Source: Blepharisma stoltei ATCC 30299
Lineage: Eukaryota > Protista > Ciliophora
DNA: 64,000 nt
Direction: 5' to 3'
NCBI GenBank assembly: GCA_965603825.1
Contig: CBFDEM010000053.1
Coordinates: 682,001-746,000, forward strand
Below, one piece after another: positions 1-64,000 of the stretch. Within the stretch, counting starts at the first letter, position 1; every line of letters starts with the position of its first letter. Position numbers and translations under genes: made by a program. Under the pieces are notes generated by a model, which saw only the letters and a program-made list of their open reading frames with translations, did not search any database and had not been told where the DNA came from.

Positions 1-307
1 TTTATTATTAGAAAATGAAAACTTACAGTACAAGCCATTAGTTTTAAAATTTTTAATCAGCATACACAAAATACCAATAATAATATTAATTAAATACCAT
101 CTTACTTAATTTTTGATAGTAAATTATTTCCAATTATATCAGATGGCGCCAGTGCTTAGAGCATTGACTAAAAACCACAATTTAAAAATAAAAATTTCAT
201 AAGGTGTATTAGTAAGATAATATTGCTATTAAAAAAGGTTTTGCTTCTAAAAGAATTTAAAATCACCCATTTATATCCATATACATAATAATTTTATCCG
301 TGTATCG

Positions 308-1003
308 ATGCAATCTTACCTTATACCTCCTCAATTTCAAGAGGCTGAATCTGGCTTCAGCTCTGAAATGATGATAAAGGCTCTGGAGAACAACAATAAA
401 TACCTCATGACGATGTGTCTCTATTCCAAAAGTCTCACTGACGGAATGGCTACTCTGCTGTCTGATTTCGAAAGGCTAAAATCTCATTGTTATAATTGAA
501 AAGACCCCTCAAGTCGAGCTCCTACTAAAGAGGATCTTCTCCGGCAGTTTACTTCTCTTAGAAATTTCCAATTTTCACTGAAGCTGGCTTCAAGCATAAC
601 GATCCCCGTTTGCAAGAAAAAAACCTTTGGGCTGAACGTGTATTTAAAGGTGCATACAAATGAAGAATTAGATGAATCATTTAAAATCAATTTAGAAGCT
701 GTACTTTACCTTGCGGAAAATCCGCCAGTAAAGCTTACGACAAGCAAGGCAGGCAAGCCACCTCTTGTCGGGAATACTAAGACAACTCTTTCTTGGAATC
801 AGAAGAAAAATTGCTACGCTGCAAGTTTTAAGCTGAAAGCAAACGAAGTGTCGTCGCACTATAGGAACGGATGGTTCTTCTTAGTCATTATGCCTGAAGC
901 AAATTCAGGATTTGATATAAAGCCGTTGGTGATTGAAAATTTCAATGTTAAAGCAAAACAAGTTTCTTGCGTTCAGTTTAACGAAAAACCAGATAATGAA
1001 TAA
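308..1003 (+). CDS. Hypothetical 231-aa protein, possibly with a beta-sandwich (CudA/CBP60-like) DNA-binding fold
   Basis: ORFs 308-499 and 638-1003 are in the same frame and join through UGA=Trp at 497-499. The C-terminal EVSSHYRNGWFFLVI...IKPLVIENFNVKAK segment looks beta-rich; the fold assignment is a guess. Confidence 0.6.
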
Positions 1004-1758
1004 TTAATGTTAGTACAAGAATTATCATTTTATTAAAATCATGGAAAATATTTTGAGTGAGCTGCATTCCGTGTCCGAAATCGCAAAATTATTTTACTTT
1101 AAAAGAAATTAAGATTGATGGTATGAAGAAATTAAAACTGCGTCTTGCAGGATTATAGAAATATTTAAATGTGTTGAATGTAGTCTTAGTACTTTTAAAT
1201 AATATTTTAAGTATTAATATAATTTAAGTATATTAAATATGATAGTGGTAAGATAAATTAAGATAAATTATCTTAATGATTGATTTTACAGTTATGAAGT
1301 TATATGCTGCCGAATAACCAGTTTTGCTATCTACCTAATTCCCAAAATCTGGGGTATTGCTCATAACAAAAGTGAGAGATATAAAATCAAAGTAAATTAA
1401 TATAACTATTTCAAAACCAATTTTAACATGTAAGTTTACATAGTGCACTAAAGCTTAATTTAAAAACAAAAAACTGAAAATTTTCTATTGGCTTTAACTA
1501 GCACCCTAAGCTTAATAAAAAATTTATAATATCATTAACGACTATAATAGTTATTAAATCATAATTTATTCTAGGGATATAAGCTTAAGATTCTAAAGCA
1601 AAAGAAGTATAAAAGTCTTTAATGGTTTTGGCTTTTTATTTGCAATTAAGCCATCAAAGCATTTCCCTTGATATCCTTTTATTATATGCTTAACTGAAGA
1701 GAATTAATTTCATTTTCCTTTTCTCCTTCAACATGCATTTTATAAAGAAATAAAGTGC

Positions 1759-3991
1759 ATGAAAAAAGGAAATAGAAGTGAGCGACGTTTAGTTACACGC
1801 ACAAAAAGATCAAAAACACCAACAACTATTGAAGGAAATGACAGCTTTAATGCAACTTATTTGAAATCACCTAGCCCTATTACACACAGACGCAAAAGTA
1901 CAAGCGAATTTGACTTGCAAAAAATTCTTGCTATTATACCATATAGCTTAGGAAAAATTCAGAAGCCTGCTACATATAGAAAAGAACTGGCTAAAATATA
2001 TGAACTTGAAAATCAAGATAGTCAAACGTCTTCTAAAACATTTGAACAATATATAAATACAAAGGTTTTAGACGCCCAAAGGCAGTTAAATCAGCTTTTA
2101 GAAAATAAAGAAAGTCCAAGTCAAAAGCAAAACTCTTTTTATCCTATTCAATATTTTAGAAAAACAATAAATAGATTTTCACCTGGAATTGTGAGAATAT
2201 ATCCTAAGGAATCATCAATTACACCTACATCAACTAGTACTCGCTTGATACAAAATGATAGGTTTTGTAAAACACCTACACCTCCATCCCAGCCAAAACA
2301 GCATTTAAATACATCATCTCCAAGCTTAAAAAGAATACAACCACAAAAATACAACTTAGAAGCAAGCTTTTCTGTAAAAAATCACAATAGACTAAAAAAA
2401 TCCCCCAATCCAGACAAAATTACTAACAATACACATTTTTTGGCTGTTGAAAAATACAATGGAGACTATGTCAATGGCAAAAGGCACGGAAACGGAGAAA
2501 TAATATATAGCAACGGAGATAAATATAAGGGAAAATGAATTAATGATAAAAAAGAAGGCTATGGAAAATACCTATATAAAGATATAGGTATAACTTATAA
2601 AGGAGACTGGCATATGAATAATAGGCATGGGAATGGAAAAATGAAATTTTCTAATGGAGATGTTCTACAAGGGTCATGGTCTAATGGATATTTAAATGAC
2701 GGCTACGTAATAATTTTATATGGAAATGGTGATAAATATCAAGGAGAAATCGTAAATGGGATGAGACATGGAGAAGGCACCATAAAATACCAACAAGGCT
2801 ATTTTTATAGAGGGCCTTGAAAAGAAGACCACCGATCTGGTATCGGCTTAATTACCTATAAAACTGAATTTTTCTTTGAAGGCCTCTTTATCAACGACTC
2901 TACCGAAGGCAAAGGAGTTTTAGTAAAAAAAGACATATTTGGCTTCAATAAAAATAAAAACACTGACGCTCCTGACAGTCCTAGCAACATTTTTAGAAGC
3001 AGCTCAAACTATTCGTATAACAGAAAATCTGAATTAGGCCACATTGACGAATTCAAGCTTTTTAAACTCCTTTCTCTTGATATGTGGGATACAATTTTTG
3101 TGACTCTTACATCTGAACAATTAGATAGCCGCATAAATTTCCCACACCCTACAATAGAATCAGGGATTTTCCGGGCTGGAAAACTTTTTGGGTAAAAATT
3201 AATTTAGTGCTGGAATGCTAAAATTCGGAATTTATGGAAAATATGAAGGAAATTTTAAAGATGGGGCAAGGTCAGGATGAGGAAAAATGGTGTATAATGA
3301 CCCTGATAAAGTCTGCAGCTGGTTTCATGACAATGAAGGGACTTATTATGGAGAGTGAAAAGACAATTTTAAGCATGGGTTTGGGGTTTTTGAGTGGCCA
3401 GACAGGACTAAATATGAAGGCAGATTTTCAAGAAATATGAGGAATTTTGTGACTGGAAAAATGTATTTTAATAATGGCGAAATTTATGAAGGAGGCTGAG
3501 TAAATGATAAAATGGAAGGAAAAGGGACTTATTGGAAAGGCGGAATTATATTTAAAGGGCAGTTTATTAAAGGGCTACCTGCTGATGTAGGCTCACTAGA
3601 GTTTGCTGATGGCAGAAAATATGATGGGAATATTGATAATTGGCTGCCTAATGGAAATGGAGCTATGAGGTGGCCGAATGGAGATTTATATGAAGGAAGC
3701 TTTAAGGACGGAAATCCTGATGGAAACGGAAAAATGGTGTTTAGCAATGGAGATTTGTATGTAGGAGAATGAGATAGAGGACAAAGAACTGGCAATGGAA
3801 TTATGAATTATTCAACAACTGGAGAAATCTATGATGGCGAATGGGTATGCAATTATAGAGTTGGGCTAGGAATTCTGAAGTCTCTTAAAGGAGATATTAT
3901 ATTTTGGGGGAAATGAAAACAAGACCAGCCAGGAAATAAAGGCAAAATGAAGCGTACTAGAAGTGGAAAAATAATGCTAGAATATATTTAA
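1759..3991 (+). CDS. MORN-repeat protein (~738 aa) with Ser/Thr/Pro-rich N-terminus
   Basis: Many YxGxWxxGxxxGxG repeats. Seven UGA codons, mostly at the repeat Trp position (e.g. YKGK*INDKKEGYG at 2536). A 16-nt intron at 3192-3207 restores the frame; TAA at 3989-3991. Confidence 0.9.
3192..3207 (+). other. 16-nt spliceosomal intron
   Basis: gtaaaaattaatttag; removal joins two MORN-repeat frames. Confidence 0.85.
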
Positions 3992-3996
3992 ATTAT

Positions 3997-5172
3997 TTAC
4001 AAATTCTCTTTGTCATCTCTTGCGATCTTTCTTTTTTCTTTAAAATCGACAATATTTTCAATACTTTCTTTAGATACCCCTAAGATTTCTGGGTGCATCC
4101 ATGGATCTTCTTTAATTTGGGAACAATGAGGTCTTTTATTGAAATCTTTTTGCATCATCCTTTTAATAAGCAGTCTTGCTGGTGGTGTAACGTGACGAGG
4201 AATCTCAAAATATCCTTCGATTATTTTTTTGTAGACTTCTCTATCTGTTTGACCTTTAAATGGATAAGTTCCTGTGAGAAGAACATAGAGTAAAACTCCT
4301 AATGCCCAAATATCAGCTGCCCATCCCAGATATTCTCTTTTTGAGACGATTTCTGGAGCCATATATGAAGGAGTTCCACAGAAAATTTTTATTAGTTTGT
4401 CGTTAGGGACTAAGGTTGAAAAGCCAAAGTCAATGATTTTTACATTTAAATGGTCATCAAGCAAGATATTCTCCAGCTTGATGTCTCTATGTGTGATACA
4501 CATATTATGGCAATATTCTATCGCAGAAATTACCTGACTGAAAATTCTCCTCGCTTCGCTTTCAGGGAGAATCCTATTAGGTCTTCTTTTAATATAGCTG
4601 TGCAGCGAGTATCCATTCACATATTCCATCGCAATATGTATATGCTTCGTTGTATCAATAGCCTCATGAAAATTTACTATATTCTGATGATCTAATTTTT
4701 TCATAATTTTTATTTCACGAGTAAGATTTCGTTTCTTTTGAGGGTCAAGCAACTTTGATTTTTCATATGTTTTTATTGCATATTTTTTCCTAGTTGGACG
4801 GAATATAGCTTCTTTTACTACGGCTGAAGCTCCTGAACCAAGAGTGCAGCCAAAGGAATAGGAATCTATTGATCCTCTGTATAATAAAGAATCTTTGGAT
4901 GTGTCAATTGTAAAACTTCTTGTTATTGTATGGACTATTGGAGTTCTTGCTCTAAGTGTGCAGTTTATATCGAATTTTGGCTCGATTTTTGTAAAAATGT
5001 TTTTATTTTGGGTTAGGATCCCAGTCCCGCTTAAAGGGATATTTGGGGTTTTGTTAAAGTTTTCGAGTGGAGTAATGATAAAATTATCAGAAAATATGTT
5101 TCTTGTAGAAGGGATTGCACTAAAATGCCTCTGTCTTTTTTGAAAATCTAACGGATTTTTTTGATTTATCAT
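3997..5172 (-). CDS. CAMK-group (SNF1/AMPK/MARK-like) Ser/Thr kinase
   Basis: GSGASA, YAIK, HRDIKLEN, DFG, FCGTPSYMAPE, DIWALG motifs. Confidence 0.93.
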   Translation of the reverse strand: MINQKNPLDFQKRQRHFSAIPSTRNIFSDNFIITPLENFNKTPNIPLSGTGILTQNKNIFTKIEPKFDINCTLRARTPIVHTITRSFTIDTSKDSLLYRGSIDSYSFGCTLGSGASAVVKEAIFRPTRKKYAIKTYEKSKLLDPQKKRNLTREIKIMKKLDHQNIVNFHEAIDTTKHIHIAMEYVNGYSLHSYIKRRPNRILPESEARRIFSQVISAIEYCHNMCITHRDIKLENILLDDHLNVKIIDFGFSTLVPNDKLIKIFCGTPSYMAPEIVSKREYLGWAADIWALGVLLYVLLTGTYPFKGQTDREVYKKIIEGYFEIPRHVTPPARLLIKRMMQKDFNKRPHCSQIKEDPWMHPEILGVSKESIENIVDFKEKRKIARDDKENL

Positions 5173-5309
5173 TTTTAAATAATAAATATATGAAATCCCG
5201 GATTTAAGATTCCATAATGATTTATCCTATTATTGCATTTCTAATACATTTTAGTAACAAAAATAAATTAACCTTTAAAAGCAGCCTTATTTAAATCTCA
5301 AAATAATTA

Positions 5310-7775
5310 ATGTCAAAACTTTTATCCAGACTAGGCACGAAAAAGCAAGTATACTCCTATGATATCACAATACACAGCCTTCAGCTTGCTTTAAGTCTGC
5401 CAGTCAGAATCAACATAATTTGAAAAAGAAGTAATTCTTAGCAAGGAAAAAAACGAATTGAAACTCGCTATAAACATCCCCTCTCCCCATCTGCAGGAAG
5501 TGTCGAAATTAACGAAACTTTAACAATGATAAATACTCTTTATCAAGAAAAAAGTGGGAAATTCAATAGAAAAAAAGCTATTTTGACGGTGCAAGCGATA
5601 ATTGATGAAAGAGGAGCAAAAAAGATAGGAAGTCTGACGTTAAATATTTCTGAATATCAAGCTCATCAGCTGAATATGCAGTATTTTTCGCTTGAGTCTT
5701 GCCCTGATAAGACTGCCAAAATTTGTATTTCTATTAGAGCACAGCCGCTTGGGGAAGCTGTGGCTACAGATACAGTTAGTGAAGCTTCTGGGGTGTCAGG
5801 GATAAGCATGGGGACTGAAGGAGACTATAAAGGGCCTTTATTTTTAGATCAAGATGCTTTAATTGATCAAGAAGAAGCACTTGCTCCAAAAATTATACAG
5901 GGAAGTCAAAATAAGCCGCCGATACTTAAACCTCCTCCAATGAAGATGCCTGAAAGCAACTTTACAATGAAAAAATCTAACGAAAATGATGAGGAATCTA
6001 AAAGATTACTTGATATCAGAGCTAAAATCTCTATTTTAGAAAAAGAAAATACCCAGCTTAGAAGTGAAAAAGAAGACTTAAAAGTCCAACTCGGAGTCGC
6101 ATTAGAAAAATCAAATAAAGAAAGAGAAAATAATTTTGAACTAATAAAAAAGCTTGATGGAGAGTTGCAAGAAACTAAGAAAAAATGAGAAAAATCAAGC
6201 AAAAAAATATCAAAAAGAGAAGAAAAAATTTCAAAATTAAAATTGGTTAACGAAAGGCTACTAGAAGATTTAAAAGAAACAGAGAAAACTGTAAACGAAG
6301 GAACATTGGATAAGGAAAGACTCAGAAATGATAATTGGAAATTAAGAGAAAGCTTAAGAGAAACAATTGATAAATCAAATAAGCTTCAAAAGCAGCTAGA
6401 GGTAGCTAATGATGAAAATATTATACTAAAAGCAAACCTTGAGAATATTCAGCAGCAAAATATAAATTTACAGACAAATTTCGAAAACTTCCGAAAAATT
6501 TCTGCAGAAAACGGTGACTCTTCAATTGGAGCAGTGCCAGCTTCATATAAAAGAAATTCTGAAAACTACACAAAAACTTTAAAAATGCAGCTTGAAACAG
6601 CTAACCGTGAAAGAGAAGAAGCTTTATCCCAACAAACAGAGCTTACACTCCAAATCCAAAGATATAAAACCGAAAAAATGAAAATTGAAGAAAAATACAA
6701 AGACGAACTCGAAAAAATTGAAAAAGAAATTGAAAAACTTAGAGAAGAAAATTACGAATTAAAACAAAAAAATGACCAAGAGTCGCTAGACAGAAAAATA
6801 AATGAAAGAAAAACACTTATCCAAAATGAAGACACTGATCTTAAGCTGAGAAGACTCACACAAAATTTCCAAGAAATTAAAAATAAAAAAGAAGAGCTAG
6901 AGCAGACTGTTGCAGACTATGAAGTAAAATTAAACCAAAGAAATACTGAATACCAAAGTGGGTATTTAGATTTGCAATATATAAAAGAACAATTAGAAAA
7001 TAAAGAAAAAGACATTAAAAGGCTGAAAAATGAACTGAGAGAAAAAGAAAAAGAAATTGGGGAGATTTATTCGTCAAAAGAAATACTAGATAATGAAAAC
7101 TGTGTGCTAAGAGAACAGATAAAAAAACTAACAGAAACAGAATTTTCAGACCCAGCCACTTTTATAATGCAAGAACAAATCCATGAGCTGGAAAATAGAG
7201 TGACTACACAAGAATTCGCATTTAATCAAGAAAAAGCTTATCTTAAAGAACAAATTGATATACTAGAAAAACAATTAGAAATTATGGAAGAAGCCAAACA
7301 AAAAGACTCAAAAAATTTTGAAGACCAAATTGGAAAAATCTTAGTCCAAAATAGGCTGTTAAAACAGCAAATAGAAGACTCAAAAATTAATTCTTTATCA
7401 GAAGAAAAAGCAAAAAATTTCACAATGGTCAAACTTATAGAAGAAAATTATTCCCAAAATATCCAAATGTACCAGCTTGAAAACAATGACTTAAAAGCTA
7501 GACTAAAAAAGCTAGAAGAAGACTACAAAATAATAGAAAAAAAATATTTAGACTTAAAGTTCAGTATAGCTAACTCTGAAATGGCAAAAGAAAATCTTGA
7601 AAAAAAGTATAAAGAAGCCCAAGAACAGATGAGGGACTATTCAGCACAATTTACCGCAATGGAAGTCGAACTTTATAAAGTCAATGAGCGCTTTGGAGAA
7701 ACTTTAAATATGAATAACGAGCTGGAAGGAAAAATCCACAAATTAAAGCAAAAATTGAAGGCAGTCAAAAATTAA
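5310..7775 (+). CDS. NT-C2 (EEIG1/EHBP1-type) domain plus long coiled-coil protein (~816 aa)
   Basis: ATG at 5310; I-W(UGA 5421)-KR motif; 15-nt intron 5431-5445; TLYQEKSGKF..KK and IGSLTLNISEY NT-C2 motifs; UGA at 6186 links to an E/K/Q coiled coil. Confidence 0.8.
5431..5445 (+). other. 15-nt intron
   Basis: gtaattcttagcaag, containing an in-frame TAG. Confidence 0.85.
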
Positions 7776-7800
7776 TAGTGTAAATTAATTATATATAATT

Positions 7801-8265
7801 ATGATCGGAAATTTCGAGCAAGCTTTTGAACAAATGTACCAAACCTTTAATCAATCATTCAAACCAGGGACTTTTTGGAATATTCAAGGCAAACTTCTCA
7901 AAAAGTACATAGATGAGCTGCTGGAAAATCCTAATGATCATAATCGCATAGATCTCAACAGCAAAGCTTTTAATGAATTTGGCATGGGGATGGAGGCCGT
8001 TTTAATATCAATAGGCTTTGCAAAAGAAGCCGAAAATTTGGTATATCAAGGAAGTATTGATGAATTATCTCAAAATAAAGATCGAATTATGAAAATCATT
8101 GATGAAAAAAAATATTTCAGCTTCGCTGAAATTAGTGAAATAATTGGTAAAGGAGAGCAGCCTCCAGGAATTAAACAAATAGATGACAGAGCTGTAGAAG
8201 AGCCTCCTTCTGTATCAACGCTTGAGAGGCCACAAAAACCTTGGGAAAGAGAAGAAAACTCTTAA
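7801..8265 (+). CDS. PUB-like domain fused to PEX39/C6orf226-like KPWE domain
   Basis: LLKKYIDELLENP..RIDLNSKAF..AVLISIGF resembles PUB. SFAEISEIIGKGEQPPGIKQI...PQKPWE resembles the KPWE-motif family. Confidence 0.7.
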   Translation: MIGNFEQAFEQMYQTFNQSFKPGTFWNIQGKLLKKYIDELLENPNDHNRIDLNSKAFNEFGMGMEAVLISIGFAKEAENLVYQGSIDELSQNKDRIMKIIDEKKYFSFAEISEIIGKGEQPPGIKQIDDRAVEEPPSVSTLERPQKPWEREENS

Positions 8266-8306
8266 ATATTTAAATCCCCAAACATAATAAACTTAATAAT
8301 CTAGAA

Positions 8307-10091
8307 ATGGAGTGCCCCACTTGCTTTGAAATCTACAACGATGATGCAAAAAAGCCTCACAACCTTGAATGTGGCCATACTTTTTGTGAAGAATGCTTAT
8401 CACGATTATTACAATCATCAAGAATCCAATGCCCTGCATGTAGAAAATCATTTAACAACATAGTCCCGAAGCTGCTCCCTGTAAACTTTATAGCTGCCGA
8501 TTTAGCTAGAAAATACCATGAAGATAGAAAGAAACTTGTCATGTGCGAAAAACACCCATTTGACCCTATTAAATTTTATTGTAATACATGTGAGGAATGC
8601 ATTTGCATTGAGTGCATTATTAACCATAGTGGGCACAAGTTTGTCAAACAAGAAGAAAGCATTAAAGTCATGAAGTCAAGAATTGAAAAAGTTGGGGGCA
8701 GAATTGAAAATTGTATAGAAAAAACGAATAAGGCGAAAAAAGAAATATCTAAAGAAGAAGCTTCTTTAAATCAACGAAAAGAAGCTGACAAACTTAAAAT
8801 TGAAACTGATTTTAATACCATGATAGAAATGCTGATAAATCGTAGAGATCAGCTGTTAAATACCTATGAGAATATGATAGGAATCGAAGTAAGCAGGCTA
8901 AAAGAAGAGCAAGGGAAACTTGATATCCAAGAGCATGAGATTCTAAGTGTCAAACAAATTCTCCAAAAAAAATCTGAAGAGCTTCAGTTTCTTACTGACT
9001 CAAGCCTAATTGGTGGAAAATATGCAGAAGAAATAAACTTAATCAGAGAAAAAGTTACAAATTTAGAGTCCACTACATGTGAAACTATAAATTTGCTAAC
9101 AATGTGCCCGACAGTCGAAATTAACATAACTCTGTATTTAGATTATATCCAAAATATTGGGAATGTTATATGAGACCCTAGAAGAAACTATGAAATAACA
9201 GAGCCGTTGATCTGTTACTTTGGAGACAAAAATAAAGTTATGACTTATGATATTAATTCGAATGCCTGAGACCTAAAAACTTATTATGGACCATATGAGT
9301 TCAATTATTATGCAGCTGCAGTCGCTCTTCCTGATGGCAGTGCTCTTATAACAGGTGGTGGAAGCTCCAATTCTGTATACCATTACAAAAATAAAACAAT
9401 TTATTTAAAGCAGCCAATGATACAGATAAGAAAAGAACACTCAGCTGTCTGTATAAATAATTATGTATATGCCCTTGGAGGCTATGATGGGATGGCTAAT
9501 ACATTTCTTAAACAAACTGAAAGATATTGCATACAAACTGACACTTGAGAAGAATGCGCCAACATGAACGTCCCCAGATGTGCTTTTAGCGCTACGGTTG
9601 CAAATAACCGTTATATCTACATATTTGGAGGTTACGATGGGACACAAAGATTAGGGAGTATCGAAAAATATAACCCAGAGATTAATATGTGGCTTGAAGT
9701 CCGGGCAACTTTGCAATTTCCGCTGTCTAATTGTGCATGCTTTTCTCCAGAGAGAAATAAAGTGGTTGTCCTAGGTGGAGGGTTTTCTTCAGGATTTTCA
9801 TTATCTGTAGAAAAACTTGACATAGAAACAGAAACATGAATTTCTTTACCTATGATGACTGAAGGAAGAGACCTAAGAAATAAGGTGACATATTTTAATG
9901 GCAATGCCTATTGTGTAGGAGGTTATAGCTTTAAAGCAGAAATGATTAATTTGGCTAGAGAAATGTGAATTCAGCTGCCTAATTATCTGGTAAGTGATAA
10001 TTTGGATTCATGGTCTTCAGCGTTGACTTATAAATTAGTAGAAAAAAGAGAAAGCGAGGCTGTGTCAAGAGCTTCTTCTATGAAAATATAA
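8307..10091 (+). CDS. TRIM-like RING / B-box / coiled-coil / Kelch protein (~594 aa)
   Basis: C3HC4 RING (CPTC..CGHTFCEEC..CPAC), B-box (CEKH..CNTC..CIEC..H..H), coiled coil, Kelch GG-Y-W repeats with five UGA=Trp; TAA at 10089-10091. Confidence 0.88.
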
Positions 10092-10132
10092 GTTAATATT
10101 TATTATAAAACAGATTTACGAACTGAAATTAT

Positions 10133-11929
10133 TTAAAGTATTGTTCAAGCATCATTATCATTGCCTATATAGTCAGCACAATGGCTGCAAGCATTTTCTT
10201 TAGCTTTTTCTGAAATGGTGTTGAAATTTGCTTCTCCTTTAATAAAGTCATTTTTTGAAGGCATAAAGCCTTTAGCAAGGGCAATTCTAAGCCTCAAAAT
10301 CGCCCCAGGCCAGTTGCAAACTGCAGCTCCAATACAATTGTCTCCTTTAAAGTAATAAGTGATTTTCCCAACTTTAAATAAGTCTGGGTCATTTTTAGTC
10401 TCAGTAAAGCTCCAGTCTTTCCCTGCTCCAAAGCCTACAAACTGTACATTAAGCCACTGATTACTCCAAAAGAAAGGCAAATCGTCGTATTCATGTCTCT
10501 TCCCAGCCATATTTGAAGCAGCTCTCATTCCTTGGGTTTGGGCAACCTGCCAATGTTCAATTCTTTCGTAAGAATTTGTTAATTCGCTATGGAATGAAGC
10601 AATATCTCCACAAGCATAAATATTAGGGTCACTGGTTTGGAGAAGCTCATTGACTCTTACTGATTTGTCTTTAGGGTTTAATAAGGATGGAGGGATATAG
10701 TCTGTTACTATCTGAGCGCCAGTTGCAACAAGCACTAGATCTGCTTTGATTTCTTCTTCCCCAGTCTGAGTTGGGATTGTTACACTTTTGACTTTTCCAT
10801 TCTCTTGGTTTATTGATTTTGCAGACACTCCTACAATTACACGATTTCCTTTAGAAATTTGGGTCTGGATCAATAAATTCGCAATATCATGAGCAAAAAT
10901 CCTTTCCAAAGGCTTTGGATCGAATTCCACAATGGTGATATTAGCATCTGGGAGTTTTCTTCTTAAAGAAGTTGCAGCTTCAAGGCCAAGGAAAGAGCCG
11001 CCTATAATTACAATATCTTTAGCGGTTGGCAAGCTTTCTTTGATTTTCTTATGGTCTTCAGCGTTTCTGATAGTCACCACATTCTTTATGTTTGCCACAG
11101 CATCTTGGACTTGTGGGGGAACTCTTGCTACAGACCCAGAGGCTAATAGAAGTTTATCATATGGAATTTGTTCGCCATTTTCCAAAACCACTTGTTTTTG
11201 ATCTGGGACAATCATTTTTACTTCAGCTTGTTTTCGGAATTCTATGCCAAATTCATCATAAAAGTCTTGTTTTCTCAGCAAAATATCGTCAACACTGGCA
11301 TCAAAATTTTTGGAGAGCAAAACTCTATCATAAGCCAAATGGTTTTCTTTGCTTAAAATCGTGATTTTTCCTGTAAAACCTTCAATTCTTAAAGTTTCAG
11401 CTGCCATATGTCCTGCAGTGCCTCCACCTACAATAACAAAATGGGTTTCATTGTTCGGGTCTCGTTTCACCATTCTGCGGTTGTTGATATATTGAGCGAC
11501 ATTGTCTTTTTTATCATTAGGAACTTCAATGACAACTTCTTTATTGACGACTCCGACCTTGTATTTGGGTATTGATTTGATCCCAGGCGATGTTGTCATT
11601 TCTCCATTCCTCACATCAAACTCGGCAGCATGCCAAGGACACATAACATTATACCCATTCATAAAACCCATATGAAGCGGTGCTCCATAATGTGAGCATT
11701 TTCCTCCAACTGCATACAGCCCTGAGTTAACCTCAGCAAGCAGAATGACATTGTCCGGATTTGGCCCAACCTGTACAGCTCTCATCATTCCATCTGTAAC
11801 CTCACTTTCTTTGCAAGCCACAATCCTTTGAGGCTTATTTGATTCAGAAAAATTTCTAACACGGGTAGCCCAGATTTTTGAAACAAAATTATGTCTTGTG
11901 ATGGCTCGACAGAATTTAGAACTGAGCAT
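10133..11929 (-). CDS. AIFM3: AIF3-like Rieske [2Fe-2S] / pyridine nucleotide-disulfide oxidoreductase, probably mitochondrial
   Basis: CSHYG..CPWH Rieske motif, GGGTAG and GGSFLG Rossmann motifs, TSDPNIYACGD. Presequence-like start MLSSKFCR; UGA at 10145-10147, then TAA at 10133-10135. Confidence 0.88.
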
Positions 11930-12013
11930 AATAAACCAATAATTAATATGGCCTTGCCACATTTCAGCAAGATAGCTATTGGAATTTAAATTAGTCGTTT
12001 CTAATAATAAGTT

Positions 12014-14917
12014 ATGATGGATGTGAAATACAAAATTGAAATAAAGGGGATAGATGAGGACGAAAATATAATATCGACGGAAAAAATACGAGGGGAATCA
12101 CCTTCTGTTGTAGATATTGAAGCTGAAGAACAAGAAGAAAAATCTCAGAAATCAGAAAAATCTCAGGATTCAAAATCTCAGAAATCAGAAAAATCTGAAG
12201 GCTCAAAATCCCAAAAATCAGAAAAATCCCAAAAATCAAATAAATTATCATCTCATGCTAGTAAACCACCTGATATTGAGCTTAACAATTCTCAAGACCT
12301 GGGCGAGGCAGCTCAAGGCCCAGAAAACCCTGAACAACCTTCTAACCTTGAAGAAAACTCAAAACAAGATGAGCCAAAGCCCCAGAGAAAAATCTATAAC
12401 GCCTGCAACCTAAACAACTCCAATATCTATGAAGAAGATAAATCCAGGCTGGAAGAAGCTATTAAGGCTATAGAAAGCACAAAAGACACCGTTATGGAGG
12501 TTCTAAATCTATTCAGAGAAGAAGATAGCAAACTTTATAATAAACTAATCAGCAAAGGTGTTAAAGGCAAACACTTAAAGTTTTTGCTGTCAGAACTATA
12601 TCTGAGGGTAAATAGTTTCCCTGAAAGTGCATTGATTTTTTTATTGAATTCATATGACGAAGCTGGCTTGGCGAGACTGTTTTTGTCATTTTACTTAGAA
12701 TTTGATGCAAGTAATGATCGAAAAATGCAGGAGGACGAGCTGGAGCAGTGCATTGAGTTTTTAGGGCTGAAGGATTATATAGGAAAAGAAAAAATGATAG
12801 CTGCTTTGAAGATTATTGGTATAGACGCATCGAATAAACTTAGTTTTTTACAAGAAGGATCTGCTGCACAAAAAATCTTAAACGACGAAACTCGTAGCCA
12901 TCTATTTCAGATTTTAAAAGTCAAAAAAGAAAAACCTGCTGAAGATGCCCCACAAAGTATTATGAACATTGGTAAAGCTCTGTTGTTTCTTGGAAACAAT
13001 ACTTCTGACGATTATGTTGATTTTCCCAAATTCTTGCCTTATCTTATAGCTTGTTTCTTAGAAGTGGAAATCAAGTCATTTTTCAAAAAACAGAACATGT
13101 TCCGTATCCATCTAGGATTTCCTTATAAAGTCCTTGACAATGGAAAAGTCAAATTTGACCCGAATGGGCAAGTAGGTGGCTTATATCGTACATTTATTAG
13201 TTACCTAAGAGGAGAAGCAGATATAAACAAAGAAGTCCTTACTTACAGAATTGTCTCTAAAGCCCTTATTGCTTATAGATCAGAAGGATACTGTGAGTCG
13301 ATTACCCTCGAAGGGCTCGAAAGAATTCTAAAAAAAGTTAGAAACATGATGGATGTTGATTTAATTTCAGGACTTGAAAAGAAAAAATTTACCATGAAGC
13401 AAATTCTTCCTTTTCTCGCTGCACAGTTTGCCACTGAAAGCACATGAAATACAGTACAAGTCAAAAACACCATTGAAAAATATGACCATTTAGTTCATTG
13501 GGAAGGTGGTGGGAATATCTGCAAAATAAAAAAATCAAAAATCCATAAGCTTCTAGCAAAAGAAATAAGCCCTGATTCAAAAGTCCCAATTGATGTTTTG
13601 ACTCTAGCGCTAAACAAAGTGCTTAAAAAATTAATTCCAACCCTTAATTCTTCGGCTTCTTATCATATAGTAAAACAGCTTTCAAAAATTGATGGAATCT
13701 ATGACAAACCATCCAAACTTTTCTCAATGAAAAATATTTTTGAAGATGAAGACATATATGCCAGACTTCATGACTATACAATGAACACCAAATTAGACGT
13801 GTTTTTAGTAAACGTGCAGCACAAAGATGAGCTAAATTTATATAAATTATCAAGAAATTTAGACAAAGCTGAAGAAAAATTCCAGCTAATTTGCGATGGA
13901 AAATATAGGTTTGGAGCGGAATTAATAAATGCTATTCTGGATAAAGGCTTAAATAAAGTAGAAGAAGACAGTGAAAAACAGAAGGACGTACAGAGGAGAT
14001 TTATGGTAGAAAAAGCATTGAGATTTTTATTTGACAGGCCTGACGATTACAAATCCCAAAAAACTGAAGAAAAAGAGGTGACAAAAGATTTGGAGAAAAA
14101 TAAAAAAATAAGCAAAATTCATGAAGAAGATTCGTCAAAAAATAAAGCAAAAGAGCTGCAAAATGCCAATGAAAGACAAATGAAGCTGCAAGCGCAGTCT
14201 AATAAAATTGATAGACTTATCAGTGAGGTCGAAAACATAAAGCTGGCTAGAGCTTTAAATACAAGAGAAAGCAGCGCATTTCCGAATTCTAAAGAAGTCA
14301 ACCCTTTAGTCCTGCTAAATATGATTGATGGTGCCAACTCTGACAGTAAAGATCTAAAAAAGCTTAAAGAATATTTAAAAGAAAACGAAGACCAACTCAC
14401 TTATCAAGACGTAGCCAAATTTTTGACTATTGAAAGACTGAAAAAGACTAAATCAAAAAATGCCCAAAAACATAATCTTATTATAAATTCACAAAGCCGC
14501 TACCTTATAAACCAAAATAATATTGACGAATATTACGACAATTATGAAGACTTATCAGAAACAGAAGAAATTACCTCAGAAATCACTACAAAAGAAGAAT
14601 CAAAAACTGAAGAAGACGAAGAATCAGACTCTAAAGATGAGTCAGTCGTAGAAGAAAAAAAAGAAAAAAAAGTCCGAAATATTCGTGATAATGATTTTAA
14701 AATCAAATATGTAATGGGAAGTCTATATGACGAAGAAAAAGTGAAAAATATGAAACTTAAACCTTCTCCAAAAGATGCAGAATTTAAACTGAAACCTACC
14801 CCATTATTTGAAAAATTAAGAGAACAGAACAGAAGTGTGTTCTCTTCTGACCCTGGCCAGCCCAAAAAAGAAAGCAAAATTGAAAAATCCCGAGGCTGCG
14901 AGTGCATATTATTTTAA
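12014..14917 (+). CDS. Hypothetical 967-aa protein with KSQKSE repeats, EF-hand-like loop and C-terminal CaaX (CILF)
   Basis: Two track ORFs join in frame via UGA at 13445. Contains FDASNDRKMQEDEL and ends GCECILF*. Confidence 0.75.
12139..12240 (+). repeat. Coding 9-bp-period tandem repeat (KSQ/KSE)
   Basis: aaatctcag/aaatcagaa units repeated about 11 times. Confidence 0.8.
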
Positions 14918-14953
14918 AAATATTAATTTTAGCTATTTTTAATAGTGACAAAA

Positions 14954-16219
14954 ATGGAACCTTCAACTAGAAATAATCCGCCAGGGCCTCCAAGAAACCC
15001 TTATGCAATTTCTCACGTAGGAGGCCCTTCTATAGTAAATAAAAGACAAGTAAATGTAATAGGCGCCACTTTTTTAATTGATGCCAGATATGAAGTTATA
15101 GGGACTGTGGGCAGTGGCGCTTATGGGGTTGTGGTATCTGCAAGAGATACTCTTACAGGCCAGCGCGTCGCAATAAAAAAAATCGAAAAAGCCTTTGAGC
15201 ATTCTACGTTTACAAAAAGGACATTGAGAGAACTAAAAATACTGAGACTATTGGAGCATGATAATATTATGAGAATTGTGTCTATTCAGCTACCGCTTTC
15301 TAGAGAAGAATTTGACGAAATTTATGTAATAAGTGAACTTATGGAAACTGATTTAAGCTCTATTATTAAGTCTCCTCAGGTATTTTCTGATGAGCATTGC
15401 CAGTTCTTCTTATATCAAATCCTGATGGGCTTAAAATATATGCATAGTGCAGGAATAATCCATAGAGACTTAAAACCCAGAAACTTGCTGGTGAACTCAA
15501 ACTGCGATTTAAAAATATGTGACTTTGGGCTTGCGAGGCCTATTATAAGTGATTTAAAAGTATCAGGAGCTCAAATGACTGATTATGTAGCTACCAGATG
15601 GTATAGAGCACCTGAGGTCCTTTTAGCGTACAAAAAATATTCATCAGCTATGGATATGTGGTCAGTTGGATGTTTATTTGGAGAATTATTATTAAGAAAA
15701 CCTATTTTGCCAGGCAATGATTCTAATCATCAATTAGACTTAATATTCAATCTGATAGGAACACCTACTGATGAAGATATAGAATCCATCCCAAATCCTT
15801 TGTCAAAAGAAAAAGTTTCCAGATTAGCTAAAAAACCAGGAAAAAATTTCCAAACAATTTTTAGGGACGCGAATCCTGATGCTTTAGATTTACTAAGAAA
15901 AATGCTTATTTTTAACCCCGAAAAGCGAATCACAGTCCAAGCTGCCTTAGAGCATCCATATTTAGCCACTTTTCACTGTGAAGAAGACGAGCCAACTACA
16001 ACTCCTGTATCTATGTTTGATTTTGAGTTTGAAAAGCAGCCACTAATGATGAGGCAGCTTAAAGACTTAATTTACGAAGAAATTTTGCTATATCATTTCC
16101 CTCAAAAAAAGGAAGAGTATGAAAAACTTAAAGCAGAGTACGACAATCAGCAGCGCCAAGCCGGGAAAAGCATGCCACAAGAGTTTGAAGAAGAGGAAGA
16201 GGAAGAAGAGCTTAATTAA
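14954..16219 (+). CDS. ERK-like MAP kinase, TDY activation motif
   Basis: [41 protein letters not shown] domain; ATG at 14954. Confidence 0.95.
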   Translation: MEPSTRNNPPGPPRNPYAISHVGGPSIVNKRQVNVIGATFLIDARYEVIGTVGSGAYGVVVSARDTLTGQRVAIKKIEKAFEHSTFTKRTLRELKILRLLEHDNIMRIVSIQLPLSREEFDEIYVISELMETDLSSIIKSPQVFSDEHCQFFLYQILMGLKYMHSAGIIHRDLKPRNLLVNSNCDLKICDFGLARPIISDLKVSGAQMTDYVATRWYRAPEVLLAYKKYSSAMDMWSVGCLFGELLLRKPILPGNDSNHQLDLIFNLIGTPTDEDIESIPNPLSKEKVSRLAKKPGKNFQTIFRDANPDALDLLRKMLIFNPEKRITVQAALEHPYLATFHCEEDEPTTTPVSMFDFEFEKQPLMMRQLKDLIYEEILLYHFPQKKEEYEKLKAEYDNQQRQAGKSMPQEFEEEEEEEELN

Positions 16220-16309
16220 TGTTATATAAATAATAAATATCGAATTATTCGATTTTTCTATAGTAAAATTGCTGAAATTTAAATAAATAGTTAAGATCAT
16301 AAATATTGG

Positions 16310-16627
16310 TTAATTAGAAGCTGATCTTAGAACTGCATAAATTTGGTCTGGAGATAGCTGAGTTTCCACCTCTACAATCTTACTTCTTGATTTTTGTGTG
16401 CCTGGCTTGACTGAGACTTGCCTCTTTTTTACTCCTATTACTTGTGATAAATATTCACATAATTCTGTGTTGGCTTCTCCTTCTCTAGGAGGAGCTGCGA
16501 CGCAGACACCTATATATTGGTCGTTTATGTCAGTGATGGTGCTTTGTCTTGCATTTGGTTTTGCTTGGACAGAGAGAAAAATAGAGTTTCCTCGCCTTGT
16601 AATACTGCCTGGAACGTTTGACTCCAT
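16310..16627 (-). CDS. UPF0235/DUF167 (YggU/C15orf40-like) protein
   Basis: VQAKPNARQS..VAAPPREGEANTELCEYLS..KSRSK signature; likely start MESNV. Confidence 0.88.
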   Translation of the reverse strand: MESNVPGSITRRGNSIFLSVQAKPNARQSTITDINDQYIGVCVAAPPREGEANTELCEYLSQVIGVKKRQVSVKPGTQKSRSKIVEVETQLSPDQIYAVLRSASN

Positions 16628-17111
16628 CCTTAAAGTCTGAAAAACATATATGGAGGATCTAAATATGTGATTTTTTACCAATGTAAACATTAAATTTGTT
16701 TATAATAGAAAAAATATAAGGTATTGGCATTATTAAGCCAAAAAAATAATATATTAAATTATAATATATAAAAATAGGAGTTTTTATTTTAGACTTTATA
16801 AAGCAAAATCACTTTTGAATGGAGAGTTCTGGAAACTTATGTTAGAAGGCAAGTGAAGGAGGATTTTAAAATTGCAATAACTCTATTTTTAAATAAAGAA
16901 AAGCTGTTTTTATTTTTAAATATTCTAAATGCTTTCTATCTTTTTAAAAATTATTTTATGTTTTGTTTAAGAAATAATTTAAGAGAAATTCTCTAAGAAA
17001 TTATATATTTATGCAGCAAAGACTATTGATTAGTGCAGCAGTTAAAACGTTCGAAGATTGAGTATCTTAATTTTGAATTTTTTAATAATATGATCAGATA
17101 TTACTGATTTT

Positions 17112-17143
17112 CTCCATTTTTAAATTCATGATTACAAACAGAT
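17112..17143 (+). promoter_or_regulatory. Putative promoter motif shared with collagen-like gene 1
   Basis: ctccatttttaaattcat...aaacagat, similar in sequence and ATG distance to 33760-33796. Confidence 0.4.
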
Positions 17144-17173
17144 TACAAAGATCGGAACTATCCATTATAAAAC

Positions 17174-17539
17174 ATGTCAAAAGTCTTATTTCTGGTTGCC
17201 TTAGGAGTCTTCGTAGTTTCTGTACAAGCAGGTATTATCAAAGGTTATGGTGCAAACAAAGTCTCAGACTTTAAGAGTTCATACGAGCACGATGATAGGC
17301 AAAGATACAATGACGTAAAATGCGATGATAGAGATGAACATCATGAATATGATGAGCATAATGAATGCGATGAAAGAGACGATCATAGATATGACCATGA
17401 TGATAGAAACCATGGGTACAGCAATTACAGAGATGAATGTGGAGATGAAAGAAGACACGACCACGATGAAAACAGATACGACCACGATGAAAAGCTTTTT
17501 AACTACAGAGTTGAGAAAGATGAGCATTATTGCCATTAA
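17174..17539 (+). CDS. Secreted His/Asp/Glu/Arg-rich low-complexity protein (121 aa)
   Basis: Signal peptide MSKVLFLVALGVFVVSVQA followed by YDHDD/ECDE-type repeats and 4 Cys. Confidence 0.8.
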   Translation: MSKVLFLVALGVFVVSVQAGIIKGYGANKVSDFKSSYEHDDRQRYNDVKCDDRDEHHEYDEHNECDERDDHRYDHDDRNHGYSNYRDECGDERRHDHDENRYDHDEKLFNYRVEKDEHYCH

Positions 17540-17868
17540 GCAGGATCGTAAGTAACATTTTTGAAAAATAAATCTTTTTTTGGATAAAAATGGTAAGTTG
17601 AGAATGCTTATAATCTCTTATTTTCCATATTGCTAATAAGATCTCTATTTTTCATAATATCCCTATCATTTAAAATATTTATTGTTCTTTATTTTATAAT
17701 TTTATCAGATTTTTAACTTTCAATCCAACAATTGAATTATTTCTCGAAATTTTAAAACAAAATTCATTAATATACATAAATTCTAGCATATAGCCCAAGC
17801 TCTTTTTAATTTAAAAAGCAGCACAAAATGTTACTATAAATCTTAAATAATTTAAATAATTTTTAAAA

Positions 17869-18402
17869 ATGATATCAATATTACTTATAGGACTTGATAA
17901 CGCAGGAAAATCTACATTGATATCTCATGCCAAGTCACTTCCTGCTAATGGGATGTTTGAAATCACTCCTACAATGGGATTTGCAATTGAAGAAATTGCC
18001 ATGCCAAGCGGCAATAAAGGAATTATTTATGACTGTAGCGGGGCGGCAAGATATCGAAATATGTGGGATCACTTTATAGGAGAAATCCAAGGAGTTATAT
18101 ACGTTATTGACAGTGCAGACAGAGCGCGATTGAGCATTGTAAAGAAAAACATTGAAGAATTTTTTAAGCATCCTTTACTTAAGAAAAAACCTATTGTATT
18201 TTTGGCAAATAAACAGGATTCTCCAGATGCTTTAAGAAAAGAAGACATTAAAAGAATTCTTAGAATAGAAAAAAAATCTCTTTCCAATCCTTTTTCTGTA
18301 AAAGAAGCAATTTCTGCTACTGGGATGGGATTAAACAACTCTTTAAGCTTCATTGAAAACAACTTACAAACCAAATTCGAGTACCACTTAAAGCCTCTAT
18401 AA
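17869..18402 (+). CDS. Arf-like small GTPase, ARL6/BBS3-like, divergent
   Basis: GLDNAGKST, PTMGF, DCSGA..RYRNMW (compare ARL6 DMSGQGRYRNLW), ANKQD. Confidence 0.8.
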   Translation: MISILLIGLDNAGKSTLISHAKSLPANGMFEITPTMGFAIEEIAMPSGNKGIIYDCSGAARYRNMWDHFIGEIQGVIYVIDSADRARLSIVKKNIEEFFKHPLLKKKPIVFLANKQDSPDALRKEDIKRILRIEKKSLSNPFSVKEAISATGMGLNNSLSFIENNLQTKFEYHLKPL

Positions 18403-18495
18403 TTAATATTATTTTTCTAGATAAATAAACTTCAGAATATACCATTACTCTATTATTTACTGATAGAATTATTCTATTGTGAAATCAAGCACTCT

Positions 18496-19599
18496 ATGAA
18501 AAATCCCAAAAAATCTTCAAAAAAGTCATCCAAATCCAAAATCATTAAAAATCTGTCTTCCCCTGATATTTTGCATTGCCCGATCCCAGTTAAACCAAGC
18601 ACGTATTTTACTTCAAACCAAAAAATAAATAGCAAGCAGATTCTTGACTATGACGCTTATAAATTAATGAGAGACGCGTTTAAATTAAGCCACAAAGGCG
18701 CCGTTATGCTGCGCAGGTGTGTTATTTATTCTGATATTTCGACCGAAATAAGACGGCTACCGCTTTTAACTCTTTTGACAGAAACTGCTGAAGAAATGGT
18801 GATGAATGACTTAGAAATTGCAGTGTGGAGTATCTACTTAAAAAGATTTGTATGGGACGACATAAATCAGCCTTTTAAAGCAATGCTTTATATAACTGCT
18901 TTAGCAGTAAAATCCTATATGAATCTTTCAGTTCAGCCGTTTAAAGCTTATTTAGTTACCAAAATTCCCAATTTTTCTAATATATACAATTGTTGGGCTG
19001 GAAACAGAAAAAATGCTTTATCTATTTTTCCGCAAGAGCTGAATAGGGTGTATAAATCTTTGTCAAAGCCTGTGATTTCGCAAGATGATTTAAAACTGAT
19101 TGACTATAATTATTATGTTGATGATATTTTGGAGCTTGCCCCTTCAGTCCCTCATAAGCCGCATAATGTTCTAGCTAAAGAAAAAGCTTTAGAGACTATA
19201 AAAGAAGTTCCTGAAAACTTTTTTATTAATATGGAGGCTTATAAAGAAATTGAGCCAACTGGAATTTTATTAGGAAAAAAAGACTCGATTTTTTCTCCAA
19301 ATTTGAACTGTGAAACACCTACGCTAGCAACTTCATGAAGCTATATGTCAGCTGGCAGCAAAAGTGGTCAAGAAACTGCTTGCTTCGACAATTCAGATTC
19401 CGATGTAAAAAATCAAGGTAAGCATGATACTTGCTATGGAGAGCTCCCAGCTTTTAATCCCCAGCAATCTTTATTTTCATCATATTGGAATGCTGGGAAA
19501 CTTCAAGAGGACGAAAAACATCATGATGAGGAAATTCCTATGTTTGCTAGCCAAAAATCACTATTTTCATCATTTTGGAATACTCAACCTACAAAATAA
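18496..19599 (+). CDS. Hypothetical 367-aa protein, weak cyclin-box (PHO80-type) resemblance
   Basis: Joined via UGA at 19336. EIAVWSIYLKRF...YITALAVKSYMN; duplicated C-terminal motif QSLFSSYWN/KSLFSSFWN. Confidence 0.6.
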
Positions 19600-19619
19600 T
19601 AAATTTTTAACAAAAATTA

Positions 19620-21830
19620 TTAATTAGACTCTATTTCAGCAGATTCTTGATCTTTTGTAACAATTTGGTAAGCTTTAAGAGCAGCCTGCTGCTTTGCAAG
19701 TCATCTAGTTTTTGAATAGTGTGAGACTATTGGAATTTCATCAATATAAACCGTTGCTAAGCATCCTAAGTCTGTATCACTTTCTTCAATCCTAATTTTT
19801 TTCCTTGCTCTTTGCCCATATACAGACAATCTCGACCTAATATTTGGTCCACATTTTTCATTATTTCTAACAAGATGAATCATTGGCAATTTCAAAATTG
19901 AGCCAAAAACCTGACTTACCACTCTTAAAGATCCTGAGTCAATTAAAATAGCCCCAGCCAGAGCTTCAAAAATGTCGTTAAGACATTTTGGAGGATCGTC
20001 ATCATAAGCCCCAAAATTGCATATATCCTCATCCCATGTCACTGTATCCAGAAACTTATCAACAATTTCTGCTTGACATAAATCACACTTCAAAAACCTA
20101 TAAAGCCCCAATGAAATTGCCAGCTTTGAAAGCACATTATTATTAGCAATAATATGCTTAAAAGTCGTCAATTCTTCAGCATTAAAATTCCCCATCAGAA
20201 AAGTATTAGAAACCACTATTAAATCCAGCAAAGAGTCACCTAGAAATTCAAGTCTTTCATAATTTGTTTTATTTTCTTGTGAAGCATGAGTAAATGCTTC
20301 AAAAAGTAAAGACTTGTCTTTAAATTTGTACCCAATGATGTCTTCTACCATTTCTGGGGTCTCAAAAAGATCTCCACAAGGATGTTTTTCTGACATAGGA
20401 GGTATTATGTCACCAAAACTCGGATTTTCACATAAAATGTCAGAGCTTATCATATCAATATCAAGCACTGTGAGTTTTTCATTATCAAAATACTGAAGGG
20501 TATAAGCCCAATTCTGCTCTTCTTCTGGTAGCACGTCAAGCTGGTATACAAATTTTGCTGAATTTAGCATGCCTTCTCCCATAAAAAAGGCGCCAATCAA
20601 TGATTCAACCATGTCAGCGAGCTGCCCATCTGAAATTCTTTGTAGGACTTGGTCTGTTTCGTCTTTCCCATTTTGCCCTTCATAGTATGGAGGTCTGAGC
20701 TTTATATATTTAAGCTCCCTTGTCCTCAAATAATTTTTGAAATCGTGGCGCTTAGCTATTTTACTGAGGTAATCATTTTTTATTTTTTCTGTGCGTCTTC
20801 AGGTCAAATAATGTTCACGGTCTTTTTCGTATTTGGAGAAAAAGTGAAGGGATGCTATAACTTTTAATATTACATCTCCTAAATTTTCAAGGGCGTCGTA
20901 GTTGCTATCATTGTCTAGTGAAGGGGCTGTCAGGCCATTTCTTAAGTAGGTAAACGAGCCTGTGTAGTTGTAAAGTTTAGCGAACTGAATAATATAAGAA
21001 ACACTTTCAAGAGAGCTCAACATGACTAGAAGATGTGTAGCTTCTTCATATTGGACACTATTTAAGTAAAATATTTGCATTTCATCTTCAGAAAGAATTT
21101 GATAATTATTAGGAGACTTTGTGGTCGATGTAACAACTCTAAGCATTCTTCTTACAGGCTTAGCGTTTTTGGCAATGATAAATGGCTTGTAGTTATCATT
21201 ATTTCTCTTCTTATCAATCATAGCTTTTACCAAAATCCTTCTATCAGTAACAGTATTATTTTCATTATTTACTACAACAGCTTGGTCAAAAATTTCATTT
21301 AAAATTTTTTCAGTCTCCTCATCAGGCATAATTGTTTTGACATACTGTAAAAAATGCCTTTTCTTGACACTCTGGTACATGTAATTTGGCCTATCATTTA
21401 TAGAGATTTCTCTAATAGTTTTTAACTCTTCATCATACAGCGCATTTTTTACTCTATCTCAGTCAATTCTTTTCTTTTTTACAGGAACTACCAAGTAATT
21501 CGCATTGGAAAGGTTTCCATTTTTGACTTGAAGCACTTGAAAAAGATCACACCACATAACATGCTGGAACTCTCTCAAAGAGTTTAACTCGCTGCTCCAC
21601 AGCTTTCGTTTCTTTACAAACTGAATAAAGTCAGGACATGGCTTAAATTCTATTGGGAATAATATCCCAAACTGTGAAATTTCAAAAAATTTATAAAAAT
21701 ACACTTCATACTTAGCACTTTTTAAAAGAAAAGGCTGGGATAAAATATCTGCATAGCTCCTTATATTATAAGTCTCAAATGATTCAGTCTTCAGCTTTTT
21801 CGTTGGATCTGCATCAATTTCCATGTCCAT
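19620..21830 (-). CDS. Dicer-like protein: tandem RNase III domains plus dsRBD, no helicase (~736 aa)
   Basis: Three track ORFs join in frame via UGA (21459, 20799, 19701). IDW motif; RIIIa ALENLGD..LADMVESLIGA; RIIIb ERLEFLGD..LNDIFEALAGA; C-terminal SKTRWLAKQQAA dsRBD helix. Confidence 0.92.
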
Positions 21831-21854
21831 TTTGGTGTGTTGTTTATTATAATC

Positions 21855-22769
21855 ATGGAAAATTTAGACGAGTTAGACAATCTAGCTGAAAAATATAAAT
21901 CTGAAGGAAATTTTGTAGAGGCTTTAAATGTTGTAGAAGAAGGCTTAAATATTAGAAAAACCAGGTTTGGGGATGACAGTCTCGAAGTAAGGAAAAGCTA
22001 TATCAAATTGTGTGAACTTTGCAACATTCTTGCAGCTTATTATCTCCAAAGAGATAATGCTGATTTAGCTTTTGATTTATTGAAAAGAGCTGAACTTTTG
22101 TGTGAAATGGACGAGCATACGAAGGCTGTAACGTATAATAACCTAGCCTGCTACTACAGGAAAACTGGAAAAGCAAGAGTAGCTTTAACGTATTTAGGTA
22201 AAGCTTTAGTAATTGATAATGATCAGCCAAACACTCATTTAAACTTGTGCGCGTCTCTTTCACAGATTGATAGGCATGAAAAAGCATTAGGCCATGCAAT
22301 GCAGGCTATTGTACTTTTACAAGATCTTTTTATTTCCTCTCTACAAGCCAATACAGGCTTTGAAGAGCATGCCCATGAGCTTGCTATTGCGTACCACAAT
22401 ATGGCAGTAGAGCTTGAATACCTAAAAAGAACTAACGAAGCTTTAAGAATGTACCAAAAAGCTGTAGAATTTGCCCAGAAATATTTGCCTGAGGATCACC
22501 CAATCAATGTAAACGCCCAAAGAATGCTATATAATGCTGCAAAAGATGAAGAAGAACATAGAGAAAAATTGTTGAACCGACGAGAATGTACATCAAAAAA
22601 CAACTTTTATAGTAAAAAGTTGGACAGAAAAGAGTCAAGAAGAGAAATTGATGAAGACAAAAATGCAGAAATGAAAAGAAAAGCATCGTCAACTGACCCA
22701 GGAGTAAGGTTTGGGCGGGACTATGAAAGAGGAAATGAAGGCCGAAAACCTAATTTAATTGAAATATAA
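21855..22769 (+). CDS. TPR-repeat protein
   Basis: AVTYNNLACYY, AIAYHNMAVELEYL repeats; ATG at 21855. Confidence 0.88.
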   Translation: MENLDELDNLAEKYKSEGNFVEALNVVEEGLNIRKTRFGDDSLEVRKSYIKLCELCNILAAYYLQRDNADLAFDLLKRAELLCEMDEHTKAVTYNNLACYYRKTGKARVALTYLGKALVIDNDQPNTHLNLCASLSQIDRHEKALGHAMQAIVLLQDLFISSLQANTGFEEHAHELAIAYHNMAVELEYLKRTNEALRMYQKAVEFAQKYLPEDHPINVNAQRMLYNAAKDEEEHREKLLNRRECTSKNNFYSKKLDRKESRREIDEDKNAEMKRKASSTDPGVRFGRDYERGNEGRKPNLIEI

Positions 22770-22793
22770 GTATAATCTTCAGGAAAAATTAAA

Positions 22794-24274
22794 ATGGAAT
22801 CTGATTTGATAACTTCACAGACGTTTATAGACCTCGGGATTTCTAAAAAATTCATTTTAGACGCTCTTGAATATTTTAATTTTCAATATTCCACCCAAGT
22901 CCAAGCCCAAGCTATTCCTAAAGCTTTATCAGGCGAAAATTTAATTGTCCAAGGCAGAAGTGGGACAGGGAAAACTTTAGCATTTACTTCAATTTCTTTA
23001 GAAGCCATAAACCCTTCTGAAAATAAGCCTCAAGCCTTAATAATAACCCCAACCAGAGAGTTAGCGAACCAAATTTTTGATTTTCTCAATGAAATGACCT
23101 TTACGTCTGACACTCCAATATATTCATTAATGTGCTGTGGAGGCTATTCAAGAGGAGACACTATAAAATCTCTTAATCAAGGCATTCACATCGTGGTGGG
23201 AACATTAGGGAGAATAAAAGACATGATCACTTATAATTATCTTTCTGTCGAATTTCTAAAAATTCTTATCATGGACGAAGCTGATAAAATTATATCAAGC
23301 TGCAGCTGACTTTTTCAAAAAATCCCTAAAAATACCCAAATTTTGGCATTTTCAGCGACTTATTCTGAACAGTCTTTATCTCAGCTTAAAAAATATATTG
23401 AAAATCCTCAAATTATAAAATGTCAAGAAAATGATACAAAGTCAAAAGAACTGAAAGAATTTTATGCAGAAAGTGACGCGACTATGCAGGCAAAAGTAAC
23501 TAAAGTTTTGCATATTTTAAATACAGTGCCTTTTCATCAAGCTATTATTTTTTATAATAATAAAGGATCAGGAAATGATATGGCAGCTAGATTAAGAGGG
23601 TCAGGGTTTCCTTGTTTATTTATATCAGGGGATATGCCTCAAAATCAAAGGATTGAGGTTATGAGGTCATTGAGGTTTTTAGGGATCAGGGTTATGCTAA
23701 GCACAGATTTGGTATTTTTTATATAGACTAGTAGAGGAATTGATGTACTTAATGTAAATTTGGTCATAAATTATGACATCCCAGACAGATCTGACATATA
23801 TATCCACAGAATAGGCCGCGCCGGCAGGTTTGGGACGCCTGGAATTGCAGTTACCCTGGTATCAGGGCAGTCTGATATAGAAAAACTGCAAAAATTCGCA
23901 AACCCAGAAAATTTCGATTTTTTTACAAAGGTAAGAAAAATATATAGGAAAATTTTATACCAATTGAGCTATTAGAAGACGAAAAAGAAGCCTTCAAAAA
24001 AATCACTAGCGATGGGAAAGAATGGGTAGATGTTCCTATTGAAGCATCAATTGATAATAAATTTACAATTCCAATTGATATAGAAGAAGATGAGTGGGTA
24101 GATGTGACAGCTGAAGAATCAATTGAAAAAAGGTTCACAATTCCTATCACTCTAGAAGATTTATCAAATTTATCATGCAGCTTGTGCGCTGAACTTGGGT
24201 TTTCCACACATTGCCACTGCAATACATGCAAGGAAAATTATATTTATATTACTAAATATTTAAAGCCAGAATAA
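22794..24274 (+). CDS. DDX20: DEAD-box RNA helicase, DDX20/Gemin3-like (~482 aa)
   Basis: [48 protein letters not shown] at 23307; introns 23712-23726 and 23931-23947. Confidence 0.78.
23712..23726 (+). other. 15-nt intron
   Basis: gtattttttatatag; removal gives motif V STDLTSRGID. Confidence 0.92.
23931..23947 (+). other. Putative 17-nt intron
   Basis: gtaagaaaaatatatag; removal opens a 108-codon C-terminal frame ending at 24274. Confidence 0.65.
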
Positions 24275-24324
24275 AACATAATATAAGCTATTTTCTTGTA
24301 AGCTTATTATTTCTTGAGTATTTT

Positions 24325-24549
24325 TTAGTCTTCAGCCCCATAGCTATGCTTATAATAGCATTCAAGGTATTGTCTTCTTGCATTTTTAATGATTTCTCTA
24401 TTTCTTGATTCTCTGGTTGCTTCATATTGACTGTAAAGTTCTCTACAAGCTTCTATCGGTTCGGAATCTCTTGATAGAGACCCAATAATATATGCTCCTC
24501 CCCCTAGAAGTATTAAGGCAGCGAAACCTGAAGCAAATTTAGTAGCCAT
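24325..24549 (-). CDS. Small single-TM hypothetical protein (74 aa)
   Basis: ATG in AT-rich context, N-terminal hydrophobic segment, two Cys; fills the gap between genes. Confidence 0.7.
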   Translation of the reverse strand: MATKFASGFAALILLGGGAYIIGSLSRDSEPIEACRELYSQYEATRESRNREIIKNARRQYLECYYKHSYGAED

Positions 24550-24631
24550 TTTATTATAAACATTTTAAAAGCTCACAAGCATGAAATCGCAGATTTAAAT
24601 TAAAAGCATTTGCTGATCAAATAATTATGTA

Positions 24632-25555
24632 TTATAATGGTCTTTTTGTCAGTACTTCATTTCCTGTTTCTGTTATCAAAATTGTGTGTTCCATTTGTGC
24701 TGAAGGTCCCATAGTCAGGTCTACGATTGTCCATTTGTCTTCCCATTGGCCAAGTTCATAATTTGCGTTCATCATTACTATTGGCTCAATTGTAAATGTC
24801 ATTCCTGGCCTCATAATTGTCTCGACTACGTTTTTATTGAACAATACAGGTGGAGGAATATGCATGTGTCTTCCAATCCCATGTCCGCAAAACTCTTCAC
24901 ATATAGCAAATCCTCTGTCATTTACATATTTTTCGATGACTTCTCCGACCTTATTTATAGGAGTTCCTGGTTTACAAATTTTGATGGCTTCAGCCACAGA
25001 TTCCCTTGTTGTATTTACCAATCTAATTATTTCTTCTGGATGAGAATTTCCTATCATAGCCATATCACTATTATCTCCATAAACTCCATCAATTCACGTC
25101 ACTACATCAAAATTGATAATGTCCCCATCAGCGAAAGGCCTTACATTAGGAATTCCATGGCATACAATTTCATTAGGACTTATACATAAACTTTTAGGGA
25201 ACCCCATATAATAAACAGCAGCTGGATAAGCGCCTTGGGAAATGATATAGTCATGGACCACCTTGTCGATGTCTTCTCCAGTAACCCCAGGTTTAGCATA
25301 ATCTAAAGCTACTTGTAAAGCTCCTGCAGCAATTCTGGCGGCAAGTCTCATTTTTTCGATGGTCTCAGAGTTGTGAATTTGCAGTTCATGGCTGTCATTT
25401 GTTGAGACAAATTTTGTTTGGCCTTTAGATTCAAAATAAAAAGGCTTTGGGATATTGGCGGGGATAGGGTGGTGAGGCAGGACTTGGTACTCGCCCATTA
25501 AGATAGGTTTTTGGAAGAACTTAGGCTTGTTAATAAAAGACCATGGGAATTTCAT
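24632..25555 (-). CDS. METAP1D: Methionine aminopeptidase type I, organellar MAP1D-like
   Basis: NEIVCHGIP, DVVT-W(UGA)-IDGVYGD, GHGIG, FTIEP, QMEHT metal ligands; presequence-like N-terminus without zinc finger. Confidence 0.88.
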
Positions 25556-25626
25556 TTTTATTCCTAAAATATGAGGAAATCCTGTGATCACACAATTGTT
25601 AATAATGACTCTAAATAAATTAATAA

Positions 25627-27709
25627 TTACTCACACGCAAACTTATAATCGAAGCTGGAAAGTGCAACCCCAAAAGCTTGTAGCGGTGAAAAAGGCCATT
25701 GGAAGTCCATGTTAAAGTTTTGGTCCCCAACCCTTCCAAATTGCATATAAACTTTATTTTCGTCTCTGTCATCAATAAGCTGGAAATTTTTTACTGATGC
25801 TCTATCAACTCTTCCATTGAAATTTAACACAAATGCTTGGACATCTACTTATCAATTACGTTCATTCCATTTTGGAGGCTTATTAAAGAAGCAAAACATC
25901 CCTGAGGTGTTTCCTGCGTTATATTGTTTAAGCATGCCGTCATCTTTCTGCTATAAAAATTACATTCATAGGTTTCCACACATAGTGATCCCCAGCGTTA
26001 TTTACAGCTGGTATTAAAACTCTCATTTTTCTAGGTCCTTTGGAACCAAGAATATTTGATTGCTAAATATCATTTACATATAAAACAATTCCTAGTTCTT
26101 CTCTAGCGTTCATAGGGTTTGCTCCTTTATGTTTAGGATTAATGCCAGTGTCAAACAGGTGGAATTCAGTTCCAATGAAATTTGAGCGGACTTTTCCTAA
26201 ATATGATGGAGATTTTACTGAAAATTCTTTTTGGTTGCTGGTTATCATATAATTTGAAGTTCGGTTTCCTCCTCTTTTTTTGCCTGCAAGCAAAAAGGTC
26301 ATCCCATCTGATATATGCAAATAATATTTCGGGTATAGTCTTCCAAAGCCTGCTTTTTCTCGTCTGATATTGCATTGGAGCATTATTCCTCGAGGGATTG
26401 GATTTGTCAGGAATTTTTTCATATCAGTCATTTCTTGGGCAAGGACTTCACGGACATTTATGTTTGGCTGTCGAGGGATTTGTTGTTGGCGGGCTGAGTC
26501 AGGTCTGTTAAGAGGGTGAGTAGGCGCTGGAGGCTCTTGTCGTTCATCTTGACGCTTGCCTTCTGGCTGACGATTGCCATCTGGGGTTGGTTTTTCTATT
26601 TGAGCAGGGCGCTGTTCTTCTCTTTGAGGCGGTTTGTCGTCTATTGACTGCCGTTGTCTATTTGGCTCATTTGTAGGTGTCCTTTCATTTTGGTAGCGAT
26701 CAGGCTGGGTTTCTTGAACTGGCTGTTTAGGTGCCTGAGGAATAGCTTGCTCAGAAATGCTAACAGGCTTTGCTGCATCAAAAGGGACATATTTTGGCTC
26801 AGCTGGGACAAACTTTTCAGTTGCGGTTGTAGCCCGAGTATCAGGCTGAGTAAATTGACCGTCATTTGGCCTCTCATATGGCGCTGGAGGCGGATTTTTG
26901 GACTCTTCTAGCTGTTTGTGGATTCCTTGTAGCGTTTTACTTGGTGTATGTCTTGACCCTTCATCAAGTTTTACTTCTTCAAGCTCATCGTCAGCTTTAA
27001 ACACAGTCCTATCAGCCTTTATAGGTGCCGGCAAATTATCAGTTTGTTTAGCTTTTATAGGGCCAGGCTCATATGCGAAATTTTTAGGTGCAGTAAATCC
27101 TCTTAAGTCTCGATTGGCGTTTAAATCTTTTTCATTAAAAATTTGGTTTGAATATAAATAAGATCCTATCCCACTTTGCTGCTCTAGCCCTTGGGCAACC
27201 ATAGAGCTTACACCAGGCATAAACATATTGCTTGATTGCACTTGAGTAGTTCCAGACGATCCGCGGCTTATTAATTTGTTTCGTTGCATTTCTAGCATTT
27301 TCGCTCGCATTTGGGCATTGCTGCTGCCTGGTCTTGCTGAGCTTGTATCAGGACGTGGTTCTTGTCGTTCAGGCTCTTCGTAGTTGACAAAGCCAATTTT
27401 CTCGCTATTTTCTTTTTTTACAGGCTGGAAAGTTTGTTTTGGTCCTCCCATCCCATCAATGACGTAGCCGCTCGTAACAAATTCGCTTGGCTGGGGTGGA
27501 TAATAGGTAGGTGGGGGTGGGTTGGTGTAAAAGTGGCTTTGCTCGACTGGCTGAAGGTTTTGATACCTAGGCTTTTCTTCATATTCAAAATCTCTATCGA
27601 TTTGAGCAGGCATAAACGAATCAGCAGGCTGTTGATAATAAGGAGGAGTTCCTGGCTCTTCTGGATCTGAAAAGCTATCTGAATCTTCTAAGTATTCACG
27701 CTGAAACAT
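25627..27709 (-). CDS. Tubby-like protein (~678 aa) with P/Q-rich N-terminus
   Basis: GKVRSNFIGTEF, GPRKM, PPKWNE..LNFNGRV..ASVKNFQL, QFGRVG, KFACE*; three tiny introns. Confidence 0.93.
25845..25859 (-). other. 15-nt intron
   Basis: gtaattgataagtag; restores PKWNEHVQAFVLNF. Confidence 0.92.
25948..25963 (-). other. 16-nt intron (NAGNAG acceptor)
   Basis: gtaatttttatagcag; restores the frame. Confidence 0.8.
26063..26077 (-). other. 15-nt intron
   Basis: gtaaatgatatttag; restores IVLY-QSNILGSKGPRKM. Confidence 0.92.
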
Positions 27710-27909
27710 TTTTTATAAATTAATGAAAGAAATTTAAAGTAAAATGAATAATTTAATATATACTCCTAATAAAGTTTGCTTAGATATCCTATATTTTTTA
27801 TTTTATCTATAAATAAATAGAATTTTAAATTTACTATATTTAAAAATATATTAAATATGAATATATTTTATCGATTCTGTTACAAAAAGCATGTCTCAAA
27901 TATGGTTAA

Positions 27910-29775
27910 TTAATATATATTGTCATCTTTTTCGTCAAACTTTATCATCACCTTTACATTATTTCTTGAATTTCTAGCTGGCCTATACTGGATAGCTGGT
28001 ATCTGTGGACCTTCAATAGTAAAACTTTCCCCCTCTTGATTTTCACCTGAAATAATTTTTAATGTCCCTGCTTCAATGTCTAAAACAACACACAGCTTTG
28101 AAATGCCTTTGCCAAGCCCATAAGAATACAAACACCCTACAATATTTTTATGCTTAGGCGAAGACACTCCAATTTTTAATTGTCCAGATTTTTCGTCTGT
28201 AGAAAAAATTGCATTAGAAATTACCTTGATTTTCCATATGTGCTTTCCAAAATAATAAGGGTACTGGGCAAGAATAATCCCAGCCCTTTCGAACTGGACT
28301 CATTTTTCATCTCCACGTTTATTGATTATTGCAAGATTTTTACAGATATTTTCATCAATGTCTTGCAAGTCAAAGGTGGAAACTGAGGTAATTTCGCTTC
28401 ATGGGCTTTGTTTAGTATCTTCTTCTGATATAGCAGCTACTCGAAACCTATAGGTGGTTTTTGGGAGAAGATCAGTTATAATACAAGTGTGGGCTTCTCC
28501 TTTATATACCTGTCGAAATTGTTCAACGCCACGGACTTTGCTTCCAACGCCATATTCTAATGAATAAATGCTTTTTCCTGAAGTATAAGTCCAGGAAAGC
28601 TTGATTTCTGAAGAAGTTTGCTGTTTCAATATAAATTTCCTAGGCTCTGACGGGTCGGAATTAGTAAGATCTGTATTTGTGTTATTTCCTACATATGAAA
28701 AAGGATTTGGGCTAGAAATATTGCTTCTTCTGTAGTTTGAAATAGAATTTAGCGGAGACTGAGTATTATTTAATGAAGGTTGTGGAGATGGGAAGCTGGA
28801 ATATCGGTCCTGAGCAGGAGAATTATTTATTTCAAAAAAATTCCCTGAATTTATTCCTTTTAAAATCGCTGATATATCAATGCTTTGAAACTGGGCATCT
28901 ACACTGCTCATATGAGATTCAGAGACTGACAAAGAATGGTCAATCATTTTACTTAAATATTTAAGGCTTTCAAGCATAGCACTTTTTGGGAGCTCGACTG
29001 CAGTTTCTATTAATTTTACTGCAGCGTTGATGCTTAATAATTTTCCATTAATTTCTTCTCGATTGAAATTAAGCTGCTGGATTTTTTTTTCGTTAAAATT
29101 ATTGATTTCGTCTATGCATTCTTCTTCTTTTAGCTCAATTGCGCGTTTAGCTATTTTAAAAGCTTCTTTTATTTTATTTATCGCTTCATTTTTAGCGTAT
29201 TCTATGTCAGGCTCTAAAACTTCAATATCATTTAGTTCAAAAATAAGTTTTTTTCGGAGTTTTTCTAATTTATTTTGTTTGCTTTTAATTTCATGCAAAG
29301 TCTCTGAAAAAGCGTCTTCAATTTTTAATATTGGGTGGCTACTATGCATAGATAAGCAGTATTTGCATATTGATTTTCAATCTTCTGTACAAAAATAAGC
29401 CAAATTTTCCTTATGGAATTCGCAGTAATTAAAATTCGTGATTTTTGATAGCTTAATAGGTGCTTGCGAATGTGATTTATATGCTCCTAAAGAATGAATA
29501 TAGCTATAGCACTCACTGCACAGTAATATTTTGCATGTTTCACAGCTAGTTTTTGCAGGTCTTGTAGTGCATCTTTCACAATTCAAAGGATCTGAAGTTT
29601 CCTCCAAAGCAAGCAAAATTCAGTTATGTGTGGTTTCGGACTGTGATATGCTGATATTACATAATGGGCATGAATTTCCAATATGACTAAAACACACCGA
29701 ACTGTAGCAGCATGGCAAAATTGTGGGGTATATCTGTATTTGATTACAAACTGAACATTTTATTTCCTGTTCCAT
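27910..29775 (-). CDS. TRIM-like RING / B-box1 / B-box2 / coiled-coil / FN3 / SPRY-like protein (~621 aa)
   Basis: Single frame with four UGA=Trp. Degenerate RING CSVC..LPCC..CPLC, two B-boxes, FN3 (LSWT..DLLPKTTYRFRVAA..SPWS), SPRY-like tail (GKHIWKIKV..IGV..VVLDIEAGTL). Confidence 0.82.
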
Positions 29776-29808
29776 TTATTAAATTAACACAAAGCAAATA
29801 TAATTATT

Positions 29809-30633
29809 TTAATTCTTGCTTCTTTTTATTCTTGAGATTAGTGTCTTGCATTTTTTACAATGGTAAAGAATTTCTTGGAATTCCCCGCTCCCATAGCAAG
29901 TTCTGCAGCATAATTTTTGCCAGCTAAATAAAAATTACAATGATATTGATGGAAATTTGAACTTGACTGTAGTAGAAACTTCGCACTCACATTTAGGGCA
30001 AAATCCTTTAGAAGTTACATAATTCATCGGATCGCCATGAGCTGCACAAGTTTCTTGCAGATTGGGCTTGTCCCGCTGTGAATCAGGCTCATTTTCGTGG
30101 GTGCTTAGAGTAGGCTTTGTGTTAGCTGAGTCTTTTATTTTTTCTGATATTTTTGAGACGGTTTTATGTGTGATATAGCTTTTAGTTTCTGTGATTAATG
30201 ATTGCTTAATAGAGTTTTTTGTGGAATCTTGGGCAAAGGATTTCAAAGGCTCTTGGCATTTTTCAGCGTCTTCGAAATCGGAATCACTGCTCAGGATTTC
30301 GCCTGAGTCATAGGTGAAATTTAAATCTAAACTTCCTACTCCATGATCCCAAAAATCCAGAGATGTTTCAAGCCTTGGTAACCCATCAGCAGGAACTTTG
30401 TTTAATGCTGACACAAACGGCTGGGTTTTATTGAGATCGTTGATGATCATTGTCGGTTGCCTTGTATGAGAACTCTCTGAGTTCGCGCTTTCGCTGGACT
30501 CCAAGTATGTATCTACTTCTTTCTGAATAGCTACTTCTTTTTGGTCTTTTTCTTTTATTTTATCCTTATTTCGATAAGATCTTTTTGGCTCCAAATGCAG
30601 AATTGCATTTCTTGCATATGCCAGATTTTTCAT
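29809..30633 (-). CDS. LITAF-like zinc-ribbon protein (~269 aa)
   Basis: FCPKC..V.T.V, then after a 15-nt intron FWQKLCC..YHCKKC. Confidence 0.75.
29924..29938 (-). other. 15-nt intron
   Basis: gtaatttttatttag; contains in-frame TAA. Confidence 0.88.
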
Positions 30634-30964
30634 TTTGGATTAAAAATTATTAACCTTAGCATCAGTATTTAATAATTGAAATTCTTATAAATTTTATATT
30701 ATCCATACAAGATTTTAAATTTAGTTTATTTTTCTATTATAGGATAATGCAAAGATGAATATATAATAGAATGTTGCAAGATTACTAAATGGCTATATAT
30801 AATCCAATAATTTATTCGAAAATTTCCTTAATTATGGTGCATTGGGAGTTTTTGGGCACATCTGTGCGGCTCTTAGTGGACGCTCGGCTTCGTATTTTCA
30901 GATTCTGACATATTGTCTATTAGGGACATATACTGGTTCTTAAAAAGGCCTAGGGTATCATATA

Positions 30965-32221
30965 ATGAAGTGCTGGAAACAAGATTGCATAAAAGAATCC
31001 ATATATTTGTGTCAATGCTCTGAACAAGGAATTTACTCATGCGAAACTCATTATATTGACCATCTGCAACTTAACATCCAACAAAGACATCTGCCTCAGC
31101 CTCTAAAATTCAAGCCAAGCCAAAATGCAAAGCAAGCTCTTTGCTCTTATCTTAAAAGTAGGAACGCAGAGTTAAATACCCTTCAATCAGAAGCAATTAG
31201 TAAAATATCCCAAAAAATAAAGAAACTCAACACTCAATTAAAAATAGCAATTGATGAAATTACAAGAGTAAAAAAAGAAAATCAAGCATTGATAGCCAGA
31301 ATTGTCCAGGCTGAACAAATATCTCTGCACGATGACTTGGCAAAGATTTTAGCTTTAGACCCTGATGAAGCCATTGAAATTATTCAAGATAATATTTGTA
31401 GAATTGATATTCGAAAAATTCCTAAATATATTGAATGCAATTTAGATACTTTTGATTATTCAATTAGTGGAAATGAAATCGATATTTTTCGTGATAATTC
31501 AAAAATGTTATTAAGAGTAAGTCTGGAAGATCTTACAATTAAAGAAGCTGAAATAGCAATGAACCAAAATACCAATACTCATTTATCAATTTGTAAAATC
31601 TCAAATAGTAATCTTATTTGTATTGGAGGTTACAATCCTTATACTTCAACAGCATTTATGATATATCCTGATAATAGCATTAAATATCTTGCTAATTTAT
31701 CACAGCCATGCGGATTCTCAAGTGCTATTTATTATAAGAATGAAGTATATGCATTTGGTGGTTACAATAATAGTGGATACGTAATGACTCCTGAGAAATA
31801 TAACATCTCAGAAAATATATGAAAGCCTCTCCCTAAAATTAGTGTAGGCGCAAATTGTTGCACCGGCTTTGTTTATAAAAATAAGATTTTCTTTGCAGGA
31901 ATTCAACATTCAAAAGTTTATATTTACGATATTCAACAAAATTCATACTCAGTAATTCCAATCGGGTTAAATCCAAGTAAGGGCAAGGTTTTAATTTTAA
32001 ACAGAAATATTTTTTATGTGATTGAGTCTGGCTCACATATCTATGAAGTTGGTCTTAATGACCTAAATTGGAAAGCTGTTGGAAGCTGTGAACCATTGAA
32101 TAATTATCCGGTATCTCATTTTGTTGAATTTAAAAATTGTATTTACTTTCTGAATGAAGGATCATATATTTATAGATTTGATTTAGATTCGAAATCAGTC
32201 CTAAAATTGAAGAAAATATAA
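30965..32221 (+). CDS. N-terminal Cys/His zinc motif + coiled coil + Kelch beta-propeller protein (~418 aa)
   Basis: CWKQDC..CQC..CETH..H; ICIGGY and VYAFGGY Kelch repeats; UGA at 31820 at the Kelch Trp position. Confidence 0.82.
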
Positions 32222-32481
32222 TTTAAGGAAATAGAATTTTAATAATTAATTTCTTATTAATTTGCTGCCTTTTTATAAAAGAAATAGCTAAAACGTGAAA
32301 TATTTATAGATTTCTAATAGTTTTTAAAGAAAAATATATCGGTTAAAATGTTTAATCTAATCCACAATAATTATACTGCTAATACAATCTGACCGAAATA
32401 GGTTTACTTCCTATTTCTCAAATTTATAAAATTAAATAAGCTATTTCAAAAATGTCAAGAAAATTAAAATTACTAGCACCG

Positions 32482-33255
32482 CTAGGCTTTATTTGATGCT
32501 ATGAATTTTTTATTAAGCAATACAATATCATCTTTCAATCCTGGGTACTTTTTAGCATGCTTTTTCATTATTTCAACTAGCCCTCTCACATATTCTTCAC
32601 TGGCCGAAAAAGTGTCCATTCTATCCATTTCTCTACTAAACGTCGACAAATTTCTATTTTTCCCTTTTTCAACAATCACATTTTTTGCTTTTCTTTTAGC
32701 CAAATTTCTGGTCTCACTTAAATTTGAAAATTTTGTTGCCCCAAGATCCCGCATTGTGCTTTTTTTCACTTGATCTCTATTTAAATCTTTTGAAATCTCT
32801 AAACATGATGTTGTCCTTAAAGATTTACTTTTAGACCTGTGGCCTGGCAATAGGATTTTTCTTTTTAAATTATCGATCCTGTTTTCTAGCTGTTCTCATT
32901 CATTTTCAGTGTTTTCTCTATTTGTTTCATAATCGGTTCTATCATATGAAGTTTTTTCAAAAGGTTCAATTAATTCTGAGAGCTGCTTGACCTTTGGATG
33001 TTTGTAAGTATAGGAATAATTTAAGCTGGGAGAAGGATCAATATCTTGATATACATTCATAGAAAGCTCTTCCATTGGTTTAGAAATGTGAGGCTCAGGG
33101 ATTGCTTTTTCTGTTGGCCTAAAAGATTCAAAGATTTCTGGTTCAAGCGGCTCAGGCTGGAGATTTAGTGGTCTTTCACCATATAGGTAAGAATTATCTC
33201 TTAAGTAAGGGATTCTGTCATCTTCTTTGTAGAATTGGCTTGAAGCATTTATCAT
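32482..33255 (-). CDS. Hypothetical protein (~257 aa)
   Basis: Two track ORFs joined in frame by UGA at 32896. Confidence 0.7.
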
Positions 33256-33759
33256 GATTAACGAATTTTAAATTTAAAAAGAATTCGTTCTTTCATAAGT
33301 CCTAAAAATTAATGTAATTAGCATATAAACAATTTTTATTTAGACTAAGATTTCAGCATTTCTTTTGCAATAATTTTGATAAATTTATATTGAGGAATAA
33401 GAAAATATTATTGGACTTTATCTATAAGTTATCATAGAAAATCCATTATTATAATTTTCATAAACAATTTTGCTTTGTTAAAACTTTTAATCAATTGTAT
33501 GCACTATTTTTATATATGAATTCACCCTTCTTGTAAGCCAAGCAAGCTATATCTTGCACACTACACGCCTTCATATTATCTTTTAGTCAAAAATAAAAAG
33601 TTACCAATTCAATATTCATATCTATTAAAGTAAATCCTATGATTTTAACTCATATTCCTCTAGCACTAATATCTATTTCCTTATCAGCTCACCACTATTA
33701 TCTCTTCGTTAAAAATTATTCCCATACTTAATTGCCAATCTATCAGAAAACGTCTCACC

Positions 33760-33796
33760 CTCCATCTTTTAATTCCATCCAACGCAATAAACAGAT
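33760..33796 (+). promoter_or_regulatory. Putative promoter motif of collagen-like gene 1
   Basis: ctccatcttttaattccat...aaacagat; compare 17112-17143. Confidence 0.4.
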
Positions 33797-33828
33797 AGGT
33801 ACGATAATCTCATAACAGGATAATTAAT

Positions 33829-34374
33829 ATGGTCAAACTGGCAATTCTGATGATTTTAGCTTTAACTGCCCTTGCATTCAGACCTAATTTCAAAAGCTCG
33901 TTTATAGAGGGAGAGCAGGCAAGCTGTGATAAGAAGCAGGAAGAGCAGCCATGCGAAGAAGCAAAACCAGAAGAGCAGCCATGCGAAGAAGCAAAGCCAG
34001 AAGAACAAAAATGCCAAGAAGAGCAGCAGGTTAAAATTGTATATGAAAAAGGAGATAAAGGAGAAGTAGGAGAACAAGGATGCCAAGGACCACAAGGCCC
34101 ACCAGGCCCACAAGGACCTGCAGGGTGTAAAGGAGAAAAAGGAGATAAAGGAGAAAAAGGAGACAAAGGAGACCAAGGAGAACAAGGCTGCAAAGGAGAA
34201 AAAGGAGAAGTAGGGGAAGCTGGACCTTGTGGAATCCAAGGGTGTAAAGGAGAAAAAGGAGATTGCGGAGATAGAGGACCAGCAGGGGTCATTATTCGAT
34301 GCCAAGAAATCGATGAAGTTGTAGAGCAGTGCAAATGTCAAGAAAAAGACGATAAGGCTGCATCAAAATGGTAA
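33829..34374 (+). CDS. Secreted mini-collagen-like protein 1 (27 Gly-X-Y, charged)
   Basis: Signal peptide, [10 protein letters not shown] repeats, uninterrupted Gly-X-Y with 6 Cys, Cys/acidic tail. Confidence 0.92.
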
Positions 34375-34709
34375 GCCAAAGGTAAAATCATAACATATTC
34401 TTACTGATATCGCGTTTTATTTATTAATAATAATAAATTTATAGCCACATATAAATTTAATAATATTTCCAAAAATTGATTTTTCTCTAAAAATGGCACT
34501 TATACAAATAAGCCAATTTTTACGAATTTTTTGAAATATAAAATAATAATTCTTCTATTTTGCAATAATTTTTAATTTATTTAAGATTTTATATGTGATT
34601 TATTTCCAATTTAAAATGATAAATAATACTATTTTTCTACCTATCAGATACTTAAAAAATTATTTAATACCGATTGCCTATTCTTCACAAAATATACTGT
34701 GATACTTAT

Positions 34710-34749
34710 CATTTTTTTACTATTTGCAAGCTTATTAACCTCAATAAAA
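34710..34749 (+). promoter_or_regulatory. Conserved upstream element of collagen-like gene 2
   Basis: catttttttactatttgcaagcttattaacctcaataaaa, aligning with 35535-35576. Confidence 0.6.
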
Positions 34750-34769
34750 TAATGGTTATATAAATTTAA

Positions 34770-35234
34770 ATGGTACGAGTTGCAATTCTGATAGCGCTCT
34801 CTGTAGCTGTTTTAGCTGTTAAACCTGGCTTATTGCAACAGGAAGATATTCTTCATGCTGGAAGTGGATGCTGCCCAACTGTGGAAACAAAAACTGTAGA
34901 TTTCGATGATTGTGTTGTAACCAGACAGGGATGCCAAGGACCACAAGGATGCCAAGGACCACCAGGATGTCCAGGACCTCAAGGACCTAAAGGGCCTCAA
35001 GGATGTCCAGGACCAAAAGGACCTAAAGGACCAAAAGGAGACACAGGAGACTGCGGCCCAGAAGGATGCCAAGGACCAGAAGGATGCCAAGGACCAAAAG
35101 GACCACAAGGCTGTCCAGGCCCACAAGGTCCTCCTGGAGAAAAAGGTTGCCAAGGTCCAAGAGGATGCAGCGTTAAAATTATTGAGTACGATGACGACGA
35201 ATGTGGATGCGAAGAAGCTATAGTGCACCAGTAA
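34770..35234 (+). CDS. Secreted mini-collagen-like protein 2 (27 Gly-X-Y)
   Basis: Signal peptide, GCCP, uninterrupted Gly-X-Y with 10 Cys, DDDECGCEE tail. Confidence 0.92.
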
Positions 35235-35534
35235 CAGATAAAACTAAATAATTATTTTTAAAAAAATGTTCCTATCAGTTAAAAAAATGTAAAAAGGGAT
35301 GGAGAAAATCAAACATAAATAAAATATAATAAAAGTTTAAGAAAATTATGCATGGCCACAGCCTAGTGAAGAGAATAAGACTAATAATTTAAGCTGCTTT
35401 ATTTTTAAATATTTCTAATTTTACCATAAATGCTTATTTTTACTCATATTTTCAATACAGTTATAAAAAACAAGCCATCTTTTGTCCATAAAAAAATATT
35501 TAAAATAAAATACTTTCTGGTAGGGTTGTTTTAC

Positions 35535-35576
35535 CATTTTTTTCACCATTTGCAAGCATATAACCACCAATGAAAA
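35535..35576 (+). promoter_or_regulatory. Conserved upstream element of collagen-like gene 3
   Basis: catttttttcaccatttgcaagcatataaccaccaatgaaaa. Confidence 0.6.
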
Positions 35577-35591
35577 ATCTAATATAATCAA

Positions 35592-36056
35592 ATGGCCAAG
35601 CTAACAATTCTGATTGCTCTCTTCGTTACTGCATTAGCTGCTAAACCGAGCTTAATCCAAGGAGAAATCTTAACTTCTGACTGGTCTGGGTGTGGATGCG
35701 AATGTGATGAAATTTATGATCAACCAGTTAATATTAGAGGAACCGTTAAATTAGTTCAAGGTGCACAAGGATGCCAAGGACCTGCTGGCCCATGCGGACC
35801 TCAAGGCCCTCAAGGTCCACCTGGCCCACAAGGAGATGAAGGATGTGCAGGACCTCAAGGAGACCAAGGAGATGAAGGATGCCAAGGACCACAAGGACCA
35901 TGCGGACCTCAAGGCCCACCAGGACCTAAAGGAGAAACTGGATGCCCAGGAATTCAAGGTCCAAAAGGATGCAAAGGCCCAACAGGAGATAGAGGATGCC
36001 CAGGAGTTGTTGTTAATGCATGCAAATACTGTGAATGCGATGAGCACGCTGAGTAA
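35592..36056 (+). CDS. Secreted mini-collagen-like protein 3 (28 Gly-X-Y)
   Basis: Signal peptide, GCGCECDE, uninterrupted Gly-X-Y with 8 Cys, CKYCECDE tail. Confidence 0.92.
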
Positions 36057-36248
36057 GCGAACCATCAATAATTAACTAATCTATTTTAAGTAAACCTATT
36101 TTTATGATATAAATACTATTTAAATTCTGATTGGTTTTTTATTATTAAAATCAATAAAAATTATTTTTTCTTATGGATAATAATTTTTATATATATTAAA
36201 AAAGTTAAATCAGAATAATAAGAATAAACTACATTTTATATATAAATC

Positions 36249-37262
36249 TTAATTGCTCCCTTCTTCATACCTATCTCTATCACAAAACTCTGGGTACTTG
36301 CATCTACAAGGCCCTATTCTAATCTTCCTAAAAGTAAGTGAAATCCTCCTTTTCCTATGTACCAAATTCCCATTCACAATATCATGCCTTCTCTGTTGTA
36401 TTGAGTGTTTCCACACATATCTTGCCTCATCAGTCATTGCAAGCATTGATCTTGGCGGTATAAACTGATTAAATTCCCTCCCATCTGTATTCCGAAAGCA
36501 CATACTTATAGGCCCAAGTATACTGATACAGGCTAAAATTTCTTCAAATGGAGAATGACTGTCTATATGTGGAGGAATACTGTCGCCTGGCTGATAGTCA
36601 TTTACTGTAAGCTGGTCATAGGAAATTCCAAATTTCAGCTGCAAATCAGTTAAAAGAGGATTTATTCAGGCTGGGAAGCCAGAAGACGGGGTTTCTGGGT
36701 TGATGGAGTTAGCTCCATATATAAAATCGAACCCAAAATGCTGGACTCTTCTATTAGCAAGAGGATTCCAAGGCAATTTGTCGAGCTCTTCTACTAAAAG
36801 CTGCTCATATTCAGCAGAAATAAAGTCTTTTTCTATGATTAAGCCTGGGACTGGGACATTTTCATAGCATATAGAGTCCTTCCCAAGCTGCAAATTGTGC
36901 TGGATTGGGGTGTATAAGACTGTGAAAGGATGCGGTTTTGGGGAAAATGGTAAAATTGGGTAAGAATTGTTGATGGTTTCGTATGCTATGGCTGCAGATT
37001 CTAAAGACTCATAACACGCATAGCCGTAATTAATCCCAGAAAGGATAATTAAAGAAGACAGCGGCCCATACTGTAAAAGATGAGATCTAAGCACATGATA
37101 ATCATCCTCAGAGCCTTCCGAATAATGCAAAATGAATAATCCACAATTTGGCCTTTCCTCTCAAAGTTCGATTTTTTCGTCTCTTTTTATAAGCTCAATC
37201 CCTTTGATTTTTTTCTTTTTCAAGCCTTTCAGATACACCTTCATCCGCTTATCCTCACTCAT
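36249..37262 (-). CDS. ALKBH8: ALKBH8-like tRNA dioxygenase (RRM / AlkB / Zn cluster, no methyltransferase domain)
   Basis: RRM-like N-terminus, RRVQHFG, DQLTVNDY..IPPHIDSH, WKHSI, RISLTFRK, CRC.YP..CD; two UGA=Trp. Confidence 0.88.
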
Positions 37263-37273
37263 TGTAAATTAAT

Positions 37274-40200
37274 ATGAAATTATTACTAATCTGCCTCTTT
37301 ATCAGTACCCAAATTTTTGGGTTTTATAGTGTATCTGTTACACCAAGCTCAAGAGCAATTAACGCTAAAAACAATTATCAAGTACAATTATTATTAACAA
37401 GCTCTTTGTCAAATGTCCCTTCAGGATTTACATGTGTAATGGTATTGCCTAGTGCTTTTTCTATTGTGGATTCGGTAGGATCTAACCCTTCTTCATGCAT
37501 TTTACAAGATATGCTTGGGGTAAACGCAAATACTTATTTAACAACTGCTTATAGCTCTTCTAACCCTCAGCCTGGACAATGTGGGGTTTCTGCGACAAAT
37601 ACTTATACATTTATAACTCCATCTCAGCAGTCTTCAGGACTTAAATTTACAATTGGGCAGATAAAAAATCCATTAGCATCTTTAACTCAGACTAATACTG
37701 GATCTATCCAATTTACAGGCTACAATCCAGGAAGTTCAACAGCAAGCTATTCAATTACTTATTCATTTTCAAATTATTATTTTACAGCTGGAAGCTTGAC
37801 TTTGTCATCATTTTCCCAATCAGTCTCAACAGTTGGGTCATGGGCGAATTTTATATTTGTATTTACAGCTAATGACAGTATTCCAAAAAATGGGAAAATT
37901 CAATTTACTTTTTCATCTGATTTTGGGCTTGCTGATGTATCAAGCACAGTAGTAAGCGGATATGTAAACTCAAATTCTGCGACTACATTGACTCCAGCTA
38001 TATCAGGAATGGTTTTAAGTGCATCTGGGCTGTTTACTTCTGCTTTAACAGTGACAGCTGGAGTTACTAAATTTACTATAGAAATTGACCAAGTAAGAAA
38101 TTTACGATATGTCGGGACTGCTTCTATTGTAATTGCTACAACGACCAGTAGTGCTGAAATTATAGACAAAGTGACGACCTATCAAGGCCCCACAGACCCT
38201 TGTACGCTTCCTTTGAATCTGCTATATCCGTCTGTGTCTACTGTGCTCTTGTCAACTACTATAGTATTGTTTTTTACTGATTCTATTTATGATGATACTC
38301 TGGATAATTCTTTTTCTATTGAAGTAGACTTTCCTTCAACTTTTACGGTACCAAGCTCAATAGAATGTAACCCACTGATCGGGATTAGCGATACTTCGAT
38401 GAGCTGCTCAGTTAATTCTAACAGTGTTTCAACAACGTCAACAATTACTGCTTTTCAGACTACTGTAGGATTTAATTTAAAGTTTCCTGTTAATCCTCCG
38501 AACACGAAAACTACTGATTATTTCCAAATATCGACATACAGAAGCACAGGAGAGCTTATATGCCAAAACACTCAATTTTCTACATACACAGCTACTGTTA
38601 ATGCTATCACTGTTTCTACTAGTTCTAGAGGTAGCAATCTAGTCGGCGAGCCCTGCATCTACACCCTTACCTTTAAAACTTCTACCCAAATCCCATCAGG
38701 TGGGAAAATAAAAATAGTCCTCCCAATGGACCAAGTAGTCGAAAACACAGGGATTGTCTGCTATCCTCTTGTAAACTCGGTCAAATCCTCCACAAATCAA
38801 TGCACAAAATCATCAACCTCCTCCACCTATGTCCTCACCTTAACAGAATGATGCTCAGCGTACGATTCCTCCTGCAATTCCTGTTGCAGTGCTTCTACTA
38901 CTCTAATAGTTTACATCCAAGGCGTCCAAAACCCTTTTTTCTACAACCCAAGCGTATCCTCCAGTGTCGAAATTTATACAGCGAATTCTGATTTTTCTGG
39001 ATATATAGACCAAATTACATCAGGAGTCCAATTTACGCCAAGCTTAATAGCGAGGACAATTACAGACGCAGCTGTTATAAGGACTACTGACACTGTAGGG
39101 CTTTATAGCACTTTTCAGCTTACTTATACACCTACAGTAAATTATGTAGCAAATGCGGTCATTGTGCTTAGTTTTCCTAGTGATGTGGTATATTTTGCAG
39201 ATGACAGTGTAGCTCCTCAGTGCTCAAATACAGGGACGGCATATGGGAACACTAATACACCTAGCTGCACTTATACGAAAAACGGGGATGGGTCATACGC
39301 GACGATTAGTATCAGTGGGATGTGCCCTTCTGGCTGCACTTCAGGGCAAAAATTAGCTATTTCTATGGGACATTTGCAGAACCCTAATACTGTGGCACCT
39401 TTAAATACTGGGTATAGCGCCAGTGTATATACCAGCAGCAGCTATATAATAGAGCACGGTACTGCTGATTCATCAGGGGTAAATTCCTTAATTACTAATG
39501 CAATTACAAGCATCACTGCCACGAGGTCTACCAATAACATTAAATCAAGCTATACCATGACAATTTCTTTTGTACACTCTACTTATTTATCGACGACAGG
39601 AAAAATTGATATTTCGCTTCCTATAAGCATGGTGACTATAAAATCTAGCTTAGCCGTCTATAGAAAAAGTGACAGCTCTTCAGTCTCTTTTACGTCGACA
39701 ACCGATTCATCCACTAGCAGTGTGACTCATATTACTATTACTAATTATTGCAATACAGCTTGTGCTAAAGCAGGGACTATACAGATTTTATTAGGAGGCA
39801 TTAAAAATTTGAATTATGTACAGACGATAACTGGGACAATGAGCATTACGACCTCAGATAATAGCTATAATAGTGACACTGGGACAGTTAGTGACGTTTC
39901 TACTATATTAAGCCCACTGGTACCGGGGAGTTTGAGTAATATTGAAATACATCCTATGGATCCGACGGTTTCTGTAAGTACAACTTATAGGATTATTTTT
40001 ACGACTGGAAGCGATGTGCCAAGCTTAGCTTATTTTACAGTCACTTTTCCGACCGGAATTTCTTTATCGATAAGCTCATGTACTGCTTATATAAATTTAG
40101 ACAGCAACTTGTCCTGTAGTGCTTTAGGTAACAAATTGACTTTGTCGTCAGGAGTCCCTAGTTCTTTAACGGGGCCAGTCATGATAGGTTTCCTTATGAG

Positions 40201-43200
40201 TACCATTACAAATGGACCATCTGCAACCTCTTATGGGACCTTTACAATATCTAGCTGAGATCCTGCAGGATTTGTAATCGACACCGACTCTACCGCTACT
40301 GTCACCTTTTACTCTGCTTTATCTTCTTCAAGCTGCTCTTCAAACTGCAACCATTGTTCAGGGACCTCCAGCAACTGTGATAGCTGTGCCAACCCTTCGT
40401 CCACCCCAATAATCCAAGGCTACACCTGTGTATCTTCTTGCCCTTCTGGCTATTATTTAGTATCCAGCTCAGATCTTACCTGTATTAAATGCTATTTTAC
40501 ATGTGCGACTTGTAAAGGTCCACAGTCCTCTGACTGTTTGTCCTGCGCTTCTACATATTTTATGTCAGATTCTAGCTGTATTGATTCTTGCCCATCAGGG
40601 ACTACAAATAATAATGGAGTTTGCACTAATAATAGTCCTTGTACTTCTCCCTGCTTGACTTGTAGTACTTCTTTGACATATTGTTTGACTTGTGACCAGA
40701 GCTCGTCATATCCTGTGTTGGATTCTAGGACAGGGACTTGTGTAGAAGAAGAGACGGCTACTAGTGATTATTGTAGTGCGGGATATTATGAAGATAGCAA
40801 TAAGATTTGCCAAATTTGTAATATCAATTGTTTAGACTGCTATTCAGCTGCTAGTTATTGTAGCTCATGTCCTAGCATTTATGGGAATAAATATTTAAAT
40901 TTGCTTACCTATGTGTGTGTTGCGACTTGTCCTGCGCTTATAACAGTGCCTGATTCAAGTGATTTTAAATGTTATCCATGTGACAGCTCTTGTGCGACTT
41001 GTAATGGGAAAAATGCTAACAATTGTTTGACTTGTCCGAGTACAGGGACAATTTATTTTACGAGTGACAATAAATGCTTGTCAAGCTGCACCCCTCAATA
41101 TAACTTTTATAATACGACATCAGCCAGATATGAGTGTATAAGCACCTGCCCAACTAACCACTATTATATAACTGCAGATCTAACAAGCTGTTTGCCTTGT
41201 GACAGCACATGTTTAACTTGTAGTGGGCCCGCTAATAATAATTGTTCAAGCTGCGATATGACTGGTACTTATCCTTATAAAACTCCTGATAACTATTGTG
41301 TGACTACTTGTCCTTCTAATTTATATAAAAATACCCTTGGAACAGAAATGTTATGTGTCACAGACTGTGGGCCTACTTATTTAAATTTCCAGGACTCACA
41401 AGGAGTATTGGTATGCATAAGCTCCTGCCCTGTAAATCATTATTATGTGAATAGCGGATACTGTAAGCCATGTGACAGCACGTGTTTAACCTGCAGCGGA
41501 TCAGCTAACAATAACTGCCTTTCCTGCAATACAACCAGCACTTATCCTTACTATACAGCTGATAACCAATGTGTGACTGACTGTCCTTCCACTCTCTATA
41601 AAAACACCCTCAATTCACAAATGTTATGTGTAACCAACTGTGGGCCGACTTATTTAAATTTCGATTTATCTGTCTCCTCCAAAATCTGTATCTCTTCTTG
41701 CCCTACTGACCATTACTATATAGATTCCACTAATTATTACTGCAGACCTTGTGACCAAACCTGTTTAACCTGTTCTGGATCAGCCAATAATAACTGTCTC
41801 ACCTGCAATACCACCAGCTCCTACCCCTATTTTACTGTAGACAGCCAATGTGTCACTGACTGTCCTTCAAATCTCTATAAAAATACAATAGGGACAAATA
41901 TGCTATGTGTCAGTAACTGTGGGCCGACTTATTTAAATTTTGACGTCTCTGCGACCGCAAAAGAATGCATTGTCACTTGTCCAAGCCCTCACTACTATGT
42001 GGATTCTACTAATTATTATTGTAGACCATGTGATTCTACATGTCTGACGTGCAACAACACAGATGCTAATAGCTGCTTAAGCTGCAATACCTCAAGTAGC
42101 TATCCTTATTATACAGCAAATAACCAATGCGTGACTGCCTGCCCATCTACTTTATATAAGTATACTTTTAACTCAAAAATGCTATGTGTAACAGACTGTG
42201 GGCCAACTTATTTGAATTTTGACGTCTCAGCGACTGCAAAAGAGTGTATTGATACTTGTCCGACGACACATTATTATGTTGATAGTGCAAATTACTATTG
42301 TCGGGCATGTGATAGCACGTGTTTGACTTGCAATGGATCTTTAAGCTCAAATTGTACAAGCTGCGATACAGTTGGGACTTATCCTTTTCTAACCCCTTAT
42401 AATGAATGCTTAAGTGACTGTCCTTCTACACTCTATAAATATACCTTTAACTCTCAAATGCTATGTGTCCTTAACTGTGGGCCTACATATTTAAATTTTG
42501 ACGCTTCAGCTACCTCAAAAACATGTATTAGTACTTGTCCATCAACTCATTATTATATAGACAGTACTAATTACTACTGTAGACCATGCAATGAGACCTG
42601 CTTGACTTGTAGCGGATCTAGTGACAGTAGTTGTTTATCATGTGACACCAGTAGTACATACCCATATTTTACTGCTTATAACCAATGTGTGTCTGACTGT
42701 CCATCCACTTTATATAAATACGAATTTTCTTCAAAAATGCTATGTGTGCTAAATTGTGGCCCAGACTATTTAAACTATGACAGTTCTCCCACATCAAAAA
42801 AATGTGTAAGCCAATGCCCTTCTACATCGTATTTAGACTCTGCAAATTACTATTGTAGACCATGTGATAAAACATGTTTAACCTGTAGCGGAGGGGCAAA
42901 TAATAACTGTTCAACCTGTGACACAGCTGGCCAATACCCATATTTTACGTCAGATAACCAATGTGTAACTGACTGCCCTTCAAACCTATATAAATACGAA
43001 TTTAATGCTAAATGGCTCTGCGTCACAGACTGTGGGCCGACTTATTTAAATTTCGACATATCCGCTACTTCAAAAAAATGCATAAGTACTTGTCCGACAC
43101 AGCATTATTTTGTGGATACTCCAAATAACTATTGTAGACCATGCGATGATACTTGTTTAGCATGCAATGGGACTGCTAGTAGCAATTGTTTAAGCTGCAA

Positions 43201-46159
43201 TCAGACTAGTAATTATCCCTATTTTACTGCTGATGATTACTGTGTGACTGACTGTCCTTCAAATTTTTATAAGTATGAATTTAATTCACAAATGCTATGT
43301 GTGACAAACTGTGGGCCAAGTTATTATAATTATGATAGCTCAGCTACAACAAAAGTGTGCTTAAGTAAATGCCCTGATGGTACATATTTGGATGCTGCAA
43401 ATTATTACTGTCGGCCATGTGACAGCTCTTGTGCGACTTGTAATGGGAAAAATGCTAACAATTGTTTGACTTGTCCGAGTGCAGGGACAATTTATTTTAC
43501 GAGTGACAATAAATGCTTGTCAAGCTGCACCCCTCAATATAACTTTTATAATACGACATCAGTCAGATATGAGTGTATAAGCACCTGCCCAAATAAGCAC
43601 TATTATATAACTGCAGATCTAACAAGCTGTTTGCCTTGTGACAGCACATGTTTAACTTGTAATGGATCCGCTAATAATAATTGTTTAAGTTGCGATATGA
43701 CTGGCACTTATCCATATAAAACTCCTGATAACTATTGTGTGAGTAGTTGTCCTTCTAATTTATATAAAAATACCCTTGGAACAGAAATGTTATGTGTCAC
43801 TGACTGTGGGCCTACTTATTTAAATTTCCAGGACTCACAAGGAGTATTGCAGTGCGTCAGCTCCTGCCCTGTAAATCATTATTATGTGAATAGTGGATAC
43901 TGTAAGCCATGTGACAGCACATGTTTAACCTGCAATGGGAGTACTAATAATAACTGTTTAAGCTGCAACATGACTAGTACCTACCCTTATAAAACCCCAG
44001 ACAGCCAATGTGTGACTGACTGTCCTTCTACTTTATATAAAAATACCCTTGGGACAGAAATGCTATGTGTTACCAATTGTGGGCCGACTTATTTAAACTA
44101 TGACAGTTCTGCTACTACAAAAGTCTGCATAACTACATGTCCAGCTGGGACTTATAAAGACTCTCCTAATTATTATTGTAGGCCATGTGATATTACTTGC
44201 TTAACTTGTAATGGGTCCACTGCTAATGACTGTTTAAGCTGCCCTACAACAGGCCCTATATATTTTAATAGCCAAAACCAATGTGTTTCTAATTGTACAC
44301 CTGAGTATAATTTCTATAATACAACATCAGCAAGATATGAGTGTATAAGTGACTGTCCTATTGATCATTATTATATCGACACAGATTTGTCTAGTTGTTT
44401 GCCTTGTCATAGCTCATGTTTAACTTGTACTGGAGCTGCTTATAATAATTGCTCAAGTTGCAGTAAAAGTGGCAGTTATCCTTATAGAACCCCTGATAAT
44501 CAATGTGTGGGTACCTGCCCGTCACCTTTATATAAAAATTCTTTGGGGACAGAAAAGTTATGTGTTGCTGATTGCAATCCTACTTATTTGAATTTTGAGG
44601 ACTCCCATGGACAAAAAGAATGTATCAGCACTTGTCCGACTTCCCATTATTATGTTGATACTGGCTTTTGTAGAGCCTGTGATGGGACATGTTTAACGTG
44701 TAATGGGACAGCTTATGATAACTGCTTAAGCTGTGATACAGCTGGGTCATATCCTTTTAAGACCCCAGATAATCAATGTGTGGCTAACTGCCCTTCAACT
44801 TTGTATCAAAATACTTTTAATTCAAAAAAGCTATGTGTCGCTGACTGTAGGCCAACTTATATAAATTTCGAAGATTCATATGGTTTTAAAGAATGCATCA
44901 GTGCTTGTCCAAGTGAATATTACTATCTGAGTAACGGCTTCTGCAAGCCCTGCTATAAAACCTGCTTAACTTGCAGCGGCTCCTCTTACACTAACTGTTT
45001 AACTTGCAATGTCTCTGAATCTTACCCTTACTTTACCCCCACAAATGAATGTGTTTCTAAGTGTCCGTCTTCCTTATACGCTAACTCCTTAGACCCTGTT
45101 TGACTTTGTACAACTGACTGTCGGCCTATCTATATAAATTTTGAAACCTCCCCCAAAGTATGCTCAACCTCTTGTCCTGAGACTCATTATTATACAGACA
45201 ATGGCTATTGTGAATCCTGCAATGAAACTTGTTTATCATGTAGCGGATCCAATGACACTCAATGTACATCCTGCAATTTAACTAGTGAATACCTCTATTT
45301 TACAGCATTTAACCAATGTGTAGCTGACTGTCCTTCGACGTTATTTAAATATGAATTTAATTCAGAAATGAAATGTGTAGTCAACTGTGGTCCTGAGTAT
45401 ATAAATTATAACAGTTCTCTTACGTCAAAAAAGTGCATTAGTTCTTGTCCTTCTGGATATCATGTAGATTTAGCTACTTATTATTGTGTGTCCTCTGAGG
45501 TTACACATGAAATGGTATATGCTGTGTATGGCCTAATTGGAGAATGCTTTATAGGGATTTCGCTTATATTTGCAGCAAGACTGAAAAAGCCTGATGTTTA
45601 TTCTACCAAAGCAAATATTTTATCAATATTAAGTATTGTTGAAGCTACTGAAAAAATTTCGCTTTTTGTTTACCTTTGGATAGAAAATGGGCCACAGGCC
45701 GGACTTTTTGTGTCAGTTAGTTCTGCATTTATAGGAGGGTCAATTGCGGTAAGCATGATGTTTTTGACGCTACATTTTGACCCATTGGTAGAAAGCAGCG
45801 CTACGTTGACTGATTTATCAAAATCTAATAAAATTTCGTTTTTCCTTGTTAGGAACTTAACAATGCCATTTGGGATACATTTTATTAGGATTTTATATAG
45901 TGGATTTTTTGGATTTTCTGTTACAACGGTACCAAAATCGATTGGAAGTGTAAATGCGTTTAGGTATCCTTTGGAAAAATTAAGCATGATAAATTTTATG
46001 ATCATTAGTGTGCCGAGACTTATAGAGTATGTAGGAATTTTGGCACTTTACAGCATACAGACAAATTCATGGCAGATTGCATTATTTGGGGCTTGCTTAA
46101 ATTTGTATATTTCAGTATATTTTATAGTGGATTGGTGGAGGAGTCCTTGGAGAAGCTAA
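37274..46159 (+). CDS. Giant cell-surface protein (~2961 aa): signal peptide, Ser/Thr-rich beta domains, furin-like Cys-rich repeats, multi-pass TM C-terminus
   Basis: Four track ORFs share one frame via UGA at 38849, 40256 and 45101. PCDxTCLTC..C..C repeats of about 94 aa; several hydrophobic segments after 45500. Confidence 0.9.
40976..43934 (+). repeat. Near-identical internal duplication: ~40976-41495 copied at ~43415-43934
   Basis: Long runs of nucleotide identity (ccatgtgacagctcttgtgcgacttgtaatgggaaaaatgct...) at offset 2439 nt. Confidence 0.85.
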
Positions 46160-46604
46160 TTTATCGTAAGATATTTAATTTCATAATAATTCATATAGAT
46201 CAACAAATTTATGCACTGTGATACATTTTCTGCTTATAAGCAATATTAAAATTAAAAATATCAGAAGATGTTTATTCTCTACTGAGGCAGTCAGGAACCC
46301 TATCCTCAAGTCAATCTCTTTTGAAGGAAATAAACAAATTTTTTGATATTGAAGAATGTCAGTTCAGATAGTCTAAATGATATTATAGCTTAAATTGACT
46401 AGGAGACCTTTGGTACTTATTATAGTAGCTTCTCTTGAAGCCAAGTTTGCTATAAGTTCAAATTTATGGAGAAAATAATTTTAAAATTAATCTTTTCGAA
46501 TTTTTCATCAAAAGAAAAAACTAGCCTAAGTCTTCAATAAAAGAAATCTGGTATGCACTTATTTAATAATATAGCTTTCATAATGAAAATGCTAATAAAA
46601 TATA

Positions 46605-47237
46605 ATGCAAAACAGAGAATTTGAACATCTATTAGAAGAAGCTTATGGCTCTGCATGAAGGCATTATTTGGATCAAGAGTCATGGGAGCATTTATACTAC
46701 AATGATGTTCTAAGTGTCTCTCAGAAGCCTCATGCGACAGGAGTCAATGTAATAATAGCAGAACTTTTGATAAAAAGGTCATCATCAGAAATTCAAGAAT
46801 ACTTATATAATATGGAAAATTGAAAAGAATGGCATAAACAGTATAAAAAGTCCAAAGTCCTAGAAGAACTCCACCATAGTAGTAAAATTCTTTATTTTTG
46901 TACAAGACATATCAGCTATCTTCGTGGCAGAGAACTAATTCTTGCCTCGAAAAAATTCGCTGTAAAAGACCATAAATTTGTTATTTTCACTAGTGTAAAC
47001 TATGAAAATGCTCCTGGAATTTTTTATAAGGTAAGAGGGTGGTGCTATTTCTTTTTTTTTATTATCAAGCAGCTCAATTCAGTCGCGTCTACAGTTACTT
47101 TTTTATGCCAATATGACCCAAGAGGTGTCAGAATAAATTCTTTTTCTGAAAAAATCACCAAAAAATTTGTTGAAAATTTATTGGAGCTGAAAAAAGTGCT
47201 GGAAAAAGACCATTCGCCCATATCATTAAGTTTCTAG
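46605..47237 (+). CDS. START (StAR-related lipid transfer) domain protein, 210 aa; absent from the ORF track
   Basis: Open frame with UGA at 46656 and 46821: WEHLY, YNMENWKEWH, RGRELIL, FTSVNYENAP..KVRG, VTFLCQYDPRG; TAG at 47235-47237. Confidence 0.82.
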
Positions 47238-47463
47238 TTGTGAAGACACAAGCCAACACATTTAATTTAATTATAAATGGCTTTGGGATGATAAGAATAA
47301 CGATAAAAACACATTTTCTATTGACTGGCTTGTGGAAGTTGTAATAGACAGCGTTTTAAAGCCTATATATTTTAATCAGCACTGGGTAATTTATATAATA
47401 TGCAATAAAAGCTCCTTTTATTATTGATATTGTTAGATTCTAGCATTCGCAATTATTTTTATA

Positions 47464-48483
47464 ATGAGATATTTGTTTATACTCTTATTTGCCCTCACAT
47501 GCTTGTCCTATGCCAAGCCTCAGCTAAAATTCAACGCAACCGGCCAATTCAAAATAATGCAGCTCACCGACACTCATTACGACTACTTTAACCAAGACAT
47601 CCCTCAAACCCTCAACATGGTGACAAATTTCCTGCAATGGGAAAAGCCAGATTTCGTCGCATTTACAGGCGACCTTATCACAGGCTACCTCTGGAACGGC
47701 ACTGCAGACTGGTTTTACGACCGTTGGAGCCCTCACGCCGCTCTATTAACCAAATTTGGTGTCCCATGGGGCTATGCTTTAGGAAATCATGACGGTGAAG
47801 CAGACCTAGACCGTCGCCAATGTGTAGAACTTGACATGACAGCTCCTTTTTCCCTCTCCAAAACAGGCCCAGCCTATATGGGAAACTCTACATTTTATGT
47901 CCAAGTCTATGATAAATTTGGCAAAAAACCTTTATGGAATTTATGGTTTTTTGACACCGGCTCACAGGTCTGTTATGGAATCCCAGGCTGGGGCTGTTTA
48001 ACCCATGAAGCTGTCCAATGGTATATAAGCAACGAAAAAGGCCTCCCTGGGCTTGCATTTATGCATATCCCTCTTGACGAATATTTGCAGATGTACAATT
48101 TACAAGCTACAGCTGGATTTTATGAAGAAATTATGGCCTGCAGCAGCTTAAATACAGGCTTGTTTTCAGCTTTTAAGGCTAAAGGTATGGTAAAAGGTGT
48201 CGGCTGTGGGCATAATCATGAGATTGATTTAGAAGGGTATTTTGCAGGGCTTTATTTAGCCTTTGGCAGGAAATCAGGGTATGGCAGTTATGGTCCTGCT
48301 CCTGATATGCAAAGAGGCGTCAGGATGTGGGTGATTAATGAGGACTCAAGCTTTTATACTTATATAAGGCAAGAAGATGGGTCGATTATGCAAAGGACTA
48401 TAAATGACTTATCAAACCATACAGCAATACAAGACTATTGCATGTGGGCGCAGTACAATCTTCCAAACTACCACATCTTATAA
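47464..48483 (+). CDS. Secreted calcineurin-like metallophosphoesterase (DCR2/PAP29-like)
   Basis: Signal peptide; FKIMQLTDTH, FTGD, GNHD, FMHIPL, GHNH, GYGSYG. Confidence 0.92.
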   Translation: MRYLFILLFALTCLSYAKPQLKFNATGQFKIMQLTDTHYDYFNQDIPQTLNMVTNFLQWEKPDFVAFTGDLITGYLWNGTADWFYDRWSPHAALLTKFGVPWGYALGNHDGEADLDRRQCVELDMTAPFSLSKTGPAYMGNSTFYVQVYDKFGKKPLWNLWFFDTGSQVCYGIPGWGCLTHEAVQWYISNEKGLPGLAFMHIPLDEYLQMYNLQATAGFYEEIMACSSLNTGLFSAFKAKGMVKGVGCGHNHEIDLEGYFAGLYLAFGRKSGYGSYGPAPDMQRGVRMWVINEDSSFYTYIRQEDGSIMQRTINDLSNHTAIQDYCMWAQYNLPNYHIL

Positions 48484-48512
48484 GCGATAATTTTTAATAA
48501 ATCCTCTAATAA

Positions 48513-49190
48513 ATGCTAGGCAGAATTCTAAAAATCCCTATAAGATGGGGATACACCTATCATCAGGGCAAAATTGCTGCTTTTGAAGGTAGAGACACTG
48601 AATGGTCTAGAAAAGATTTAAAAGAAGCCTCAGAGATCCATCAAGAAGTCCAGCAGGACCGCACACTGCAAAAACTCATGCATGCGTGGAAGCACCCTCT
48701 AAAGCTTAAGCAGGAATATAAAGCTAGAAGAGTTGAAAGGGAAAGTAAGATTCCTCCAATGCCTGAACAGGAGTCTAAGCTGGTTGTACACTCTCAAGTG
48801 CCCATAACTTCGGTAGCCACACCTCGAGATGACCAGATTTTCGCTGTAGTTAGACTTGCAGGGCTGCAGTACAAAGTGACCAAAAATGATTTAATTATTG
48901 CTGAAAAATTACCGTATGAGGTAGGACAACAATTCACGTTGGACTCTGTAATGCTTGTTGGAACTCCTAGCTACACATTGATTGGAAGGCCACTTGTAGA
49001 AAAAGCTCAAGTTTATATGACTGTCGAGGAACAAACTTTAAGCGAAAAACTCATTGTTTTCAAGAAAATCAGGAGGAAACATTATAAGAAGCAAAAAGGG
49101 CACAGGCAGGAATTAACGATTTTGAGGGTTGAAAAAATCGAGCATGAAGTTGAAGATAAGCAAGCTTCTCTTTTTATTCCAGTTAGCTAA
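48513..49190 (+). CDS. MRPL21: Mitochondrial ribosomal protein bL21m
   Basis: FAVVRLAGLQYKV, IGRP, VFKKIRRKHY...GHRQ. Confidence 0.93.
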   Translation: MLGRILKIPIRWGYTYHQGKIAAFEGRDTEWSRKDLKEASEIHQEVQQDRTLQKLMHAWKHPLKLKQEYKARRVERESKIPPMPEQESKLVVHSQVPITSVATPRDDQIFAVVRLAGLQYKVTKNDLIIAEKLPYEVGQQFTLDSVMLVGTPSYTLIGRPLVEKAQVYMTVEEQTLSEKLIVFKKIRRKHYKKQKGHRQELTILRVEKIEHEVEDKQASLFIPVS

Positions 49191-49346
49191 ATATTTGAGA
49201 ATAAAAGTATTAGATAAGAAAATTATAATAAAAATATAGGAAAATAATAGAAATTTAATTATAAGAGATAAATAAATAAAGCTTCCCCTTAAATTTATTA
49301 TTAAATCTACGTATTTTTCACATACTTTATAACTTTCTTCTTAATA

Positions 49347-49994
49347 ATGAGCTCGTTACAAAGATCGATCCATAAAACACACAAAAAAGAAAGGCCAGAA
49401 TTCCTAAAAACCTATAAGGCATACTCTGCCTCGTTTAAAGAATTGGAAGAAAAACATAAAGAAAAGAAAAGAAAATCTGAAAAGAAAGTGAAATGCCAAT
49501 TGATGATTGTAGATGAAAACGGTAACAAACGTCCAACAACTATATCTGAGCTAGCATCATTTGAAGAAGATTATCCTGATATATCTAGATATTGAAGAGA
49601 CCCTGAAGCTTCGTCAGAGTTAGATACTTATGATCAAGATGTATTAGATGGCTTAAAGCCTTGGGAAAAGCCAGGAAGAAAGCTTTTAAATGCACTTTGG
49701 AGGCATAAGCATGCTTGGATTTTCTACGAGCCTGTTGACTGTGTTAAGCTGAGAATCCCAGACTACTACGATGTAATCAAGCATCCTATGGACTTCGGGA
49801 CAATCAAGAAAAAACTCAACAATAATGTATATGAATCAGGTGAGGAGTTAATTGCAGACCTCGACTTGGTATTCGAAAACTGCCGGATTTACAACCAGCC
49901 TGATTCAGATGTCTTTTTAATGTGCACTCAAGTTGAAAACGTGTATAAGCATCAATTGAAGATTTTAGGGTTGGATAAGCTTTATCTTAAATAA
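49347..49994 (+). CDS. Bromodomain protein (~215 aa)
   Basis: Joined via UGA at 49593; AWIFYEPVD..IPDYYDVIKHPMDFGTIKKKL..FENCRIYN. Confidence 0.92.
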
Positions 49995-50037
49995 ATCAGC
50001 TTGATTAAAATAACTATATTTTATTAATAAATTTCCA

Positions 50038-50658
50038 TTAAAAATTATTGTCTTTGCTTTCTTCGTTTTCTGTTGACTTTGTTTCTTCGATCTTTTTTTT
50101 ACGTTCTTGCATTTTTAAGAATTGATCAACAGCAGATTTTACAGTAAAACAAGGGATTAGTTGGTCTTTTGCTAGGTGTTGTCCTGTTAATGGGCAAGTG
50201 TCATGTTTTTCAAGCCACATTTCTATATGTTTCTTTTGGTAGCAATGCCCGTAAGGAGTCATGACGGGGTCTGTCATCAGTTCATTAGAAATTGGGCATA
50301 AAAGCGCGTCCATGTCATCTTCACCCTCTACAGCTAGATGCTCATCTAATGGAGCAACAGTTTTATTTTCTTCTGTGACTTGTGGATTTACTAATAATTT
50401 AGCCAAATCCTCAAGATCTTTCTGATTTTTTTTGCGCTTATTGTTTTTTCTTCAATGAATATTATACTTTAAAGCTTCTTTAACCCCAAAGCAAGAATCT
50501 CGAAATCTTTCTTGTCTGTTTTTTATTGAGTCATTTCAGTTAGTCACTGCATTTTGAAAATCCTGTTTACCTTTATCAATAGCCTCCCTAGCCTGATTCG
50601 AAATTCTATCAAGTCATCTTCCAAATTTACTTTTTGGCTTATGATTCCAAATGCTCAT
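50038..50658 (-). CDS. U-box E3 ligase-like protein (~206 aa)
   Basis: LLCPISNELMTDPV.TPYGHCY..IEMWL...TCPLT; N-terminal extension through three UGA to ATG at 50658. Confidence 0.88.
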
Positions 50659-50753
50659 CTATACTAATTTATATTATCAGTTCATATTAGCTGCATTTTC
50701 TAGGAGAAAAATATTTATTATCTTAATTTTTAAATTTATATTATCATATATCA

Positions 50754-51845
50754 TTATTTTTCAGTTTTTTTTACAAATCTCAATACCAGTAAGCCAAGTC
50801 CTGCAAATGGCAAACACAGATTTATTAACAAGTACCCAGAAACCCCTAAAGCTATAAATACAGGGGTCAAGACAATGCATTTCAAAAATATCAGAGAATT
50901 TACTATTTGTTTATATCTCTTATAAACCTCCATTCTTTTAATCAGACTATTAAATACTAGGATTCCCCACAAGCAGCCTCCTATAAGTATCGTTAAAACT
51001 GTTATAACAGGAGATAGCAGTAATAATATTGGGTAATACAGAGCTTTAAAATATTGTATATGCTCAGCAAATTGGCTTGTTTCGTTTAATCCTCAGTCTT
51101 CAAAAAAATAAATAACTAGTAATCCCAGCTGAAAAGGGAATAAAATCCACATAGCGATCAATAGAAAAATAAATGTTCATGAAGAATTAAAATAGCTTCC
51201 ACCTATCATACATTGAAAAGTCTTATGGTCTGCATTAATCAATTTTCCGCATTTTATGCAAAATCTTGTTCCACATGTGCACGTCACACTTGGGCAGCCT
51301 GATGATTTTTCCACATAATTCCTGCAATTAGGGCAAGGCTTTATTCCTCTTTTTTTAGTATACTTATGTAAAACATTATCCACCTTGCAAGATTGGCCTT
51401 GGTGCCATTCATTGTGGCATTTTCCGCAGAATTTTGACCCACAGGTGTTGCAGGTTAAATGGGAATTTTCTTCAGTTATAAGATCATAGCCTTGGCAGTT
51501 TGGCTTGGGGCACCATCGAAGATTAGGTTGCTTTTGCAAATAGTTTTTATTTCGGAAAGAATAGAACTTTTCTAAGGATACTGGGTCTAGAAATAGATCT
51601 GCTAGGCCTGGCTGGTCGTGGACTTCACATGTATAGTCTGGGCAACTGAGAGGATAAAGCTTTCCTTCTTGGACTTTGGAGCATATATAATTTTGTAGGC
51701 ATGAATTGCAAAACTCATGCTTACAATTTGGCATCTTTGTAGACTCAGCCATTGGCTTTATTTCGTAACAGATTAAGCATTGGCTAGAGTTTGTTATTAG
51801 AATTTCAGGAATTTCATCAATAATATCAGAATGGTTGGGCTCCAT
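50754..51845 (-). CDS. RBR (RING1-IBR-RING2) E3 ligase with C-terminal TM segments (~363 aa)
   Basis: CLIC..CKHEFCNSC, WCPKPNC IBR, CPNC..EKSSGC RING2; two UGA lead into hydrophobic segments. Confidence 0.88.
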
Positions 51846-52010
51846 TTTATAAGTTATGTTGTTAGTTTAGCTTAAATTACTTATTTATAAAATTAAGTGT
51901 TGATTTTCCAAGTTGCATCATTTATTTGAAAAATATTATAAATAGCTATTTCATTCATATTATTCTTAAATAAAATTTACAAAAATCATTCCACATAAAA
52001 AGAAATTTAA

Positions 52011-52820
52011 TTAAGCACTCAATTTTTCCTCTTCACTTACGTTTTTCTTGTTAATAAGTTCTCCCCACACAGCCTTTTTGGTTTCGAAATCTCTTTTCCT
52101 CATCCCAACTGGTATTAAATTTCTAATTTGTTCAGTCACTTGTATAATTTTACTTTCCATGAATCCAACAATTTCTCTTCTCAGCTGTGCCTCAACATTT
52201 TCAATAGCTTTTATCATATAAGTTAGCTCAATTTTGCTATCATCAGCCCTTTGTACAACTTCTTCAACCTGTTTATCTTGGCTTGCAGAAAAATCAAACC
52301 CTTCAGAATTTATTGTAACCAAAAGCCTTGTATTGATTTTAAACACTGTTTTGTGGTGTCCTTCATAAACCACTTCAATCACATGGGCGATATCCCATTC
52401 TCCTTCGTCTGTTTGTTTTTTTATTAAAAAGCAGACTTCATAGCTCCTATCTGATGTCTCTTTTGTAAAAGCTGATGAAATCCCTTCACTATAGTAGCAC
52501 ATTTGATATTCTTCTAATACAGTGTTTGCTCTTATTTCTATGTCTCTTAAGGATTTTGATAAATTGCAAGCTTTATCAAGCTCAGGGACATAAGTATTAC
52601 TATACGGAGACCTATAAGAAAGCCCAAATTGATTAAATTCGCAGCCTAAGAACGGCTTCAGCGTTTCAGGACATGTAAGAATTTTCAATGGGAGCAAAAT
52701 TCGCTTGTCAAGTTCTTCTATTTGTTCAGCTGAAAAAAATGACTGAAAATCTGTCTGTATCTCAGGAGAAATTTTGACTCGTTTTATAAGATCATACGCA
52801 GAGGCAAGCTTGTCAACCAT
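52011..52820 (-). CDS. CAPZB: F-actin capping protein beta subunit (divergent)
   Basis: FLGCEFN..SYRSPYSNTYVP, LRDIEIRAN, YYSEGISS, CFLIKK, WDIAHVIEV. Confidence 0.85.
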   Translation of the reverse strand: MVDKLASAYDLIKRVKISPEIQTDFQSFFSAEQIEELDKRILLPLKILTCPETLKPFLGCEFNQFGLSYRSPYSNTYVPELDKACNLSKSLRDIEIRANTVLEEYQMCYYSEGISSAFTKETSDRSYEVCFLIKKQTDEGEWDIAHVIEVVYEGHHKTVFKINTRLLVTINSEGFDFSASQDKQVEEVVQRADDSKIELTYMIKAIENVEAQLRREIVGFMESKIIQVTEQIRNLIPVGMRKRDFETKKAVWGELINKKNVSEEEKLSA

Positions 52821-52885
52821 AGAGCCTAACTTAATTAAATATGTATTATATAAATTATCTAATCAATAAAGGTTAGGAATATCAA

Positions 52886-54595
52886 TTATGGCTTAGTCAA
52901 ATTGTTGGAATCAGACGCTAACAAGTGCTGAGAGTTTTCGCCAGTTTTTAAAGCCATTTTAAATTTCAAGCCACTTGTATCTTTTGTGCTGCCAATCCCA
53001 GTGGAATGGTACTCAGCACTTATTTGTTTTCTGATAGGAGTAGGAATTTTCATGCCAGAGGCTGGGGATGTCATGTCGCTTGGTGAAAAACTACCTGTGA
53101 ACTCTTTTTCGTTGGTGTTTATTTGTAAATTTTTATTTGATGGGATTTTTTTTACGGAGTCAGGCTTGTAGCCAGGCGAGCAGCCTTCAATCATCTCGTT
53201 TTCGTTAAATAGAAAAGCGCCGCCTTGACTGCAGTTTTCAGCATTGATAAGGTCTTCTAGCTGCACATGGCGAGTGTTTTTTCAGGATTCATTTAAAATT
53301 CGTTGTAAGCTATTATCGTTTAGTCCTTTACTTTGGGCACGAGAGCTGCTTTGGTTTTCTGGGGATAGCATGGTGTGGGCTAAGTCTTGATCGATGTTAA
53401 AAATTAAGCCACTTTTAGGGGTTGTACATGAAAATTCATTGCTTGCCTCCCCAGCTGTATGAAAAATCATTACTCTTCTATTTGAACTTGATACATGCTT
53501 TGGGGTTGGAGGTTTTCCGCTTGGATTTTTATTATTTTTTGATCTAGAACTCAGCAGCTTTTTTTTACTTTCAAGCTCAATAATTTGGTAAAGTAGCTCA
53601 AGCTTTTCAGGGTGCTGGGTATCCTTTAATAAATCTGAAATTTTGGTTAATATACTTTGGGATTTTTGATTAAATAAATTCGCCTTTTTTAATACATCAA
53701 TCGCGTATTTAATATCTTCTGGGCTGACTTCATATCTACTGTCTTCACTTCCATTCCAATTGCTAGAATTTCTCATTGAAACTTCTACTGAATTTTCAGC
53801 ATTTTCTTGCTTTTTTGCAATTTCTTCAATAATTTGATCGAAAATGCTTTCTTCAGATGCGTTTTGAGAATGCAGCGGAGGAAGGATCTTTTTTTTTTGA
53901 AATTTTGGTCTTGATGAGCTGGATCGATGTGAAAAATCGCCTTTATTTTCTCCAATTGAAAAAGCACTCCTATTAGAAATAATGTCTTCGTCGCCTCGGT
54001 TAGAAGATATTGACCTAGCTGAGCTCTTTGTAGGCGACCGCTTGGAAACTATTTTTAAGTTTAGGTTCGGGACTGGATGATTTTCTTGATTTATCGTAAA
54101 ATCAAGCTCTTTTTCTAATTTCTGGATTTTTTGTTTGATTTTCTTTCGAAGCTCTTTTTTTCTATTGTTATCAAATTCAGTCCACCTTTCCAAATCGTCA
54201 ATATTTTTCATTCACATTTTGTGAACCTTTTGTAGCGTGCTGCTTAATTCATTTTCTGAATTCAAAAGGCTGATTTCTTTCGTTCTCACCTGCTCATTTA
54301 GAGTACGGACTCGTCTAAACTGACTTTTCAATATTTTTTGCCGCTTAGATGCAAAGCTGTAATTATAATGGTGGTGAACAATTGTTTTATTCATTTCTCT
54401 ACAAAATCCTTCCCAATTTTCTTGCAAAATATCGAATTTTTCATAAATTTCTTTCAGGATCACTGAAGCTGGAGACTGGCTAAGTTCGCTGATTAAGTCG
54501 CTTAATTCTGAGCTAAAATCAAGATTTTGACTGTTTAAGAGTTCCAGCTTGTCAATAACTGCAGTAGTTAAATGCTTGTTGGCAGAATTTTCCAT
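52886..54595 (-). CDS. Hypothetical coiled-coil / Ser-rich protein (~569 aa)
   Basis: Three track ORFs joined in frame by UGA at 54212 and 53282; likely start MENSANK. Confidence 0.72.
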
Positions 54596-54639
54596 ATCAA
54601 TATATGTTACTATTACATTTAATTTTAGCAGATCCATAT

Positions 54640-55992
54640 TTAACTAAATTGTGCTCGCTTATAAATCAGCCTTTGATAGATTTTTGGTGGAGGGGAAGTT
54701 TTTGCTTCCATAAGACCATTGAAAACTAAGATTTCTTTTAGGAAAAAGACCATTAAGCTAGCTAAAGGACTTTGTGAGAAAAATTGAGGGTTAATCATAT
54801 TTTGGTGGCCTGAAATGAGGATTTCAATGCTGTCTAAATTTTCATTTGAAAAATTGAATCGTGAGATCAAGTCTGAGATTGCTTGCTTGTGAGTAGATTT
54901 AGCCCGAAGGATCTGAAACAGAACTTTGCATATTTCCCAAGCTTCTTCTGGGTTTTCTGGTAAGGTTTGTCCTAAAAACTGGAAAAAGACTCGGAATATT
55001 CAAATTATATCATTTTCAGGTATTATATCAAGATAAAATTTTTCATCCGGCAGCGTTGTAATTACATTTAATACACTTTTTACGCCAATTGACGGGGCAT
55101 ATTCAATTTGTGAATTTAGATCCTCAATTTTATGAGCTGATAGCAGTTCATCTATTTTCGAGTTTAATTCATGAAGTGAATAAGTCATAAGCAATGGATT
55201 AATGCCTTTTTCGTTTGAAACTGGTTTTTCTTTCTGAATTTCTTCAATTTCAGGCTCTTTTTCTATTATTTTTTCTTCCTCTATTTTATTCCCACTGTCT
55301 TCTTCACTTGTAGCTTGCTTGACATTTTCGATCTCTTCATTTAGATTTTTTTCGCTTTTTGTCTTTGGCAGCATTTTCTTACTTTTTTCCTTTTTCTTCT
55401 CCTCTGCCAATTTTTCCTTTAATGCTTCTACTTTTTTTGCATTTTCTATTTTTTTCTTAGCTTCTTCTTCCTCAAATTTTACTCGATATTCGTTGAATTT
55501 TTTAATTTTTTCTTCTTCTGCCTTTTTTTTCCTTTCAATTTCTTCTTGTTTTTTCCTTTCTTTTTCAATTTCTAGCCTTCTCTTAATTTCTTCTTTTTTC
55601 TTTGTGTCTTCAAGTCTTTTTTTAATCTCATCTTCTTTCATCTTGGCTATCATCATTTTTTTCTTTTCTTCGTCTTCTCCTTTCTTTTTTTTAATATCTT
55701 CAACTCTTTTTTTCTTGCTTTCTATCGTTTTCTTTACAACTTCTTCATAAATTTCTAATTTTTCTGGACTTATGAGTGGGGTTTTTATTGGCGTATTAAA
55801 AGAATTAACATTGGTGCATGTGTTTTCATTGTTTGGGTCTATCGTTATCTGGCTGAAAGATATAGGCAGGCTTTCTAATTTCGATATTAGGCTTTCTAAT
55901 AATTGCCTTTGTGTTTGTATTATCCTATAAAGGACTTGTAGCTTGGTATCAACTATTTCATCAATTAATTTTTGAACTTGACCCAAATCCAT
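54640..55992 (-). CDS. K/E-rich coiled-coil protein with C-terminal helical domain (~450 aa)
   Basis: Joined via UGA at 55000. The C-terminal W..FF..AWE.CK..FNFSNEN..NPQFFS pattern loosely resembles the dynein microtubule-binding domain. Confidence 0.7.
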
Positions 55993-56021
55993 TATAACTT
56001 AAATTTTATTAAGCGATTTAT

Positions 56022-56252
56022 TTATGTTTGCTTTGATAAACTCAGATTATTCAAGGCTAGCACAATTCTGTCATTATAAAGAGTAATTTTCTTATAGCAA
56101 TTGTATAAACATGTTTCTTCTGGTGGCACCAATTTCTTACTAGCCATAGATCTTACACATTCTTTAAAGCAGCTAGCTACAATTTCGTTATAATGCTTCA
56201 TTTCTTGGTACATAAGCATCTTTTGCATGTCCTCCTCTGAGTAGCTTTGCAT
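56022..56252 (-). CDS. TIM9: Small Tim chaperone (twin CX3C), Tim9-like
   Basis: YNEIVASCFKECV...EETCLYNCYKK. Confidence 0.82.
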   Translation of the reverse strand: MQSYSEEDMQKMLMYQEMKHYNEIVASCFKECVRSMASKKLVPPEETCLYNCYKKITLYNDRIVLALNNLSLSKQT

Positions 56253-56273
56253 CTTTATAATTTACACATAAAA

Positions 56274-56993
56274 ATGATGTTTAGGAATATTTTACGATTT
56301 TATCATAAAAACACTCCAAAAAGCCAGCACTTGTATGATGACCCAGCGCCAAAGGTTTTTCAATTAATTTGCCAACTTTTTGGACAAGAAAGAAGGCCTC
56401 CTGCACACATTTTAGCATTTGAAGCTTTGGAACATATGAATAGTGATTATATGAAGCAAAGTAATAATAAATTAGCGTTTCCATCAATGACATCTGAATA
56501 TAGCATACACAAAAATATCACTTTAATGCATTTTTCGATGATTGTGCAGAGATTTGAATATGAAGAAACAAGAGAATCAATCAATGAGGCAGCGAAATTT
56601 TATTTATTGTGTGAAAAATATATATTTGAAAGATATTTGGATTTAGTTGAAAATTTAATTGACGTCCCAGTCGCTGAATTTGAAGCAGAACTAGTTGAAA
56701 TGCTCGTAAAAGATTTCGAGTCAATTGACAGAAGCATTGCATGCTATGGCTACAAAAAACCTTTTATTGTTTTAGAAGAAATTCCTGGCTATAATATTCA
56801 AGGAGTTATCATAAAGTAGCAATTATTTAGCGAAATCTTTGAAAATCGCATCAAAAAAAATGATTCACAAGTAAGCAAGCTTTATGAATATTTTGAGGAG
56901 CACGTAAGAAATAAATAGAAAAAATACCTAGAGTCGTTAACCTATCATCAGTTTATTAATGAAAAAATAAATTGGGGTTTATTTAAAGATTAA
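56274..56993 (+). CDS. Cbp3/UQCC1-like complex III assembly chaperone (~229 aa)
   Basis: Presequence-like start; ITLMHFSMIVQRF; after two 15-nt introns LYEYFEEHKKYLESL..INWG. Confidence 0.65.
56816..56830 (+). other. 15-nt intron
   Basis: gtagcaattatttag; in-frame TAG. Confidence 0.82.
56904..56918 (+). other. 15-nt intron
   Basis: gtaagaaataaatag; in-frame TAG. Confidence 0.82.
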
Positions 56994-57041
56994 TTTACTT
57001 ATAATTATCACTTTATTGAAAAAATAGTGAGCAATTTTAAT

Positions 57042-58244
57042 ATGGAAAATAGGAGACTGCTCAGAAGTTATCCAGAAAATCTTTATAAAAATTCACAAAC
57101 TAATGGCCCTGAAGCTAAAAACTACGAAATTTCTTCAATTCTTGGTACCACTTTTGAACTAGATCGCCGATATGTAATACTTAATGTAATCGGCTCTGGT
57201 GCATATGGAACTGTAGTGTCTGCTACAGATTCACAGAACGGCCAAAATGCTGCTGTAAAAAGAATGGAAAAATCATTCGAAAATGTATTAATGGCTAAAC
57301 GGGCCTTAAGAGAACTGATAACGTTGAGAATTCTAAATCATGAAAATATTATTAGAATAAAAACAATCCAGCTCCCTTTTTCACGAAATGATGTGGAAGA
57401 GATTTACATTGTTAGCGAACTAATGGAAGCTGATTTAAGTACAGTAATAAAATCAAGACAAACACTAACAGATGACCAATGCCAATTTTTTTTATATCAA
57501 TTATTAAGAGGCTTAAAATACATGCACAGTGCTAATATTCTTCATCGAGATTTAAAACCAAGGAATATATTAGTCAATCGGAACTGTGATCTAAAAATAT
57601 GCGATTTTGGCTTGGCTAGATTTGTAAATAATAATAGAAATGCTTTGAATTTAAGGACTATGAGTGATTATGTGGCAACAAGATGGTATAGAGCTCCAGA
57701 ATTGTTATTATCAACCCATACATATACAGCAGCTATGGATGTATGATCAGTCGGATGCATTTTTGGAGAATTATTATTAAGAAAGCCTATTTTTCCAGGA
57801 AGTGATGCCACTAATCAGCTTGAGCTTATTATAAATGCCTTAGGCTCCCCTTCTCCAGAAGAAATTGAATCTATTCCTCACATAGAATCCCGAGAAACCT
57901 TAAAGCGCATGCACAAGCGCACCAAAAAACCTTTAACCATGATAATTCCTAACGCAAATCCTCAGGCCTTAGACTTGCTTGAAAAACTATTAGCTTTTTC
58001 TCCATCAAAACGCATATCAATTTCTGAAGCCTTATCTCATCCTTATTTATCCTCATTTCATTGCCCAGAAGATGAGCCAATTTGCACAGAAGATTTCCGA
58101 TATGAGTTTCGCTTTGAAGATGAAAATTTAGACATAGAAGACCTCAAAGATTTATTGTATGAAGAAATCCTGCTCTATCATTTTCCTGGAAAAGTCGAGG
58201 AATATAATAAAGCCAAGGCAGAATTTCTGTTAAAAATTAATTAA
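57042..58244 (+). CDS. ERK-like MAP kinase paralogue with SDY activation loop (~400 aa)
   Basis: [38 protein letters not shown](UGA 57744)-SVGC. Confidence 0.93.
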
Positions 58245-58343
58245 AATAATTATTTTTTGTAAAAATAAAATTTCCAGAAAATTAGTATTTCTAAAATTTG
58301 TGAGTATTAAATATTCCTTTATCGCTATCAAAACTGATATAAA

Positions 58344-59240
58344 ATGGAGCCAGATATCATTAAATCAGAATTTTCACTGCCTCAATGCGCCTTTATCGAC
58401 ATTCAAATTACGTTTGGGAATTCCCTTCTGACAGAAACGGAGCTTGTCAAAAACATAACAGATCCTCACCTTCTGTTTAACTGTGCTGGTGAAATGCTAT
58501 TAGCTCCACTGATAAGCCATTTAAAAATGCTTGGATACCCAATAGACTCTGCAATGGTTTGGTATTATTCCCCTACCGCAAACGTAAAAGTTTACTGTGG
58601 GAACGACCCATTGCCTTTCACAATAGCAATACCATTATTCGAGATAAAAGAAAATAGATTGATCATTGTCTGTCAGGAACCTATAAGAAATAAATTCGGG
58701 ACCGTTATATCCTTAGGGTCAAACCCAAGCCAAAAATCAAGGCCTGAGGAAGAGACTGCTTCTAATGATAAATCGTCCAGAAGGACGAAAGAAAGGAAAA
58801 TTGGGTATATCATCGAAAAAGTCAGCAAGTGGCGAAAACTGTATAATGGCTCATCTGGGGCAGCTCCTACAGATGATCAAAGCAAAATGACGCTGGAAGA
58901 AGCTGCAAATAAAGTAGCGATTTCAAAAAAATCGCTAGACGATTATTTATTACAGCTAAGGTTTGGAAGAAAGTTTGGATTCAATTTTCAGGAGCATAAA
59001 GATGATAAAGTTGGGGTTTTAAGGGCTTATGTAAAAAAATTCAAAAGCCTGCATCCTTATGCGAAAAAAATTGAGAATGGGGAAGAAGTGCCGCCAGATG
59101 TGATACAAAAGTTGCAGGAACCAGGGACACCTGCGTGTAAGCATAATAGATGTTGTGCGCCAACTTATGCTTTGCCGTTTAAAAATAAAGAAAGCCAACA
59201 AAATAAGACACCTATGTATCCAAATTATCAAAACTTTTAG
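58344..59240 (+). CDS. Ciliate-type protein with putative helix-turn-helix DNA-binding domain
   Basis: KERKIG..V.KWRKLY...TLEEAANKVAISKKSLDDY pattern is HTH-like. Confidence 0.7.
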   Translation: MEPDIIKSEFSLPQCAFIDIQITFGNSLLTETELVKNITDPHLLFNCAGEMLLAPLISHLKMLGYPIDSAMVWYYSPTANVKVYCGNDPLPFTIAIPLFEIKENRLIIVCQEPIRNKFGTVISLGSNPSQKSRPEEETASNDKSSRRTKERKIGYIIEKVSKWRKLYNGSSGAAPTDDQSKMTLEEAANKVAISKKSLDDYLLQLRFGRKFGFNFQEHKDDKVGVLRAYVKKFKSLHPYAKKIENGEEVPPDVIQKLQEPGTPACKHNRCCAPTYALPFKNKESQQNKTPMYPNYQNF

Positions 59241-59428
59241 GATAATAAATATATTCTATATTTGACTAGTTTTAAAAGTTTTTTTGTGATATTTAATTAT
59301 ATTTTTTTAATTTTTCAAAGATTTTTAATGTTTGCAATGCCCTTATCTTATTTTCTCTTGTATTTTTTAATATTTTTCTTACTAAACACAAAAAATTTCT
59401 AAAAGATTTATCGATAAAAGATTTTAGC

Positions 59429-59689
59429 TTATGAACCAGATTCCAGACCCGTGGTTTTGGGGAGAATTGCTGTATCTTCATCTTCTTCTAGTTCTTTGAG
59501 GCTTTCAGAAATTCCCAGGACCTCAAATGGAATAACACTTCCCGGTCTTTTTATTAGAAAACTTCTAGTCACTAAAGGTGTCAATGAAGGGACTAATCTT
59601 AATCCACTTTGTCTATTTAAATTTATCATTGGCACTTTGCTGATCGCCATGGCTCTTGAGAATTGTTTTGCGTAGGCAAATAGCCTCAT
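59429..59689 (-). CDS. Small hypothetical protein with mitochondrial presequence-like N-terminus (86 aa)
   Basis: R/S/L-rich, acid-free N-terminal half; ATG in AT-rich context. Confidence 0.55.
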   Translation of the reverse strand: MRLFAYAKQFSRAMAISKVPMINLNRQSGLRLVPSLTPLVTRSFLIKRPGSVIPFEVLGISESLKELEEDEDTAILPKTTGLESGS

Positions 59690-59777
59690 ATTTTATTATA
59701 ATTATAGAGAATAAAAAGATTTGTATTTCTTGGCGAACAAGGTAAAAGCAATACAAGTTTAAATTAATACTTTATTA

Positions 59778-60104
59778 TTAATTTGAACAATTACTATCTG
59801 TGATATCAAGTGCTAATCAGCAAAAAATTTTGTATTTTTTTATTCTGCTGGCCATAGAAAGCAATATTTCTGAAGGATAATTTTTTTTTATATCTTTTTT
59901 GAGTTTTGCTAGTTTTTCGATGACTGGCTGCTTAATTTCTTCTAATTGCTTAAAGCAAGGCCTTAAGCATCGATGCCCTTTAGAAGCTGGCTTTTCTGCA
60001 TGCTCAGAAAGATGATCTTTACAAAATAAGACTGTTCCTTGACATTCACACTTTCCATGGAGCTTATTTGTACAACCTTCTTTGAAGCACCTGCCACTAA
60101 ACAT
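59778..60104 (-). pseudogene. Truncated member of the Cys/His zinc-motif + coiled-coil family (compare 30965-32221)
   Basis: CFKEGC..CEC..FCKDHL.EH N-terminus with no propeller; UGA at 59817, TAA at 59778. Could be a short intact gene. Confidence 0.45.
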
Positions 60105-60404
60105 TTTTATAATTGCTTAATAGATTAAAACTTTTAGCTTCAAAGACAATTAATTTAATATGTAGTCAACCTCTTTCTCTATATATTGATTTTACTTTCT
60201 ATGTTTTAATTAGTTATGCTTAAAGTTTTCAATCGAATTAAGATCAAGCAATGACGATCAGCTCGAGGTAGCTAGCAAAATTTAATTTAATTCAAATTAA
60301 AATATTTTATAGTAATACAGAAAATAAAAATTATGCCAAAAACTCTTATACTTACTGCAGCTCAATAATCTGTCTTAGATTCATAAATAAATAATAATAT
60401 TTAT

Positions 60405-61016
60405 CCACATGATTTTCCCTTTAAAACTTTCTTCACCTTTAATTTTAGGTATATTTGGGAAATTATAAAGACTTGTGTACAATACTAAAAAATCATAATT
60501 TATTGATTTTCCATCCAAAAGGTTAACTTGTCATGACTCATCCTCATTTTGCCTTATTGAAGTTACATTTGCATTGCGTGAAGCAAAGGGAGTAAATTGA
60601 ATTTTTTAATTATGTCTTCGCTAATTCAGTGTTGTAAATAATCAAGCTTAGGGAGCATTGGGGCATTTTTAATTGGATCGTCTTGTAGATAATATGACCT
60701 AAAAGCAAATTGAAGCCCAGCTTCATCGTAATTTTCTGATCAAACTTCACCTGGAGTTGACTGTATTTCTAGTATTTCGATTTCATAGCCTTGAGTTTTT
60801 AGTCTTTTCGCAGTCACAAGGCCTGCTAGGCCTCCTCCAATGATACCTATTTTTTAGGAATTTTTGAGATAAAGTGATAATTTGGGTTAGATTCGTAAGG
60901 AAGCTTAGGGAGTTCTTGATACGGAGGACCGACTGGATTAGGAATAGAAAATTCTCAATTTAAGACAGAAAAAGCAGAGCCTGCTGAAATTCCTAAAAAA
61001 AACCAGCCTTTTTCAT
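60405..61016 (-). pseudogene. Flavin-containing monooxygenase (FMO/BVMO-like) pseudogene fragment
   Basis: IGIIGGGLAGLVTAK..ILE..PGEVW.ENY..AGLQ and YDFLVL..PNIPKIKGEESFKGKIM; at least three frameshifts and truncation inside the FxGxxxH fingerprint. Confidence 0.8.
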
Positions 61017-61138
61017 AATACTTATTAGTTATATAAAGAGGCTTAAGATATTATATGAAATACGAGTGAAAATTCTCAATATAAAGAGAAATAATTTTTC
61101 ATAATACTTTTAATTATATAAAGAAGCTTAGATATATT
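60948..61138. repeat. Degenerate direct repeat
   Basis: gaaaattctcaat...tttttcataatactt..tatataaaga.gctta.gatatta occurs twice (~60948-61053 and ~61068-61138), the second copy with an internal deletion. Confidence 0.6.
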
Positions 61139-62769
61139 AGATTATCAATTGAAGCTTTTCTGCCTAAGTTAATATATCGATCTTCATAATCCTTTTTTAC
61201 TCTTTTTCTCTTTTTTCCATTATTTTCTTTAGATTTTTCAATTGCGTCTTCGAAGTTTTTCAGCTTTATCGATTTTTGATGGACTGCTTCTATAACTTTA
61301 CTTACATTGAATCTTTTCTCATAAACTTCTTTCGGATCTTTTGTTTGATTATAGTAATAATAATAATAATATCCAGAGGCGTATGTGCATTCGTCATTGT
61401 TATACTTTAGTCTTTTCTTATGAAACCGCCGTACCTATAATTTTTCTGAATATTGTGCTTTATTTCTCAATATGTTTCAGAATATTGATTTGCATTTTTT
61501 TTTCTTATTTCTGAACTGGCTGAAAGGAGCTTTCAATTTCTTGAACTGCTTTGAAGGACAATAAAGGTATTTAGGATGAATTTCAGGAGTTAGGCACCAG
61601 CTCATAATAAAATGATATTTAAATAGTTTATTTATTAAAATTTCCATATTTCTGTTCTGTTCTGTTCTAACGTCTAATTGTTTCATTAATCTTATGAGTG
61701 TGTCTCAAATCAAATCTCACCGATATTAACTGCGATTTACTTGTCAAATAATAAAATCCCATGCAATTTATTTTGTCTTAAAATAAATATGCTTTACAAT
61801 TTTGTGTTAAAAATCCTTAATCGGCTTAAAAATTTATGTATAAATTGCATATAAAATTTATTATGCTGCTCATTGCAGGGATATTGTTGGAAAGTCTCTT
61901 TTAAAATTCTAACAAGTTTATATATAAAGAAGCCTAAATGTTCTAAATTATTAATTGAAAATTTCCTTAATTGATCAATACATTCCTCCTCATATTCTTT
62001 TTTGCTCACTTATTTTCAATTCACTGTATATTCTTTTCTATAGCCTATAAAGCTTTTAAGTTTTTTGATTTGCTGATCATGCCATTTCAAAATTTCATAA
62101 ATTCCAATTTTTCTTGATATAACTCATTTATAAAGTAATCACGCAGACAGCCCACTTGAATATTTGATGCAAAACTTTGTATAAAAAATTTTATATTTTT
62201 GATTACTCCTCTTCTGAGAGGCTAGACATTAGCTATTGTTGAGCTAATATATAGAGAAACTAAGCTTGACAATAGTTTATATTTTATACGCTTAATGCTG
62301 AAACATTTCAAGTACTTCACTTTCCCATTGCATTTGATGGTCTCATAAAATTATATTTCCAATTTCTTATTATGTAAGTCTCTGCTGAAAAGTAAAAACC
62401 ATTTCAGGGGTATTCTGTAAATATCTTATTATGCTCTTCGAGTGCAAGTTTAACGCCATTTTAATTAATATTTCTTGTGGACTATTGATATGGCTCATCT
62501 TTTTCTCTTTAAAGGGGTCAAATATATAATACTGAGGGCTGTTAATTTTTAAAATAAATGCTAATCCTTCAAATGTTTCTGCATATTTTATTTAAGTAAT
62601 AATCTAACTCGATCTCATTTAATTTAGGAAGCAAATTTAATTAAATTGTGGATAAGGGCTCTTTCGAACTAAAGGCTATATGTAGTTATTATTAGGCTAT
62701 AATTGTTTTCTTTCGCTTTTATTCTTAATTCTCTATAGTTTTTATTTATCAAAAGACACTTTTCGACTG

Positions 62770-64000
62770 TTAAGCTGGAATCGGTTGCCTTCGCATTAAG
62801 ACACTTGAGAGGTAGAAATTTCTCCTATATCTTTTAGAGCCTTTCTTTTTCTTCCTGCTGCATGCCAATATCGTCTCTTGGGCAAATATCTGCTCTCCAG
62901 TGGGCATGCTCGGTACAAAGCCAACTTGTGCTTGATGCAGTACATCCTTCCAACAAACCTCCCTTAGGATTCTTTTCGTCAAAATCTTATCTAATATTTT
63001 GTAGGTAGAGTTTAGCAGGGTGATGGGCATAAAGTCTTGTGGATAGATCCAGGCTTCTTCTGTAAGAACACTACAAGTGCTGAGTTCATTTCCTTTGGTA
63101 GCCTTCTTTCTCTCCATACCTGCTGTACTAGCTTAAATAAAACCTTTTCAACCAGTTCTCCCCCGTTCTTGATAAGTTCAACCAGCAATTGCCAGGGCCC
63201 ACAGTCTTCCTGCTCCCTAATTGCTTAATGGTCTCATTAACTTCTTCTCTTGTTGGGACCGTTAGGTGATTGGCTAGATCCGGTTGCTGCAATTCAGTAT
63301 CTTGATACTGATACTTCCATCACTCCAAAATATTACTCTCCCCGCTGCTCATGACTTAACCGGTCCAACCCTCTTTGCTCTTTCGATTCTCCTTACCAGT
63401 TCCCACTCATCCTATGCTCCAAATATTGCTCACTCTATTTCCCTCTTCACGCATGCGCTCTGTCTGTCTTGCTTTAGCTCGCTTTTGAATTCTTTCATTG
63501 CATCCCTTGTTTCCTCATTTCTCTAGGCATTTCGGTTTGTCAAATGTGTTTATGGCTCTAAAGGCCTTCCATTTGTGCCTTCTTGCTTTTCTTATTACCA
63601 GCAGTGAGCCTTTCCCTAGTCCGGATCCTTCCATTGCGCCGTTTCGCCCAAAGCTCCTTCAGCAGCTTTTAGTAGCCCTCTGACCATAGCACTATACAAT
63701 GATTCTGAACTGTGATCCTCTGCCAATAAACATCCTATTTCCCTGCCAAGCACTTTCTGGTACACACTTAAGTACACCTTGCTTTGGAGTCTGTCTATAT
63801 TGAGTCACTTCTACGTTGAGCCGTTTTTTTGATGAAGGGGGTAAGAATTTTAATCACAAGAGGCAAGTGATCGCTTTTGATTGGTTTTTAGAGGTAAGTG
63901 TTAAAATTCGTGATAATTTCGGTAGAGTCTCAATCAACAGCACAATAATCTAGACAAAAGGCATTTCCAGTTGAGCGCATATGGGTGGGTTTATTAAATC
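62770..64000 (-). mobile_element. Decayed non-LTR (LINE-like) retrotransposon ORF2: APE endonuclease end, linker and start of RT
   Basis: KPTH..CLDY..KSDHLPLVIKI (APE, with in-frame TAA), KTVGP, FMPITLLNSTYKILDKILTKRI, QVGF, degenerate KATDS. Frameshifted, higher GC than flanks, and runs off the window end. Confidence 0.85.

Follow-up and report, generated by a model that had tools for sequence, protein, structure and literature searches.

A family of short, cysteine-rich collagen genes with a common helix length in the ciliate Blepharisma stoltei

Introduction

Triple helices of the collagen type have been widely described, not only in animals but also in bacteria, phages and giant viruses. 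Minicollagens have polyproline flanks and six-cysteine terminal domains with the pattern CX3CX3CX3CX3CC. C1q is encoded by three tandem, co-oriented genes, and its short chains contain approximately 80 helical residues in interrupted helices and are linked by N-terminal cysteine residues. In bacterial collagen-like proteins, the repeat number varies widely. Cuticle collagens possess interrupted helices, cysteine clusters outside the helix and an N-terminal RxxR processing site, and the interchain cystine knots of collagen III and the FACIT collagens have their cysteine residues directly at the helix end. Short collagen stalks also act as spacers in many secreted proteins. For the cnidarian nematocyst minicollagens N-COL 1-4, helices of 14-16 triplets are given in PMC2289959, and context on the nematode cuticle collagens can be found in PMC11304992. 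In the literature on collagen or minicollagen in combination with Blepharisma, ciliates, encystment, cyst walls or extrusomes, we found no description of a ciliate collagen family.

Here, we describe three tandem collagen genes in a window of 64,000 nucleotides, the whole stretch of DNA that was analysed, and their relatives in the same genome. The host genome is that of the macronucleus of Blepharisma stoltei ATCC 30299, in which UGA codes for tryptophan and an in-frame TGA is present in a gene neighbouring the trio.

Results

The region 33829-36056 of the window contains three intronless, co-oriented genes coding for proteins of 181, 154 and 154 amino acids, in agreement with the original prediction of an adjacent trio. 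Gene 1 (33829..34374), which codes for a charged-type mini-collagen, and genes 2 (34770..35234) and 3 (35592..36056), which code for Pro/Gln/Cys-type mini-collagens, are all located on the plus strand and all end with TAA. The predicted parts, namely a signal peptide, an uninterrupted G-X-Y run of 27, 27 or 28 triplets, a V/I-rich strand and a CxC/acidic tail, were seen in each protein. The signal peptides were judged by eye from a short basic n-region, a hydrophobic core of 12-13 residues and an A-x-A-like end. In the gene 1 protein, the signal peptide (approximately residues 1-16) is followed by a Cys/acidic N-domain with a repeated 10-residue unit, in the gene 2 protein by a short cysteine-containing N-domain and in the gene 3 protein by a CGCEC N-domain. 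The helix of gene 1 (27 triplets; residues 75-155, DNA 34051-34293, plus strand) contains 6 cysteines and 10 KGE/KGD motifs, that of gene 2 (27 triplets; residues 54-134, DNA 34929-35171, plus strand) 10 cysteines, nine of them in the X position, and 15 X-position prolines, and that of gene 3 (28 triplets; residues 57-140, DNA 35760-36011, plus strand) 8 cysteines. Our recount thus bore out the predicted cysteine residues within the helix, which are chiefly located in the X position; the whole proteins contain 13, 15 and 14 cysteines, respectively. The helices are followed by V/I-rich junctions (VIIR, VKII and VVVN, respectively), which in gene 1 extend to VIIRCQEID, and by acidic CxC tails of 14-26 residues. 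Compared with its paralogue, gene 3 has two additional N-terminal triplets and lacks one internal triplet, which accounts for the 28th triplet, and the 18 triplets downstream of the conserved cysteine triplet are retained. Pairwise identity among the three proteins is 37-40%.

The Pfam Collagen model (PF01391) matches the three proteins with E-values of 2e-16, 2e-14 and 7e-15 and scores of 53-60 bits at a curated cut-off of 27.2, and no other Pfam domain was detected in them. Likewise, we saw no sign of a membrane anchor, of a retention signal or of an additional domain. We regard the plus-strand frames as the real ones because of the signal peptides, the dN/dS values of 0.13-0.30 against paralogues and the fact that contigs from public runs are confined to the coding parts. 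Assembled contigs of three public runs, which are RNA by guess only, of low depth and without condition labels, cover all three coding regions and none of the spaces between them, and one of these contigs covers the entire gene 2 helix with approximately 97% identity and without indels. Open reading frames on the opposite strand of the trio were rejected as by-products of the repeat. An exact-sequence look-up in a public protein collection returned none of the three proteins, which are either unannotated or belong to records kept out of that look-up, and an exact look-up of gene 2 returned no encoding contig. The ESM Atlas contains the identical gene 2 sequence, but its model there is of low quality (pLDDT 0.40) and its neighbours are generic collagen clusters.

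When the genome (41.46 Mb, 64 contigs) was searched with PF01391, exactly 13 places scored above the cut-off and all of them are members of the mini-collagen family, so that this 13-gene family is the whole collagen complement of B. stoltei. The helix is exactly 27 triplets long in 11 of the 13 members and the helices align without gaps, whereas the flanks vary in length, with N-domains of 25-57 and tails of 11-119 residues; in some paralogues, the tails are long, Ser/Asn-rich and mucin-like. Among the members with 27 triplets are solitary genes and gene pairs located on other contigs. The matched helix length, which had been taken as a sign that the three chains of the trio co-assemble, is therefore a constraint on the family as a whole and is not peculiar to the trio. 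A cysteine is present at triplet 9 in 11 of the 13 members and cysteine maps are kept within each chemical type. The helix of the member on contig 48 has no cysteine at all, and helix cysteines are therefore not essential to the family.

A second trio with the same 1-2-3 order is located on contig 4. The trio block was duplicated along with its upstream genes, and the copies differ with dS values of 0.7-1.4 and dN/dS values of 0.13-0.30. The two trios stem from an ancient duplication of the block, and purifying selection has acted on all six genes.

The original prediction had set the trio apart from canonical minicollagens on account of the cysteines inside the helix, and this distinction was upheld. 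With 27-28 triplets, the helices are longer than those of the minicollagens given in PMC2289959 (14-16) and lie outside a range of approximately 12-16 triplets. In none of the 13 family proteins did we find polyproline (a run of at least four prolines) or the minicollagen cysteine pattern, in either its strict or a loosened form. What is shared with the minicollagens is that the proteins are small and secreted, have one short uninterrupted helix with cysteine-bearing flanks and belong to a multigene family, and, as a proposed mode of action, that short rods might be polymerised through disulfides into a tough wall. There is no sequence kinship beyond the G-X-Y repeat. The likeness is one of proposed mechanism only and not of membership.

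When a collection of 5.8 billion proteins was searched with a family profile and with gene 2, generic collagens from bacteria and phages accounted for thousands of matches, and the sole family member recovered was one B. stoltei protein. The N-terminal region of a central family member shares no words with anything, and an exhaustive search with a profile of the N-terminal, non-collagen part gave no matches other than the B. stoltei protein and a spurious repeat protein. A scan of metagenome contigs revealed no orthologue, only unrelated long collagens, and a scan of viral contigs revealed nothing. None of these searches recovered a relative from outside Blepharisma. Because generic repeats swamp sequence searches of this kind, and records of this genome may be kept out of them, the absence of the family outside Blepharisma is weakly shown, and the family may be confined to this genus.

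The upstream regions separate gene 1 from genes 2 and 3. Gene 2 is preceded on the plus strand by an element of the TTTTTYACYATTTGCAARCWTAT type (34713..34735), which ends approximately 35 nt before the ATG, and in a genome-wide 23-mer search the same TTTTTYACYATTTGCAARCWTAT-type 23-mer was found upstream of gene 3 (35539..35561, plus strand). Allowing up to two mismatches, this 23-mer precedes only six genes of the Pro/Gln/Cys clade in the whole genome, apart from one probable chance match. The block upstream of gene 1 (33716..33828, plus strand) differs from that of genes 2 and 3 and is conserved with the region upstream of the paralogue on contig 4. Within this block lie TATCAGAAAAC, CCATCTT at 33762-33768 (position -67) and AAACAGATA. 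A CCAT[ACT]TT motif at -95 to -40 is present in 11 of 18 collagen and leader-sharing genes, as compared to 2 of 45 other open reading frames in the window. In a genome-wide search, a profile of the leader matched only 12 collagens and four acidic, low-complexity secreted proteins, and the leader and the upstream CCATnTT motif are common to the collagen family and four hyper-acidic secreted proteins. No Pfam domain was detected in these four. The window also codes for a secreted Asp/His-rich protein of 121 amino acids that is not a collagen (17174..17539, plus strand); its gene has CCATTTT at -60 and, as seen before gene 1, AAACAGAT upstream, and the protein may belong to the same gene battery as the collagens.

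Proline in the Y position is rare, with 1-6 of 27 triplets across the family and 1, 5 and 4 of the 27-28 triplets in the trio. The sole P4H-like gene of the genome (PF13640) lacks a signal peptide, and no ER-targeted prolyl hydroxylase was detected in the genome. Our reading of the sequences is that the helix would be stabilised by charge pairs or polar residues in a hydroxyproline-independent manner.

The trio had been predicted to form a dedicated ABC heterotrimer from the matched helix lengths, and we find weak support for this prediction. By a count of axial Lys/Arg-Asp/Glu pairs, which is a crude rule and not an energy calculation, a homotrimer of gene 1 has 30 favourable and 0 repulsive pairs and that of its paralogue 25 and 0, whereas the best ABC arrangement of the three chains reaches 9-10 pairs and none exceeds 10. 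Stabilising pairs are scarce in the homotrimers of genes 2 and 3 (4 and 3, respectively), and three ABC trimers total 27 pairs as compared to 37 for one homotrimer of each chain. Gene 1 is hence self-complementary and most likely best suited to self-association as a homotrimer, because it would have approximately ten KGE/KGD inter-chain salt bridges per chain. Together with the upstream block of gene 1, which is unlike that of genes 2 and 3, and the helix length, which solitary and paired genes share, this makes it unlikely in our view that genes 1, 2 and 3 code for the A, B and C chains of an obligate in-register heterotrimer that is then cross-linked laterally in a C1q-like manner. Several observations do agree with such a heterotrimer. 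The 1-2-3 order and orientation has been retained in the old copy on contig 4, with six genes under purifying selection, although tandem duplication gives tandem order by default. In the register g3/g1/g2, four of the five Y-position cysteines face an X-position cysteine of the next chain. In the second trio, this register shares the top rank with one non-ABC arrangement, at three cysteine pairs each. The permutation p-value for this complementarity is 0.05 when ABC arrangements only are compared, but 0.24, and thus not significant, with all arrangements and both contact geometries, and cysteines are in register across the chains at triplets 9 and 16 only. In addition, lysines of gene 2 match Asp/Glu positions of gene 3, which has five acidic X residues, four of them placed one triplet after a basic Y residue of gene 2, and the same public runs contain pieces of all three coding regions. 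Complementarity of the net charges of the three helices (-4, +2 and -3) was also considered and found unconvincing.

Discussion

Several described collagens resemble the B. stoltei proteins in one respect and differ from them in others. C1q offers the strongest precedent for a tandem trio whose genes encode the chains of one heterotrimer. Unlike C1q and other defence collagens, the B. stoltei trio lacks a gC1q or lectin head, as Collagen was the only Pfam match, and its helix length recurs in ten further genes elsewhere in the same genome. Like nematode cuticle collagens, which are cross-linked by disulfides into an insoluble layer, the family is a big one of small secreted chains. However, cysteine clusters of the cuticle type flanking the helix were not seen, an RxxR site before the helix is present in none of the 13 proteins, the trio has no RxxR anywhere and its helices are uninterrupted. 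As in the cystine knots, G-V-S-V-K-C and the tail cysteines at the helix end could staple the chains together and fix their register, but spacing and motifs are different and most of the cysteines of the B. stoltei chains are distributed along the helix.

We lean towards the reading that the family consists of secreted, hydroxyproline-independent short collagens whose trimeric rods are cross-linked by disulfides into a matrix. We infer the triple helix, the chain composition of the trimers, their polymerisation through disulfides and the nature of the resulting structure. The conserved leader would take each chain into the secretory pathway, where the chains could trimerise into a triple-helical rod of 27 triplets with a length of approximately 23 nm (81 residues at a rise of 0.286 nm per residue, as in general collagen geometry), which would end in short V/I-rich, cysteine-bearing segments. 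In the charged type (gene 1), the salt bridges between KGE/KGD motifs, about ten per chain, would steady the helix. The Pro/Gln/Cys type (genes 2 and 3) has X-position prolines and would expose up to 10 cysteines per chain to the solvent, and the chains of genes 2 and 3 may give either homotrimers or mixed trimers of the two. In the next step, the exposed cysteines of the helix and the end domains could join neighbouring rods side by side and end to end, giving an insoluble matrix that is probably built jointly with a few hyper-acidic secreted proteins of the same leader and upstream motif. By analogy, the most plausible, if conjectural, site is the wall of the resting cyst or a secretory organelle, either in its content or in its capsule. 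More tentatively, and with considerable doubt, one might speculate that this matrix consists of length-calibrated, disulfide-locked rods of approximately 23 nm of two types together with Asp/His/Cys-rich and Glu/Ala-rich acidic proteins, that it arose independently of the animal extracellular matrix and of nematocyst walls, and that the chains of the trio could pair in a fixed register.

The proteins might instead be soluble or surface collagen stalks of a coat, an adhesive or a pellicle mucus with a role in feeding, predator defence or cell pairing, with cysteines that form bonds only within one molecule or trimer. The lack of a detectable anchor, retention signal or extra domain would be in line with this, as would the mucin-like Ser/Asn-rich tails of some paralogues and the low but non-zero depth in runs that are probably from vegetative or mating cultures. 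We nevertheless consider this improbable: there is no globular head domain that a stalk could present, up to 30 exposed cysteines per trimer would be hard to satisfy inside one molecule, and the strict rod length with cysteines at both ends suggests a lattice.

Bacterial and phage collagen-like proteins (Scl1/2, BclA and tail-fibre proteins) are similar to the B. stoltei proteins in that they have little Y-position proline and, as in gene 1, dense KGE/KGD pairs, which can keep a triple helix stable in the absence of hydroxylation. However, the B. stoltei genes code for cysteine-rich chains with eukaryotic signal peptides in a ciliate gene context, neither a V-domain nor a BclA_C trimerisation domain was found by Pfam in the trio, and the helix length is fixed. 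The top helix matches are bacterial and phage collagens with 40-60% identity and gene 1 has the charged GEK/GDK style that is usual in prokaryotic collagens, but these hits reflect low-complexity repeats and include neither the leader nor the junction, the genes with their eukaryotic signal peptides lie among ciliate genes using UGA as tryptophan, family-specific upstream elements are conserved, dN/dS is 0.13-0.30 over an old duplication and the viral contig scan contained no relative, all of which makes a recently acquired bacterial, phage or giant-virus gene that expanded neutrally without a specific structural role highly improbable.

With this family, the collagen complement of a ciliate is one compact family in which the rod length is fixed and the flanks are free to vary. 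Also unusual are the dense cysteines on the helix surface and the leader and promoter motif that the collagens have in common with hyper-acidic secreted proteins. Should the rods indeed make up a wall or capsule, they would provide a first molecular handle on the cyst-wall or extrusome biology of heterotrichs and a clean case of convergence with nematocyst minicollagens. Small hydroxyproline-independent rods of a set length are also attractive as models or design scaffolds. As a side remark, a composite of collagens and acidic proteins can be imagined as a layer of the cyst wall, as the capsule of an extrusome or even as a matrix that binds minerals.

Three adjacent genes encode Cys-studded mini-collagens

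The three mini-collagen genes of the window, genes 1, 2 and 3 (33829-34374, 34770-35234 and 35592-36056), occupy 33829-36056 in one common orientation on the plus strand, are separated by AT-rich spacers of approximately 360-400 bp each and contain open reading frames of 181, 154 and 154 amino acids. A Pfam scan detected the Collagen family (PF01391) in all three, far over the curated cut-off, and no other family, and the proteins satisfy the definition of collagen-repeat proteins. By scripted count, their Gly-X-Y runs extend without interruption over 27, 27 and 28 triplets and contain 6, 10 and 8 Cys residues, chiefly at the X position, out of 13, 15 and 14 in the whole proteins. A short Cys-bearing N-domain was found in each protein by a scripted check, and each helix is immediately followed by a V/I-rich segment, referred to here as the junction, and an acidic tail with CxC. 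The trio of Cys-studded mini-collagen genes put forward in the original prediction is thus real, as are the triplet and Cys counts assigned to it. The N-termini consist of a basic residue, a 12-13-residue hydrophobic core and an Ala-rich end, and are read from these features as putative signal peptides; the C-termini showed no hydrophobic segment and no retention motif when scanned. None of the genes needs an intron or contains an internal TGA, and each ends with TAA, which was taken as the stop codon because gene prediction in the genome paper used translation table 4 (bioRxiv 10.1101/2021.12.14.471607).

None of the sequencing runs recorded as RNA contains the trio stretch. Three small runs from a single 2022 study, which are guessed to be RNA, contain parts of it, and the run contigs fall on the three collagen coding regions and the neighbouring gene, with none in the spacers. 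This fits with low-level transcription of the trio, and contig depth cannot rank the genes. One run contig spans the entire gene 2 helix with approximately 97% identity and no indels, indicating that a close strain or allele likewise keeps 27 triplets; of the eight differences listed, five affect the third base of a codon.

Helix length is constrained across a family of 13 collagen loci

Searches of the whole assembly (41.46 Mb, 64 contigs, with the window on contig 53) using gene 2 and, separately, PF01391 returned the identical 13 loci, which we therefore regard as the entire detectable collagen complement of the organism. Besides the window trio (members 1-3), these are a second trio on contig 4 (599910-602071) with the same gene order, a near-identical pair located 12 kb from it (contig 4, 613760-615214) that has no counterpart in the window, another pair on contig 3 and one gene each on contigs 34, 48 and 50. 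An exact-sequence look-up of six members in a public protein collection (the three window genes, those of contigs 3 and 34, and the contig-4 pair) found only the contig-4 pair, as unnamed or uncharacterised proteins (CAG9311460.1, CAG9311459.1), and the window's collagen genes may be unannotated there. Blepharisma stoltei is the source named in the public record of one member, an unnamed protein.

In a phylogenetic tree, genes 1, 2 and 3 each pair with their own counterpart in the second trio. Genes 2 and 3 form one clade with the contig-4 pair (support 91/96), and gene 1 groups with the charged-type genes on contigs 3, 34 and 48. The duplicated block (window 27422-36056) is inverted on contig 4 and comprises, besides the trio, three or more genes upstream of it (window approximately 27.4-32.0 kb, contig 4 approximately 610.0-604.9 kb). 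With dS values of 0.7-1.4 between trio counterparts, the duplication is old, and dN/dS ratios of 0.13, 0.23 and 0.30 show purifying selection on each of the three pairs. The trio genes are functional. The positions of the helix Cys residues are near-identical within each counterpart pair and differ among the three types, and 11 of the 13 members have a Cys at the X position of triplet 9.

Exactly 27 triplets are present in 11 of the 13 members, the exceptions being gene 3 (28) and a divergent gene on contig 50 (20), and the helices align gap-free, while the flanks vary from 25 to 57 amino acids (N-domains) and from 11 to 119 amino acids (tails). Helix length is therefore strongly constrained family-wide, despite DNA that is expected to be prone to slippage. 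The 28th triplet of gene 3 results from two additional N-terminal triplets minus one internal loss, and the 18 triplets downstream of the conserved Cys triplet are unchanged. The matched helix lengths had been taken as a sign of a dedicated heterotrimer, a reading that is not supported, since 27 triplets are the rule throughout the family.

Helix chemistry and chain pairing

Gene 1 and its relatives (charged type) contain 8-11 KGE/KGD motifs and little Pro, with Y-position Pro almost absent; genes 2 and 3 (Pro/Gln/Cys type) have 14-15 X-position Pro residues, many Y-position Gln residues and few charges. The only gene in the genome coding for a prolyl-4-hydroxylase-type protein (PF13640; contig 62, 240767-241603; L074:1267-2103, in the numbering of the retrieved stretch) encodes a product beginning with MADLRLFDE, which is probably cytosolic since it has no signal peptide. 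Due to this and the scarcity of Y-position Pro, we infer that the helices are probably stabilised independently of hydroxyproline, as in bacterial collagens.

To compare chain combinations, we scored all 27 ordered arrangements by their number of axial charge contacts from Y(n) to X(n+1), a crude rule that reportedly derives from published collagen-peptide work. The gene 1 homotrimer has 30 favourable and no repulsive contacts, and that of its paralogue 25 and none. Mixed trimers of gene 1 with other chains reach at most 17 favourable contacts, and homotrimers of genes 2 and 3 only 4 and 3. On this measure, the gene 1 chain is built for self-association. Among the five acidic X residues in gene 3, four come one triplet after a basic Y residue in the gene 2 chain, a match that is inflated because the charged zones were inherited from a common ancestor. 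The proposed heterotrimer with one chain from each gene obtains 9-10 favourable charge contacts in its best arrangement. In the register gene 3/gene 1/gene 2, four of five Y-position Cys residues adjoin an X-position Cys of the next chain, and in the second trio this register is joint best with three Cys pairs, tied with one arrangement of another composition. Permutation of the Cys contacts gave p = 0.05 counting only arrangements of the three different chains and p = 0.24 over all arrangements and both contact geometries. On balance, the heterotrimer is a possible assembly, though not the favoured one, and the gene 2 and gene 3 chains may associate with each other.

A shared leader and promoter elements suggest a gene battery

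Six promoters, those of genes 2 and 3, of the matching genes in the contig-4 trio and of the contig-4 pair, contain a 23-nt element that ends approximately 35 nt upstream of the ATG; a genome-wide search allowing two mismatches located it elsewhere at only one site, probably by chance. Gene 1 and its paralogue share their own conserved upstream block, distinct from this element. The leader peptide defines a wider gene set: a profile built on residues 1-30 (consensus MVKLAIL..LSLTAFA..P..FKS.FLE) matched, genome-wide, the collagens and just four further genes. The four additional proteins are secreted, of low complexity and without a Pfam domain: an Asp/His/Cys-rich repeat protein of 343 amino acids whose C-terminus resembles the collagen junction (contig 56, 185873-186904; L053:1498-2529), a Glu/Ala/Thr-rich repeat protein longer than 536 amino acids (contig 63, 526182 onward; L055) and two smaller acidic proteins (contig 12, 355180, L054; contig 21, 185242, L057). 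A more compact core, CCAT[ACT]TT, sits at -95 to -40 upstream of 11 of the 18 genes in this wider set, but upstream of just 2 of the 45 remaining long ORFs in the window (Fisher p 3e-6, an optimistic value as the pattern was picked after viewing the sequences). A secreted Asp/His-rich protein of 121 amino acids without a Pfam domain is encoded at 17174-17539 on the plus strand; upstream of its start lie CCATTTT (at -60) and AAACAGAT, as for gene 1, and its FKSSY motif is comparable to FKSSF in the gene 1 leader. Judged by these shared sequences, the collagens and their leader- or motif-sharing partners look like a single gene battery that makes one secreted product.

Relation to other collagens and to cell structures

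Collagen-repeat proteins are present here in an unexpected lineage, a ciliate, with several testable oddities. Whole-protein searches were swamped by generic collagens, the non-collagen N-terminal part as query gave matches in Blepharisma only, and scans of metagenome and viral sequences yielded no orthologue and no relative, respectively. Cys within the helix had been called atypical; it is unusual but not unique, since two low-GC metagenome contigs, SDBT01018673.1 (L075:1410-3095) and Ga0214919_10024135 (L076:728-3082), encode far longer Cys-studded helices (105 triplets bearing 50 Cys in the first, 238 bearing 56 in the second). The Blepharisma proteins differ from cnidarian minicollagens in every defining feature tested, namely helix length (PMC2289959), polyproline flanks and six-Cys terminal domains. 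Neither the head domains typical of C1q-like proteins nor the trimerisation domains known from bacterial collagens are present, and the helices are not interrupted as in nematode cuticle collagens. The proteins may still function in the manner of minicollagens or cuticle collagens, with disulfides polymerising short rods.

Blepharisma stoltei bears pigment granules and mucocyst-like organelles; our literature search found no molecular data on these or on Blepharisma cysts, and no paper tying ciliates to a collagen family. The resting cysts of Blepharisma stoltei are multilayered, and the review that describes them also cites chitin localisation on cyst sections of the related Blepharisma undulans (PMC8891572). 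A cyst wall or extrusome is a candidate location for the trio, proposed by analogy.

Genome setting

The genome paper describes 41 Mb in 64 telomere-to-telomere contigs, UGA coding for Trp and introns of 15-16 bp (bioRxiv 10.1101/2021.12.14.471607). Downstream of the trio, an AlkB/ALKBH8-like 2OG-Fe(II) oxygenase gene (36249-37130, minus strand; PF13532, E 5e-13) is read through an in-frame TGA at 36666-36668, which likewise shows that UGA is Trp in this genome. Pairs of long same-strand ORFs approximately 25 nt apart were observed at 6243-8265, 13598-16219, 21837-23309 and 47464-49190, and each is probably a single gene split by an in-frame TGA (Trp) or a 15-16-nt intron.
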